A DNA stretch of 61,077 bases, the filler included, from Sphacelaria rigidula (Eukaryota): the NCBI GenBank assembly GCA_964200075.2. It is 8 parts of 8 records of this genome, joined end to end, with 100 filler letters (N's around TTAATTAATTAA, not from the genome) between each part and the next. Parts side by side here need not be neighbours in the genome. Positions count along the whole stretch, not along the records: positions 30,590 to 38,136 come from CAXNAA020014395.1; 7 more parts are not named here. One strand, given 5' to 3'. The notes beneath the pieces are model-generated. The model made no database searches. It was not told the origin of the DNA and was given only the letters and a program-made list of their open reading frames with translations. Below, piece by piece: positions 1-61,077 of this stretch. Every line of letters begins with the position of its first letter. The first letter of the stretch is position 1. The position numbers and the translations under genes were made by a program.

Positions 1-50
1 GCAACGCAAGTGTGGAAGGATGTCTGACACTCTGATGAGCCTCGTTTTTC

Positions 51-1435
51 GTGCAACCGAATACCCCCCCCTATCGTAGGATGACTCCTGAACGATTTTC
101 CACGGCGCCCCTAGATTTCGGCCGGTGCACCACTACACCGTTCAAAATCAAAATTCCTGATGGAACGCCACCTATTGCTGCTCGTCCGTACCGTACAAAC
201 CCCCTCTTGGCGGATAAAATTCAGGTAATCCTCGACGGATACTTACCCGCCGGTTTAATACGGCACTCAACGTCCCCGTGGGCCTCTCCGCTTTTGTCGT
301 CCGGAAGAAGAACGGGAAAATTAGACTGACGATCAATTACCAACGATTGAACGCAGTCACCAAAATCGCACGCCTGCATCTTCCCCGGATATATGAAACC
401 ATTGACTCTCTCGGCGGGGGTAAAGTATTTTCGAACTTTGACATGCAGTTCGGCTACCACCAACTTGTGATGGATCCGCAATCTATAGAACTGGCGGCGT
501 TTTGTACATCGTCAGGCCTGTATGAATGGTTGGTAACACCACAAGGTGCCGCCGGCGCCCCCGGGGCATTTCAACGTGTGATGTTTCGTGTGACGGATGG
601 ATTGTCCAAGTGCCACATGTACCTCGATGACGCGGCCATACACGAAAGCACCCCTTCCGAACATGTCGAACACTTGGCATCCTTCTTCGCTCGCTTCGAA
701 CAACACAACTTGAAACTCGCCCCGTCTGAATCCCGCATTGGAGCGACCTGCATCGAATTCCTGGGCCATTGTATCATTCCTGAAGGTCGTAGTCCGGATC
801 TCAACAAGGTTGCCGCACTTACAGATATGCCCATGCCACGGGATACATCTCACCTGCGCTCCTTGCTGGGCGGTTTGAGCTACTACCGACAGTATTTGCC
901 GAACCTAGCCCAAACCCTCGAACCTCTCACCTCCCTTCTCGAAAAAGGAGTGAAATTCGCGTTCACCTCGGAAATGGAGGAAATAGTACGTCAACTACTC
1001 GACACCCTCTCGCGACCACCAATCTTGGTTTTTCCAGACTGGTCGGCCGCTGAGAATGGTTCACGTCCATTCGAATTTTACACGGATTCATCCAAAATTG
1101 GGTTTGGCTGCACGTTGGAGCAGGAACAACCAGATGCTAATATTCGGCCTATTGTTTACTTGAGTCGAACCACCTACCCAAACGAACCAAACTGGTCGGT
1201 CATGGAGCAAGAGGCCGGTGCGACGTTTGGGGAGTGCGGCGTCTCCGTCAGTACTTGTATGACATTCCGTTCGTGAGCTATACAGATTGTAAGTCTGTGG
1301 AAAACCTCAGCCAAAATGGCGGAACACAACGCCCGGGTCCAACGCTGGTTTGAAATCCTGTCTTCTTACAACTTCACGCTGAAGTATCGAACAGGACCTC
1401 AAAACGCAAATTCTGATTTTCTGTCTCGCTTGCCC
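51..1435 (+). pseudogene. pol: Gypsy pol: reverse transcriptase and RNase H (frameshifted)
   Basis: RPYR...SPWASP / VVRKKNGKIRLTINYQRLN, FDMQFGYHQL, PQGAAGAPGAFQR, catalytic YLDD, FLGH; RNase H FYTDSSKIGFG...RPIVYLSR...NANSDFLSRLP; frame changes near 295, 1225 and 1315. Confidence 0.95.
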
Positions 1436-2460
1436 ATCCCGGCCCAACCCATCGACAGCTCCGCCTTGGGACGCATCACGGATCCCACCGAAGACATTGT
1501 ATATTTCATTAGCAGAAACGGTCGTAGCGATATCTACACACCCCTCTCACTGAACAACAACTCGTCACTTGGCATGGATGGGCTGACGACTACAGCTCAC
1601 GCTTCTGTACCAGGCAGTATGCCACCTCAATCGTTGTTTTCAGTTTGGAGTGGAGCTAGTACAAACCCGAGCGGGTATGATCATTTCCGTGCAACTGGTC
1701 ATCGTATGGTTTATGCTGCAGATGTAGACCCGTCTTGTGCTGACTTCATCCTCCCGGTTCAGGTGCGAAATCTCATCTCGAGTAGAACCGGGGGACGACG
1801 GCCCGCCGAAACGGCCGCTGGCCCGGACCTGCCTATCCCAAGCCCCATCCCGGTGCCCGATATTTTCCTTGCGCCCCCTCACCCACCGCGGCGCGAGGCC
1901 CCCAGAAGATCGACTCCATCCACGGCACCCCTTCCTACTATATCCGAAGCTTCGGCTTTGCCCCCCTTCCCCGGTGATGATGCACCCACTGATGCCTCAT
2001 CATCCGATGCGCTAGTCGACGTAGGATTCGAAGACAATGTTCCGCTTGAGAGTACACTAACTGATTTCCCCGCGCATGATCCAAATATCCCCGATTCGAG
2101 TCAACACCACCGTGACACGAACCCTTTCATTTTGGAAAACCCGTCGGATAGTGTATTTGAGGAACGTTTGACCCTTCTTTCCCACGCCGATTGGGCCAGA
2201 GAACAACAAGCTGAACCTGCTTGTAGAGCGGCTATGCATTATCTATCCAAAGGTTGTCCGTCTTCTTTTCCAGCAACCGAATTCCTCTTGCCCGCTGGGG
2301 ACCACAAAGCCCCCACACAGGGTGAAGTTACTGAACTTTCGCGGAAAGGTGTGCCTTATACGGATGATGATAGTGTCGTTCTCTTGGTTCGCCGGCCCAC
2401 AGCGCCCCTTCGTGTGGGTAAACCTACTAGTAAACATGCCTGCTTGTTAGGTGATGACCC

Positions 2461-4345
2461 CACACGAATTTATGTGCCGATGCTGCTGCGCCCATGGGTT
2501 CTCCATGAGTGTCATTCGCAAGCATCGACACATCTGGGAGTTTCTCGGACCTCCCAGATGGTTGAGTGTTTTTATTGGTGGATTTGTATGGATCAGTGTG
2601 TACGTTGGTGGGTGAGGCGTTGTCTTTTGTGTCAGGCGCGAAAACTCACGTCAAACAGTTCGTTGGCCGATTGTTTCCATGCCACTCCCAAACGGGTCTG
2701 GTGAAGTAGTTTCGTGGGACTATTTTGGCCCCTTGCCCCTGACGGATAGTGGTCATAAGTATATTTTGTTGTTCACGGATAGATTTTGTCGACATGCGGT
2801 GATACACGCCGTCGCTGCCAGTAGCTATAACGCGGAAGATACCGCCAACATTCTTGTATACACGCATATTCCGCATTGGGGTGTGCCCAAACGATTGTTA
2901 TCCGATAACGGCCCGCATTTCGCCGGCAAGCTTTCTGCTGCGATCAGTAACCTCCTGGGTGCCCATCGTATGTTTACAAGTTCATACCATCCGTCCACAA
3001 ACGGTGGGACCGAACGAGTGAACCATACGATGGCTCAAATGCTTGCAACGGCAACCAACGAACGACAAACGGACTGGGACTTGCATTTGCCCCTTATTCA
3101 GATGAACTACAACAATTCAGTCAATGCCACAACGGGATTGGCTCCCAATGAAGTTCATATTGGCCGTATGCCCAGATTATCACTGACGATGTTCGAACGG
3201 AAATCTTATGGGGGCCATCAGAGTTCAGATAGGGATATCGCGGAGTACTATATTTCTGTTAGTAATCGCCTTCGTCTAGCGTATGAGGTGGTACGCGAGC
3301 AGAACCAGATCAACGCAGCGAAAGTAGCCAGGGCAAACACTGTGTTGGATGATGCGATCAACAATCGTCCGGTGTGGAAGGTAGATCAATGGGCATGGGT
3401 ATACAATGATGTGAAGACCGTAACTCAGGGGGCTAGCTCCAATAAGACGTCGTTGGATAAGGTCTTGAAGTCGAAACTATCCTCGAATTGGACTGGCCCC
3501 TGGAAAATCTTGACGGCAGGGCCCTGTGATGCTGCACCCGACAATAGTCCGGTAGGCGAGAAACTTTTGTATTTGGATTTTCCCACTGATGAACCTGGCA
3601 TCAAACCCAGAAACCGAGTATCGATGCTGAGGTGTAAACCGTGTCTGCCCCCGCATGATGCATCCGAAATGCCCAAGCAATTGCCAATGGGTCTCAGTCA
3701 GTACGTGTTGACCAACTATGCGACCAAAGCCCCCCCGTATCATATGACGGCTGAAGATGCCAACGGCCTCCTTGAGCGAGTAGTGGTAGATCGCATCTCG
3801 GGCCATCAATTAGTCCGAGGTCGTGGAAATAAAATAGCGGTTATGTACCAGACTCATTGGAAGGGTATCATGCGTGTTACATGGGAGCGTGAGGTCGGCT
3901 TACGTCACTTTCGTCGGGAAATATTGCTGTATTGGGTAGGAGATACCGTCCAACACCGCCCGTTGAATAAGATATTTAGGTCGATCGGCAAGGGAGCTGC
4001 CGCTCGGGAACTGGCACGACAGCACTCGGCGCGGTTTGCTGTAACAGGGTATAGCCTTCTCTCGCGTTTACAATACATGCGGTCTTTTCACGGACAACGG
4101 TTGCCAAAGGGGGCGTATTTTTGGTATAAGGCTTTGGATTCCCTGTGGTGGTTGGGTAAGATTCATTTGGTCGATCCTGCATCTGACAACTCCTACTTTA
4201 TTCGTTTCTTCGATGACCCGAGCCCCCTTGAGATTCGTTTGGACGATGCCTACTACACCGAGGTGCCTCCAACGACATGTCCAAGGCGATCTCGACACAG
4301 CCGTTCTACGCAACACGGACACCGCTTGGGAGGCAGAAGGCTCAT
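2461..4345 (+). pseudogene. pol: Gypsy integrase: HHCC zinc finger, DDE core, C-terminal chromo-like and Tudor/PWWP-like modules
   Basis: HECH...HLG...CLLC; WDYFGP, LSDNG, GTERVN; WTGPWKI; VVDRISGHQ...MYQTHWKG...TWERE; GAYFWYKALDSLWWLGKI...YFIRFFDD; frameshifts near 2650 and 4260. Confidence 0.9.
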
Positions 4346-4539
4346 GATGCCGCATCCGTGTCTCCTTCCCCACTCACCTTGCGTAGTATACCATGTTCGA
4401 ATGGCTTGTCTTGCATCGTAGCGTCGTTGGAAAACCATGTGTTCCCCCCCCCCCCCCCTTCATTTTTGTGTAGCCTCGTTCCTCTAGTTGTTGTTGTATT
4501 CTGTGTTTATGTGTAGCTTGGTACCTTCTTGTGTTTTCT

Positions 4540-4630
4540 TTGTTCTGTGTTGTGTTGTGTTGTGTTGTGTTGTGTTGTTTTGTTTTGTATTGTTTTATTT
4601 TGAGTCGATGTATATATATATATATATATT
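4540..4630. repeat. (TGTGT)n and (TA)n microsatellites in the retrotransposon 3' region
   Basis: Directly visible. Confidence 0.9.
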
Positions 4631-6737
4631 GGTACTCCTGGGTTCCTATATCGGTGTATTCCGTGTCGACCGTTCCACAAACATTCCTGACCCCGAGTCT
4701 GGAACATTTTGAACCTTCGTCGTCCGCGCCGTGCACTCACGACCAATCCGTATACTGGAACCGTCATCACGAGTTGTTATCTTTCCTTTCTTCTTTGTAC
4801 GCACCTTTGTCGTGTTGGTTTATTAGGCTGTTTTTTTGTTGTTGTTTCGGTCGCGAGTTTCCAGAGCGAGCGCCAGACATACCTGACCCCCCCGTCTGGA
4901 ATAGTTGCGCTTTTGTCCAATCGCTCCGCACACGACTACCACCTCCATCTTGAGGATCGGTCGCCACGTGTCTTTTTTTTGTGTGTGTGTGTGTTTCACG
5001 TTGTGTTTTTGTATCATGGGCGATAGCAACCAAGGTCGAGAGTCTGAAATGTTTTGAACTACTCGGCTGAAACTCTACTTGCTTCGTACACGCGATCACC
5101 GCTTCCGTTTACACGGCCGGTCGACATGTGATGTTATTTTTCTGCTTCATGCTTCTGATATGTTGTTTTCGCCGTTGCCAAGCGTACCCCTGGTTTTACA
5201 TTTTGGTTTTGGTTTTTGCGTCTATGTCGGGAAACGCCATGAGTGTTCCAACGTTCCTGAACCTCGAGTCTCGGAACACTCGGCCTATTTTTTCTGCGAG
5301 TCCTTCACACACGCGACCGTTCTCGTTTATATGAAGGATCACGTGTGATGCGACGCAACGGATGGTTTATACTTTGGTGATTGGAAAGTTACGACGAGGT
5401 CACCACTGGCCACGTCGCACGTCATGTTGAGGAATTGTCCTTACAGTAGTGGAATGTTTGGTTGCAAACGTCTCCTCATACATAACCATTGCGTATCATG
5501 ATAGGATAGATTGCTCTTCCGGAACAGACCGTTCCGCCATGTCGATATTTGACAATTGGTACAGCCTACAGGCTCAGAGTCCGCCACTCGCTACTTTCTT
5601 GTCACTGCTTACACCAGTTTTTTTGCGTACGGTTACCCGCCCATAAAGCGGTCGGTGGTGTTTTGTTTATATCAGGGGTTATTGGACGAAGTAACGTGAC
5701 GGTACGACTGGCTGTGGTTTTTACCTCAGTTTGTCTTCGAGCCAGTCTCGTTTTAGTCCGAATGGATGAATACCGTGAGGGGTGGACTGCGTTGGTCCTC
5801 CCTGTTCCGTGTATTTGTCGTGGTTCAGAAAGGTATTGAGCGATCCGCCTCGGAACTACGTTGTAAGTAGGCCCGAAGGTTGTGTATTGACTCAAATACG
5901 TTTCTTTTTACGTGTACGGATACCCGACCTTGCAAACCGGCCGGTTGTTTTGGTATCTCGTCGAGTGAGAAGAAATACAAAAAGTGTTGTATGACTGGAT
6001 CATCACCCAGACGTCCATAGCAACACGTTGCTGTCACGAACATGTACCGACAGTTAACTCACGTCAACGGGTTGATTGTCTGTATCATGTATTTTGCTTT
6101 GTTTTCAACGTATGGTTTTCGCGGGAAAGCACCTTTTTCGCGACGAAATCGGCTGTACGTTGTTGGCTTTTGCCGATCGACTGGGACGAGTGATTAGCAG
6201 GAAATTGGTTACCGGAGTGATATAAGGCCTTGGTGGGCTTGCTTGTTTTTTTACGAATGAACTCAAACAAATCGGACATCCGGTAAGAGTAAGCTGTTTT
6301 CATAATATAGTTATGGCAGGGTATGATGACCGTTTCAAGGATGAGCTCCTGACTTCCTGTGACTACACCGAAACGCTCACGGCATTTTGAGGACACTGCA
6401 TCTTAGGGTATCTCAGTTTGATGTGTTTTTTTGCTTATGATTCCTCGTGAGAATCTCACGGAATTCGAGGACAATGTACTGTATCGGTTCGATTTTTTCC
6501 TTTTGCCTTGTTTTTTTTTATGTTTTGTGTTGGTTTGTTTGTCTTTCTTTCATTCTTTCTTTCTTTTATCTCTTTGTGCTGGTCTACATTTTTTGTGGTG
6601 CGGGAGAAGGTATGGATGAAGCACTCTCGCCTCTTGTCATAATCTGCGAGTGCTTCAACCATGAGAGGCATATGTTATGTGATGTGTACTCTGCAGTTAC
6701 CAAAGGTTTTCGTCGGGACACACAGACCGGCGGGTAC

Positions 6738-6952
6738 TAGGGTTGTATATATTTGGCGAATATTTCAGCGGCTTGTAGATGCCGCACGAGCCAGCTGTTG
6801 GTTGATACGTGCGTAGTTGGACGCTATCGTATGGGATGAAGTGGAATTATTGGACTTCAACGGCAGATATATACGTAAGCTTATTTGAAGTTGCGTAGCT
6901 ACGTTTCTGAGTCATGACTTTGAGTAGAGAAGTGTCCGGGAACTGACTAACA
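6738..6952 (+). repeat. Candidate 3' LTR
   Basis: Follows a G-rich GACCGGCGGGTAC (weak PPT); ends CTAACA, whose reverse complement TGTTAG partly matches the start TAGGGTTG; 5' LTR is not in the contig, so it cannot be confirmed. Confidence 0.5.
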
Positions 6953-7294
6953 GGCAAGTGCACAGCCCCCTCTGTTCGCACTCTCTCACCGCCTAAGGCC
7001 TCAACAGCAGCAAAGGATAAATCAACACGTCGGCAGCGTCTGATTGACTCCAACTATCCCCTTTCTGCGGAGACTGAGCCTCAGGATCAAAGGAGACTAT
7101 ACGTGAGTTTTCCCTGGGTGTACTATATAACTTTTGCTTTGCCCACTTCTGTATTTGTACACACCTGTTCTGTTTCCGCAGCTGAGCATACAAACAATTG
7201 TAGCTTGCATCGCAATCGAAAGGTCAATTGATCCTTTGGGCATCCGCCATCACCACCCTGCATCAACAAGCAGCTACGGTGACAATCCAACTCT

Positions 7295-7501
7295 TCATTT
7301 GACGGTTTTGCCCCCGTTTTGCCTCATCGTAAGTACTCTACGCAGGTCTGCTGCAGTCTGCGCAGCGTCATGCTTTCCACCGGTTGTAGTATACCCGGCA
7401 TGCTGTCTCACAGCATCACGCAATTCATCGGGGGTCATAACCCAACCGTCCTTGTACATGTCTTCGAAGCAGCGGTGGATGTAGACAGTAAAGGAATCCT
7501 C
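7295..7501 (-). CDS. Putative terminal exon of an unknown gene (EDSFTVYIHRCFEDMYKDGW...GGKTVK*)
   Basis: Poly-C tract plus TCGTAG acceptor, 69-codon frame ending in TGA. Confidence 0.5.
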   Translation of the reverse strand, partial: EDSFTVYIHRCFEDMYKDGWVMTPDELRDAVRQHAGYTTTGGKHDAAQTAADLRRVLTMRQNGGKTVK

Positions 7502-7548
7502 CTACGATAGGGGGGGGGGAGTATTTAGGGCCATTTGTTCCTCGAAAT

Positions 7549-7648
7549 NNNNNNNNNNNNNNNNNNNNNNNNNNNNNNNNNNNNNNNNNNNNTTAATTAA
7601 TTAANNNNNNNNNNNNNNNNNNNNNNNNNNNNNNNNNNNNNNNNNNNN
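7549..7648. other. Artificial contig spacer (N + TTAATTAATTAA + N); same spacer at 15196-15295, 22843-22942, 30490-30589, 38137-38236, 45784-45883, 53431-53530
   Basis: Identical 100-nt spacers every 7647 nt. Confidence 0.99.
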
Positions 7649-8269
7649 ATAGCTCATAATAAGTGTATATCCTGTTGCATCAAGTTTTCATAACCCTGCA
7701 GATGGGTGGGGAAGGCGGGGGAGGGGAGAGGACGTGCATTGGATTGGCAAGATTTTCGTAGACACGTGTGGACGTGTTTGAATGCGTTCTTGGGGGAATG
7801 ATGTGTTGAGATACAACAGTAAATCACGTTTACGCGTGTCGTCGAGATGTCTCAGAAGTGACTACAAGTAGCACATTGTTGGCTGTACATTTTTCTTGAA
7901 ATAAGCACAGCTGTGGCGACAATTGAGGAAGATACAGGCTGTTCGTGGCCATCTACACGTTTCCCCGGGCATGCTTTGGCCTATAGAGAGGGGTGCCAAT
8001 CTGCGCGTACTGTGGCCTCCTTGTGGTCTACGAGGGAATGGCTTGTGAACAGTCGGTGTTCGCTTGTCCCATTTCGTTCCCATGTTGCATTCCCTGTAAA
8101 CCAGGGTCAAATACGACTCAATCCTAGACATTTGTTGTCCACCAGGCGAAGACTCTGACATCTGCCAGGATGCACCTCGCTTCAGTATTTCCCACGTCTC
8201 CTGCAAAGCAGAGTCAGTGTGACCTGTTTGCGCGGCACTTAGAGCCGTCCTCCATGTCCAACCGTCCAG

Positions 8270-8421
8270 ACCTGGTATTGCATGGTCTCGAAGAAGCCGC
8301 GTATGTCAAAATTGTACTGTCTACCCCTCGCCTTCTCTGCACCTCCCATGTCCATCGAGACATGAAGTGCGCTGCATTTTCCCCCGAAGCAGAGTATGGT
8401 AGCATCACGAAACAAAGAGTG
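8270..8421 (+). CDS. Putative internal exon, unknown gene (LVLHGLEEAAYVKIVLSTPRLLC...KQRV)
   Basis: CCAG acceptor, GTGGGT donor, phase 0 compatible with the next exon. Confidence 0.45.
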
Positions 8422-8552
8422 GTGGGTTCGGTATCGTGGTATGACGCTCGCCCCTGGCTCATGTGGGTTGTTGAACTCTTGCACGCATCCTACCGCCCTG
8501 TGCTGGCGGCGATGTGTGCTTCTCGTTGTTTTTACCCTCCGTGCGCTCGAAG

Positions 8553-10628
8553 GGCGCCGGGCAAACCCCCGCGCCGCCTTCGCCTGACCAAGACGGCGCT
8601 TGCAACGCCGATCCGGGCAATGTTTTCGAGGTGTTAGACCCTCCCTCTGGTCGCTCTTGTTCGATTCGCCAGGGCTCAGCTGGTGGCAGCAAGTTTCGAC
8701 TCGATCTCGGGGCAGCAGGCGATGGCGATGATGGTGATGATGATGGCAGCGGTCGTGGGGCCGCTGCTGGCGGTGCTGGCGGTGTTGCGGCAGTGGCGGC
8801 GGTGGCGGCGGCACCGGTGGCGACAGCTCAAGCAAGGATGCACGAATGCGGTGATGATGACAATAGCTGTAAAGAGCGCACCACAACAGCAACCGATACC
8901 GCTGAGCTCCCTGAAGACGTGCGCTACGGACGCACGAAAGACGAGCACAAAGACGACAGCGGCAGCTTCGAACCGTACAGCACCACGGCGACCGCGATGC
9001 GCGGCGCTGGTGACGGCGGTGGTGGTGTTTCAGGTACCGGGTACATCGGGGCACCTGAAGATGAAGCTGAGTGTGCCGTTTCTCCAAGTCATTCTACCGA
9101 TGGGGATAATGGATATGACCGTGACTGCAATGGGAGATCCAGGGAGCGACAGACGAAATGCGAGACATCCACGGAGCAGCGAGTTGCCCCGCGAGGGAAT
9201 TTCGTTGCCGTCCCGAAACATGATATCGGCATCGCTGCGGTGGAGTCATCCGACATTGACCCGAAGGAAGATCGTCAGGGCCACAGTCACTTGCAAAAAA
9301 CGGTGGATGATACTGCAGCAGCAAAAAGTCGCCGAAATGGAGGAAAACCCAATAGTTCACGGGTTTCTTCGGCGAATGATGGTGGGGCAGAGGACGTAGA
9401 CAAAGGCCATTCCAGATCATTTTCTTCGAGAGCCGGTTGTGCAGGAATCAACGACAGCACCACCATTCCGGCGACAAACCGCTGCACTAACCGATCAGCT
9501 GCAGTAACGGGCTCCACCTCAGTCATTGCCTCGGCTGCCTTCCCTGCTGTCATCGCACCCGGCGGTTCAAGCGACCGCATAAATATGGCCACCACCGACC
9601 ATCTGCAGCAGCAGCCAAGCTGGCGGCTACCTTCCCCGTCTGTAAGCGCCGCCGCCGAGCGGTTAAGGCAAGGCCTAATGGAAAACGGCACCGACGGCAC
9701 AATCGCCGCTGCCAGTAGCCAAAACGCCCGTTCGGAGATGGGGTATGTGGCGGCACGGGGGAACTCGAGAGTTGGGGTTGATAGCACTGGCCGCGCTGCT
9801 ATTGTGAGGTTTACATCGCCGGGCACAGCGACACTGCCTATAGCAGCTGCTACTGCCGCCGACACTGCTGCTCGCGACGTTGCTGCCCCCGCTAGTTCGG
9901 GCGGCGACTTGTCTGACGTCGGGTTTGGGGTCGGCGAAGTAAAAGGTTCGCGATATTCGGTCGCTGCGGTTGAGGAATCGAAAGAGGTGTGCGGAGTGAC
10001 TGCTGGTCATTCCATGGCACCCATCGCTGATTCTGGTACTGGTGTTGGTCTTGGCCTCATTGATGGTGCGCGGGTCGGTGCTTCTGCCGCGTCGCTGTCG
10101 TTGGCACGTGCGGACGCCCGTGCTGTTGGCCAGGCTGGCGGCTGCAGCTTGGGTAGCGCCCGACCGCTATTTGGCTACTCTGTGGAACGACGGCGTCGAA
10201 CCACCTCCACGGCCACGCCTGCTTTGTCGCGGAGCATTTCCAGAACCAGCCGACGGACCATTCTTTGGACGGGTAACGTTGAGCAACCAGATGGTGCTGA
10301 CCTGACCGCGATGGCATCGCCGCACGAAGCCGATGGCACCGTAGACGACGTGGCTTCTCAGGGTGGGAATCATCGCAACAAAATTCGACGGCGCAGCAAC
10401 GACCAAGGCGATGTCGACCACGGCTCGATGAGCAGCACGGACACGACTACCCGACCCGCGGAGGATGGACGGCCGCGTGCAGGTTGTTTCGATCTTGTCG
10501 GGGCGGGTACGAGTATCTCGGTCAGAGCTGTGTTGTTTCAGTGGTGGCGACAGCCGTGGCGGTCGTGGTTGCGTCGGTTGGAGGCGTGGGCACCTCATGC
10601 CGTGTTGGCGACCTTTGCTATGCGTCAG
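8553..10628 (+). CDS. Large internal exon (~692 codons), low-complexity Ala/Gly/Ser/Asp-rich, unknown protein
   Basis: 722-aa open frame, pyrimidine tract/AG at 8552, CAG|GTGAG donor at 10628. Confidence 0.75.
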
Positions 10629-11001
10629 GTGAGCGCACGTTTGAGAGTTTTGGTCCGGAAGACAGTTGTGTACAACCGGTAAGTCGGCACGGTATCATCG
10701 CCCGTCTTGTGAACACGGCTGGACTTCGTTGCGGATCAGTTGGTTAGCGACAATGACACAGTTTATCAGTGAGTTACGGTCGAAAATCACTGGCTCTTTT
10801 TTCTGGATACGTCTTACTGTGGGTGTGGTCGCCGATAGTAATGCATGTTTGAACAGACATTTGTCGACTAAATGGTAAAGTAGAGCGCATCAGCCCTGTG
10901 TCTCACGTAGCGCAGTCACGTGGACCCTTCGATTGGCCGGGCGAGGAGTTTGAGCTTGTCGTGACCAGCCGTCGCACAATATCAGAAGAAGCGTTCGCAT
11001 A

Positions 11002-12117
11002 CAGGCTGGACCGCCCAAGGCGCGGATAGGGATGTGAACACGCGATTTAGCAGCTCAATTTTGCGTCGTATTTTCTATGAAATTTTACACAATGTACAGG
11101 ACGTATGTACTAAAACTGCATTTTCGGCCTCCCATATTTTTTTTGGTTATTCAGGATTTTGTTCCGAAATAAATTGTTCTGAAATGTTGGGTCGCCGGTA
11201 ACTCACGGAGAAAAAATAAAAAGGTACGGGGAAGAGGGTGGTGTCTTCGCACATACATTCTTTACGTCGTCTTGAAATTTCATAGAAAATGACCCAAAAA
11301 TGAGCTGCTGAATCGCGTGCTTGTGTCGTAGACTGGTTCCTATGTGGAGATGGACCAGCCACGAAAAAACGAAACGCGGTTATGCTGTTCAATTTCAAGT
11401 ACTTTTCCACGAAATTTTGACACGATGCGCATAAGGTATGTTGTGAAGTCCTCATGGTGCCCCCTTGACAATTTTTTTTCAGTGAGTTGTCGACGCTTTT
11501 GTACCAGGAAAAAGGTTTCGAATTTTAGATCAATAACTCACGAGGGGGGAAAAAAAAAAGAGGGGGAAATGGTAGGGACTTCACACTTACCCCGTGTATA
11601 TCTTGTCAAAATTTCATGTATAACGACTTGAAATTGAGCAGTGAAATCGCGTTTTTCTGTCGAGATCCGGTTCACTTGGTTTTAGAGTACAACAACCTCA
11701 GCCGGAACTTTAACGTTTTCTACAAGCGCGACGCTTTGGCGCGCTGGAGGTCTCATCTGCGTGCCATCCCAAGACACTGCGCGCCTACAGTACGACATGT
11801 ATTGTTGTGCAACCACAACTACTGCAGCACCATCACTCTGCGGCCGCGGCACAACCGACTGTAGCCTTAAGTGCGATTTCAGCCGTTTCCCCCCCCTAAT
11901 TCCGCCGCACATGCCACCCATGACTCTCTACACTTTGCAGCTGACTACAGTTTGGTATTTCGTTTGATGGGAACTTGCCAGGTCGCAGTGCCACGTGAAG
12001 TGGAGGACGCGCTTCGATTTGCAGGTTACCACGATGTGTCATAGTAGGCACAAGCCGCGATAGATCGTCAGTTAGAACCGGCAGAAGGAAAGTCCGCTTC
12101 TTAGGCGGCCCAGCCTG
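11002..12117. mobile_element. Non-autonomous Tc1/mariner-type element
   Basis: TIRs CAGGCTGGACCGCCCAAGGCGCGGA / TCCGCTTCTTAGGCGGCCCAGCCTG, TA on both flanks; matching right end also at ~15527-15582. Confidence 0.8.
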
Positions 12118-12291
12118 TATGTGTGAAAATCGTGACGAACTTCCCCTCTCTCGCGAGCGTATCTCCCCCATGCGCTGCGGCATTTGTTTTTCGTTGTTTC
12201 GTCGCTGACTTTTTCGTGTCTGCTCTGTCGCTTTGCTGCACTCGGTCTTCTCGATATGCTTTTGAATTCCCGCTCTTTTCCTATCCGGCAG

Positions 12292-12424
12292 ATGGTCGTC
12301 TCGTCGAATCGACAATTTTGGTGCGAAAAAGCGCAGGTCGCGTGGTCATCTGTAGATTCGAAGGCGTGTTTGGAGCGGGCGAAGGAAGCATTGCTGCTGC
12401 GGTTTCCACTGGGAACAGAGGCGG
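12292..12424 (+). CDS. Putative exon of the same gene (MVVSSNRQFWCEKAQVAW...FPLGTEA)
   Basis: Strong pyrimidine tract plus CAG, phase 0 matching the preceding donor; 3' boundary uncertain. Confidence 0.55.
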
Positions 12425-13212
12425 GTATCTTCGTCACCGCGATTCTGGCTGCGGCAAGAGTACGAGTGCGAGCTGAGGCAGCGAGTGTGAGTATTGGGGT
12501 TGGCATATGGAAAGTGCTCATACCAAGTATTGACCATGCCTGTTCCTGTTCAGCCGCTGTTCTCCTGTTCAGCCACTGTCAGCCGGCCTGATGTGAATAC
12601 TCCCCCTATCTGCTCTCCCTGACGGGCCTACGCCACATGTTGGTTGGTCACGCTTGTTGTTGCTTTAGAAGAAGCTTATTATGGTAGACCTGAGCGTCTC
12701 CGCCACCCCGAACTACTACGCTCCAGTCAGAGGTCTACACTGCATGTTCGCCGATCATGCCTGTTCTTGTCTTGGAAGAGGCCGTGCAGGCCCAGGTGTT
12801 TTCCCCCGTATGTGCTACACTTGCGAGGCCATCTGGATCGGGAGTCGTTTTTACACCGGAAACGATGCAGATTCAACTGATGGCCCACCCTGGCGCTCGA
12901 AGGGCGGGTAAAATCAAATCTTTTATTGTATCTTCGGTCACCCCGACGACGAATTTCGGTTGATATTTGAGCATATGGCATTCTGCAGACCGAATCATTG
13001 CCGGAATCTCACGTTTGGGCCACTTTGTCTCTACGTGCATCACGTGGTGTACTCTCATCAAAAACGTTAAAAGAAAGTGTGCAGCACCCGGTGTTGAGTG
13101 TTGCAGGTCCACGGGGCAAGCCTCCAGTCGTGGCCGGGAAGTTGCGATGGCGGGTAGTGTGTACCGTGGTCTTGACTATTGAGGGAGTGAACACGGAACG
13201 GCTGATGGCTCG

Positions 13213-13281
13213 TGTCCCGTATGCTCCCGTGCGGTCCCGTGCCGTCCCGTGCCGTCCCGTGCTGTCCCGTGCCATCCCGTA
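13213..13281. repeat. Degenerate 10-bp tandem repeat (CCCGTGCCGT)n
   Basis: About 6-7 units directly visible. Confidence 0.85.
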
Positions 13282-13699
13282 CTTACCCTCAGCCCTGTTC
13301 CTCTCCAAACGATAGACACGTACACGCAAGCCATCCAGTGCAAAATCGTAGTCACCCGCATCGACATTAAGACAACACATCAGAGACACAAGTGGTCGGT
13401 ACTCAGGCAGCTTTAACTCTCTGAGCCTTTTCCCCACTTCCCAGAGGCTTCATTCTATGTGTGTGTGTAACGCCACCATCTGTATGACGAAGTGCTGCGT
13501 TTCGTCACAGACCATCATCAAGGATGAGACGGAGATATTGGTGTTTCAGTGCGCACCACCCGTCGCAAATTTTCATATTCCCGTGCCCCAGATGCCGCGC
13601 CCCCACGACCTGACGTGTACACTTGAAGCTAGTCAAGTCGGAAGGTCTCGGATTCGAATCCTCACAGACACGTTGCCGTTTAGCGGAAATGGATAAGCG

Positions 13700-14896
13700 A
13701 CAGGTTCAGGTATACCCAAATGTGTTTCCATCAGATTCAGGCACATGGTGTGCGGGCGGAAGTGCTGGCCAAATTTCCGGTCACGTGATTGGCCGAATCC
13801 ATTGCATACCTGTTTCTGGTGGAAAACGCGCTAGGTATACCTGATTCTTTCCTCCCACAATAAACCATTGAATACATTAATTCATGAGAGCACTCAAATA
13901 TGGCGGGAATTGTACCCGATTCTGATGAAATCCAAGCGGATGACACGTTTTATGTCAGTCCTCCCAGCTGTGGCAAAACAATGATGGTTGTACACTTTTG
14001 AGCCCTGCCCACGCTGGTCACACCCGCTCAAAAAGATGGCATCTGCTACGATCTCCGAGCGAAGTTCGATTCTCGCTTGCCCTCGGCAGGTAACCCATGC
14101 ATACTGACGAACACAATGGTGCGCAGCGAGTACCGACAAAGAAGAGTCAGGCACACCAACGATCTGGAAGAGCCATGCATGCAAAGGCCCCGCGAGCGAC
14201 GGCACGCCATCAAGGCGGAGAAACAGGCGGAGGAAGAGGCGGTAAAATACCGCTGACTAATGCCCCGTGCTGTCTGTGTGCCCACGTGCGCATGTTGTAC
14301 ACTTCCCTGCACCAAGCACCTGCCACCAATGGCAATGGGCGGTACTATTCCCATATCAGTGCCATTTTACCGCCTTCTTGTCCGCCTCGTTGGCTTGCCG
14401 TCGCTCGTGAAAGTTTTGCGTGCACGGCTCTTTGAGGGAGTCGGGCGTGCGTGACTCTTCTTTGGTGGCACACGCTACACCGTTGTGTTTGTCTGTGTGC
14501 ATGGGTTCATCTTTCGCGAGCTAACTCGGTGGCCGGATCTCCGCACGCAAGAGTCGACGTTTTTTCGGAGATCGGAACTCATGCCGTCTTGTCGAGCGGG
14601 GTGTAACGTTTGGGAAGAGCGCGAAAGTTTACGGCCATCGTTGTTTCCGCCACTGCCAGAAGGGCTGAAATACGCCATCTAAGTCCCTTGGAATCCGCCA
14701 CATTCAGATACCCTTGGAAGTTTAGGTGTTTGTTTTGTAGACAAAAAATACTCGGGTATACCTGGCGCGTTTTTCGCCCGAAATAGATGTGTGGCGGTTT
14801 CGGTCAATCATGTGGTTAGAAATCTTGCCGACTGGCTTGTCCTTGTTACCCGCACACGATGTTTCAAACTCTGAGGGGAATGCGGCCGGGTATAGC
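13700..14896. mobile_element. Old foldback/long-TIR element
   Basis: 13700-13910 is an imperfect reverse complement of 14690-14896 (GGAAAACGCGCTAGGTATACCTGA vs TCGGGTATACCTGGCGCGTTTTTC). Confidence 0.55.
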
Positions 14897-14949
14897 TACA
14901 TAGACATGTTGTTAGCACCTAGCCAAGTCTGGTTTCCGTCTTTGAAATC

Positions 14950-15120
14950 GTGGGAAGGTGAGTGACGAACGAAGTTCAACGAGAACAGAGGCGGTGCGGG
15001 AGTGCTGATCCAATCCACGGTACAGTCCATGGTACCAGAACATAAGGTAGGTGCCGGGGACAAAACCATGCGATCCCGTCAGACATCGAGCTCGTCCCGA
15101 GGAGGAGGAACGGGCGGAGG
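14950..15120 (+). mobile_element. 3' half of tRNA-derived SINE
   Basis: Matches the reverse complement of 16790-16960 (GCGGTGC...GATCCAATCC...CTCGTCCCGAGG). Confidence 0.6.
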
Positions 15121-15295
15121 GGAGGAGGTGTACTCATGATCATGTATGCCATAGTCATTAGACCAATGACCTCGCATCCCTACAAAGCCGGGACGNNNNN
15201 NNNNNNNNNNNNNNNNNNNNNNNNNNNNNNNNNNNNNNNTTAATTAATTAANNNNNNNNNNNNNNNNNNNNNNNNNNNNNNNNNNNNNNNNNNNN

Positions 15296-15471
15296 AAAAT
15301 GCTTTGTGCGGTATCTCACCAACCAGACCGCCGAATTCCTCGAATGGGGTACTGTACGGTAGCTGCATGCGCAGGACGTGTGCTCAAGCACAACAAAAGT
15401 TACCTGTCACGAACGCTAGAGCATCCACTCTGAATCCGATGTTACGCTCTGATTCTCACGTATATGGTGTT
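15296..15471. mobile_element. Right part of the MITE also found at 19550-20012
   Basis: Near-identical to 19835-20010; truncated by contig start. Confidence 0.85.
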
Positions 15472-16360
15472 ACTTGCGCACCTGGCTACAGTCTGGTATT
15501 TCGTTTGATGAGACCTTGTCGGATACATCGTCAGTTAGAACGGGCTAAAGGAAAGTGAGCTTCTTCGGCGGCCCAGCCTGTATTGATGATAAAAACGTCG
15601 TGTCAAAAGTTTAGCGCCCAACTTCTCGGATTACCCACAGCCGGGCCCGAAAACATTTAAAAATCAGCCAGCTAGCCCAGCTGGTACAAAGCTGTAGATT
15701 TAACGACGATTCGGATGCGTACATTCTACGCCGCTTATTTGCTACACGCCATTTAAATATTTACAGAACTCCGTAGGCATGTACGGTCCATATCATACGT
15801 CGACGCGAGAGTGTATTACTCGTACGGCCTTCCAACTGCGCTCCACGAGATAGTTCATCCGCAGCAAAGGGTGTGACAAATGTCAACCACATAAAGCTTT
15901 CGTTACTGCGGAAGAAATAACGGGCTCTCGTGTCTAAATGTGTACATGTATCGCACATGAAGACTGCTCACGTCTTTTTTATTTTTTTCGTGTACTGAAT
16001 ATTCTTCTCAAATCGTCGACCTAGTAGACCGCTATCGATACTTCACCGAGTAAAGAGATTATGTATTCGTCCCACGCGTCGTGGGCTATCCCAACAAAAT
16101 AACCGTTGCCGGAGAGTCGCCAGATAACCTTCCAGTACAGATATTCTGGTGCTGAGATACCTTCATTGCACCCGTGCCACCATACCGCACACACTGCTCG
16201 GTTGCCTCACCCCTTTCACGACGACAGTCAGTGAATACAGTATATTTAACATTGTCAAGTGAAGGCGCTACTAATCAGGAATTGTACGCCGATCGGGGCT
16301 GCATTGTGGAGGGATAGCTTACTCCTGAAATGCTATGTTGTCTCGACTCATCAACTCAAG

Positions 16361-16469
16361 GGCACGTCGAAGGGAAGTCAGTCAGCAGCTGGCTGCAGTT
16401 GTAGCACAGGAACTCCGGGCTGTCCAAGGGCAGGCTGCAGAGATTGACATTCACAAGGTCGTCGGCCAG
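16361..16469 (+). CDS. Possible isolated exon (ARRREVSQQLAAVVAQELRAVQGQAAEIDIHKVVGQ)
   Basis: Helical coding-like frame between an AG and CAG|GT; no family recognised. Confidence 0.3.
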
Positions 16470-16785
16470 GTCCGGGTCCAGACCGGCACTCTGAGGGGCA
16501 CAGGCAAAACACGTGCAGAGGCTTTAGCAGATTTCCTTCGCACAACGGGATTAAGTACTCCAAGGCATTACGTTTTGCCGGCAACCCATGGCTGCTTGCG
16601 GGGCTACTCCTGTGCACTATTACCCATGAATATCCGTGGGAGTCCGCAACCTGAAACCAGCGGCTGCTAAATACTTCGTCATTTTTCACTCCCGCCACAG
16701 TGGTTGTGCATAAAACAAAGAGAATAGCAACCCCCCCTCCTCTATCATTCTTGATTTATTTTTTCGCTTATTTGTCGCACTTTGA

Positions 16786-17080
16786 ACCACTCCCCTTCCT
16801 CGGGATGAGTCCGGGGTGTCAAGGGATCAATCTATCTCTCCCCCGGTACACGCCTTGCATTTTGGTCTCGCGGATTGGATCATGACCATCAGCACTCATG
16901 CACCGCGTCAACTTACGTCAAACAAACTGGATCAACTACTTTGTTTACTCACGTTCTCACGCTTTTCACGGTGAAAATCAGACACTACGAATAAAACTCA
17001 CGACGCATCGGGAATCGAACCCTCGTTCTCTCCACCCTGGTGGTGACAGTCGGACCATTACACCGCAGGGGTGCAGCGGC
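16786..17080 (-). mobile_element. tRNA-derived SINE copy 1
   Basis: Head GCCGCTGCACCCC, A-box-like CGGTGTAATGG, B-box GGTTCGATTCC, shared body and G-rich tail. Confidence 0.8.
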
Positions 17081-17090
17081 AACCCCCTGG

Positions 17091-17647
17091 CCGGCAAAAA
17101 CTCGGCGTGCTCCGTCCCGACAATTTAGGGACGGACCCTCTATGCGGTCGGCGTCGGTTGGCGACGACGCTGTAAAATACGCCATTCACTACGTGAGCTA
17201 GGCAACCAGGTTGCCGATATTTTGTTGCGCGCTTCCCTTTTTGTTTTGCGTTAACCATGATGGTAGTCGAACTTCATCATGTTGTGCGGTGTAGGAGAAC
17301 CTCAACTCCGTACAATGGGGATCATCGTACCACGAAGTGCTTAAATGGTGAGACACCCATGACGCAGTGTATAAGCCATGGCTGTTTTTGAAAGTGGTGA
17401 TACCAAAAAATGAAGCGACTCATTGTGGGCTGTCATCCTAATGCAAGATGATCAATAGGCTTCGCGCCGAACAACCTCAACAGGATGTAACTCACCCTTA
17501 ATGCGACTCGCCGAACACACCACGGCGCTTCGCGCTTGGTGATTGAGTGCGAGCCCAGTCCGGCAAAACCCGGCATGCTCAGTCTTGGTTTCGTAGGGAT
17601 GCGAGGTCAATGGTCTCATGACTCTGGTATGCATGATCATGAGTACA
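17091..17647. repeat. Interspersed repeat family A; further copies at 15128-15195, 22030-22350, 22943-23101, 23141-23591, 52345-52520
   Basis: Clear alignments by eye, e.g. AACCATGATGGTAGTCGA, GACACCCATGA, ATGCGACTCGCCGAA, CATGATCATGAGTAC. Confidence 0.9.
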
Positions 17648-18179
17648 CCTCCCCTCCCCCCGAATCTGCAGAAAACGTTTTTTTCTGTAGAAATCCGCCG
17701 AATATCGTTGAAATACTTTATCCTGCGCGACTACGGGGAGACATTTTCGTCAGAGGTGTGTCGCCTCGACAGGACTTCATATTGCCAGTTGGCCAGATGT
17801 GAATTTAATGCGCATGTCAATCAATGAAGTCAACAGACGAGTCCCGGTTCGAGCTCTCCGGCGCCAGCACCCTCAGGTACATTTTGGGTGGACCAATGGG
17901 CTAGATACCGAACGCAATTGCTTTGATCGAGCCCTACAATACATGGGTCAAGGAATAGACGTCATTTCATCATCAAGGGTGCTTCTCAAAACGAGAGAGG
18001 AGTCTATTGAGGTGAAGCGTCAGGTCAGCAGTCATCAAAGGCGGGTGGGTGGCAACGTTCCGAGAGGAAGTCTAGCAATCAAAGGATATTTTCAAAATGA
18101 TCGTACACCAGGACAGCACACGTCCTCCAGATGCACGGGGCCCCAGCCGATCGTTTGTTGTAATGGTCGTGCTTTCAAC

Positions 18180-18470
18180 CCCCCACTCCCCACCATTCCT
18201 CGGGACGAGTCAGTGGTCTCAAGGGATCAAACCGTCTGTCTCTCCGCCCGTACACCCCGTCCATTTTGATATCGACGATTGGATCGGCACAGCCGCACGG
18301 CGTCGACCCTCGTCTAACCAACATTCGTCTTCGCTAGTCAAGGTTTCGTATTTTCAAGGTTGACAAACCAGATATTTCTTGGGAGAAAATACACTACATC
18401 TACCGAGACTCGAACTCGCATTTTTTCGCCCTATCCGATTGGCCAGTTACACCACCGGGGTGCGGCGGCT
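18180..18470 (-). mobile_element. tRNA-derived SINE copy 2
   Basis: GCCGCCGCACCCCGG, A-box TGGTGTAACTGG, B-box AGTTCGAGTCT, shared tail. Confidence 0.75.
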
Positions 18471-18924
18471 ACCGATCTAATTTTTTGATTGATCGATTGA
18501 TTGATTGTGATCAAATTGCCTGGAAAATCTCTAAGTCGCGTTCATGTTCGGCGAACACTCTGTGGCTTTGGCGGGATCTTGCACATCGGCAGGAGTCGAG
18601 AAGGAGTGCGTCCTACTAGTCATTTCACTGTCTTCACCAAACCCCCGCTTGTCTGAAGTGATGGGCTTTCACTGGCGCATGAACTTGTGGGTGTGTGGTC
18701 TATTGCATCGCCCGCAAGACGTGGTGGGAGTTGGCAAGGAAACCTCACTTCACAAGTGTGGGGTCGTGGTAGATATCATGACACACCAAGGCATCACTAC
18801 TACTACTCTGCAGTCATTGTGAAGTGTGTATGTAACGCTAGTGTTTTGTGCTGATGATTCACTGATCGCTTGGAAGAAGACCATCGCCTAAGGCGGTACT
18901 CCTGGCTTTTCCGTCACATTTCCC

Positions 18925-19211
18925 ACCCGGCCCCTTTCTCGGGAGCGGTCTAGCGTCTCAAGTTACCAACCCATCTCTCCCGGTACATGCCTTGCACTAC
19001 GGTCTCGAGGGTTAGATCAGCAATCTCGCACCGCGTCAGCCCCCGCCAAAACAATTCAATCAAACTATTTCTGTCTACTCACGTCCTCCAAGCTTTCAAC
19101 GGCGGAAATCGGATACTTTGGAGAAAACACATATAACGGAAATCGAACCCGAGTTTTCTTCACCCAAATGGTGTCGGTTGGATCATTAGACCACTGTGGC
19201 GTGGCGGCCGC
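18925..19211 (-). mobile_element. tRNA-derived SINE copy 3
   Basis: A-box TGGTCTAATGA, B-box GGTTCGATTTC, shared body. Confidence 0.75.
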
Positions 19212-19549
19212 ATTACTGTGCTGGATACATGGGCGCTGACCGTATTGGCGTACATGTACCGTTGGTACCGGAAAAATCATCATGAGTATGATTCTCAGCT
19301 CTTCCGCGCATGCGCGGTTTCGGAAATCCCGTGTTTTGGAGGAGTCGTGTGATGAAAAAGGAGAGTATAAAGCCCACCGTCATGACAGAAGTCACTAAGA
19401 ATTCCCCAATGTGTCAAGGTCTTAAGTATTTACAGGATTCAAGACTCAAAGTACATCGATCGGAAGGATTGTGGATCTTCTGCCCTGAGCCCAGCAGCAC
19501 TGGATACTAGTTCAGCCTGACTGTTCTGTACTAGTGAGGAGCAAGCGGA

Positions 19550-20012
19550 TATAACACTGTATTCGTGAGATTCAGAGTGTAACATCGGATTCAGAGTGAG
19601 ACCCGAAACAATTGACTTTCCCGTCGAGTTTGACATCGCCACAGTTCGAGGAGTAATGCGCCCAGCTAGTGAAGCGGTGGCCCCAATGAAAGCTGTCACC
19701 TACACGATCAATTTGACACGTCACCTCATCGCAACGACCTAGTCAGTCCATTGCAACAAAAGATCTCCTCTTTCAGGAAAAAGCGATTAGTGCCTGAAAC
19801 AGTTTCAGTTCCGAAATGCCCCCCCCAGGCGTAAAAATGCTTTGTGCGGTATCTCACCGACCAGACCGCCGAATTCCTCGAATGGGGTACTGTACGGTAG
19901 CTGCATGCGCAGGACGTGTGCTCAAGCAAAACAAAAGTTACCTGTCAGGAACACTAGAGTATCCACTCTGAATCCAATGTTACGCTCTGATTCTCACGTA
20001 TATGGTGTTATA
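19550..20012. mobile_element. MITE with ~49-bp TIRs (TATAACA...TGTTATA)
   Basis: TATAACACTGTATTCGTGAGATTCAGAGTGTAACATCGGATTCAGAGTG inverted against CACTCTGAATCCAATGTTACGCTCTGATTCTCACGTATATGGTGTTATA. Confidence 0.8.
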
Positions 20013-20037
20013 TCATGTCTAGCGTACATTTGCTCAC

Positions 20038-20932
20038 CTCCAGCAGTTCGGCGGAATATTTTACGAGGGTAGGATATGTCCGGAGGGGATCGGAAACGTT
20101 GACCCAGGCCTCGAGGATCTCATCCAAAAACACTTCAACATCCTGGTAGTTGGGGTCGCCGGCGAGGTTGGTGGTCTCGGATGGATCCGTCGTGAGGTCG
20201 TATATCTCGTCCTGACATGTATCAAATGAGAACATTTGTTGTAGACAACGTGCGTGTTCTCCCGGGGAATACAGTGCTTGGTTGCAACGCCACCATGGGA
20301 TTCAATGTATGTACATCGAAATTGTTTCCAAACAACACTCAATATATGCCCATACACTTGCATTGCAACAAGGGACCCTTACAGCAAGAAGCCTCCAAAC
20401 GGGTTAAACTTTCGAACTGCCTGTCAAACCTAGTGGTAGCAGCACGGCAATTCATGTGAGCCTTGCTGAATAAAGCTCACGTACCGGTAAGTATAAGAAA
20501 ACGAAATTGCTATAATACCATGTATGCACACGTACAACTCGATACCGGCCCTCGGTGTTGGTGAGTATTTTCTACTGTACCAGTGGGACTGATGGTTCCT
20601 AGCTCTCGTAAGCGGCCACCGCGTTCAAGGGTCCGATCAATGATTGGTCACACGCGACTCATTGACAAGAGCACATCTCTTAGGTCCTTGCAAGCATTTG
20701 CAGAACGCCGACTCACATAATACTCGCCGATGCAGTTGCGGCACAGCTTGTAGTCGCTGCCTGCGTATGTGGCGATCACTGCCTCAACGTATGAACCATC
20801 GTCGTTGTACAACGACATTGACTCGCTAGATCTAAAGCCGGGGCCAGCGGCGATGTTGAAGTTGACCTCGGCCAATCGTTCTGGGATCAAAGCTCCCCGG
20901 GAAAGATATGCCCACAGGTCGCGGCCGTCGAC
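20038..20932 (-). CDS. Sulfatase (arylsulfatase-like) C-terminal exons 20932-20717 and 20211-20038
   Basis: VDGRDLW...DYKL and EIYDLTTDPSETTNLA motifs typical of sulfatase C-termini; CAG acceptors, GTGAG donors, phase 0; catalytic CxPxR exon not seen in contig. Confidence 0.75.
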
Positions 20933-23634
20933 CTGCAAGATCGAGAGACGATGGGCATTGTGAATGGTGTCTTCGCACGAACGATTGCGTTTTGCATTTT
21001 ATTGGCAGTGGACAATATTCTGCAGAAGATTGGTATTTCAACCGTGAATAACAAACGGCAGGGCGCAAGGCGCGTGATTCCCATCCGCACCGCGCACTCG
21101 ACCGCCAGAACTCGCGAAGGAAGTCGCATTTCCTTGCATGGTGTGCTCCACCCACTGCACCCGTGTTTTCAGTCAACTGCACTCACACCTCTTGTCCTCT
21201 GATGCTCCTTGCATCAATATTCGCCGTCATATCTCTTACCTCCGATCGTGCTCTTGTCGACTTGGCAGCGACACATTGTGTCGGTAACTCTGCGTCGAGA
21301 GCTCAGAACGACATGTAGAGCGTGTACCGTGCGTTTCACATCTACTTTATGGTGTTCACTCTTCCTTTTGCTCAGCAGTACACCGATCGACGACACATGT
21401 GACTCGAAATACGATTTACTCCGCCTGGTAAGTTTGTTGTCTTCTGCTTTCGCTACGAATCAAGAACGCAAGTGGTACCTGTCGGAGGCCGTGGACGAGA
21501 CGCCTAAGATGCGAATGGAGGCATGGTTGGCATCAATGAAATGCCGAGGGCTCCAGTCATCCGACGACACACATAATCCGCTGCTGTACATCGACTCGCG
21601 CCCCGCCGCTCGTGTCCAAACAATCCAAAGGAAAGCTACACACAGTAGGTTATTTTTGCTTGAAATTGTGTTTTTGGATGTTTCACTTGATTGAGAAAGT
21701 CTCGAGAGATTTCGAAAGGTTTCATTATGGAAGGAAGGAGAGACTGGCACGTAGATAAGAAAGTTGAATGTCGAACGAATTACGCGCATCTTTGTTTGGG
21801 TCAAAGTCGTATTCACATGTCAGTTACTTCTCACCATTTGCTTTCTGCAAATATCAAATATATGGACTTCCACAACTATCAAAAGTCAATACAGGACTAC
21901 CGCGTGCGAAACGTAAAATAGAAAAATATTCATGAAGGCAAAACCGTATTTTCAAGGCTACCCAAAGCGCATCTTTATTTGTTGAGCTGATCTATTTTTG
22001 ACGTCGGCCCCTCAATGAATCACGTACCCCCCGTGGGATTGGCGTCGGTTAGCGATGACGCCATAAAACACGCCACTCACTACGGAAGCTAGACAACCAG
22101 CTTACCGTTTTTTCTGCACGTTTGCGTTTGTTTTTGCGGTAACCATGATGGTAGTCGAGCTATATCATGTTGTGCGGGGTGGGAGAATCTCAACTCCGCA
22201 CGATGGGGATGATCGCACCACGTAGTCTTCGAACGATAAGGCACCCATGAGGCAGTGTATAAGCCGTGGCGGTCTCAGGAAGTGGCGATACCAGAAAATA
22301 AAGCAACTCATTGTAGGCTGTTATCCAAATGTGAGATAATCAGTAGGCTCTCAAAACCTGAGGGAGGACGGCTTCCCTGTCCCCCAGCCAGGCATTGATG
22401 AACGAGGAAAGACTTTCAACTGGATCCGAAGCGGCCACCTTAAATCAGGTTGTGAGAGCCGTTTGAATTTTGTGGATGCAGTTGATGAAACTCAAACTCT
22501 CTAGCTTTCACAGATGTTGCGACTTCGGTGCAGTTTGTCACCGTGACCACCTCTGAGTAGACGGGAGTACGCGCTCCAGCAACGAAAGGTAGCTATGATC
22601 CGGTTTGCCTGCCGTACTGCCGACAGCGTCGCGTGAAAGCCACAAGGCCTTTGCTGTCGGCGGTTGATGGCGTGGGTCTCGGATACAACGACATGCGATT
22701 GATCGTATAGCACTCTCGTCTCTCCTCCCAACTTGTGGTAATCCATGACCTCCTGACATCGGAATAATTATTACTTATGGGAAGCTACTCGTACTGTACC
22801 GAGCTGTCCACGCGACCAGCGTGTGCTGCAGATTGCCTATGCNNNNNNNNNNNNNNNNNNNNNNNNNNNNNNNNNNNNNNNNNNNNTTAATTAATTAANN
22901 NNNNNNNNNNNNNNNNNNNNNNNNNNNNNNNNNNNNNNNNNNGAGGCAGCTCACCCTTCATGCGACTCGCCGAATACACCAGGGCGCTTCGCGCTTGGTG
23001 ATTGAGTGCGAGCCTGGTCCGGCGAAAACCCGGCGTGCTCCATCCCGGCTTCGTAGGGAGGTCAATGGTCTGATGACTATGGCATGCATGATCATGAGTA
23101 CACACACACACACACACACACACGCACGCACGTTACTCAATACGTGAGCTAGGCGACCAGGCCACCGATTTTTTTTGCGCGCTTACGTTTTTCTTTGCGG
23201 TAACCATGATGGTAGTCGAGCTAGACAATGTTGTGCGGAGTGGGAGAACCTCAACTGTGCACAAAGGGGATAATCGTACTATGAAGTGTTTGAACGGTGA
23301 GACACCCATGAGGCAATGTATAATCCGTGGCTGTCTCTGGAAATGGCGATACCAGAGAATGAGGCAGCTCACTGTAGGTTGTCATCCGCATGCAAAATAA
23401 TCGGTAGGCGTCAGGCCGAACAATCTTAGCAGAATGCAACTCACCCTTCATGCGACTCGCCGAACACACGACGGCGATTCGCGCTTGGTGATTGAGGGCG
23501 AGCCTTCGGCGAAAACCCGGCGTGCTCCGTGCCGGCTTTGTAGGGATGCGAGGTCAGTGATCTTATGAGTACGGTATGCATGATCATAAGTCCCCCCTCC
23601 CCCCCCCCCGCCCGCCCGCCCTCTCCGTGAGCAG

Positions 23635-26600
23635 GAAGAGAACAACCTTCTGGGCGTCACCTACAACTGGCAAAACCAACCCCGCCCTGCCAGCTACGAT
23701 GACGTCCGAGCCCGATACCCACATCTACCCGCAAATCACCTCTCCCGCATCACGGCGGAGTACCTGCGGCAGGTCTACCTCCTGGATCATGGCACGATGT
23801 GGAGACCGGGATTCGTAGATGTGGTGTCGGTATTTGGTGGCTTCCAGCCTGGGGCCACCGGGGCCTCACGCCAGCGGCTTGGTCCAGCTGGTGATCAGTC
23901 ATTGTTGAGGAGGGTGGAGCCAGTTGGGATGCAGCGGGTGGCGGTTTCGGTCAGTCGGTGCAGTCGTTCGTTGTTAGCTTGCTGCGTCGTACTGTACGAC
24001 TGGGTTTCGCCTGCTGCGTTTTTTTGTACTCGTTTCGTGGTGTACAGCCCTGCTACATGCGGCGGCGGTATCATGATTATCATGATCACTATTTTTCTTG
24101 CCATTTTTGGTATCTTCGTTTTACATCCTCTTGTTTCAGACGTGATGCGGTGCTGAACGTTGTAAAGCTTATTGCGAAGGAATGATCTGGTTAGGAAAGT
24201 GACGATCAGCCACCCACGACTTTTTTTTTTATCTTGTAACTGCTGGTTAAGGGTACCTCCCCTCTCCACGGCTGACTAGCGTGCACGTGTTCAAAGGTGC
24301 CACCCTTCAAACCGTACTTCAAGGCTCAGGTTGGTGTACCTTATCTCTCCCACCTTGAAATCAGTGATTGTCTTAACATGCGCATATCAACGCTCTGATC
24401 CGCATCCCCACCTTTGCATACCCCGCACGCACCCCTCTCTCTCCTCGATTGATCGTCCCCTGCGTGTAGCAAGCAACAATGCTTCCGGCCCACAAGCGGG
24501 GCAATCCCCATCTTGTCAGACTATAACGAAATGGCTTCACTCTCCTCTACTCTCCCCCGCCGCCTGTATATCGATGCGCTCACGTGATGCGTGTTGGACG
24601 CAGAAACGAAGGACGGAATGTCGGAGGGAAGTAGTTTCGGCATGTCTCAAGCTTGTCGAGATACATGGTCGCGAGAAAAGACTGAGATCCAAGCATTTCG
24701 ACATCCGACGGAGGCTGAATGACGCAATCGAGCAGGAGAGCAAATACAAGGAGGAATCGGAGAAGGCTGTACAGGACGTACTGGTGACGAGAGGCTTTGC
24801 AAAGGAGAGGGAAAACGCAGGCCAGGAAAAGCAGCTAGAGCTCACCAGGTGTGTTGGGGGCGCAAAGGTTTTGTGTGTGTGTGTGGAGAGAGGTCGGCTC
24901 TTTTGGGGGGAAGGAAAAGAGGAGGGGACGGGAGCAACAATGAAGGGTACACTTCTGACATTCTCTTGTAGGGTACACGATCATGAGTACGAAGCCTAGT
25001 ATGGACGAAGTATGAAATTTTTAAGTATTCGTCACGTCGAAAATGCAGTATGTGTCTTCAGGGGTCTACAGTACCTTCCCCCTTTTTTCTATCCGAGGAA
25101 CTGGCAAACAGTCATCACAACATGTAAGATGGGAGGCGTGGCATCCCTGTATGGTTTCGCCTTCTGCATCTATCATAGTGATGTCCGCGCACCCTTTGAA
25201 TAGACGGAGCTTTGGGGGCAGGGAACATCGCTTATCGACTGCTCTGACGAGGAGTCGGGGTCTGTTGGTGCTTCACATTGTGTTGATATTGGTCCATCAG
25301 GGCGGGCGGGGGTGGGAGAGGAGAGGGGGGTTGGCGCCGGACACGACGATTACGTTTTTGGAGGGGGTGGCTAGACTTTGGGAGGGGAAGTGGTGAAGTC
25401 TGGCAACTTCGGCATCGTTGCGGGAGGCATACTACTGTAATGTTGTCTGGCCGTTCGTAGTCCTGCGCTGCTCGCGAAGTCGGCGAAAGGTTGATGTTTT
25501 CGCCGGGTCGTCAGACTTTACGTGCGTTGGTGCGCCACATGGAGGAAGGAGTTGAAGTGTCCGGCATCGTTTTTTCTGAATGCGTAACTGACGGCAGATA
25601 GGCTATGCGGGCAGTCGAACAAGACGAAAGACATGCCCTCGTACACGATCAGGCGATTACCATGTAAAGCCAAGACGGCAAAGTATACCATTGTAGTGGA
25701 GCACCTGCTACGGTTTTAGACGTAACATACTGGAGACACGATACACACAAAACACGCCTGGTGTCAGAGAAGAGCTAAGAGTGGTATGATATTCAGCCGT
25801 CAAAGTTTGATGGCATTTGTTGTTGGCGTCAACGCCACCAGGAAGTGATGCCGTCGCAGATATGACGCAGCGCTGCCGCCGCTTTACACCTTTCGGTGCT
25901 TTCACTTGGTTTGGAATGCTGCCCCTCAAGTTCGCGATGGTATTCCTTAGGTAGAGGTGCACCTGTGTTACACGAAGTAAAGAGTCGTGAGCGACGGAGT
26001 ATTCATAGCATGATCCTGTCAATGACCCCGTCGACGAATGGGACACCTCAGTTCGAACTCATTTTCAGAGTGACTGGTTATGATGACAATCCAACCGATG
26101 CACACCCCCACACGGAAATGATCAAACGACTTGAAGTCAACTAGAACGGTTGCCGGAAGCAAGCTCACGACGATTTTTTCACCACATGCCGCTGCCTATA
26201 TATACACCTGCCGCCGTCCTGTTTAAATTTTTCTAATGATGATTAGGTTGGGCCTAGAGAAGGAGGCGCAAAGTCTGGCAGCCGAGCGCGACGCTATCCC
26301 GGAGGCAATAGCGCGAGCGAAACGACATAAAGACTTTTGTTGGCGCCAAGCGCGAAATGACCGCTTCGTCACCAACTCGTTATCTCGCTACGACTTCCAG
26401 GTGAAATGATTAGTTGACTTTGATGGGACTACATTTCTGCTTCTGTCGGTGGGCTATCCCAGTGCTACACCATGGCTCCCGAGTCGTGCTGCAGTAGAGG
26501 AACACACACACACACACATCTATGAGGTTTGAGTTGTCATGAGCCCTCTATCCCATCCAAAAATCGACTTATATATGAAATATGTGAGAGCACGCCACGA

Positions 26601-28901
26601 CTAGCAGTACAATGGGCTAGGGATATCCCGAATGAATTTTGAAGACGGAAATTTCCTCACCCATGTTCTCGTGTAGCTCCTGACTTCACGAGCCCATGAA
26701 CGAGAAAATGATCTGGGCCCCGCTGGGCAACCCCTGCCGTAGCAGGATGCTCCCTTGGTGACAGGAATAGAGTGGTGGTGTTCTTCTGTTCAGTTTCCCT
26801 CGCGAGGGTGATAAAGCCGTGCACTTTCCACCACCCGTGTGCAACCAACCGTTGTAGGCCAGGGGCGTATGCACGCATCATGTTCTTGCCAATCGACGAG
26901 CCGGAGGAGTTCTGTTCGGTGGAGGCAGGAGGACCGGTCCCACCCCCCTCAGACGCATGGAGGTGAAGATGGTCGCAGAGAAAACTCGAGAGCTGGTGAC
27001 GGTCAACGGGCACGGGATAAATCCTGTTTACTGCATCAAGTACGATCAGACGGGGCAGTATATCTTCACCGGTGCTGACGACCGACTCGTAAAGGTATGA
27101 TGCTGTTTCGATAACGCGAGATTTATTTTTGCGAAGAATGACCTATCATATGCAGGGGGTAGAGGTGAGGGAGGATCTACAGCCTCGAAAGTGCTGCCCA
27201 CTTGACGCACGTGGGAGAAAAATACTAGCGTTCCACGCGTACGTCGGGTATTTTATTTTGCGTCATATCCACAGCTGAAGATGCATAAGATTTAGAACCG
27301 AAGCGAAAGATCGCTGGGTGATGCGTGCACCTTTCTGCCTTTCTGCCTTTCTGCCTTTCTGCCTGCCTGCCTGGGACTGAGTGGCGATTTTGTGATTATA
27401 TCCACGAATATAACAACAGTCATCTATGGAATCATCACTTTCAGTATCGTTTAGGCACCAACCGCCAAGCCCCGATCCATCCATCCATTCATCTATCCTT
27501 TTGTTTGCCCTTGGCGCTGGTCCTGAAACTGAAACAGGTGTGGTCGGCGATCACTGGCCGCCTACTGTTGACTCTCCGCGGCCACTCCAGCGAAATTACT
27601 GACCTTGCCGTCAGCCCGGACAACTCCTTGTTGGTGAGCTCGTCCGAAGATCGGAACCTGCGGGTCTGGGATCCCCGCACGGGTGCGTCGCTCGCCGTTC
27701 TCAGGGGGCACAGCCAAATGATTCACCTCGTGCGCTTCGCCCCCGCGGAGAGTATACTGGTTTCTGCTTCGGAAGACGGGACTTGCAGGGTCTGGGACCT
27801 CAGGAATAGGGCCAGGTGTGTGTGTGTGTGTGTGCTCGTGTGCTCGTGTGCTCGTGTGCTCGTGTGCTCGTGTGCTCACGATTCAGGTGTAGACTTGTCA
27901 CACGTATTTTTTGTGAGTTGTGAGTAGAGGTGCGGGTTGTACTTGTGTTATTTTCACGTTCATATAGATTTTCCTTGGTTACGCCCTGAGTGTTGTAGAT
28001 CCCCCCCGGAAGAAGTGCGCCCTCCTATCCCCAGGCTTCGTGCCCGGTCGGGTGCAAGATTTTTACGGGCACGGGTACGGATCAGAAAAAGCAAGGCAAG
28101 ATACGGAAATCTACTTATGTGTGTCCAAGTCCGTCCCCAGGAGGCTTACCCCCCTCCCCACCTCGATTATTCCCCTCGCCTGCCTGTGCAAATGCCCTCA
28201 TTTCACCGCGCGCCCGGCAAAATAACGATTGCATAAAAAATACGCCGAAACATGGGGGAAAAGTTTGGCATCGGAAGAAATCATCCCAATAGTGCTCCCG
28301 CACACGAATGAGCAAGGAGTCTGTGTGCCGGTGAAGTGCCTATCCGTCAGCCAGGCCGGTAACCTGATCGCTGCCGGCTGCAACGACGGCGCTGTGACCC
28401 TGTGGTCGTACTGGGACAACGACGAGCCGACCCCCAGCGGCCACAACACTCGCAGGGGCAAGCCTAGGGACGGCGAGGTCTTCCGCCGTCAGCGCCCGTC
28501 TGCCGACGACCGCTCACCGTCGCTTGCGCAAGCGCCGGCTGCGCCGTGGTCGCCCGTGGCGCAGGCGGCGGCGGCGGAGGGTGCGGTGAATATGGCACCA
28601 TTCGGGGCCGGTATCCCGGATTTTGGTATGGCAGATAGTGGCGGTGGAGCAGCTTTCGGTCCCTCTGGAGTGGTCGGTGCGGGCGAATCGGCAGGCGCAA
28701 CTGGCATGTTTCCTGGAAGTGCGGCGGGAGCGACGGCGGGGGCGGGAGGGTCGGGGGCGGCGGGGGCGGCGTCCGCTGGGAACGGAGAAGGAGCGCGTCG
28801 GGGGGGGGGTAGTACGCGCGGACGGGGGCGTGTTGGCGGTAGGGCGGAGGAGGAATGGGATGCGGGGCCTCTTGAAGTGCGGCGCGTCTTGAAGCTGATG
28901 G
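23635..28901 (+). CDS. BRWD/PHIP-like WD40 protein, partial; exons 23635-23949, 24604-24848, 26247-26400, 26858-27094, 27538-27815, 28264-28901
   Basis: N-terminal LLGVTYNWQNQPRPASYDDVRARYPHLPANHL resembles the BRWD N-terminus; [53 protein letters not shown]; all five introns GT-AG and phase-compatible; bromodomains not in contig. Confidence 0.88.
27816..27878. repeat. (GT)n then (GTGCTCGT)n intronic simple repeat
   Basis: Directly visible. Confidence 0.9.
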
Positions 28902-30589
28902 GTGAGCGGCGGATTGGCATGTATTTGTACCCTTCGGCTATGCGTGTGTGTACTGGTTTTCCCCGTGGCGGAAAATTCATTTCCTGTGCTCTGTTTTCAT
29001 TGCAATATTCCGGTGTTAATTCTGGACAGCGCTTGCGCTTTTTTTCCGTATGCTGCTTCCGTTGTGTATGCGTTGCTCGCAAGTAAGTGGTATCTTTGAC
29101 CAGGCCGTTCATAAAGTTACCACCTTCTGCACCCCGGATATCTGGCGAAGAATAAACCGAAAGACCTCATCCATATGACCTCTCTAGATATCTCACAGCA
29201 CCCGCGTGCAAAATTTCAGGGTCTCACTCGATAAAACGGCGTGAATTATCGCCCGAATGTGGTTTGAGTATACAACTGAACGCGGAATCCCCCGAACTAC
29301 TTGATTAGAGTATGCTACCAACGTTTTCCTTGTGCGCTTGAGCTTCAATCAAACGTTTGGGACCAGCTTTTCGAGCTACGCAACGAAACCTTGTACGATC
29401 GTTCCTTAGACTACCTCCGGACGGGTCGATTTTGTTTATTTATTATGAAGCAGTTTGTACCGGCTTCTGGGGTGTTCACGCTGAGACCACCGGAAGCCTG
29501 AATGAGCGGATGGCCATTAAATTGTTCTTAGACGGTGTTTGTTTCAAGTCGTAGCACCCATGTCTACCGAACTGCCAAGTGTACGAATGATCGGGCTTTT
29601 CGAAGAAAGATGCGAGAGAAATCGTCAAGAGACTTTCGGGATCTTCGATGCATATCATCATTGGAAATCCGACGTTGCCAAATCCCCACCTCACCGAAAT
29701 ACCACGTTTTGGGGTATAACTCAATCTCATACAAGGCGTTTTCTGAGATGTTTTTCGCGTCAGATTCCCTAGCTGGTGACGATTACCAAGGTTTGATTTT
29801 GATGAGATTGGGTTTAATTAATTAAGTCGAGATTTCGCATTTTTAATTTCAGAACAATTCGGAGGCATCTGATTAACCGAGAAACGTTTTCACCACCAGC
29901 GCCACGGTGGAAAACGCAATAAAAAATGTTGCCATGCCATACTGTTATTTTGCTTCTAGGGGTCACTATGATACCAAATACGTTTTTAGCTAGTCAGTTT
30001 CGCGTTCTGTATCTAATGCGGAATGCATTTTGGGCATTCACCCTGAACCAGCCTGTTCATACAGAGTAGACACCAGTGCTGCAGACACATTTGATACCAG
30101 TGGAATTTAAACATCTTCCGCCGAACTAATGTTCGAAGTTTCAAACATCCCCGTCACAATTCGCACATCCCCCCCCCCCCCCGTTTTGAGCTTTTTGGTG
30201 CCGTTGTGGGGCAGAGTCCAGGTCCTAATTTTCAGCTGGGGTGGACCCTCTCAGGCGCACGCTGTTGTTGTAGTGGCGTTGAAGTTTCCTGTCATTTCCA
30301 TGTGTGGCATTGTAACAGTACTGTCTGTAAAAGTTTTCATGCGGTTTCAGTATCGCTAAAACCTTGCACAAAACGGTCGCACATTCCCTCCCCCCCCCCC
30401 CCCCCCCCCCCCCCCCCTTCTTTTTCTTTTTTTTGTCAAAAGTTTTTTTTTTTCTTTTTGGTGTTTTGTGGTATTTTGTTGTTATAACGNNNNNNNNNNN
30501 NNNNNNNNNNNNNNNNNNNNNNNNNNNNNNNNNTTAATTAATTAANNNNNNNNNNNNNNNNNNNNNNNNNNNNNNNNNNNNNNNNNNNN

Positions 30590-31067
30590 TGTTGTCTCAG
30601 GCTATTCCAGATTCGGCTACAGATTTCTGTGACAGAAAACACTCTCGTTTTTTTCGGAAGTCACCCACATCGGCAGACTACAAGTTGCCTGCTGTCTGCT
30701 GTGCGGCATTTGTATGTACACTGTGCGTGTGTGTGTTGTAGTCTCATCTATTTTGGACGCCAGTCTAGACATTTTGGTATATATGGGTGCACCAGCCGGG
30801 GTCACACACAGAAGGTCCGTGTTCACTGAAACTGAAAAACACTGCATACTGCCGTGTTGTCTGGTGTTGAGTGTAGTACTCTGCAGTTCATACAGCACTG
30901 CAGAGTTGTCTGGTGCTGGGTGTACAACCCTGTAGTCAAGATAATGGGGTCATATTTTAGCAGTTTTCCGAAAGGCTCTGCTCGTTTTTTGAAAAGTATT
31001 CCGAAAAAAGGAGAGTGTTTTCTGTCACAGAAATCTATAGCCGAATCTGGAATAGCTTGAGACAACA
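30590..31067. mobile_element. MITE with ~70-bp TIRs
   Basis: TGTTGTCTCAGGCTATTCCAGATTCGGCTACAGATTTCTGTGACAGAAAACACTCTC inverted at ~31000-31067. Confidence 0.9.
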
Positions 31068-31762
31068 ACCAATTTAGAAAATGGAATTTGGCCGCTTTTC
31101 ACTCTCAATCGTATTCTCTACTTTCATTCTCACGAAAACGTTGTTAGTAGCGGTTTTGTGTCTTTCGTATGGCTCGTGGGTGAGAGCTTATGCCCAAAGA
31201 CTGGTCCTGAAATAGCCTGAGTCGCAATCTGCTCCCGCGACTTTTTTCACCTGAAGCCATGCTGCAGGGGCTCGCCATTTTTAGCTTTCCTCCGTTATTT
31301 TTCGTCGGAACCGGTTTTCGTTTCTTCCTTGTCTTGTTCTTCTCCGTCCCGTTTCTTTCCTTTCCTCTTCTTGCTTCTGTTTTGAATGTTTTCTTTCATT
31401 TCTAATATAATACGAAGTAGCGAGTTTCCCCGCTTTGTTCACCTTGGGTACGTCAGTCATGCGGAAAATGCCCACGGCTGGATCATGACTACCTTGGGGA
31501 TCAGCTACTATATTTTCCGACAGCCATTCAAATATCAAGTGATGTACAAACAAAACGTTCTGAGGGTATTGGCTCCGCTCCAGGCGAAACCCCAAGACAG
31601 TAATGGCATCCTCACTTGCACGTTTTCATACTACTGGCTGAGAGTGGACCCCGAGGGACATGGATCTAAGTCGCTATCCATCACTCTGTTACAAGGGCCT
31701 ACAACGGCACGTTCGGGGCTCAACTTCAAGCAAAACCGGAAACTACTTCAGCGGTAGCAGAT

Positions 31763-34180
31763 CTACACCATACACGACCTGACGCCGCTCTCTAGAAGTT
31801 CCTTCGACAGATGGCGTCCAATGAAAACCATCTTACAGCGCCGGGTCTCTCCCTCTCGCCACGCGCTGCCGACTACCTCCGTCGGCGCTACCTCAAATAA
31901 ATCCGCTACTCCCTGCACGACGAAGCGCTCATCACGACCGTGAACGCTCACCACCCCCTTTACGCGATACACTTCGGTTCCCCCCGGAGGTGGCTCCCAC
32001 AGCAAATCTCCGAGCCACCTCTCGAGACGCATAAGGTCCAATGACCCGGGCACTTCTACCGAATGCGTTGTCACTGCCGGGTCGTGCACTGAGCAAGGCC
32101 CCTCTTTTACAACAGCAGCGCATTCGGTACAGTCACCTTCCCCATGATCATGGACATTGTTATGACCGTGACTGTGATGCTGCTTTTCCTCGGCCATTTG
32201 TTTCTGGTGACTGTCACCCTCCACTTTTCTTGACCCCGGCTGGCTGCTGTCGCCAGAGAGACCTGCCGGTCTTGTTTCTTTACTAGCGTCTCCGCTGCTC
32301 AGCGACGGTTTTACTGTCGGCGCCAGACCAGGGTCAACCGCGAGTGCAAGCTCTGGATCGAAGCACTTGGTATCGAGGATTAAAGACAAGTTTACCACGG
32401 AGCGTTGTGTGCAATGCACTTGTGCGACAGCGTTGACGTGCCGTACTTGAGTCAGTACGTCATCTAGATCCTCCGCCGACACCAGGTCCGTCTGAAAGGA
32501 GAAGGTTGCAAAAACGGAGTGTGAGATGCAGGTTTGCCGCGGGGGTCGTGCAGAGTGTTGGGTGGTCTGCCTGATGTCGACAACGCCAATAACGAGGTAA
32601 CAAGCACGTCTTTGTGCGGACGCCCCAACCACTGAGGAAACACCACAGTGCACCAGAACAAGTCATCAATATGAACACATATAACGTGTGCTGACCTTGT
32701 TGACCAGTATGCGGTCGGCGTATGCCAGCTGCACGGCGGCCTCGTTTTGGTGCACGCCAGATCTGTCCTCCTGAGCGCTCTCTCTACCCCCTCCGGCAGC
32801 GGCACCACGCTCAGAGCTGTCTTCTCCCTCTGTTGTATCCGACGAAGTACGTTGCAACTGTCGCCGGATGTTCTTGGCGTCCACGAGCGTGATGATGCCG
32901 TCCAACCGCAGCACACTTTCCAGAGCATCGTCAAGCCAGAAAACACTAGCTACTGGACCCTGCCGAGGACGCCGAGTCAAACGTACAGATGAGTGAACCG
33001 TACCAAAATTAACTCACGCAACTAAGCAAAACATACACTATAATCATGTGTCGAGCAGAACGCTCCGGTGCGTCTCCGCTCAGCTCACATGTATTCTATT
33101 GCACCCGCTTCAAGACACGGTTATCACATGCAATCGTCAACAGCTAAACAAGCACAACAACCATAAAGAAAAGAACATTCCAATGAAAAAACACAAATCA
33201 TGCGTATTGTGGAGACTTGTGTTGGATATTATATCGAAAGTTTTGATGTATCGTATCGAAATATCGTCATCGTTATCGTATGGAAAACATTTCGATAAAA
33301 CGATAACGTTTTGTCGAATCTGGACACGTTTTCTCCTAGGCTGGGAGACCTTGATTAGGCCGATTCCGATGGGAAATAAAGCCATGTATCCCAATTTTTT
33401 TGCCTGCGGCGGCACGAGCCGAGGGGGGTGGGGGGGGGATTTGGAGCTCGAACAGCAAGCGGACTCGCTGGGCTTGCGGCGGTTCGGCTTCGCCGAAATT
33501 TTTCGAAATTTACCTTCATCGAGCGCTGAAAAAGCTGATATCGTATCGAAGTGCTAAATGGTTCGACATCCAACACTAGTGAAGATCACATATGTTATGA
33601 GCGTGATAAACACCAGGATACACATGGAAGCCGGGAAACAGTCTCGGGAACAAGGTCCGCCAGTGACTTACATGAACGGACTCGAAACATTCAAACCTGT
33701 GAAACTGGATCTTTGGCAACCTAGGCAACGGGGTCTCCGGCATAAAGAGCTCGGAACGAAGGAGCCACTGCATAAACCTTAATTGAACATTGCCGGTACT
33801 GCCGTACAGGTCCGTTCAATTGTTCTTCTTGCCCATCATCGGCCCACGGCCAAATCCTTGCCTAAACGACAAGGACAAAATCACACCTCACTTTGGAGAT
33901 CCTTCGGCAGCAGGGCACGACAGCGTTCTTCTTCGGAACCCGTAACTCTACCGCCTCACCCCTGTCGAAGCCTAGTTCACAGTATATTGTAACACAGTAC
34001 ACGAAGGATACCTACCGGGTTGGCAAGGCCTGTAGTCTCGATGATGATATAGTCGAACTTGTTTCGTCGCTGCAGCAAGGCCTCGAGAGTGGTCACCAGA
34101 TCGTCCTTGACCGTGCAGCAGATGCAGCCGTTTTTCAGCTCAAACAGGTTATCTTCCATCAGAGAACCATCGACACCGTC
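31763..34180 (-). CDS. ZNG1: COG0523/CobW-family zinc-chaperone GTPase (ZNG1/CBWD-like); last three exons 34180-34016, 32959-32696, 32491-31763
   Basis: ELKNGCICCTVKDD, IIIETTGLANPGPV, LDGIITLVDA, QLAYADRILVNKTDL, His-rich linker, CobW_C YRVKG...VQGV...VFIGR; phase-0 GT-AG introns; Walker A exon not found in contig. Confidence 0.93.
33217..33578. mobile_element. Short-TIR (hAT-like) MITE in ZNG1 intron
   Basis: Ends TTGTGTTGGAT / ATCCAACACTA with clustered subterminal TATCG(AA) repeats. Confidence 0.55.
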
Positions 34181-34231
34181 CTGTAGAGCAGGGGGCGTGA
34201 AGAGTGATCCATTATCACAGAGTTGGGGTTA

Positions 34232-34977
34232 GGGCCTGTCTTCGCACTTTTTTTTTCGATCGAAAAAATGAGGCGGTGGAACCGATCCGAGCGAAAATTT
34301 CTCGTTTTGATGCAGTTGGGTCCGGATGGATTGTCAAGCTTTCGATCCAACAAGTACAGTGAAACGCGTGAAACGGCACATGGTCACTCGTGTTCAGTAC
34401 AGTCTGGACTGTCTGCAGTGCTTCCAAGGAGGGTGTGTTGAGTGCGTGTGTGTGTTTTGTGGAGGAAGATATAAAGGAGAAGCAGGCAACGTGCAGCTTC
34501 GTACTGCCTGCATTGTCCATGAGCGTGCACGCAACTCGGTGGCCCATCGTACCACGCAGTTCCGTCGCTGATCCCTACCATGAGAGAAGATGTGCAAGAT
34601 TTCGCCAACAAAAGATAAACAACGCACACCCGACTACTGCAGTGTGTCTATCCCCGTGCTCAACTCGTGCTCTATGCTGCTGGGTTGCGGTGGTGGCTGA
34701 GAATGAGTTGGGTGGAGTTTGCATGGTCCTGTGAACAGGTGTTATATGGCGTGGTGGTCTGCAAGATTGGAATCAAGTGCCGTTTCGTGCCTTTCGACTG
34801 CATGTTTTTGATCGAAAAAAATCGTTTTCTCCCTCGTTGCATTCTTCTCAACGCGCCGCTAACTATAATTTTGAGTTGAAGCCTTCGAGGAACATAAATG
34901 CGGTGCACCTATCAGATCGGCAAAAAAAAATCGACCGCACTTTTCCGACCGAAAAAAAAAGGTGCTAAGACAGGCCC
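34232..34977. mobile_element. PIF/Harbinger-type non-autonomous element
   Basis: TIR GGGCCTGTCTTCGCACTTTTTTTTTCGATCGAAAAA vs TTTTCCGACCGAAAAAAAAAGGTGCTAAGACAGGCCC; TTA duplication on both sides. Confidence 0.85.
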
Positions 34978-35413
34978 TTAGGCTACTTATTATGTATCGA
35001 AACAACTCTATCAGAAAACGCGTTTTCTGATGAATGACCAAAACCCCACTTATTATGTCATTAGAAAACGCGTTTTCTGATAAAAAAAAATCCGATACGA
35101 GCTGGGCCAGCCTAAAAACGGAATTAACCTGTCAGAGCAATATCTCATCACCGGAAACGAATTACGCCGTGAACCGCATATCAAATTAATCGTCTCAACA
35201 AGGAGCGGATGCCCATATGCTCTCCAGCGTGGGCCCATGCCTTTCCTTTGATTCCTATCATCCTACACTGAAGTTAAGTCGCTTGCGAGTTGCGTTGAAG
35301 AAAAAAAAACGCATCTGAAACCGTCGGATGCTGCGTTGTGCCGACCAAAATGCGGTGGAATTAGATAATTGAGGCACAAGTGGCCACGTCCGCCACTTGT
35401 GCTGGTGGCAGCG

Positions 35414-38136
35414 ATGGACATGAACGACGAAAACACGCCACCCAGCTCTTCCGCGAGCGGACATCTATGGTCGAAGACTTCTGCACCCACTGTTCATGTA
35501 GAGAGGAAGTCTAGAAAGTATCGTCTGTCGCTGAGGTTCACACCAGGACAGGGCGAAAGGCCCGAGCGGAAGAAATCTTCCCGTTTCGAAACACGGCAGC
35601 TGGCGGAAGCAGCTGCCGAGGGGTGGAGGTTAAACTGGGAGGAAGGGAGGAGGGGTCGACCCACTAGTGGCAACTTGCCAGGAGCGATCAGGAGCGTAGG
35701 TCATGAGCAATCTGTCGTTCCCTTGGGTGAGTCTTTGGAGGCTGTTGTTTGTTACTCGTACTGCTTTTTGTTGCTGCTGTAGTCTGTACTGCACATATGA
35801 CGGTAGAAACCACCCCTCCGTGGCAGCAGTCGTGGTCGGACCAAATCTTGACGCCTGAGGTTATGTTCAATAGGGAATGTCGATCGTTATTGGCGGAACA
35901 TTCCTTGTGTGGCATGCAGTGCGCAGCGCATGCTGCTTCACTTCCGTTTGAAGTTACGTTCGAGACGGTGTCCATCAGCAACCACCATGCAGATATGTTC
36001 ACATCGAGGGTGGTAATGCATGTATGGCACTTTCTGGTCGTTTAGCCGCACGCTTCGTCTGCCTTTTGCACTTCGCGAATACATAAGAGTTGTGCTTTCA
36101 CGAGTGCCACTGCTTGTGCTGTTGCGCAGCGCCATCTGTAGGGGTGCAACTGCTGCTGTTGCTGCTCCTCCTTGCTGCCGATGAAATATGACGCAAGATA
36201 TCACTCTTCCGACGATGACGTGTGGGATCTCAAACTAATCACAAATATAGTGTGCACATGTTGTGGTGCGGATTCGTGGTTCATTTGTCGCGCCGAAGGG
36301 TGGGATTTGGAATGGACGGGATGGCTGCTGCTCTCCTGTACATTAAACTAACGGAACTGTAATCCACGACGACGAAATCCAATTCACTGTCACATTCCAC
36401 AGGGGAATCGATCAACAGCAACAACGCCCCTCGAGTAAACACATTGGGCTCCAACAAGGAAAATAGGCAACCCAGTTCTCCCGTGGCGGAACGGGAGTGG
36501 AAGAAGACTTCTACACCTCGTGTGACAGAGGAGAAGCCCGGAGGGATGTTTCGTTTAAGCCTTGAGTACACGCCTGCGAGAGGGAAGAAGGTTCAGCGGG
36601 TTTTATCGCAGCGGTTTGGTACACGTGACGAGGCCGAGGCAGCGGCTGAGGAGTGGAGGTTGAGATGGGAAGAGAAGAGGAGGGGTTTCCCCACTGATGA
36701 TCGCTCGCCAGAGGTAGCGACCATATCCCATTATAAAGAACCTGCGATTCCCCGAGGTGAGTCATCACAGGTCGTGCGTATGTTGTGACTGCTGCGCGTG
36801 CTGCTGCTGCTTCCTGGAGGTTTGACGCGATGCTATAATGCACAGTCTCCATGATGACGTTCGGGTACGGCAAGTGTATTCGCCCAACGTGATGTTCTGC
36901 AGAAGACATCATTCATTGTGCGCGCACGCTGCATTGCAAGGCGTGCACCATGCTGTCTATACGGTTGAGAATTGTCTTGCTACTCTTAGAGCCACAGTCT
37001 GTCCCACTCTTATGGCTGGTGTCCCCCGTTTACAACCTTACTCAAACGCCCGGTGATACATGTGCGCCGACACACTTCGGTGATCCTGTTGTGTAACCCA
37101 CCGCGGCGAAATCCAATCGCTCGCCACATTCCACAGGGAAATCGCTTAACAGCCTCGCCCATCTCAACTCCGTCGATGAGCGAAGACTTAAGCGGCTACG
37201 CCTGGAAGGCCACCAAATGACCCGCACGAATTTCGCTTCGTCGTCGGCGCTTTCCAGCCGAGAGCGAAGATGCGTGGAACGAGGTGGGCGGAGGAGGGAT
37301 GAAAGGATTTCTGGCAGATTCAGCAGGCGTGCTTCCTACCTTGGTCCACGGATCGCAGGGCTGAATACGAAGAATAAATACCTCGATTCATTAATCGAGC
37401 GCCTTGGGGCGCATCTGTTCCCACGTCGACATATGCTACTCCTGCCCGACGAGGACGTGGACCCACAGATTCAAAATGCCGCAGAGCTGGGTCGCAGCGT
37501 GCCCGCGCCTGTGTCGGCCGTGCAGATGGAGCGTCTGGGTTATCAAGCGTATACAACCTTCGAAATTCTGAAGGCAGAACGTGAGCGTAATGGAAAAGTC
37601 TTGGAATACTTGGAGGAGGCCAATCGTATTTGCGAAGGAGGCGCGCCCGCAACAAAAACTGCCGTGAGGACCGCCGATCGTCGCGTGTACGGCCTCATGT
37701 CAGATGTGCTAGCGCTTCGCCATGAATCGTCTCTGTTGAACATCGCGGTGGACGTCGTGATGTGTTCCGACCTCGCCGGCGTCAAGCCTCGGACAGTTCT
37801 GAAATGGGCGGACGAATTTAAGAAAACCAAGGGCTACTTCAAGCGCGACGGAAGGGGGGTGTATGAGAGGGAGTGGATATTCAACGAGGAGGATTTGAAG
37901 CTGAAGCTCTTACGGTGGCTCAAGTCGCAGAAGCGGCTCACTATCAACTCGATCCGTCGATACATCAATGACGGCTTCTTTGAGGGAGAAGGAGGGATGA
38001 TGAAGCTGAAGCGGTATAATCTGACACTCCCTATCTCCGCATCCACGATCCACTCATGGGTGACAAAACTGGGGTGTACGTACGAGAGGCACAGTCAATC
38101 GTATTACACTGACGGCCATGAGAGACCTGATGTAGT
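35414..38136 (+). CDS. Spliced DNA-transposase gene (probably IS630/Tc1-related); exons 35414-35726, 36403-36756, 37137->38136, truncated by contig end
   Basis: Both introns GTGAGT...CCACAG in phase 1 giving one open frame; HTH-like AGVKPRTVLKW and ISASTIHSWVTKLG...YYTDGHERPDV; catalytic core beyond the contig. Confidence 0.75.
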
Positions 38137-38831
38137 NNNNNNNNNNNNNNNNNNNNNNNNNNNNNNNNNNNNNNNNNNNNTTAATTAATTAANNNNNNNN
38201 NNNNNNNNNNNNNNNNNNNNNNNNNNNNNNNNNNNNAAATAAAAAATAATAATTTCTTTAAATTTTTAAAGACCTGAACGAAGTACAAAAATGCTATCCC
38301 CCCCCCCCCCCCCCCCTATCGTCCTCATCGACTGATGGTGCTGACGACCGAACGCTGAGATGTACATCCGCACTAGGGGTAGGGCCCGGAAATACAGGCA
38401 TTGATCGTTCTAGCGGGCACAAATCTTCGACGGGTGGTGATTCGTGCCCCAACGCTGATTGTGAGAATATGCGTACTGCTACGAGAATGCTGCCGGAGAC
38501 GTGTAGGGACGATACGTCTCCGAAGTTTACTTGCTGTACTAGCCCTGCCCGAATCTTAAGCCAAGCAACAAGACCGTCTACAGCTGTTCGTAGCGTTGCA
38601 ATATCAAACGGAAGTACCGCTTAGGTGACGTTTTGATAGTAGTCGAATTAGCAGCCACCCCTGCTAAGGATAGTCTGCCCGGGGTTACGAAGAAATACGT
38701 GTATGTGGTGTATATGATCAAGGATGCGTGTATCGCGTCATGGTCGTTCGACCTTCACGATGATGAAACACTTACTCTATGCCGGCATAACACTCTCCGG
38801 GAAGACATACCTTTGTTCAACGGGACATACC

Positions 38832-41450
38832 TGTTTTTGCATCCGCTTGGCCTTAAGCGACGATAGGAAGCGCCTGTGGTGCTCCTTCTGCCGACGCCTC
38901 GTAGCCGCAATACGCTCGAAACGCTCCTGCCAGTCGCCATACACACGCATGACCAAAATAGATGGTACGACAACACACGCATGGCCGAAATATCCTAACA
39001 TGTACAAATGCGTCTTCGGCGTCTAGTCAACTCACGGTGGCCACCGAAACCTGCCGAGTATTCAGCCGCAAAGGTGCGTCCGGCCGCTTTCACAGGAGGC
39101 CCCAACCGCGTTCTTCAACTTCGGAACATTCCGACAACCGAACCGCTCGTACCATCGCACACTAAATAGGCATGTGCCTGTTTTTCGAGACATGCTGCGA
39201 ATTTTGAAGCCATTCCGTCAAGTGTCCGCGCAGAAAGACGGTAACGTCAGTTACCCTATAACTGCGACGTATGCGGTTTCATGTGATGCCCGATTCGACC
39301 GTATCATGCAAATGACGGACACCCGGGTAGCGTGCCAGATCACTGACGGACGAATCTGCGGGCTCCAACCCGGGAAAAGGGGGTGGGTTTCAAGCGGAAA
39401 CGAGAAACTGTAGTGCGACTGGGTGACCGGCGATCTTTGTTACCAAACCTTGTGGACTGTGCTAGTGGGAACGTGCACAGCATACCTCGTCGAGCCTTTT
39501 CTTCTCTTCCGGCGTTGGCACCTCCGCGTCGCATTTGCGCTCCACCTGCTCGTGGGTGGGTCAACGGACCAGCGGATGGATTTTTTCATGCCGACGAAGC
39601 CTTCGATGGTGGAGTGGATCACGGTGTGCGTCTGCCCGGGTAACAAATATAACGGTAAGGCGATTGCCCCCCCCCCGCTTCCCTCCTTCCCAACTGTTGG
39701 AGGTGTCTCTATCAGGAGTAGAATGGTGCTCCGTCTCAAAGGGGTGCGTGGGCAATGGTCAAACGACTAAGATAAGCAACCAGTGAGTACGCCCCCTCCC
39801 CCTTCCCCTTTACAGTCAGTCATGCCCGGCTCAGCAGTGGTTAAAAAAGTCAGGTTGTGAGCATCTTGCCGTAAAGGATCTGGAATAAAAAAAGACAAGG
39901 ATGGCTGATTCAACCTTTGTCGCAAGAAGGAACATCTTGCGCGGGTACGATCAATAATAATGACACCAAAGTGTCCAGGCACACGTTAACCTACCAAATC
40001 CACCCGACACGAGATGAGAGGACCCCTCCACGCCTCTACCTGACAGACGAGACAGATGCCTTATTGCACCTCGAGGCCGAATGACTCTACAGCGAAATTC
40101 GGACCCCTGAGCCCCCACTCCCGACGTCTCAGGGTGAATACCGCATTGAGGCGGGCAGGCAGGTAGGCTGGCCGAGCCAACAAATACCAAAACTCGCGAA
40201 CTCGACGTCAACCAACGACCCCGCGCGCACACACAAACACGCGACCCCACAGAAACGCAGGCATACCTTGCCGTTTCTTGCGGCAAGTGTCTCTTGTGCA
40301 TAAAGCGGGGTGCCGCCGCCACCGCTCCCCACACCACATGATAAAGCAAAACCTTCCGACTTCGTTTCCACCGCCACCCCTCCAGACGGCACAACCACCC
40401 CACTATGATCTGCCCCCGTCCCCTCCAAAATCGCGCTTCGCTCGATGGTCAGGTTTCCAACGACAGCGGCAGCGGCAGCGGCAGAGGCAAACGTTGTTGG
40501 TGCTGATGTTTTTGCTGCCGCAGCTGCAGCAGCAGCATGGACCCGTTGCTTTGCTCGCTCGAGCAATAGATCTCGGGTACGCCGGCTAGCCGCTTCGCGT
40601 CGTAGAGCCTTGGCTACTTGCTTTTGTCGTTCTGCTCGTTTTTCCTGTTTTATAGAGCAGGGAAGGTGACAGGGAGATCATGTATCATTCACGACTACCA
40701 AATCCACTGTATTGTGTGAAGCCAATTCGTTGTCAGATGCTCAGTTCATGTAGAATGGAGCGAACAATACGTGAGCAACTATTCGGAAAGCCGTTTCCTT
40801 TCCTCACATCAATCAAATGTTGTGGAAATGATAGCGGCGTGGTTATCCCCGATACGGCCCTGTCAAAAATACCGCCACTCCCATCCACACACACGGTCGC
40901 GCTCGCCTACACACCACGTTCTTACTACCGTTTTTACGTTCGATACAGAGAGCCAAGTTGATGGGGGGGGTTGTGTATTGTGAATGTATACGCGTGGAAC
41001 GAACAAGCCCATATTACCTCCCCGAGCTTCTCGAGCCACTCCTGATGGCGCTTCTGGTGCCTTCCACCGCCATCATTATTGCCGCCACGGATACCCCCTC
41101 CGCTGCTCCTGCTCCTTCGTCTCACGCTGCCGCTGCCGCTGCCGCTGCCGCTGCCGCGAACGCTTGCACCACCCTCGGTGAAGACTTTGTGCTTTCTACT
41201 GCCGGCGACGTGATTTAGGTTGTTGTCGTCCTCACCGTTGTTGTCGTTGTCATTCCGTCGATGATGCCGCCGCCGGTTGTTGATGGCGCGCTGCACAACT
41301 TGCCTGCCGGGATCGAGCACAATACAACGCGAGATCGGTTTGAATGCACAGACAACGTCACCGAAGTTGCACGTGTCGTTTTCGAGATACGCTAAGCCCC
41401 GACCTCCTGGCCCGAAGGTTTTGGCCGGCACTATGGCGCAGGCGCATATT
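38832..41450 (-). CDS. Putative exons of an unknown gene (~41450-41018, ~40650-40403, ~39023-38832)
   Basis: Open GC-rich frames with splice-like borders; hydrophobic segment LYMLGYFGHACVVVPSILVM followed by a basic helical stretch; no family recognised. Confidence 0.4.
39697..39791. repeat. Interspersed repeat family B; further copies at 48150-48216, 48911-49062, 50663-50813, 55537-55563
   Basis: Shared GGATGCRTGGTCAATGGTCAAGYGACTAAGGCRAGCAAYAAATGAGTACG plus C-tract. Confidence 0.88.
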
Positions 41451-43668
41451 TTGTCTCAGGTTTTTTGCAGAAGTGTCGTTGAAAGGATGAAGCCTATTAT
41501 GTGAAAATGAAGGGGTGGGGAGACGCGCGGGGTACTACACTGTGGAAACTTTGTGCCCAGCAAGAGGTTTTCGTGAGCAAACCACGTGCTTGTGTGTTTT
41601 GATGAGGTCGGCATCCCGATGCAAAGTGGGTAATGGTTGAGATACACCTCACGCACAGGCCGCTCGCTCCCTACTTGTTCATAAAATGCACAAAATGTAA
41701 CCTTTGCGCAACATTGCATGTGCGCTCGTACAAGGACTATTACATCTAAGCCGTTGTACAGATCTAAGACATGCATGTTTCGATCGAAGTTCTCGAGTAG
41801 CACTGTCGATTGATGCTGCGGTACCTGTTGAAACGTCCCCGTGTGTATTGTTGCTGATTGATGTGGGCTACGCTAGTCTGTGGATATAAGCTGCCAACTT
41901 TATATTTCTCAAGTCTACTAGTTGTTTTTGAAACACGGCTCATTTCTAGGCTATCGAAATACACTGCCTGAACCATAAGCGAGGGGATTGCTCGGTGTCA
42001 GGTCTTCGTAGGGATTTCCTCGGAAGGTGTCAATCAGCCTTGCCTGCCCCTCCGCGGCAGCGAAACAGCCCTGCGAGAACAGCTCTCAAGCGCAGGCCGC
42101 GCTGCCGCCTTCGTGGTGGTCGTACGTAGGTGCCCCTCGGTTGAGGTGTTCCGACCTCGACTGTCGACCTTTTTGCTCTTGTCTTGTGCGACATGGTTGT
42201 TGACTTCGCCCCTGCCCTCACGTCTGGTGTCTCGCTGTCGTTGCCCGGTTTGCACAGAAATTTCCACGGTCGGGGGGAAGAGGGTAAGACGAGGGTGGGC
42301 AGAAGCGGCACATCAACGCATACATTCTTGCACGATTTAGTTATGAGATCGTTGACCTCGCGCCTTCATTACAAGGAGACGGGGAGCGACGGAAGTCGAA
42401 CGGACGGGGAGGGTGGGCAGTCTTACGAATGGAAGAAGACCACGAGCCGTGGTTCTCGCCGGGAAACTGTTTGAAAGCAAAAACTAAAGAAACCTGCCGG
42501 TGAAAACCGACCCATGACGGGTGATTGCTCCTGAGATGTTTCGAATCGTCCATGCTGTTGCCGACATGACACGGGGTTGGAGTCAGAGGCACAGCTCAAG
42601 AAATTCGCGTGATTGTTTCCCCTTCGTTTCCTTTTCGCTATGTAGGCTACGGCGGTCAACAATCGAGACCATATGCACTCCTCTAAGGTGACTTTTTTCA
42701 ACTGGGTCGCCGTGATCAGACCCGCATTGGCGCTTTCTTTGTCTTGTTCTCCGTCGCACTGATACCTGCCGAGAATGAATATGAGTTTCGACACGTCAGA
42801 AAAATGTCTGCGCACTGCTGTGCCTCCATCTTCATTTGAAACCAAAACATCTGGGAGCAAATCAAAACCGAAATACAGCGTCTGCTGCTTACCGCAGCTG
42901 CGAACGAAAATGGAACCGCTTCGTCCGCCTCCGCATCGCTGTTACCGAAACTCCAGGTGCTCAAGCCGTACAGGGTCCTCCCTTCCAGAGGTGGAGATGG
43001 GAACAGCGGAGAACCGTCCACGCCCCCGTGAAACGGTGGGGGGAGCAGCTCCCCCTCTGATGGTGGAACTGGTGCCTGCTCACGCAAAGAACGACACAAA
43101 ACCATAGCCTGACTTTATCTTGTGTACTGTACTGTACTGTACTGTCGACGCAAAGAACTTGTTTATGAGGAGCAACGCTCGTCATACTGGATTTGCGTAG
43201 GCATTGTATTTGACGAAACCGTCACTCATGTGCACCCGGTGTCGGGAGCAGTAAACCGCTACATGTTTCGGAGGGTGACAGACCGAACAAAACACACAGA
43301 GGACAGCGAAAGATTGACTGTGGTGGTGGAAGAGTGTGACAGCATAACTTGAAACATCATCGTTCGTTCATGCCAGTTCGATAGAGGACTGTACACGACT
43401 CGGCAGCGTAGAATGGAAATGTAAGTTGTCACCATATGAAAATATTGTACTCCACAACATTTTAGCATCACCCGTACACGATTATCGAAGTGTCCCTCTG
43501 CGGTTTTAGTCGGCCGCACCAGCTAGTGTCATCACAAAGAAATACAACAACTAAACGCAGAGATACATCCATGCGGTATTTGTGTGCAGTCACCGTGAGT
43601 CGCAGCCCAGGCTACCAGCGTAACTCCTAACAACGATACTCGCATGCTCACTGTACATTTCACGTCAA

Positions 43669-45442
43669 GGGTACACTCAGCAAGCAGCGGAGCGCACGGG
43701 TTTCTGAATTCTACCTCAAGCACTGTGATACACGATTTGATAGCAGGATTTAGCGCTCGAATTCCCCACCTGCCCTCGGAAGTAATCGTCGAGGCGTGGA
43801 CTGCTGTCAATGTCCCACGTGTCATCCTCCCCACGCCCGTCCGATTGGGAAGGGGTTCCGCCTCTTCCGGTGCCGGGCATGCCCAGGACATGACTGCGAT
43901 AACCGTCAGGTTGTACAAGGCGCGGACTTACTACGAGCATGGTCGATACGTTCTACTGGATCAGACGACGGACAGAGAAAACATACAACCAAGTACAGGT
44001 AGCGTGGGGTCAGGCCCTGAGCAGATGGACGAGATCGCTTCGTCCACATGTATGCGTTGATGCAAGAAATGAAACAGCTGTTGCTGTCTGCGCCCTCTCG
44101 CGCCTTTCTTGAAACCTCTATATCCCCTGTTTGTTTTTCGGTGTACTTCTGTCTTCCTTCTGCTCTGTTAACGATTTTATCTCGAGTCAGTCTTCGAGTG
44201 GCCATGTAGCTGTTGTTCTAGGATGACATCCTATATTTCACGAATAGGCAGCTCTATCACGGTCGACCTTTGGCGGTACAGCTCATGTCCTAGGAACCCC
44301 AAGGTTAATTTCGGGTGTGCACTCAAGCATGTCGTAGGGGCAATTGCTGGTGGCCTCCGTTGCGGTGGTTTCTTTGACACCTTGTGAGGTTGGCAATGCC
44401 TTGGTGCATCATTTTCCGGGCGTGCTACGAGCCAGCGGACGACTGATATCTTGCGCGGGAGGAAATTCATTCGAGTTCCACGTGATTCGGTCAAGGACCG
44501 TAGGTTTTAGGGCATTCTGAATAATGCGGTGCTAGCTACTCTCACACCTTGTAGCCGCGCCCGTGGTCTGCTCCGGCGACTCGCCTCCTGCCTTGCGAAT
44601 CTGTTGAGAAGACGAACCCTCTTCAACACGACCTCCACCCACATCATGCAGTTTCTTCATTTCCTGTTTTAGCCACGCTTGCTCCATTTCACCCTTTTCC
44701 GCCGCTCCGTTTCCCTGGTCCTCACTATATTGGCTGTTGTCTGCGTCAGACCTGCAGTCGTCGCCACTGCTGCCATCCCAGCGTGGGCGAACACCGCTGT
44801 CCAAGAGAGATTCGAAGAGGAAGCAAATAGAAATGGAATGTGTTCACTATTGTCCCACCGCAGCGTGTTTCTCCCCGCCGCAGAAGCCAAGCGGGATTGG
44901 TGGAACCGAAGGACAGCGACGCACCTTTCCCATTCAGAACCTAGACTAAACATAATCAACGGCATTTTTTGCTGTGAGCATCTTTATATTCCCACAAATA
45001 TTCTTGTTCGATATGTTTCCATTGTCGTGGCTTCCTCGCTTATGTGTGTCGTGTTCACCCGTTTCCTTCACGCTCCTCGTTGTCGTCGTGGACGCTCGAC
45101 GAGCCATTGTCATCGTCCCCTGCATCATACTCTCGTTGGGATTCCCAAGCGTCGATCAGTCGGTTTCCTAGCATCTCGCGCATTCTCGAGCTAACCTCGA
45201 GCGACGGCCCTCCGGCATCAGGGTTGTGTATTCCAATCCGCCCTTCCGTTCCTCCAGCACCGTTGTTGCTTCCCCAGCAGAACGACGCAGCGGTCTCGAC
45301 GGACGCTGCACCAGGCGACGTCGTGAGTCTGTCCATGAGTGACCATCGGGAGCGAGTAAACACAGAGAAAGCAAAGCGAAAACAGCCATCATGGCACATG
45401 TCACCTGAGCATGTCTGGTCGAGCGATGAAAACGCAAATGAG
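43669..45442 (+). CDS. Putative exons of an unknown gene (~43669-43998, ~45191-45442)
   Basis: Open frames ending at CAG|GTAG and GAG|GTAC donors; no family recognised. Confidence 0.35.
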
Positions 45443-47252
45443 GTACAGTTTGTAGGAATATTTGGGGCGTATAGGAATTTCCACACGAACACTGGAGGGG
45501 GACAACGCTCGAACGATGCTTCGGCATATTTATGCTGCCGTTATGTGGTTTATTCATGACCTACCGCCGGTTGCTCCCCGGAGCTCACGTGGGCTCACGC
45601 CCGGCGAAATTCCCTACTACTTTTTCTGTAAGGTATTCGTTCGACTCTGCGCAGGATATTTTCGTTATGTGAAAAGCTTTCATAACTCTCATTAGTTTCC
45701 ATGGTTTGTACACCACAAGGCCTTCCCCCACCCCCCCCCCCTCTTCCCCCCCCCACCCCCCGACTCTCTTCCCCAACCCTACCNNNNNNNNNNNNNNNNN
45801 NNNNNNNNNNNNNNNNNNNNNNNNNNNTTAATTAATTAANNNNNNNNNNNNNNNNNNNNNNNNNNNNNNNNNNNNNNNNNNNNGGTGAGGGGGGGGGGGG
45901 GGCGGGGGGGGGGGGGGGGGGCGGCAAAAACGACTCATAGCGCAGGCGTAAATGGACTTGGCCAGTTACGAGAGTATGTTTTAAACAAAAATCAGTCATC
46001 ACTTGTAAGCGTAGACTTGTAGGATCGGGTGACGTGGTCAATCCCTCGTGCATGATCCTGTTGGCGTGTTCCATGGGTTCAGTTTGTGTCGGAGCGACGA
46101 CTGCGAACCCACTCGCACCCTTGTTCCCTACGGTAAATCAAGAGTGCTGCCGAGGAAAAGTTGTCGGTGGTGGGTCGCCCCCACATGATTCGTGTACTTT
46201 GAGGCGCTGCTCTCTCCCTCCCTCTCTCTCTCTACTCCAAAAACAAGGACTACGGAACGGAGTGTAACGTACAATCTATAGCCTCTGCCAGACGATCTGG
46301 ACAAGAGAAGTATCGACGAGGGACTCCTTCAGTAGCATTGGCCTTGTGCTCTACAATTCCTTTCTTCTCACTTGATATTATCACGGAGTGATCCTTACCA
46401 GACCACATCCCAAGCCAGCAGCTAGGGGGCACACAGATAAGGGCAATCAATCCAGGATCCCCTCCCCCCTGCCAATCATGCATGCAGTTATACTGAAACC
46501 TACGGCTTGGTATCGTTTGGCTACAAAGCCTTGAAACGAAAATGTAAGAAGGAAAAATGTATACAGTAGTGGGCGGTCTAACTATCCATTTTGAGGCATT
46601 TTGTGATTTCTTCGTAGTTGGCGATTTTCTAGGCTCTTTTCGCTTGCCACCGCTCACCACATTGGGGATATGAAGATATTTGTATCCTCTCCACATTTCT
46701 AGGAAAAAAAATCATCTGTACTCAGCATTGAGTGACTTACGGGCTGACCGGTCATCGGGGGTCCTGCGACGTTTCAGTCCAGATTCTTACTCATCGGTAT
46801 TTTCGGTCGATCGAGCCTGGCCCGATCATTTTTCTTAAAAAATGTATAGTTTTATTTTTCTGAAATTCTTCCTACTCCTTGCACTAGAGCGGGAAAACTG
46901 TGTTTCACGGTCAATAACACCCTCCTGATGAACGGGGTATTTACTCGTTTCGCCCGATAACACCAATTAGCACTGACTTGAGCACTGTGTTTCGACGATG
47001 ATTTGCTGTGTTGTACCAAAATCTACCGACGCTGGCAATTTCGAGTTCTATCGAAGAGTAGTACGCGAGGAAACCCCCAAACCCCGCTAAATAGTTAGAC
47101 CGCCCACTATTGTACTCCGGAGTATATCAGTCTCAAGTGATCCTGTTCTTGAAGAACATTCCCGCCCTTGTTCCCTCCGTCTATCTGTTCATCTCTGTCT
47201 GTGTACTCTCTGTGTATTCTCTCGCCTGCGATGTCATCATCATAATTATCAG

Positions 47253-50200
47253 GGTATCAGCGGCCGTGTCTCCACGGGCACGTGCGACGTGAACTGCCTA
47301 TCCGGTGGGCAGTGGCTCGCGGAGCAAGGCTTGGACCCCGAGGATGCTGTCGTCATGGTGGCGGAGAGAGCCGTCGCGATGCGATTGGACCGCTGGGGTC
47401 GGGAACACGGGCTCGTCGCGCCGACTCTAGGTACGTGTGCATGAGGCAAGCACGGGGCCGCTTTAGGCTTTACTTGTAAAAAACGGGTTAATGATCGCCT
47501 TGACTGCGAAGTACAAAAGTACATGGCCGTGTGCCATGATCATGTATACTCGTATGATTTATTTGTATTAAATTTGAGGGATTTGATTCGATTCGATTCG
47601 ATGCGATTGGGTTTTTCACGGTTGATTGATCGATTCCCCATACATATGTGGTGAGAATGTCGGTGTGAGTGTTGTGTGACAACGGCTCGGCCCCTCGGAG
47701 ATCAGTTAATGTGGGACAATCAGTCAAGCCAAAGCCAATCAATGTATGTATGTATGTATGTATGTATGTATGTATGTATGTATGTATGTATGTATGTATG
47801 TATGTATGTATTTATGTATTTATGTATTTATGTATTTATGCGTGGATGTATGTATGAGTGTATGAATACGTATTTGAATTCGCAAGTATAAGTTATATAT
47901 GCCGAATGAAAATGTTTGTGGCTTGATTTGTGAAGTGTTTGGCCGCGAGGGAGGGAGAGAGTACGTCTACGCCGAGTCGATCTCCAAAAAAAACATGTTT
48001 GATACGTACTTGCTTTCAGTTCCGTCCTTCTATTATTAAATAGCAAACTCGAGGGCTTGATGCACCGGGAACTTGCGTTACTTGAAACCGAAAACCGACC
48101 CTTCTTTGTATCTTCTCCTTCATTGGTTAATTCCTTTCGCTCTACTACAAGAACCCGTTTCGAAAGGGATGCGTGGTCAATGATCACACGACTAAGGCAA
48201 GCGAGAAATGAGTACGCCGTCCTCCCCCCCCCCCCATCCTACTACAAGAAATGGATTCAAGCACGCGGGTAGCGAAACGAATCAGGGTTCATATTTCAGT
48301 CCCGTGAGGGAGGGGGTGGCAAAAATCGCACGGTAGCGTTTGTGCGAGAACACATCATGTGTGTGTGTGTAGAAATGTCGATGAGTTGTGCACCGAGTTA
48401 TTGAACTCCTATTATGTTTTCTTGTGAAATGAAACATGGGTGAGGTGGCAGCTTCTTATCTTAAGATCTGCAATCAGGTTTGCCATACGTCACATGGCAG
48501 ACAGCTTTACAGAGGAACACGAACGAGGCTACCGAGCAACATGAAAACCTCCTTCCACCCACCCACCGATAGTGGCCACAGACGGCGAAGCAGGAGGGAT
48601 GCCACCTATAACAATGTTTTCGTGAGATTTATAGTAGGGGATACGATTGAGAGTGAAAAGCGGTCAGGTAGTGAATGAATCATTTCAATTCCGAAATGCT
48701 CCCGAACCACGCCCGATATGCTTTCTGTAGTAGCTTGCCACTGAGGCCCTCGATATCCCTGAGTAGGGTATCGACGTGTAGCTGTAAGCACACGCTAGTG
48801 ATGGAGGCAAAAAGAACCACACACGGAAGGAAAATTTGGCCAAGTTAGAGCGAATGATTAGAGGCACTCTCAATCAGCGCTCTACTCTCAATCTCACGAA
48901 TACGCTGTTATATGTAGAAGGTTTTTGTGTAATGCATGGAAGAACCGTAATGAGCGCCGAAATGTTGGAATTGTCTCTTATTAGAAGTAGGAACCATACT
49001 CCGCCTCGAAAGGCATGCGTAGTCAATGGTCAAGCGACTAAGGCAAGCAATAAATGAGTACGCTCCCCCTCACACCCACCCACCGACCCCCCTGTCCATC
49101 ACCTCTCTATCAGGCATGACCACGTCGAGTAACGGCACCGATGACGACGAAGATGGCGCCGGAGATAAGGGCGGCGGAGACCCTACGGAACAGGGTATTG
49201 CTGCTTTGGAAGGCAGCCACGGTAGCATCAGCGGGGATAGCGGTGACGGCAGCGGAGGCGGGGGCGGACAAAGCGGCAGCATTAGGGTCTGGATTGGAGC
49301 GGGCGAAACGACGGAGAGTGTGGCCTCAGCTGATGAATTTCGGCTGAGGTTGCTCGAGGCTGTGCTGGGGCTGTACAGCAACCATCCGCTGAACTACGCG
49401 GAGCTGGAGTCGAGGTTTCATGCACTATCGTTTTTCCTCTGCGCGCTGCCGTACTACGAGAATCGGGAGCTGAAAGGACTGGCGCTCAAAACGCTGGAGG
49501 TTATCTGCGTGAGCTTCAAGGTTAGCCTTGTCTTGTTTTCGCTCTTTGGATGGGGGGGGCGTACTCATAGGGGGGGGGGGGGGGTATACACACTGTTATA
49601 CTTTTATACAGAGTGGATGTGTGGGGTGACCTTGTCCGCTTTTTTATTGTNNNNNNNNNNCATTTTGTGTCGCACTGTGGCGCATTTGGCTCCGTGCTGG
49701 CCGGAGGAGCCGACGGGTGGGGGGTATACACACTGTTATACTATTATACAGAGTGAATGTATCGGTCGACCTTGACAGCTTTTGTATTGCTATGGTGGCT
49801 GACCTCTCTCTTTTGCGCTACTACTGCTTGAGTAAAAATAGAGTCAGTTTCCATTTCGATAATATTTTACACGTACACACGTGCCAGCTCTTTGCATGAA
49901 AAACTTGTTACCATTACTTCGTATCCACCCCCCTCCCCCATGAAACCTGTCATTTGGATCACGGCCATGGTTCATTTCACCACTCGTACTCAGTCCATAC
50001 CCACACATCGGACAGATCATGATCCGTCTGAGATCACTGAAACAAGAGAGACTCTTGGATTTGTTAGTCCAAAAACACAAAATATGTGACCGCGGAGTCA
50101 GAAAAGTCAAATGCGCTACTCGGCGTGCTCGTTCTCCGGCGCTGAAGGGAGCAAACATGACAAGGGGGGGGGCAAATGATCCGGATCATGATTGGGATCA

Positions 50201-52550
50201 GTATACTGAGAGAGGAAGTAATTTTCAGACGGATCATGACCTATCCGACGTGTGATATCCTTCAACGGGGCAGGGGGGGGGAGGGGGGCGACTGTGATTC
50301 AAGATACCTGGTTCGTTCCACTACTCTCGTCTCTAACCCTCGTCATGTAAGGGGAGGGTGAGGGGTGGGGGATGGTGGTGGTGACGGGGGGTATGTGTGG
50401 TTCATGTTCGCGTGGGTGTTTTGTGAGTGCTTCTGTGATCGATGGTTTCAAGGAGGTTCCACATCAGGCGTTGCGGTAGCTAGAAACAGGACTGGAAGTA
50501 TTGTTTGATTTATTTCGCACATTGGCATCCTCCCCTCCCCAAGGGAATCTCGTGGGGGCCCCGCTGGGCGATGGTACAGAGTTGAAAAGTGGGAAGGAAA
50601 TCACCCCTGCTATGGGGTGGTATAGTATTAACATCCCCGTTCCCCCCTCCCAAGGGATGAGGTATGTAGAAGGTTTTGTGTAATATGTTGAAGGAACGTA
50701 ATGAGCGCTTAAATGTTTCAAGTGTCTCTTATCAGGAGTAGGAACTGTGCTCCTTCTCGAAAGGGATGCATGGTCAATGGTCAAGTGACTAAGGCGAGCA
50801 ACAAATGAGTACGCCCCCCCTCCTGCCCCCCCTTATGAGCCTATCATGAAGAGTTTTTGTAGAGACGTGTGCTGCGCGGACACACGACCTCGTGATGTCT
50901 ACTTTTTCATAGGTGGCATGCGGTGCGTTGTGGGTTTATACGATCCAGCAGGTACTGTGGCGTTTCTGTGATTGGGGGCGATTTGTTTGGGTAAAGATTT
51001 CCCCCCGGCTAGGTAGTATTGCGAGGATATTCTTGGATGTTTTTTTGTTTTGTTTTTATGACGTATCTCTTTCGTGTAATGGGTGCTCAAGACCAACCTT
51101 CACCGGACGCTCAAGGTTGCGAAGTCCTCTGCTCGCTTATCCTCCACCAGTGCTTCGAGGTTATTTGTTCGTGTTTTTTGTCCGCATCTTTTCGACAATT
51201 TGCTTTTTTTGTGCGGTGATGGGACTTGGGTTCAATATAGCGGATCGGACTTGTGCACATCCTGGGCTCAATGTGGTAGTTGCAACAGACAAGAAAAATG
51301 TACTGCGTTATGTAATGTACAGTACCATCGCAACCATTGTCGACTATCCGACACGACAACAGTTGCCATGCTCGTAGGCCTATACTTGATACAAAACATT
51401 TTTTTGTCTACTGCGACTTTTGATCATACTTTGTCCAGGGTGGGGACTTGTGAGAAATGACTTTGTACTGTACTGGAACCCCGCACTAAAGAAGATCGTA
51501 CTGATTGCTGGGATCCCCACCGTATGCCGCCCCCGCCGTCGCTGTCTTCGTCCTATATATAAACATATTTATATATCCATATGTATCAGGATGTCCACCC
51601 AAGGGACGCACTCCACTCCACATCCACCGCGTTCACCGTGTGCCTTGATCACATGATGGGGCTGCTGAGCGATCCTCTCTCCAGCACCGGGCTGGGCCGA
51701 AAGGTGTCTCTAGTGTTGACCCCGACGGACGGCGTAGAACGTGCCTCAAGCGGGGCCCCGGCGAACCTGGGGGGCGTGGAAGGGGATGTATTGAACGGGG
51801 GGGACGATCTGGGCACTCAGGGGCGTGGTATGGCCGTACCTGGGGGGGGACAAGGTGCCGGAGCATCTGGTGGCGATGTTGTGGGGAAGGGATCCAGGGG
51901 TGATGCGGCGGGGGATGTGGCGGTAGTGGATGCGGTTGATGATGCTAAGAAGAAGGCGGCGTTGGATAAGGCGCTGCTGTTGCTGGAAGACGCGGATATG
52001 ATGCGGCGCATGTTGGAGAAGCTTCTTGAGTTCGACGAGAAGAAGTATACTGCCATGTTCCAGGTGCGTGCGTGCGTGTGTGTGTGTGTGTGTGTGTGTG
52101 TTGAAGCTGGAGAGATGGGTGGCAAGTGTTTCGGGTAAATGTGTGTACTATATATACATCGTTGAAGTGTGCCAACTTTTTTGCCCGTGCCTTTCATGTG
52201 AAAGATGTAGATGGTCATTCGACTTCACCTCTACCTAATTCGTCATCATCCTTTTCAACCCCCCTCCCACCCCCCCTCCCCCCGCTTTGTTTTGGTCAGA
52301 GATGTGGGAACTGGATAAATGTGACATGAAAATTTTTAGTATATCATATTGTGCGGGGTGGAGAAGCCGAACTCTGCGCAAAGGGGATGATCGTACTACG
52401 TAGTGTTTTTATGATGTGACACCCAGGAGGCGCTGTGCAACCCATGGCTGTGAAAGAGGAGGTACCAGAAGATAAAGCAACTCTTTGTGGGCTGTCATCT
52501 ATATGCAAGATAATCAGTACGCTTCGGGTGGTTAATGGTCTTATGCCTAC

Positions 52551-52594
<44 letters not shown>

Positions 52595-53127
52595 GCGCAC
52601 ACCGCAAAAATGGTATAACCCTCCTATCATTAGAGAGGGGGTACGAAGGTACGAGAGTAGTAAAACGGACGCGGGTTCGAACTATCCTTCCGTCTTTCCA
52701 TCCTTTGACACCCGCTTTCACCCCGACTCTCCAATCCCCCCACCCCAAAAAAACAACGACAGGCGACAGGCATACTTGATCAAGTCTTGCAGCCTCTTCT
52801 CAAGCGAGTCCTCACGCTGAATGTCAGCGGTAGCCCCGGTGCGGCGGAGCTCTGGCGAGCCATGCGCCACCCTGGGTTGCTGGCTGCAGAGGGAGGAACG
52901 CCGGGAAGCGGGACCTCGGGGGGGGAATTGAGTATCTTAGTCTGCGGCGTTGGAGGTGGAGGCGGCGGCGATATTACACCTGTAGCGGAGACCGGCGCGT
53001 TGGCCTTGGTGTCGCGGGCAACGGGGCTGTTGTGCGGGACTCTGGCGTTGCTTTTGGGCTATAGTCCGGCGATTTGCCGGCAGTTTCGGGCGCTACGCAT
53101 GCACGACACGCTATATGATGTCATCCG
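47253..53127 (+). CDS. WDFY3/ALFY/LvsA-like (BEACH family) armadillo region, partial; exons 47253-47430, 49114-49520, 51590-52063, 52763-53127
   Basis: LLEAVLGLYSNHPLNYAELESRFHALSFF...LEVIC and KYTAMFQ|ATGILDQVL resemble the WDFY3 N-terminal helical region; introns GT-AG and phase-compatible (1,0,0); BEACH domain itself not in contig. Confidence 0.65.
47741..47860. repeat. (ATGT)n microsatellite
   Basis: Directly visible. Confidence 0.95.
48607..48912. mobile_element. MITE (TATAACA...TGTTATA family)
   Basis: TATAACAATGTTTTCGTGAGATT / AATCTCACGAATACGCTGTTATA; body shared with 56145-56407 and 56442-56740. Confidence 0.85.
50005..50252. mobile_element. Small inverted-repeat element
   Basis: CACATCGGACAGATCATGATCCGTCTGA inverted against TCAGACGGATCATGACCTATCCGACGTG. 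Confidence 0.6.
52553..52590. repeat. (CT)n microsatellite
   Basis: Directly visible. Confidence 0.95.
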
Positions 53128-56100
53128 GTGAGTTTCGCGGTGTGTATGTGTGTGTGGATGTTTCGTGCTTCGTGTTCTGTATATTATGTCTCTGTCGTTA
53201 CGACCCTGCTCCCCGTCGAGCCATATGGGGGCATACGGAATTCCGTATGTACTTTGACTATCCGTCGGTCGGGTGACCATAAAAGCAAGAGCGATCTAAA
53301 TACACGAGGAGAGAGAGAGGAAAAGAGAAACACAGAGTGGGGGAAAGAGGGAAAGGGGGGGGGGGGGGGGGGGAGAGGAGAGGGGGCAGACGACCCTGCT
53401 CTTGCTCTCATCTTCGTCAATAGGGCGGGGNNNNNNNNNNNNNNNNNNNNNNNNNNNNNNNNNNNNNNNNNNNNTTAATTAATTAANNNNNNNNNNNNNN
53501 NNNNNNNNNNNNNNNNNNNNNNNNNNNNNNAGAGAGAAATGCCACTTCAACCCCATATTTTGTATGAACCCCAAAATATAGAATCGGCTGTTAGTTGTGA
53601 CTAAATGCACCGATCGACTGCGGTGTACACGCGTGTCGATGACGATATCACCAGAGAGAGAAGCAACGATAGAGAGGAAACTCCTCGCCCGTGTCCTTTG
53701 TGTGCCGTCGCTGAGCGGTTACCAATCGCTCGAGAGACTAGCATCATGCATGTTACCAGCACGTACCGAATTTCTCATGTGCCGGTAGGTATCTCCAAAG
53801 AACATCGAGCTGCGGAGAGATTTCGTCTCTTCGTCTCTGGAGGTCACCAATGCGAAGATCGATTTCTCCCTGCCTTTCTTTTTGGACAGGACGCGCTTCT
53901 GTGCAGTGAAAAGCAGGGCAATGTTCCCGTCACCGCTACTACTGTTCTATGCCACACACATGCCAGCAAGGATGGTACGCTGCGGCAAAAATGACAGATG
54001 ATCCAATTTGAACTTGGGGGGTGTTATTCATCGTCGGTTTTACCCGACATGACGTATCTGACCATCATGGCGCTCGACCACACTAGCCTGCCACAGGCCA
54101 GTTGGGGTGTGTGTGTGTGAGTTAAAAAACATGTGGGGACCTCCTTGACATGCGGACTGTAAAAAGATACCTATGATGGTGACCTAACTGTTGCTAGCGT
54201 GGTGCAAAGGGGTGCGTCAGCTGCAATCTGGAGCTTTCGTTGCTCTACTCTCCTGGCTTCCGTCTGCAGAGCGTATGCCGAGAGGTCACACACGGTAAGA
54301 ACATGTTATTATGTACCTAAATTCGAAACAGCTACTACTGTATGAGAACAGAACGGTTCGGCTTTCGAAACTACGTTCAGATCATTGAAATGTCTCTTGT
54401 TACCCGAGGAACTGCGACTTTCCCGTGCCCCCGTCAGGTATGAAAGAAGGACGACAGAGGTTTTGGGAGTGCATGTAACGCCCGCGGGGGAACACAGAGT
54501 TTATCGTGTATCAAAATCCCCGCTTCCCTACCTTCAAACAGTTCCTGCCCGTTGCTTTCTAATAAGAACATTAAAAAGTCGATTCGTGTTCCGTAGTGTA
54601 CTGATTGGCGGATGCCAATGCCAGCAACGTTTGGTGGTGCAGTTCGACAGTATCTTCGAACGTTTGACCAGACCCAAAGCGGACACTTTCCCTCGGGTCC
54701 CCTGTTCTTCGTTCGTTGCCGCATATACAACTCTTTGCCATTTTTCAGGATCTATATGATGCTACTGTTGTCAACCGTTGCGTATCGCCAGCAATATATG
54801 ATATAAAATTAATTGAAAATGATGATAATTTAGATGTAGACGATTGCAGCGAGCCGGACGAGCACAATGATTGATCGAGCGAAGGCCAGGGAGCTCACTA
54901 TGCGAGCCCCAATCGCCTCCCCCAGGGCTGGCGAGGGGACCCCGCTGGAGGTGCCGCCGGAGAGAAGAATATACATTGAGACGTTTTCGGCTTCATTTCT
55001 TATCAACATTACAGTATTCAAATTGCACCATCAAAACTGGTGGTGCTGAGGCAGCCGACCTTAGCAAAAATAGTTACCGGATAGGTTTCTATGGCATCGT
55101 CGAGATGGCCACGCGAGGAAAGTTGGCGGGAGGGGGGGAGGGCGGAGGGTGGTGGGGGGGGAGGGTTCTGTCTGTTGACAAGAGGGTACGAGGCTACATT
55201 TTCCGTGAAAAAAGTAACCTGATTGTTGTGTGCTTTCTAGTTTGTTTTGATGAATAGTTGACTTCTTTCTACAACCAACACACGACAAACCCACACGCAG
55301 ATCACTGCAGCGTTCAGGTGCCCAACTACAATACTGTATCTATGTACGCCAGCACGCTAGAGAAAAACACTCTAGCACGCCAGAGGACTTCGTGCTATGT
55401 ATGAGCATTCGTCGTCTGCAAACATTAAACATCAAACACAACACAGCGTGTGGACTTGGGCCTCTTGAGCGCTGACTTAACTCTCGCAACTTTCATGCCT
55501 ACTTTGGTTTGAGGTCCACCGGCACCGGGGGGCGGGGCGTACTCATTTGTTGCTTGCTTAGTCCGGGGGCCGCATTCTGCTGCACATCATCTTCATCGTC
55601 AGAGCTCCTCGAGAGCTGCAGGCATGCGTTCTTGTGGTCTACAGCTGTAATGTGATCGCGTGTTTGTGTTTGTGTGCTGTGTGGTAGTGCCGAGCATGGG
55701 AGTTCGATAAACCCCCTGTTTCCCTGTTTTTGATGCATTTCTACTCCAGAGAGCACCCCCCCCAAAAAACAAATTCTCGGTGCAACCGTCGGTCCGATTT
55801 TTCCATGTTCGATGCAATACATATATATATTCAACAATTTATTAATGATTAATTAATTTATTAATTAATTTATTAATGAAATAATGTTTGAGGATGGATG
55901 GTTGGATGGTTGGATGGTTGGTTGGGGTTGAAGTTTATTTTTTGGACAAGGGAAAACAGATATACATCCCCCCGGAAATATTAAAGGTATCCGTGCCCAT
56001 AAGATACACAACCAAACGTACTCTCTCATCTCCTACAGTAGTGTACGACTCAGTCTCCGATAATTCCAAAACTCAGCCGTCTTAATGTACTGTGTATTCA

Positions 56101-56144
56101 TGTCCTCATATCACCAGTTCGATATGACTGAATTGCGATCAATT

Positions 56145-56740
56145 CATGAAGTTCTCGTGAGATTAAGACCCCAGGATGCGATTGAGAGGGAGAAGTGGTC
56201 AATTAAAGAATGAAATATTTTCACTTGCAAAATGTCCCCCCGGGCCTTGTATACACTTCCTGTAGTAGCTTGCCACTGAAGCCTTTGATATCCCCGAGTA
56301 GGATATTGGCGACAAAAGCACACGCAAAGTGAAAGAATGGTCAAGTTGGAGCGAATGAAACATCCTCAGTCTCAACGCTTGACTCTCAATCTCACGAAAG
56401 CAATGTTTCCTATCAATGTATTTATCTTAAAAACTCAGCATTACAACGTGTTCATGAAATTGAGGGTAGAGCGTTGATTGGGAGTGAGCTTTGTCATTCG
56501 GTTCAACTCGACCAACTTGTCATTCTGTGTGTGCTTTTATTTGCTTGTAACACTGGCACGTGCTTACAGCTTCACGTCGAGATCCTACTCAGGGATATCA
56601 AGGGCTTCAGTGGTGGGCTACGACAGGAAGCGTTTAGGATATCGTGGAGGGTCATTTTGAGGCTGAAACGATTCATTCATCGATTGACCGCTTCTCACTC
56701 TCAGTCGTGTGCTCTACTATCAATCTCACGAGAACGTTGT
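56145..56740. mobile_element. Two copies of the same MITE in inverted orientation (56145-56407, 56442-56740)
   Basis: CTGTAGTAGCTTGCCACTGAAGCCTTTGATATCCCCGAGTAGGAT in copy 1, its reverse complement in copy 2. Confidence 0.8.
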
Positions 56741-59700
56741 TGCATGTCGTCATATCCTTGCTTCGACTCAAGTGACTCAACTCTCCACACGTGAACCAAC
56801 TCCAGCGGTGCCAGGGACGTGAGCTTGGCAGCACACTTAGAGTACATGTATTTACAGTATCTCGCCCCCCCCGAAATTCGTGTTCAGGTGGAAAATCAAT
56901 CCGGGGTGTGGTGCATTTTTTCTCCTACGGGTCACCTCTTGAGTCGTATAAAAACTAGAATTTATTATGGGAAGTAAATACCGCAAGTCGAAAGTACCAC
57001 ATCGAAATCAACTACATCGTGAAAGCCGGCGTAGAACACCTCGCACATGGTGACACGCCGAGATACAGGGAGGGAGAGCCCCCCAACAAGAACAAAACGT
57101 ACCTTTTCTGATAACACGTGACCCCCGTGAAAAAGGCGTGATGTTATTGGACGCGACTTATTTCGTACGTCGATATTGTATTTTCATCTCTTCCCCACCA
57201 TGCACACACTGCAGCGCAAGCGCCGTTCGACAAGCTACCACCACCACCAACATGGTACAACAGCACAGGCTGTGACGACATTCGGAAGTCTACATGTTGA
57301 TACTTGTCATGTACACCAAACCAGAAACATGTCGCCGCCTCCCCTACAAGAGACATGATCGAAACGGTCATACTCGGAACGACTGAGAAACGCTGTGGAT
57401 TCACGTGTGAACCTTGAAAATAAAAAAAACACTTTTTGGCTGATGAGACGTACATCTGCGTAAGAAGGATCTGTCCCGTCGGGCGACAGGCGCATTCAAC
57501 GGTTAACGCAACTGCCGCGGAGGAAGAGGTGAGGCTCCACAGTTCCCCGCGTCTCTCGCGGAGAAACCTCGGGGGAATATTCTGCAAGGCACGTAGCCTC
57601 GCCGGAAACTTTGCGCGGTTGGTTTAGCGAGTTATAAGCGCCGTCCGTCACCCGATGCGATAGGACCTCCTGGCGGGTTTCATGCGTTTGCGCGAAAGCG
57701 AAAGTTGTATGTTTTCAAAGTTTACACTGTACACGCGATCCCTGTACATTCCTCGTCCCCCGTTTGATTGTGTCGATTGTTCTTACATGTTTCATCACCT
57801 TCATCCAGACCATCCCCCCCCCCAAAAAAAAAAAACTTGCGAACGAAACCACCGAGTACCAGCTAACATATTGGAAGATTGAAATGAAAAATCTGTCCAG
57901 CTACCCTCGTTCCTCCCCACTAGGCAACAATACGGGGTCATCACCCGCCGTCCTACAGTAAAATTGCGACTTCTCCAGCACCTTTGATCGTGGAAAAGAA
58001 AATCACTATCGCTCGCGAACTGCCCTTCCATACCCACAGCTTCATTGTCAGTGAACAGGTAATAACGTGGCTTGCCGGATCGATATCTTGCCACTTGCGC
58101 TGGACGCTCCACACGACCCCCTCCCGTACCCTCGGGAGGGCAAAATGACGCGTGGTATCGCTTCCACTGACCGCGCCGCGGTATTTACCTAGCTGCCGAC
58201 TAACAAGGCGCTTCGCGTAAATTACGCAATGTTCGCGCGGCACTCAACTGGAGGACACTCTGCAAGCGTCAGGCGCGAATATCCCACTACAGCTGGCACT
58301 GCACCACTGTAACGTCGCCGTCCAAGCGCATCGCTTCGCGTCAATAGTGCGAGCGCGTGCTCTTCAACGTGGGGAAAATTCTGCAACATCACATCACGAC
58401 AGCTTGCACTGAACCACCACAAAGTCGTCGTCCAAGCGCATCGCAGTCGCTCCGCGCCGTGGGAATAAGGAATTTCAATCGCAGCAACCGACTGGCACTC
58501 AATACTGAGTCGACCCATGGTGACGACGGGTACGCGATAGCAGACTCGAAAGTATGCATTTTTCATAGCCCATAGTACACATCTCACTCACTCCCGATCC
58601 ACGATCCTTGGAGAATAATACCTATGCGTTCCGCACAAAGCAGTGCGGGGACAAAACTGCATCACGTTCCCATACTCTACAAAGGTGAACCTTGGACAGG
58701 CACATGTACTCCGCAGCAACCACCAGCCCGAGTCGATAACTCCTACCGCATGCCGTTACGATATACTGAGGCGGGCATCAATATTATGGCAGTAAGAAGA
58801 TCCACATCACGAATCTACCCACCTGCCCCTCGGCATGTTTTGAATCCGAGGAAATAAATTCTCTCGAAAACCAATAACACGGAGCTACCCAAAGCCTCAA
58901 CGGTGACGCAATGGTCAATAACAGGAAGATAGACTATATCTAAAAAAACAATGTGACAAATTGAGCACCAGCAAGCCAAGGGCGAGACACGGAAAACGGA
59001 AGGATGAGCAGACGTCAGCGGACTCCATGTTGATGAATACTCTCGGGTTATCTGCCCCCCCGCCCCCCCGAATGAACTCACTAAACCAAACATATATCGG
59101 AGGCGATCGGTGAAGACCCAGGCATTTCTACACCATACCGTAAAAGGTACGCCGCCTCAAAGTCGCGCAGACCTGGACACTACATCGCAACTAGAGCCGA
59201 GACTTTCCTGGCTAGAACACCCCGGCCAAGTCGTGTGCATAGCCCAACAGCACGGCGCCACAGAGGCTTCGAAACATCAGGATTCAAAAGACATTACTTG
59301 GCTTGCACATTCAGGGCCGCAAACCTCTCGGCAACACAGGCAGGCCATAGATCACTTATCAAAAAGCCATTTTTGTGCAAATATTCAAGAGACAAAACTC
59401 GTACAATTATACGCAATAAAAATACTGTTACGGTTTGATATCATGTCACGGCTGGACCCATGGGTGGTCACTTAAAGTGCGACAATCAATTAATCAGTCA
59501 AGCTACTGACATGCACGCTCGTTGGCTGTTCCTCTTCCCCGATCGGAACTCGCGAGCTGCATGACAGCGCGTCGAACCGCGCATCGCTAAGAGGGCAAGA
59601 GTACCGGGAAGACTGCACTACCGTAGAGCTATACCTCCAAGTGAATAACGCCACCACCGGAACAAAAACACGAACAAATGTTAAAATGCAACCATCGACG

Positions 59701-61077
59701 GGCAACAAGCAACAGCAATCCAACCACTAGCGCTTTGACATTAATCGGCGGTGCTTGAACTACCCCATACCCACCACCACACACGGAGACATGACGTGGC
59801 ATCTCCAGGTGACCCGTGTGTGCAAGAGACACACACGACCATGTCTCATCATGCCACAGGAGGCCATCAAAAACTTGACGGGAAAGTATAATGTCATGAA
59901 ACCGCGTACGTCATGGTACAATCCACGTCACGGGACAGTTCAGCCCATGATTAAAACGAATGCCGGAAAGCAGGTTAGATTTCAGAGCACAACTCATGTG
60001 ATTGAATACATAATGGCATGGGGCACGAAAACACGTCACGGAACACCAGATTATTGCAGCGGGCGATGCTCCCGCTGGGCACTCTCCATATTCGCTATAC
60101 TGGGTTCTCGTCCCCATGGCAAAGGCTCGTGATGTCCGTCTGACAAGGAATTATTCGATGGCATCGAAGGAATTTCAGTCGCAGGCGACCTTACACCAGA
60201 GCTTTTTGATCCGTCCACGGGTGCTAGGGGGTCCGGTCCGGCCGTGTCAGACCCTGCGACAGATCGATTCCGGGCGGGCGGGCGGGTGGAAAACGCAACA
60301 TGTTTGTATGTACATCGTGCTCGGGATACTGTATACCAAGTGCTGTGGCACAAACACTGCTTTCAGCGTAAAAGTTTGCTTGAGAATCCCCACGATGCAG
60401 CAGGCGTGTACGAACCGTTGGTTTCTCGCATGGCCCCCGCTGTGAATTCAAGAAAAAGCACTGCCCCACAGGACGAATGATTTGGACTATGATCCTGGTA
60501 CGTATCAAAACCCTTGCACTTTAGCCACCCGTCTTAGGCAAAAAAAAAAAAAAAATCGGAACAGGATCCGACATCTTTTCGCCCCAATAAGCACGCACAC
60601 ACCACGCAACCCCAGATTCAGCAAGATGGGGTTGTTGTCTGTAGTCTACACGACATGTGGTCCAAGTTTCAGCACGTAAAAGCACTAACAGCGCTTGCAC
60701 GGCCGTGTCTCCTGAAGTGAGCACCTCTACAGGCGATACCAAGATAGGTATCGTGTAGAATAACATCATCCAGAGGTGCGCAATACGGATCGATGTGTTC
60801 CTTTGCCGGGGCAGGAGCCACCCAGCAGGAAGTGAGCGTATCTGCGTCTCAACATACGCATCCACTGACGTCTCACGCAGTCTGGGCCGGGAGGACTGCG
60901 TTTTGAGGGCGTATCGATGGCATTGCCCAAAATCCGTATTTTGCTTCGTTTTACTAGCGCACCACGTAAAACGTGCCGCCGCTCCGGGACTATGCTGTCT
61001 GTGTTGTGGTCTACCCCTGTGCCAAGTTTCAGGATGGTTCAAACAGACACGGCGGAGAAATCCACAAGCAAAATAAC

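Follow-up and report, generated by a model that had tools for sequence, protein, structure and literature searches.

A Tudor domain at the C-terminus has been described for Gypsy-10_Ec32 (Repbase synonym Gypsy-10_ES), a Gypsy element of Ectocarpus. The 2025 paper on it, in the portion covered here, calls it the first transposable element (TE) with a Tudor and also names a homologue from Tribonema minus (PMC12477816). The same portion states that three other Ectocarpus Gypsy lineages carry chromodomains and that brown-alga gypsy lineages fall outside the chromoviruses. ECR-1, a centromere-associated Ectocarpus gypsy, combines a brown-alga integrase with a C-terminal chromodomain (PMC11541908, in part). 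Among the chromoviruses, elements of group I (MAGGY type) and group II (plant Tekay, Reina and Galadriel) likewise have a chromodomain fused after the integrase, and gypsy integrase chromodomains are described as targeting integration in the covered parts of PMC3350952 and PMC11541908. As for the chromatin of the hosts, PRC2 is reported absent from brown algae in the covered part of PMC13076208, which together with that of PMC12477816 describes no H3K27me and mostly no H3K9me in these organisms, with H3K36me3 in active chromatin and H3K79me2 and H4K20me3 in repressed chromatin.

Here we describe a gypsy family whose integrase continues, past its catalytic core and C-terminal domain, into a predicted chromodomain fold followed by a predicted Tudor-type barrel.

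Results

A decayed gypsy copy with an extended integrase

Positions 1-4350 (+ strand) of the window, by which we mean the whole 61,077-nucleotide stretch of Sphacelaria rigidula DNA that was analysed, hold the pol gene of a dead Ty3/gypsy LTR retrotransposon copy of the brown-alga type. The left window edge cuts the element, and its 5′ part falls outside. The domain order is RT - RNase H - integrase (Pfam RVT_1, RT_RNaseH(_2), Integrase_H2C2 and rve, in that sequence), with the zinc domain, RNase H and RVT_1 all upstream of the rve core, and the HHCC zinc domain and DDE core that mark Ty3/gypsy (Metaviridae) elements are both present. Ty3 Gag-Pol (7q5b) was the top PDB match of the integrase-core profile (E 1e-27), and the window pol is colinear with P0191, an uninterrupted RT-RNaseH-IN-chromo-Tudor polyprotein of 1849 aa. 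The features of the copy are as follows.

96..1273, + strand: Ty3/gypsy pol, RT and the beginning of RNase H (Pfam RVT_1 E 1.7e-22, RT_RNaseH_2, RT_RNaseH)
1277..2701, + strand: rest of RNase H, long proline-rich spacer and integrase zinc-binding domain (about 2474-2644)
2679..3413, + strand: integrase catalytic core (Pfam rve, about 2694-2993) and post-core helices, in a third frame
3414..3578, + strand: integrase C-terminal segment with the motif W.W.YN ... NWTGP.KIL, conserved in alignment A1
3579..3770, + strand: conserved segment RVS..RCKPC ... PPYH.T (invariant A1 columns), after the integrase C-terminal domain and before the chromodomain
3771..3941, + strand: module 1, predicted three-stranded chromodomain fold with one helix (model, structural matches)
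3942..4094, + strand: two predicted linking helices, ..YR.MR.GAA.REL.R.. and ..W...F.. (pLDDT 86-94)
4095..4259, + strand: module 2, first four predicted Tudor-type barrel strands, LP.GA.FWYKA.D.LWWLGKI ... Y..RF.DDP.P..I.L (model)
4255..4262, + strand: break, with a short stretch missing and a frame shift (alignment with P0001-P0007, three-frame translations)
4261..4347, + strand: C-terminal tail of the family as an out-of-frame remnant that includes barrel strand five (.CLQRH) and the conserved end (frame-1 translation)

Integrase_H2C2 was matched at E 2.7e-12 (residues 387-443 of ORF 1316-2704), and a spacer like that of the window also occurs in P0191, between residues 827 and 1201. The rve match in the integrase ORF (2679-4421, + strand, 580 aa) has a Pfam E of 3.3e-6 at 27.7 bits, which is under the cutoff of 32.6. 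We take the segment at 3414..3578 to be the SH3-like module, of GPY/F type, that gypsy integrases carry. Read from 3780, the integrase ORF gives VVVDRISGHQLVRGRGNKIAVMYQTHWKGIMRVTWEREVGLRHFRREILLYW and, about 55 residues later, LPKGAYFWYKALDSLWWLGKIHLVDPASDNSYFIRFFDD, which ends near 4260; both peptides thus lie after the integrase core, where the preliminary description had placed them.

The copy is interrupted at several points. With intact P0191 as the query, tblastn places a frame change near 179-326 in the RT region (frame 3, then 2), an in-frame stop occupies 1274-1276 in the stop map, and the frame of the zinc domain closes at a stop at 2702. Relatives have the stretch that is absent at 4255..4262, and so do other copies of the family, whose contigs part from the window sequence just before 4262. 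After this deletion, Tudor strand five is no longer in frame; the frame-1 translation of 4261..4347 matches the tail of P0001 and ends at a stop at 4345-4347. With its stop, frame changes and deletion, the window copy cannot itself make the cassette. Neither a second copy of the element nor a repeat of its 3′ region was found within the window. None of the sequencing runs listed is recorded as RNA; one run, guessed to be RNA but possibly DNA, gave deep contigs over 3876-4235.

Module 1 has a predicted chromodomain fold with an incomplete cage

An AlphaFold model of window 3699-4268 (model 1) had a pLDDT of 88.2 and a pTM of 0.77. In this model, module 1 consists of strands 30-40, 46-54 and 61-64 and a helix at 65-80, with pLDDT above 90, which is the chromodomain arrangement of a three-stranded sheet with a C-terminal helix packed on it. 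Structural searches, one of them against 48,161 chains, returned Chp1 (Z 6.9-7.2, rmsd 1.8 over 53/55 residues), HP1 (Z 6.4-6.8; for 1kna, rmsd 1.4 over 50/52 residues) and Polycomb (Z 6.0), with chromo shadow domains nearly equal to the chromodomains (Z 6.3-6.6); all Z values for both modules are below 8, a range that the tool warns can mean a common arrangement. Identity to Chp1 and HP1 was 28-31%, with HP1 reaching 31% at Z 6.8.

Domain libraries capture little of this fold. Pfam Chromo (PF00385) did not match the window protein at E <= 1, nor did any Pfam family match its C-terminal 273 aa at that threshold, and among 103 relatives Chromo matched 11 weakly (best E 1.7e-4). The chromodomain profile had MPP8 as its sole match (E about 0.9), and searching the ESM Atlas with the whole 190 aa gave Chromo clusters at 0.83-0.84, which are leads below 0.9.

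We mapped the cage columns with our own alignment, guided by the ranges of the structural matches and using the numbering given in the covered part of PMC3350952. Of the classical HP1/Polycomb cage (Y24, W45, Y48), the family retains one aromatic position, W45, which is W in 68/80 sequences. At position 1 (Y24), L is commonest (31/55) and the window copy has V; at position 3 (Y48), L is again commonest (48/79) and the window copy has I. The family also retains the chromo box and an (S/T)WE motif (columns Y..THW.G and (S/T)WERE). Together, the model and these columns support a chromodomain fold that lacks cage positions 1 and 3, and the absence of the first and third cage aromatics, originally noticed in the window copy, holds across the family.

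Module 2 is predicted to be a Tudor-type barrel

Four strands of module 2 are present in model 1 (140-144, 150-158, 165-170 and 176-180). The fifth is found in the intact relative P0001, at residues 297-302 with a block-mean pLDDT of 93-97, in a model whose pLDDT is above 90 over residues 125-310. Combined, the two models predict a five-stranded SH3-like barrel of about 55 residues. In the structural searches, Tudor, Spindlin, Agenet and PWWP chains scored Z 5.0-6.1, with PHF1 and Spindlin1 at 6.1 each, Spindlin-4 at 5.5, RDM15 at 5.4 and PHF19 at 5.2; LBR, TDRD3, PHF20L1, BAHCC1 and SMN were further matches. SH3-like barrels that are not readers also scored in this range (TraI domain Z 6.3, Spt5 5.1, Ski2 5.0). 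Foldseek paired module 2 with the PHF1/PHF19 Tudor at a probability of 1.00 (30-33% identity, rmsd 1.8-2.1 over 46-48 columns), and returned no match at E <= 0.001.

When the module 2 profile was run against 177,635 PDB sequences at E <= 10, 12 of the 14 matches were PHF19 or PHF1 Tudor domains, with E values of 0.0027 for the best PHF19 match and 0.036-0.45 for PHF1. Across 34 family members, no Pfam Tudor family and nothing significant in Pfam matched module 2; what did appear was SH3_VIII-1_N in 7/34, Agenet in 1/34 and PWWP in 1/34 (E 0.12). Apart from that one PWWP hit, a single PWWP chain was matched structurally (Z 5.3, 14% identity), and module 2 reads LWWLG instead of a P-W-W-P-type motif. 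Module 2 thus models as a Royal-family/SH3-like barrel, more probably of Tudor than of PWWP type; the preliminary description had allowed for both, and its suggestion of such a barrel is supported by the models.

The cage of the PHF1/PHF19 Tudor, which we take to comprise four aromatics, was used to map positions in module 2. Two of the four have counterparts in the profile alignment with PHF19 (W in 59/78 and F in 60/78), the other two positions in the family being A/S/G and P, and the two acidic residues that follow the conserved F are retained. The four-residue cage is therefore incomplete. Searches outside the PDB gave leads below 0.9 in the ESM Atlas (Spin-Ssty, PTM/DIR17 Tudor, Tudor-knot and KIF2A-like) and, in a BFVD fold search, mainly phage proteins (best E 0.029) with no TE-cassette-like match. 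Among 47 candidates, no longer protein with module 2 was found, which is weak evidence, and a near-length search gave 6 proteins, one of them named.

Both modules are conserved and under purifying selection

The family comprises 497 representatives (E <= 1e-3). Relatives conserve both modules at 44-83% identity, and the two occur together in 72/183 matching proteins. Among named relatives, the closest is a protein of Sphacelaria rigidula (83% identity), while Ectocarpus proteins reach 50-52% and cover under half of the query region. In intact relatives both folds lie in one ORF with the integrase, as in P0191, and metagenome loci found by searching with alignment A1 have open frames of 1238, 1254, 598 and 608 aa, each running through both modules.

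Both modules are under purifying selection. From the chromodomain to the Tudor, pN is 0.18-0.26 vs a pS of 0.68-0.73, giving a dN/dS of 0.08-0.17 (in round terms, about 0.1-0.2 for the two modules), compared with 0.05-0.10 for the integrase core; dS is saturated, so all dN/dS values given here are rough. This supports the preliminary description, which would have been refuted had the second module not been conserved across copies. Within the integrase, conservation is highest in the chromo segment (0.71 vs 0.645 for the core). Between these parts, the integrase C-terminal segment at 3414..3578 has a mean pairwise identity of 0.64 and a dN/dS of 0.08-0.09, and the segment at 3579..3770, which has low pLDDT in model 2, has a dN/dS of 0.04-0.09 in two deep pairs and 0.17 in the near-identical L003/L004. 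The linking helices (residues 91-108 and 123-130 of model 1) include A101, found in 94/103 sequences, and the linker has a dN/dS of 0.14-0.31 among L001/L002/L003 and 0.37 for the window vs L001. In a tree built from the integrase to the chromodomain, the two Ectocarpus proteins without the Tudor branch among Tudor-bearing lineages at a fork that is not resolved, and a very long branch leads to one row; this topology is compatible with either a gain or a loss of the Tudor.

Discussion

Relation to described elements

HIV-1 integrase is tethered to chromatin via the PWWP domain of LEDGF/p75, and the window family resembles this system in that an integrase would be guided by a Royal-family reader; in HIV-1 the reader belongs to a host cofactor, whereas here the reader-like folds are within the integrase polypeptide. 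The closest solved relatives of module 2 are the Tudor domains of the Polycomb-like proteins PHF1 and PHF19 (profile E 0.0027-0.05; fold rmsd about 2 Angstrom), which are host chromatin proteins that read H3K36me3 according to their PDB entry titles, whereas module 2 is part of an integrase.

Among retroelements, plant group II chromodomains (CHD_II) lack Y24 and usually Y48 and keep W45 and TWE, as the window family does, and module 1 shows the full set of features by which CHD_II is defined in the covered part of PMC3350952, namely the cage pattern, the chromo box, TWE and the position at the integrase C-terminus. Since that part reports CHD_II from plants only, the resemblance may be convergent. 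The window family differs from group II in being of the brown-alga type and in adding two helices and a predicted Tudor barrel. ECR-1, as far as the covered part of PMC11541908 describes it, has all three cage aromatics and no Tudor, whereas the window family keeps one. With Gypsy-10_Ec32 the family shares a brown-alga Ty3/gypsy pol that ends in a Tudor; in the covered text of PMC12477816 that element is listed with a Tudor only and kept separate from the three chromodomain lineages, and the window family is distinguished, by description, through its upstream chromodomain fold.

The preliminary description had tentatively suggested that the architecture was new, and had named prior cataloguing as grounds for dropping the idea. 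With a Gypsy bearing a C-terminal Tudor already reported, the claim is weakened and half of it falls on those grounds. No description of a chromo+Tudor tandem was found in the literature covered, and the covered text of PMC12477816 does not mention one.

What the cassette might do

We favor, with moderate confidence, the view that the window holds a decayed copy of a high-copy gypsy whose family cassette is a chromatin-tethering unit that biases insertion. In the family, the integrase extends beyond its usual C-terminal domain into a conserved cassette of a cage-poor predicted chromodomain, two helices and a predicted five-stranded Tudor barrel. Judging the packing from pTM, we propose that this cassette acts as one rigid tethering unit on the intasome and would bias insertion toward a chromatin state. 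The half-cage of the Tudor would be the likelier methyl-lysine contact, with the chromodomain as a peptide-binding or scaffold partner, and where H3K9/H3K27 methylation is largely absent, the candidate marks would be H3K36me3, H4K20me or H3K79me. That the chromo-Tudor cassette reads histones, which mark it would bind and that it directs insertion are all inferred. A more specific version, which we regard as possible if somewhat doubtful, is that a PHF1-like Tudor, to which two helices lock the cage-poor chromodomain, forms a self-encoded tandem reader. It would have arisen in a lineage lacking H3K9/H3K27 methylation and would recognize a mark, or a combination of marks, peculiar to brown-alga chromatin (one or more of these three), and so choose insertion sites.

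The cassette could instead be selected and yet read no histone mark, binding a host protein, DNA or RNA or aiding intasome assembly. Such a role would have parallels in chromo shadow domains, which dimerise, and in the SH3-like barrels of integrases, which bind DNA. The cages of both modules are incomplete across the family, chromo shadow domains match module 1 almost as well as chromodomains do, the barrels of TraI, Spt5 and Ski2 match module 2 at similar Z, and plant group II chromodomains are likewise without a known interacting factor in the covered part of PMC3350952. Nevertheless, nearly all solved chains that match the module 2 profile are methyl-lysine-reading Tudor domains, module 2 retains two cage positions along with the acidic residues behind its conserved F, and module 1 has the chromo box and (S/T)WE typical of retrotransposon chromodomains. 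We consider a cassette that reads no mark unlikely, though it is the most serious competitor to chromatin tethering.

Two other accounts concern where the motifs came from. Retroviral integrase C-terminal domains are SH3-like, and module 2 might be an internal duplication of the integrase's own C-terminal domain, with no Tudor captured; Rous sarcoma virus and MMTV integrase chains do appear in weak Foldseek rows (probability 0.13-0.35). However, profile-profile comparison of the family's integrase C-terminal segment with module 2 gave a probability of 0.76% over 13 columns, and the module 2 profile matches PHF19/PHF1 and no integrase, which makes a duplication very improbable. Still harder to credit is that both motifs are chance resemblances in the functionless tail of a pseudogene. 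The window copy is indeed decayed, and Pfam is blank over the last 273 aa of its protein, but the modules are conserved in the 497 representatives, relatives keep intact long ORFs, pN is far under pS and the fold is confidently predicted. The size of the family, the folds, the intact ORFs and the selection already contradict a chance origin.

Implications

Integrase-reader fusions show how mobile elements pick safe or useful landing sites, and they are also natural chromatin-reading tools. The absence of the usual repressive marks from brown algae raises the question of what the retrotransposons of these hosts read. The conserved and strongly selected chromo-Tudor cassette is a defined protein that can be tested against H3K36me3, H4K20me and H3K79me, and the large family of insertions can be compared with existing ChIP-seq maps of several brown algae. 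Our analysis also refines the 2025 report, since the Tudor of the window family is preceded by a predicted chromodomain fold that domain libraries miss, and the published Tudor-bearing element may likewise have an upstream chromodomain fold. If the tandem-reader version is true, the family would provide the first description of a reader cassette with two modules in an integrase. The tandem would then either have arisen separately from the Tudor published for Gypsy-10_Ec32 or have gone unnoticed as part of it.

The integrase lies in a Ty3/gypsy pol gene

The window's left 4.4 kb is the plus-strand pol gene of a Ty3/gypsy retrotransposon, continuing beyond the window edge. Pfam placed its domains in three open reading frames (ORFs):

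278-1276, +, RVT_1 and RNase H domains
1316-2704, +, integrase zinc domain
2679-4421, +, integrase core

The top PDB match to a profile of the integrase part was the Ty3 Gag-Pol structure (E 1e-27). The two peptides singled out in the preliminary description were found at 3780-4260, in a 580-aa ORF with ~55 residues between them. There, after the core, lies a cassette of module 1 (chromodomain-like, 3771-3941), two linker helices (3942-4094) and module 2 (Tudor-like, 4095-4259). In this copy, the final 273 residues had no Pfam match at E <= 1.

Two further segments of the polyprotein stood out. One, a proline-rich spacer of ~370 residues, lies between RNase H and the integrase zinc domain (window ~1500-2470; residues 827-1201 of P0191, an uninterrupted relative) and had no family match. 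The other, which links the integrase C-terminal domain to the chromodomain, is 3579-3770 (RVS..RCKPC ... PPYH.T); it has many invariant columns, with dN/dS of 0.04-0.09 in two deep pairs, as low as in the catalytic core, and 0.17 in one near-identical pair. Pfam had no match to this second segment, and its model was of low confidence; possible roles are metal binding or docking on the chromodomain as a strand.

Module 1 has a chromodomain fold

We modeled window 3699-4268 from 103 aligned relatives (model 1; pLDDT 88.2, pTM 0.77). Module 1 forms three strands and a helix (residues 30-80), and its structural neighbours, in re-ranked Foldseek hits and in a Foldseek-independent search of 48,161 chains, are chromodomains, bearing out the fold first proposed for it. 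The neighbours were Chp1 (Z 6.9-7.2), CDY1 (Z 6.7), HP1 (Z 6.4-6.8, 28-31% identity; 1kna, rmsd 1.4 over 50/52 residues) and Polycomb (Z 6.0), with every Z below 8, a range that can reflect a common arrangement. Chromo shadow domains scored almost equally.

Sequence support for a chromodomain was weak but consistent. Pfam Chromo matched 11 of the 103 relatives (best E 1.7e-4), and MPP8 chromodomains were the sole PDB matches to the module 1 profile (E ~0.9). At the cage positions Y24, W45 and Y48 (numbering of PMC3350952), the W alone is kept across the family. According to the available text of that paper, group II chromodomains of plant chromoviruses have this same cage pattern and keep a TWE motif, where the present family has (S/T)WERE.

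Module 2 is better supported as a Tudor than as a PWWP

Module 2 forms four strands in model 1 (residues 140-180), and in the model of P0001, an intact relative, the tail contributes a fifth (block-mean pLDDT 93-97). Past that fifth strand the family carries a conserved C-terminal tail (..G..RN.D.SRG..; P0001 residues 297-324 and, in another frame, window 4261-4347). Pfam did not recognise module 2, and Foldseek returned no match at E <= 0.001 for the two-domain model; the only rows at probability 1.00 were the PHF1 and PHF19 Tudor domains (30-33% identity, rmsd 1.8-2.1 over 46-48 columns). VIA gave Z 6.1 to both PHF1 and Spindlin1. In the wide search, Spindlin-4, an Agenet protein, the RDM15 Tudor, a PWWP, the UHRF1 tandem Tudor, PHF19, LBR, TDRD3, PHF20L1, BAHCC1 and SMN scored Z 4.8-5.5, and other barrels included a TraI domain (Z 6.3), Spt5 and Ski2 (~5). 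A profile of the linker and module 2 had 14 PDB matches at E <= 10, 12 of them PHF19/PHF1 Tudor domains (E 0.0027 to 0.45). The preliminary description had left Tudor and PWWP side by side; the model and the PHF1/PHF19 matches agree with that general fold, with Tudor the better supported.

Aligned to PHF19, the family has counterparts for two of the four cage aromatics, W in 59/78 and F in 60/78, with A/S/G and P at the remaining positions. We take these four to be the PHF19 cage, with numbering checked against the structural alignment ranges. Near the cage positions of module 2, the aromatics W142, Y143, W150 and Y166 are strongly conserved. Separately, we considered module 2 as a duplicate of the integrase's own C-terminal barrel; hhalign gave this no support (probability 0.76%).

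The window copy is dead, and intact relatives carry the cassette

The window copy of the element is dead. It covers residues 403-1807 of the 1849-aa P0191 across three successive frames; an in-frame stop falls at window position 1274, and a frame ends at 2702. At ~4255-4262, a short stretch found in relatives is absent and the frame shifts, leaving the conserved tail to be read solely in another frame, where a stop falls at 4345. In public runs, contigs from other copies part from the window sequence exactly before 4262. Among the best-supported 40 of 146 single-letter differences from those copies, 19 are synonymous, and at 7 codons the other copies have the wider-family majority residue while the window copy does not, which fits private decay of the window copy.

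A search with residues 340-530 of the integrase ORF found 11 proteins, the closest from Sphacelaria rigidula (83%). When the 190-aa stretch was searched exhaustively, 497 representatives came up at E <= 1e-3, mostly fragments from short contigs, and 199 at E <= 1e-10. Both modules occur in one chain in 72 of 183 matching proteins. P0191 is a single open polyprotein that runs from RT and RNase H through the zinc domain and core to modules 1 and 2, and in four of five recovered metagenome loci, open frames of 1238, 1254, 598 and 608 aa span integrase, both modules and tail. In intact members, the integrase is made with a conserved chromodomain-helices-Tudor cassette at its C-terminal end. In each of two runs (labelled with one organism code and an alga metagenome) roughly a thousand short contigs align to the stretch at 85-99%, which makes the family high-copy in them. 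In run X6, guessed to be RNA and possibly DNA, the word depths of short contigs are 2,600-8,000 across linker and Tudor (3876-4235) and in single digits over 3444-3803.

Three proteins from Ectocarpus sp. CCAP 1310/34 (P0009, P0010, P0011) match module 1 only (~50% identity), ending ~25 residues past its helix without a Tudor barrel. In the tree they sit within an unresolved fork amid Tudor-bearing lineages, not clearly outside them, and may be either deletion derivatives or members of a lineage whose barrel was lost.

Outside the element, the window appears to hold host genes:

8514-10682, +, GC-rich ORF, 722 aa, no Pfam match
28229-29086, +, weak WD40 fragment
31763-32653, -, CobW_C domain (E 1.5e-19)

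No second copy of the element was found in the window. Directly past the coding end, 4440-4640 holds a ~16-C run, a microsatellite of (GTTGT)-like units and a (TA) run. The element's 5′ LTR falls beyond the window, leaving its 3′ LTR undelimited.

The tandem appears to be an undescribed variant

The sole report of Tudor-integrase fusions that we found is PMC12477816, whose available text describes four gypsy lineages in Ectocarpus, three with C-terminal chromodomains and one, Gypsy-10_Ec32, with a C-terminal Tudor. The latter measures 11.5 kb with LTRs of 636 bp; one full-length copy and many deletion derivatives of it are present, and Tribonema minus has a homologue. Compared by description only, Gypsy-10_Ec32 has a Tudor with no chromodomain mentioned beside it, whereas the present family has both. 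The Tudor-integrase idea is already published; the chromo and Tudor tandem, with its cage-poor chromodomain, found no mention in that text and appears to be an undescribed variant.

Selection and a putative role in chromatin tethering

Among six sequences spanning the integrase, mean pairwise identity was 0.71 for the chromo segment, 0.645 for the catalytic core, 0.58 for the Tudor and 0.52 for the helical linker. Across chromo-to-Tudor codons in three deep metagenome lineages, pN was 0.18-0.26 against a pS of 0.68-0.73. The dN/dS values, rough because dS is saturated, were 0.08-0.17 for chromo-to-Tudor (0.16-0.22 for the Tudor alone) compared with 0.05-0.10 for the core. Judged by these substitution patterns, selection has clearly maintained the cassette for a long time. 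A pTM of 0.77, together with high-confidence linker helices, suggests that it may be one rigid unit.

The main rival to a role in reading chromatin is that the cassette is selected but has a binding target that is not a histone mark. By analogy with the chromodomains of other gypsy integrases (PMC3350952 and PMC11541908, in their available text) and with its closest Tudor relatives, which act as readers, the cassette probably tethers the intasome to chromatin and biases insertion. As described in the accessible portions of PMC13076208 and PMC12477816, brown algae are without H3K27 methylation and mostly without H3K9 methylation; H3K36me3 accompanies active genes, and H3K79me2 and H4K20me3 accompany repression. 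In such a setting, loss of an HP1-type cage would make sense. From this repertoire, the candidate marks that the cassette may read are H3K36me3, H3K79me2 and H4K20me3.

Follow-up and report, generated by a model that had tools for sequence, protein, structure and literature searches.

The window, i.e. the whole stretch of DNA that was analysed (61,077 nucleotides of Sphacelaria rigidula, assembly GCA_964200075.2), is made up of eight pieces of 7547 nt each, with 100-nt N/TTAATTAATTAA spacers between them. One piece contains three exons of a probable transposase gene, and the features are collected in Table 1. Position 38136 is the end of the piece and not of the contig, and the gene is cut there in exon 3. 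Exon 1 opens at the first ATG of the open reading frame (ORF) 35369-35782; intron 1 has in-frame stops, and the ORF closes at 35782. Exon 2 has no start codon ahead of its module and must therefore be spliced to exon 1, and exon 3 lies within ORF 37097-38188. Joined by script, exons 1-3 give 555 codons and no stops. The sequence-only reading had proposed phase 1 splicing without stops, and the exons and splice sites are as it described. Twin 22-nt palindromes (35010-35034 and 35060-35084) precede the start codon by 330-400 nt. The sequence-only reading had suggested that the gene may lie antisense within a ZNG1 intron. The neighbouring CobW/ZNG1-like exons occupy 31763-34228 on the minus strand, all to the left of the transposase gene. 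Motif scans, which an intron-split motif would escape, found no P-loop exon of CobW on the minus strand of 34150-38136 or elsewhere in the window.

Table 1. Features of the three-exon gene, in positions of the window.
Feature	Position	Length	Strand	Description
Exon 1	35414-35726	313 nt	+	Ends in phase 1; start codon and Arm/AP2-like module 1
Module 1 core	35447-35674	76 aa	+	Row 2 of alignment A2; predicted beta-beta-beta-alpha DNA-binding module
Intron 1	35727-36402	676 nt	+	GT..AG; donor TGG/GTGAGTCT (TGG/GTGAGT), acceptor CACATTCCACAG/GG
Conserved block 1	36358-36419		+	Last 45 nt of intron 1 and first 17 nt of exon 2
Exon 2	36403-36756	354 nt	+	Symmetric, phase 1-1; Arm/AP2-like module 2
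Module 2 core	36477-36704	76 aa	+	AlphaFold2 model built on alignment A2
Intron 2	36757-37136	380 nt	+	GT..AG; donor GAG/GTGAGTCA, acceptor identical to that of intron 1
Conserved block 2	37092-37153		+	Last 45 nt of intron 2 and first 17 nt of exon 3
Exon 3	37137-38136	open	+	Basic region, predicted helical region, HTH, YYTDGHERPDV motif
HTH region	37766-37969		+	Exon 3 residues 210-277; Pfam MerR_1 E 0.01, below cut-off
YYTDGHERPDV motif	38102-38134		+	Final conserved block ahead of the cut; in relatives, the DDE core follows it

Exons 1 and 2 share 43.7% identity over 103 aa (E 5.6e-18) and 43.4% over 106 aa (E 6.4e-22) (tblastn). Modules 1 and 2 are 50% identical over the core in alignment A2, with a dN of 0.55, a dS of 1.16, and a dN/dS of about 0.47. 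Both retain the conserved positions of the family, namely T..P, FR[IL]R, and G[YF]xTxxxA. A further copy of the module exon was not found in the other seven pieces, where the best other matches have E values of at least 0.04 (tblastn). The two conserved blocks at the acceptors share 82.5% over 63 nt (E 1.6e-8), and their 32-nt core pattern occurs at exactly two sites in the window, against an expectation of 0.00 and with none of 100 shuffles reaching two. By segment, identity is 78% in the last 45 intron nucleotides, 56.5% in the exons, and 54-56% in the rest of the introns, the last value being roughly that of a forced alignment. The paralogy of exons 1 and 2 that the sequence-only reading had claimed is thus borne out at 43% identity and E values of 1e-18 to 1e-22, the paralogy of the introns is seen at their 3′ ends, and a tandem duplication as the source of the two paralogous module exons is supported. 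Such a duplication, of ~1 kb, would have begun shortly before the start codon, spanned intron 1, and ended ~25-40 nt into the following exon. The outcome would be an extra in-frame exon of phase 1-1, and so two tandem modules in the protein. Skipping of exon 2 would leave the reading frame intact, so isoforms with one and with two modules are both possible.

At E <= 1e-3, exon 3 finds 304 relatives, 86 of them at E <= 1e-10; many of the relatives are fragmentary or have odd gene models. It aligns to P0001 as one tblastn segment, 37154-38137. P0005 and P0035 match the end of exon 3 at ~89-90% identity and continue into GQDESIYK; P0005 (401 aa) extends to VDHSAGHAK, and P0035 (243 aa) stops before that motif. 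Several ~90%-identical fragments exist, and one transcriptome, source-named Pompholyxophrys punicea, has several paralogues, which gives the family the appearance of being multi-copy. Another relative is source-named as the brown alga Pylaiella littoralis. The YYTDGHERPDV motif is conserved across the relatives. At the place homologous to the HTH region, Pfam finds HTH_28 in 6, HTH_23 in 5 (best E 2.1e-7), HTH_29 in 3, and HTH_32 in 2 of 150 relatives, so that the N-terminal HTH of IS630/Tc1/mariner is present by weak matches in a minority of members.

The longer relatives contain a triad of the form QDES / DxSxGH / HPExAGxGIEYSWG, and the D1, D2, and E motifs recur among them. In the nine relatives with both motifs located, ~154-262 aa separate the second D and the E, and the short D-to-E spacing of Tc1/mariner (34-41 aa) was not found among these nine. 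None of the other pieces of the window encodes the core. P0206 reaches 29.6 bits on Pfam DDE_3 (cut-off 28.6), and it matches the core of P0023 (E 1.5e-25) as well as the window at 38027-38137 (54% over 37 aa, E 2.5e-7). Of the 15 more distant core relatives scanned, 4 match DDE_3 at E <= 0.017 by way of the FLPKFHCELNPIERVW motif. In Atlas features, the core of P0024 has DDE_3 clusters first (0.94, 202 shared features), and all ten best matches fall in one clan. In contrast, DDE_3 was found in none of 20 and none of 5 close or long relatives, even at E <= 10. The link to DDE_3 is therefore transitive, with some distant relatives matching directly and close ones not. NCBIfam gave nothing relevant on eight proteins, and the whole-family profile had only chance-level matches to PDB sequences. 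Bacterial and archaeal genomes scanned with exon 3 gave 56 pattern matches, none of which was confirmed. These protein comparisons place exon 3, as had been proposed, in what appears to be a transposase-type family with an HTH, and suggest that the DDE triad of its longer members is linked to DDE_3.

In 25 of 209 relatives the clean A2 profile detects a single N-terminal module, and in none does it detect two. P0156, which was outside the input of the profile, has the module at E 2e-11 together with the full triad, and both P0024 and P0156 have module and full triad in one chain. Judged from the sequences of its members, module plus HTH plus DDE is the normal architecture of the family. Second module matches from iterated local hmmsearch were rejected as drift onto the YYTD region. 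Since one module is already the norm, what the duplication contributed was a second copy, not the architecture itself. The suggestion of the sequence-only reading that exon duplication had built a new transposon architecture is therefore not supported. AP2-integrase domains, described there as not standard in IS630/Tc1-type transposases, have already been noted in print on transposases: the part of PMC1702500 that was covered connects the superfamily with selfish elements, through their transposases and integrases. Fusions to chromatin readers were also found, with SAP and Chromo in many of 58 matches, Tudor in P0191, and a bromodomain in P0136.

It is doubtful, though somewhat less so than the other alternatives, that the gene fails to use both module exons, exon 2 being a skipped or decaying duplicate or the whole a dead, truncated element. 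Exon 2 is symmetric (354 nt), so its skipping keeps the frame, and 0 of the 25 module-bearing relatives have two modules. However, exon 2 has an open frame and canonical splice sites, and keeps the conserved module residues despite 43% identity to exon 1 and a dS of ~1.2. The 45 nt before both acceptors are 78% conserved, whereas the other intron sequence is at background, and such acceptor-side conservation amid drifted introns suggests that both acceptors are in use.

A host gene derived from a domesticated transposase, such as a DNA-binding regulator whose doubled module serves recognition of host sites instead of transposition, is unlikely. The intact 555-codon frame with clean splice sites and the dN/dS of about 0.47 between the modules are in line with it, as are the frequent SAP, Chromo, Tudor, and bromodomain fusions, which show reuse of the scaffold. 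Chromodomain fusions, however, also serve active elements as targeting devices. P0005 and P0035, each ~90% identical and yet mutually different, look like recent paralogues of a mobile family. The lack of a second copy in the other seven pieces of the window also agrees with domestication, but seven 7.5-kb pieces are far too small for judging copy number.

The module itself was modelled with AlphaFold2. The model of module 2 on the 17-row alignment A2 has a pLDDT of 82.6, with strands at 15-19, 24-31, and 40-47 and a helix at 50-65. A single-sequence model of exon 2 has the same order of strands and helix at lower confidence (pLDDT 57.7), and the topology of module 1 is predicted from the module 2 model. 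As modelled, the module of ~65 residues has the antiparallel three-stranded sheet against a C-terminal helix that defines the AP2-integrase superfamily (~60 residues). Pfam gives AP2 at E 0.053 and Arm-DNA-bind_4 at E 0.1 on exon 2, both below cut-off, and no family on exon 1 alone. On the 17 module rows it gives Arm-DNA-bind_4 in 3 (best E 8e-4), Arm-DNA-bind_3 in 1 (E 0.013), and AP2 in 1 (E 0.021, 15.6 bits against a cut-off of 33.3). No module match reaches the curated cut-off of AP2, Arm-DNA-bind_1 to _5, or Integrase_DNA. In Atlas features, which come from a language model, an Arm-DNA-bind_4 cluster is first (0.94), followed by Tn916 Integrase_DNA, Integrase_N_phage, and lambda Arm-DNA-bind_1, and 9 of the 10 best named matches share a clan. 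The top match shares 144 of 256 features, which is below the 170 typical of matches within a family.

Foldseek searches of the module model against PDB and BFVD gave no match at E <= 0.001. In PDB, dsRNA-binding domains (dsRBDs) lead at E ~0.1 and TM <= 0.49, e.g. 8igd_B (E 0.11, probability 0.96, TM 0.47), and no AP2, ERF, or Arm structure is among the top 50 for the good module model. The arm-type domain of HPI integrase (3jtz) ranks 41st (E 1.1) with the weak single-sequence model as query, and the BFVD top 50 include four integrase rows. The module profile had chance-level matches only to PDB sequences, and exon 2 had no matches when searched against long proteins. The earlier assignment thus stands as a predicted beta-beta-beta-alpha module with database affinities solely to Arm/AP2-integrase DNA-binding domains, all of them below threshold.

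Least probable of the alternatives, and quite improbable, is a module outside the AP2-integrase class, i.e. another small beta3-alpha nucleic-acid-binding fold such as a dsRBD-like one, or a protein-interaction unit: the dsRBDs that lead in Foldseek, the absence of AP2/Arm structures from the PDB top 50, and the lack of a profile match above cut-off agree with this, but three independent weak signals (the Pfam members, the language-model neighbours, and the four BFVD integrase rows) point to one clan. The dsRBD is an alpha-beta-beta-beta-alpha fold with an N-terminal helix ahead of the sheet, whereas the predicted module has no helix before strand 1. The N-terminal place of the module on a recombinase likewise mirrors the lambda and Tn916 integrases, as described in the section of PMC3537659 that was covered.

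Taken together, the gene is probably the 5′ part (555 codons) of a large DDE-type transposase with two tandem modules, from a protist-wide family that has no Pfam model and is distantly related to IS630/Tc1/mariner (DDE_3), the doubled module being of the AP2-integrase ('Arm') kind, as far as its model and sub-threshold links indicate. The normal order in the family would be an N-terminal module of ~65 residues, a basic/helical linker, the HTH, the YYTDGHE block, a C-x-C pair, and the triad. The triad would read QDES ... D(W/H)S(S/A)GH ... HPE(I/L)AGxGIEYSWG, with an unusually long second D-to-E gap of about 150-260 residues. By analogy with Tc1/mariner, the HTH may bind the terminal repeats of the element. 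The Arm-like modules may bind 'arm-type' sites at separate subterminal positions, in the manner of the lambda and Tn916 integrase N-domains, and two modules would then read a longer or doubled site.

A further step, which is speculative and on present evidence unlikely, would be to regard the family as an undescribed clade of eukaryotic cut-and-paste elements at superfamily level, in which the arm-binding reader is doubled in this copy. Such a clade would combine an N-terminal Arm/AP2-like domain and HTH with frequent chromatin-reader tails, and its DD(~200)E core would be sister to the 'KFHCELNPIE' DDE_3 group. A DDE transposase would here have recruited an integrase-style arm-binding domain for subterminal sites. 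The doubled reader would serve a doubled site, e.g. the twin 22-nt palindromes, or be on its way to a host regulator, and the locus would be a live example of the route from transposase to AP2 transcription factor.

With the transposase reading preferred above, a DDE transposase would use the same class of arm-binding domain as tyrosine integrases, a class that is also the source of the AP2 transcription factors in plants, apicomplexans, and diatoms. The locus would then offer a tangible lineage of eukaryotic transposons for studying the integrase/AP2 link. Exon duplication is a route for multiplying a DNA-binding module within a gene, the arrangement of multi-AP2 transcription factors. This poorly catalogued gene family occurs widely among protists, and the doubling of the module is a local variation on an element of known kind. 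With hundreds of members in protist data, no direct Pfam model, and a very long D-to-E spacer, the family may be missed or left unclassified in transposon annotation.

Among known systems, ISL2EU and Dici were rejected as identities, the former being grouped with PIF/Harbinger in the part of PMC4482050 that was covered, and the latter being a DD34E fungal family in that of PMC13469147. No literature found describes an AP2/Arm module in Tc1/mariner-type transposases, the covered parts of PMC1702500 and PMC3537659 having general statements only, and the passages covered on C21orf140 contain nothing relevant.

IS630/Tc1/mariner (DDE_3) elements resemble the present family in their N-terminal HTH region followed by a D..D..E core, and their ...PxLNPIE..W motif is paralleled by HPExAGxGIEYSWG in the relatives. 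In contrast, the proteins of the present family are much larger (about 900-1450 aa), and the D-to-E gap is about 150-260 aa versus 34-41 aa, the latter spacing being typical of Tc1/mariner by general knowledge and by the family names in the covered part of PMC13469147. The family also adds the N-terminal Arm/AP2-like module, the YYTDGHE block, and the C-x-C pair, and has frequent C-terminal fusions to SAP, Chromo, Tudor, or bromodomains. In the part of the locus within the piece, which stops short of its 3′ end, neither terminal inverted repeats nor a TA target-site duplication was seen.

The AP2-integrase superfamily (AP2/ERF, ApiAP2, and the N-domains of lambda and Tn916 integrases) shares with the module the three strands and helix, as predicted, the G[YF]-x-T-x-x-E/D-A motif at the junction of strand 3 and the helix, and the N-terminal position on a recombination enzyme. 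The AP2 domain of lambda Int contacts distant DNA segments, according to the covered part of PMC3537659. Unlike in that superfamily, the module here accompanies a DDE enzyme instead of a tyrosine recombinase or HNH endonuclease, it is present twice in tandem, and the sequence matches are sub-threshold.

TcMar-2_Ec32 of Ectocarpus is a Tc1/mariner element with an acquired N-terminal, putatively DNA-binding EsV-1-7 domain and an intron-containing gene (PMC12477816, in the part covered). Like it, the present gene would encode a stramenopile transposase of ITm type, with introns and an extra N-terminal putative DNA-binding domain, and the gained domain is EsV-1-7 there and Arm/AP2-like here.

The three exons of the transposase-type gene (see the table), joined by script, give 555 codons with 0 stops. 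This confirms the sequence-only reading that phase-1 exons splice into one open frame, and its claims of paralogous exons and intron ends were also upheld. Two alignments relate exons 1 and 2, at 43.7% identity across 103 aa (E 5.6e-18) and 43.4% across 106 aa (E 6.4e-22). A block made up of the final 45 nt of each intron and the first 17 nt of the exon after it is 82.5% identical over 63 nt, and its core occurs at these two sites only (expectation 0.00; 2 matches reached in 0 of 100 shuffles). The two units become homologous about 10 nt ahead of the ATG and remain so through exon and intron, up to about 25 nt inside the following exon. The ATG position of exon 1 is TTG in exon 2, and exon 2 starts with GESINS, compared with GKSLNS in exon 3. 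A tandem duplication of about 1 kb with these breakpoints would account for the paralogy of both exons and intron ends, and for the common phase. The copies appear to be old, since the exons are 56.5% identical, and the 54–56% of the intron bodies is about what forcing an alignment yields. The two modules differ by a dN of 0.55 and a dS of 1.16, the latter being near saturation. The 45 nt ahead of each acceptor (36358–36402 and 37092–37136) are 78% identical, which suggests constraint on both acceptors. Conservation of these two stretches is above the usual need of splice signals.

The modules of about 65 residues in exons 1 and 2 had been described as AP2/Arm-like. In Pfam, exon 1 has no match, and exon 2 has sub-threshold matches to AP2 (E 0.053) and Arm-DNA-bind_4 (E 0.1). 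The same module is present at the N-terminus of exon 3 relatives, and an alignment of 17 rows (A2; the two window modules and 15 relatives) has T..P, FR[IL]R, and G[YF]xTxxxA as conserved positions. Searched singly, three of the 17 rows match Arm-DNA-bind_4 (best E 8e-4), one matches Arm-DNA-bind_3, and one matches AP2. A confident AlphaFold2 model on A2 (pLDDT 82.6, pTM 0.67) comprises three strands followed by a helix. The ESM Atlas neighbours of the module are clusters of Arm-DNA-bind_4 (0.94), Tn916 Integrase_DNA, the phage integrase N-terminal domain, and lambda Arm-DNA-bind_1; nine of the 10 best named matches fall in one clan, with only 144 features in common. Against the AP2-integrase reading, Foldseek found no match to the module at E ≤ 0.001 in PDB and BFVD and ranked dsRNA-binding domains at the top (E ~0.1), and the module profile had no match among PDB sequences. 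On the predicted topology and several weak signals that converge, with no significant match among them, AP2-integrase (Arm-type) is the best available reading of the modules.

A phmmer search of 1.84 billion representatives with exon 3 gave 304 relatives at E ≤ 1e-3, 86 at ≤ 1e-10, and 14 at ≤ 1e-30. Two of them, P0005 and P0035, match the final 87 and 47 residues ahead of the cut at 89–90% identity and extend into GQDESIYK; P0005 (401 aa) reaches VDHSAGHAK, and P0035 (243 aa) stops short of it. Motifs of the SRGHILLMSPKYHPEIAGAGIEYSWG type are added in the long relatives P0024, P0098, P0133, P0154, P0156, P0185, P0196, and P0200. The spacing in relatives is ~119–127 aa from D1 to D2 and ~154–262 aa from D2 to E. 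P0005, P0035, and the long relatives have no match to a transposase family in Pfam, even with the threshold relaxed to E ≤ 10, and none in NCBIfam. The core of a further relative, P0023, returned 58 proteins as a query, and four of the 15 scanned match DDE_3, a Pfam family of the IS630/Tc1/mariner (ITm) kind: P0206 with 29.6 bits (cut-off 28.6), and P0207, P0205, and P0209 more weakly. All four matches run through the FLPKFHCELNPIERVW motif, aligned with HPEIAGAGIEYSW, and P0206 matches the window directly at 38027–38137 (E 2.5e-7). Atlas features of the P0024 core point to DDE_3 clusters (0.94; 10 of 10 best in one clan). HTH matches, to families common in transposases of this kind, occur in a minority of 150 relatives (HTH_28 in six, HTH_23 in five, HTH_29 in three). 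The tie to DDE_3 is transitive. On these results the proposed IS630/Tc1-type transposase frame is probably right in kind, but the family forms a distinct large-bodied lineage.

Exon duplication had been proposed as the builder of the multi-domain architecture. This is not borne out: P0024 and P0156 each have a single module, an HTH region, and the full triad on one polypeptide, and P0156 was left out of profile building. With a clean A2 profile, 25 of 209 fetched relatives show exactly one module, at the N-terminus, and none of the 209 shows two. Module, HTH, and DDE therefore appear to be the ancestral architecture, with only the doubling special to the gene under study. The observation in the sequence-only reading was correct, and its interpretation held in part. 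In several relatives (P0001, P0002, P0014), G-K-(S)-L-N stands at the start or at a junction and equals the first codons of exon 3, which fits a conserved intron position there. P0014 has an internal tandem repeat of a segment beginning GKSLNSL, and core parts are missing from P0001, P0002, and P0007; within this family, such proteins are deletion derivatives or else the product of faulty gene models.

By source name, the members include the rotosphaerids Pompholyxophrys and Lithocolla, the brown alga Pylaiella, and the haptophyte Pleurochrysis, and one Atlas neighbour cluster of the P0024 core comprises mostly diatoms. No relative was confirmed in bacterial and archaeal genomes in a search limited to close relatives. 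Many members (e.g., P0160–P0180, P0183, P0191, and P0136) carry SAP, Chromo, Tudor (PTM/DIR17-like), or bromodomain tails, which suggests chromatin-directed targeting or repeated domestication. Clusters named 'C21orf140-like' (PF27940) adjoin the DDE_3 clusters among the Atlas neighbours of the P0024 core. Their position is a hint that the same DDE_3-related group gave rise to the chordate protein C21orf140, of which a literature search gave no mention.

The window consists of eight equal pieces of 7547 nt, separated by 100-nt spacers (44 N, TTAATTAATTAA, 44 N) that place stops in six frames. TTAATTAATTAA also occurs once within a piece (29814–29825), and a 10-N gap lies at 49651–49660. G+C is about 50%, and the introns of genes are GT..AG, which points to a eukaryotic source. 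The gene under study lies in the piece 30590–38136 and is cut by the piece end, not by a contig end. The sequence-only reading had placed it, as probable, antisense within a ZNG1 intron. The exons of the CobW/ZNG1-like gene lie within 33977–34228, 32666–33013, and 31763–32662, the last with a His-rich insert, and neither the piece nor any other part of the window contains the P-loop exon of this gene. The transposase-type gene may lie inside the first intron of this gene, or upstream of its truncated view. A MITE-like element separates the CobW-like exon from the transposase-type gene, and its TTA flanks are a target duplication of the PIF/Harbinger type. The inverted repeat begins exactly at the piece boundary and so may be cut; beside it, 59 nt (31092–31150) are 88% identical to 48606–48663 in another piece, and this is probably another small repeat family.

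Features of the window and their coordinates
Feature	Position	Strand	Description
Exon 1	35414–35726	+	begins at first ATG of its own ORF; phase 1 end at TGG/GTGAGT
Exon 2	36403–36756	+	354 nt, phase 1-1; no start codon before module
Exon 3	37137 onward	+	still open at 38136
Twin palindromes	35010–35034, 35060–35084		perfect, 22 nt; 50 nt apart, 330–400 nt upstream of ATG
CobW/ZNG1-like GTPase gene	31763–34228	-	cobW domain exons and CobW_C exon
MITE-like element	34229–34980		~746 nt; 26-nt terminal inverted repeats, 92% complementary; TTA on both sides
Inverted repeat	30590–31067		64-nt arms, 95% complementary, 350 nt between
LTR-retrotransposon pol region	218–4421		RVT_1, RNase H, Integrase_H2C2, and rve spread across three frames that overlap or adjoin; probably frameshifted
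WD-repeat ORFs	23590–29086		encode a BRWD1-like N-terminal domain plus WD40 repeats; probably all part of a single WD-repeat gene, as its exons

The twin palindromes are built around GAAAACGCGTTTTC, with TTATTATGT ahead of each copy. Their 14-nt core occurs three times in the window at ≤ 2 mismatches (expectation 0.28; three reached in 0 of 100 shuffles). Promoter elements, a portion of the element's end, and binding sites are all conceivable roles; as a longer or duplicated site for the Arm-like modules they are no more than a candidate. If the gene works as Tc1/mariner elements do, its HTH would bind the terminal repeats. The N-terminal AP2-type domain of lambda integrase touches distant arm sites, as described in a passage of PMC3537659, and an Arm-like module may likewise bind subterminal sites and aid assembly of the transposition complex; two modules might read a longer or duplicated site. 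Literature searches gave no account of an ITm-type transposase that bears an Arm/AP2-type domain. Passages of PMC1702500 tie AP2-integrase domains to transposases and integrases of selfish elements, a link in print since 2005–2006, and Ectocarpus Tc1/mariner elements gaining extra N-terminal DNA-binding domains are reported in PMC12477816.
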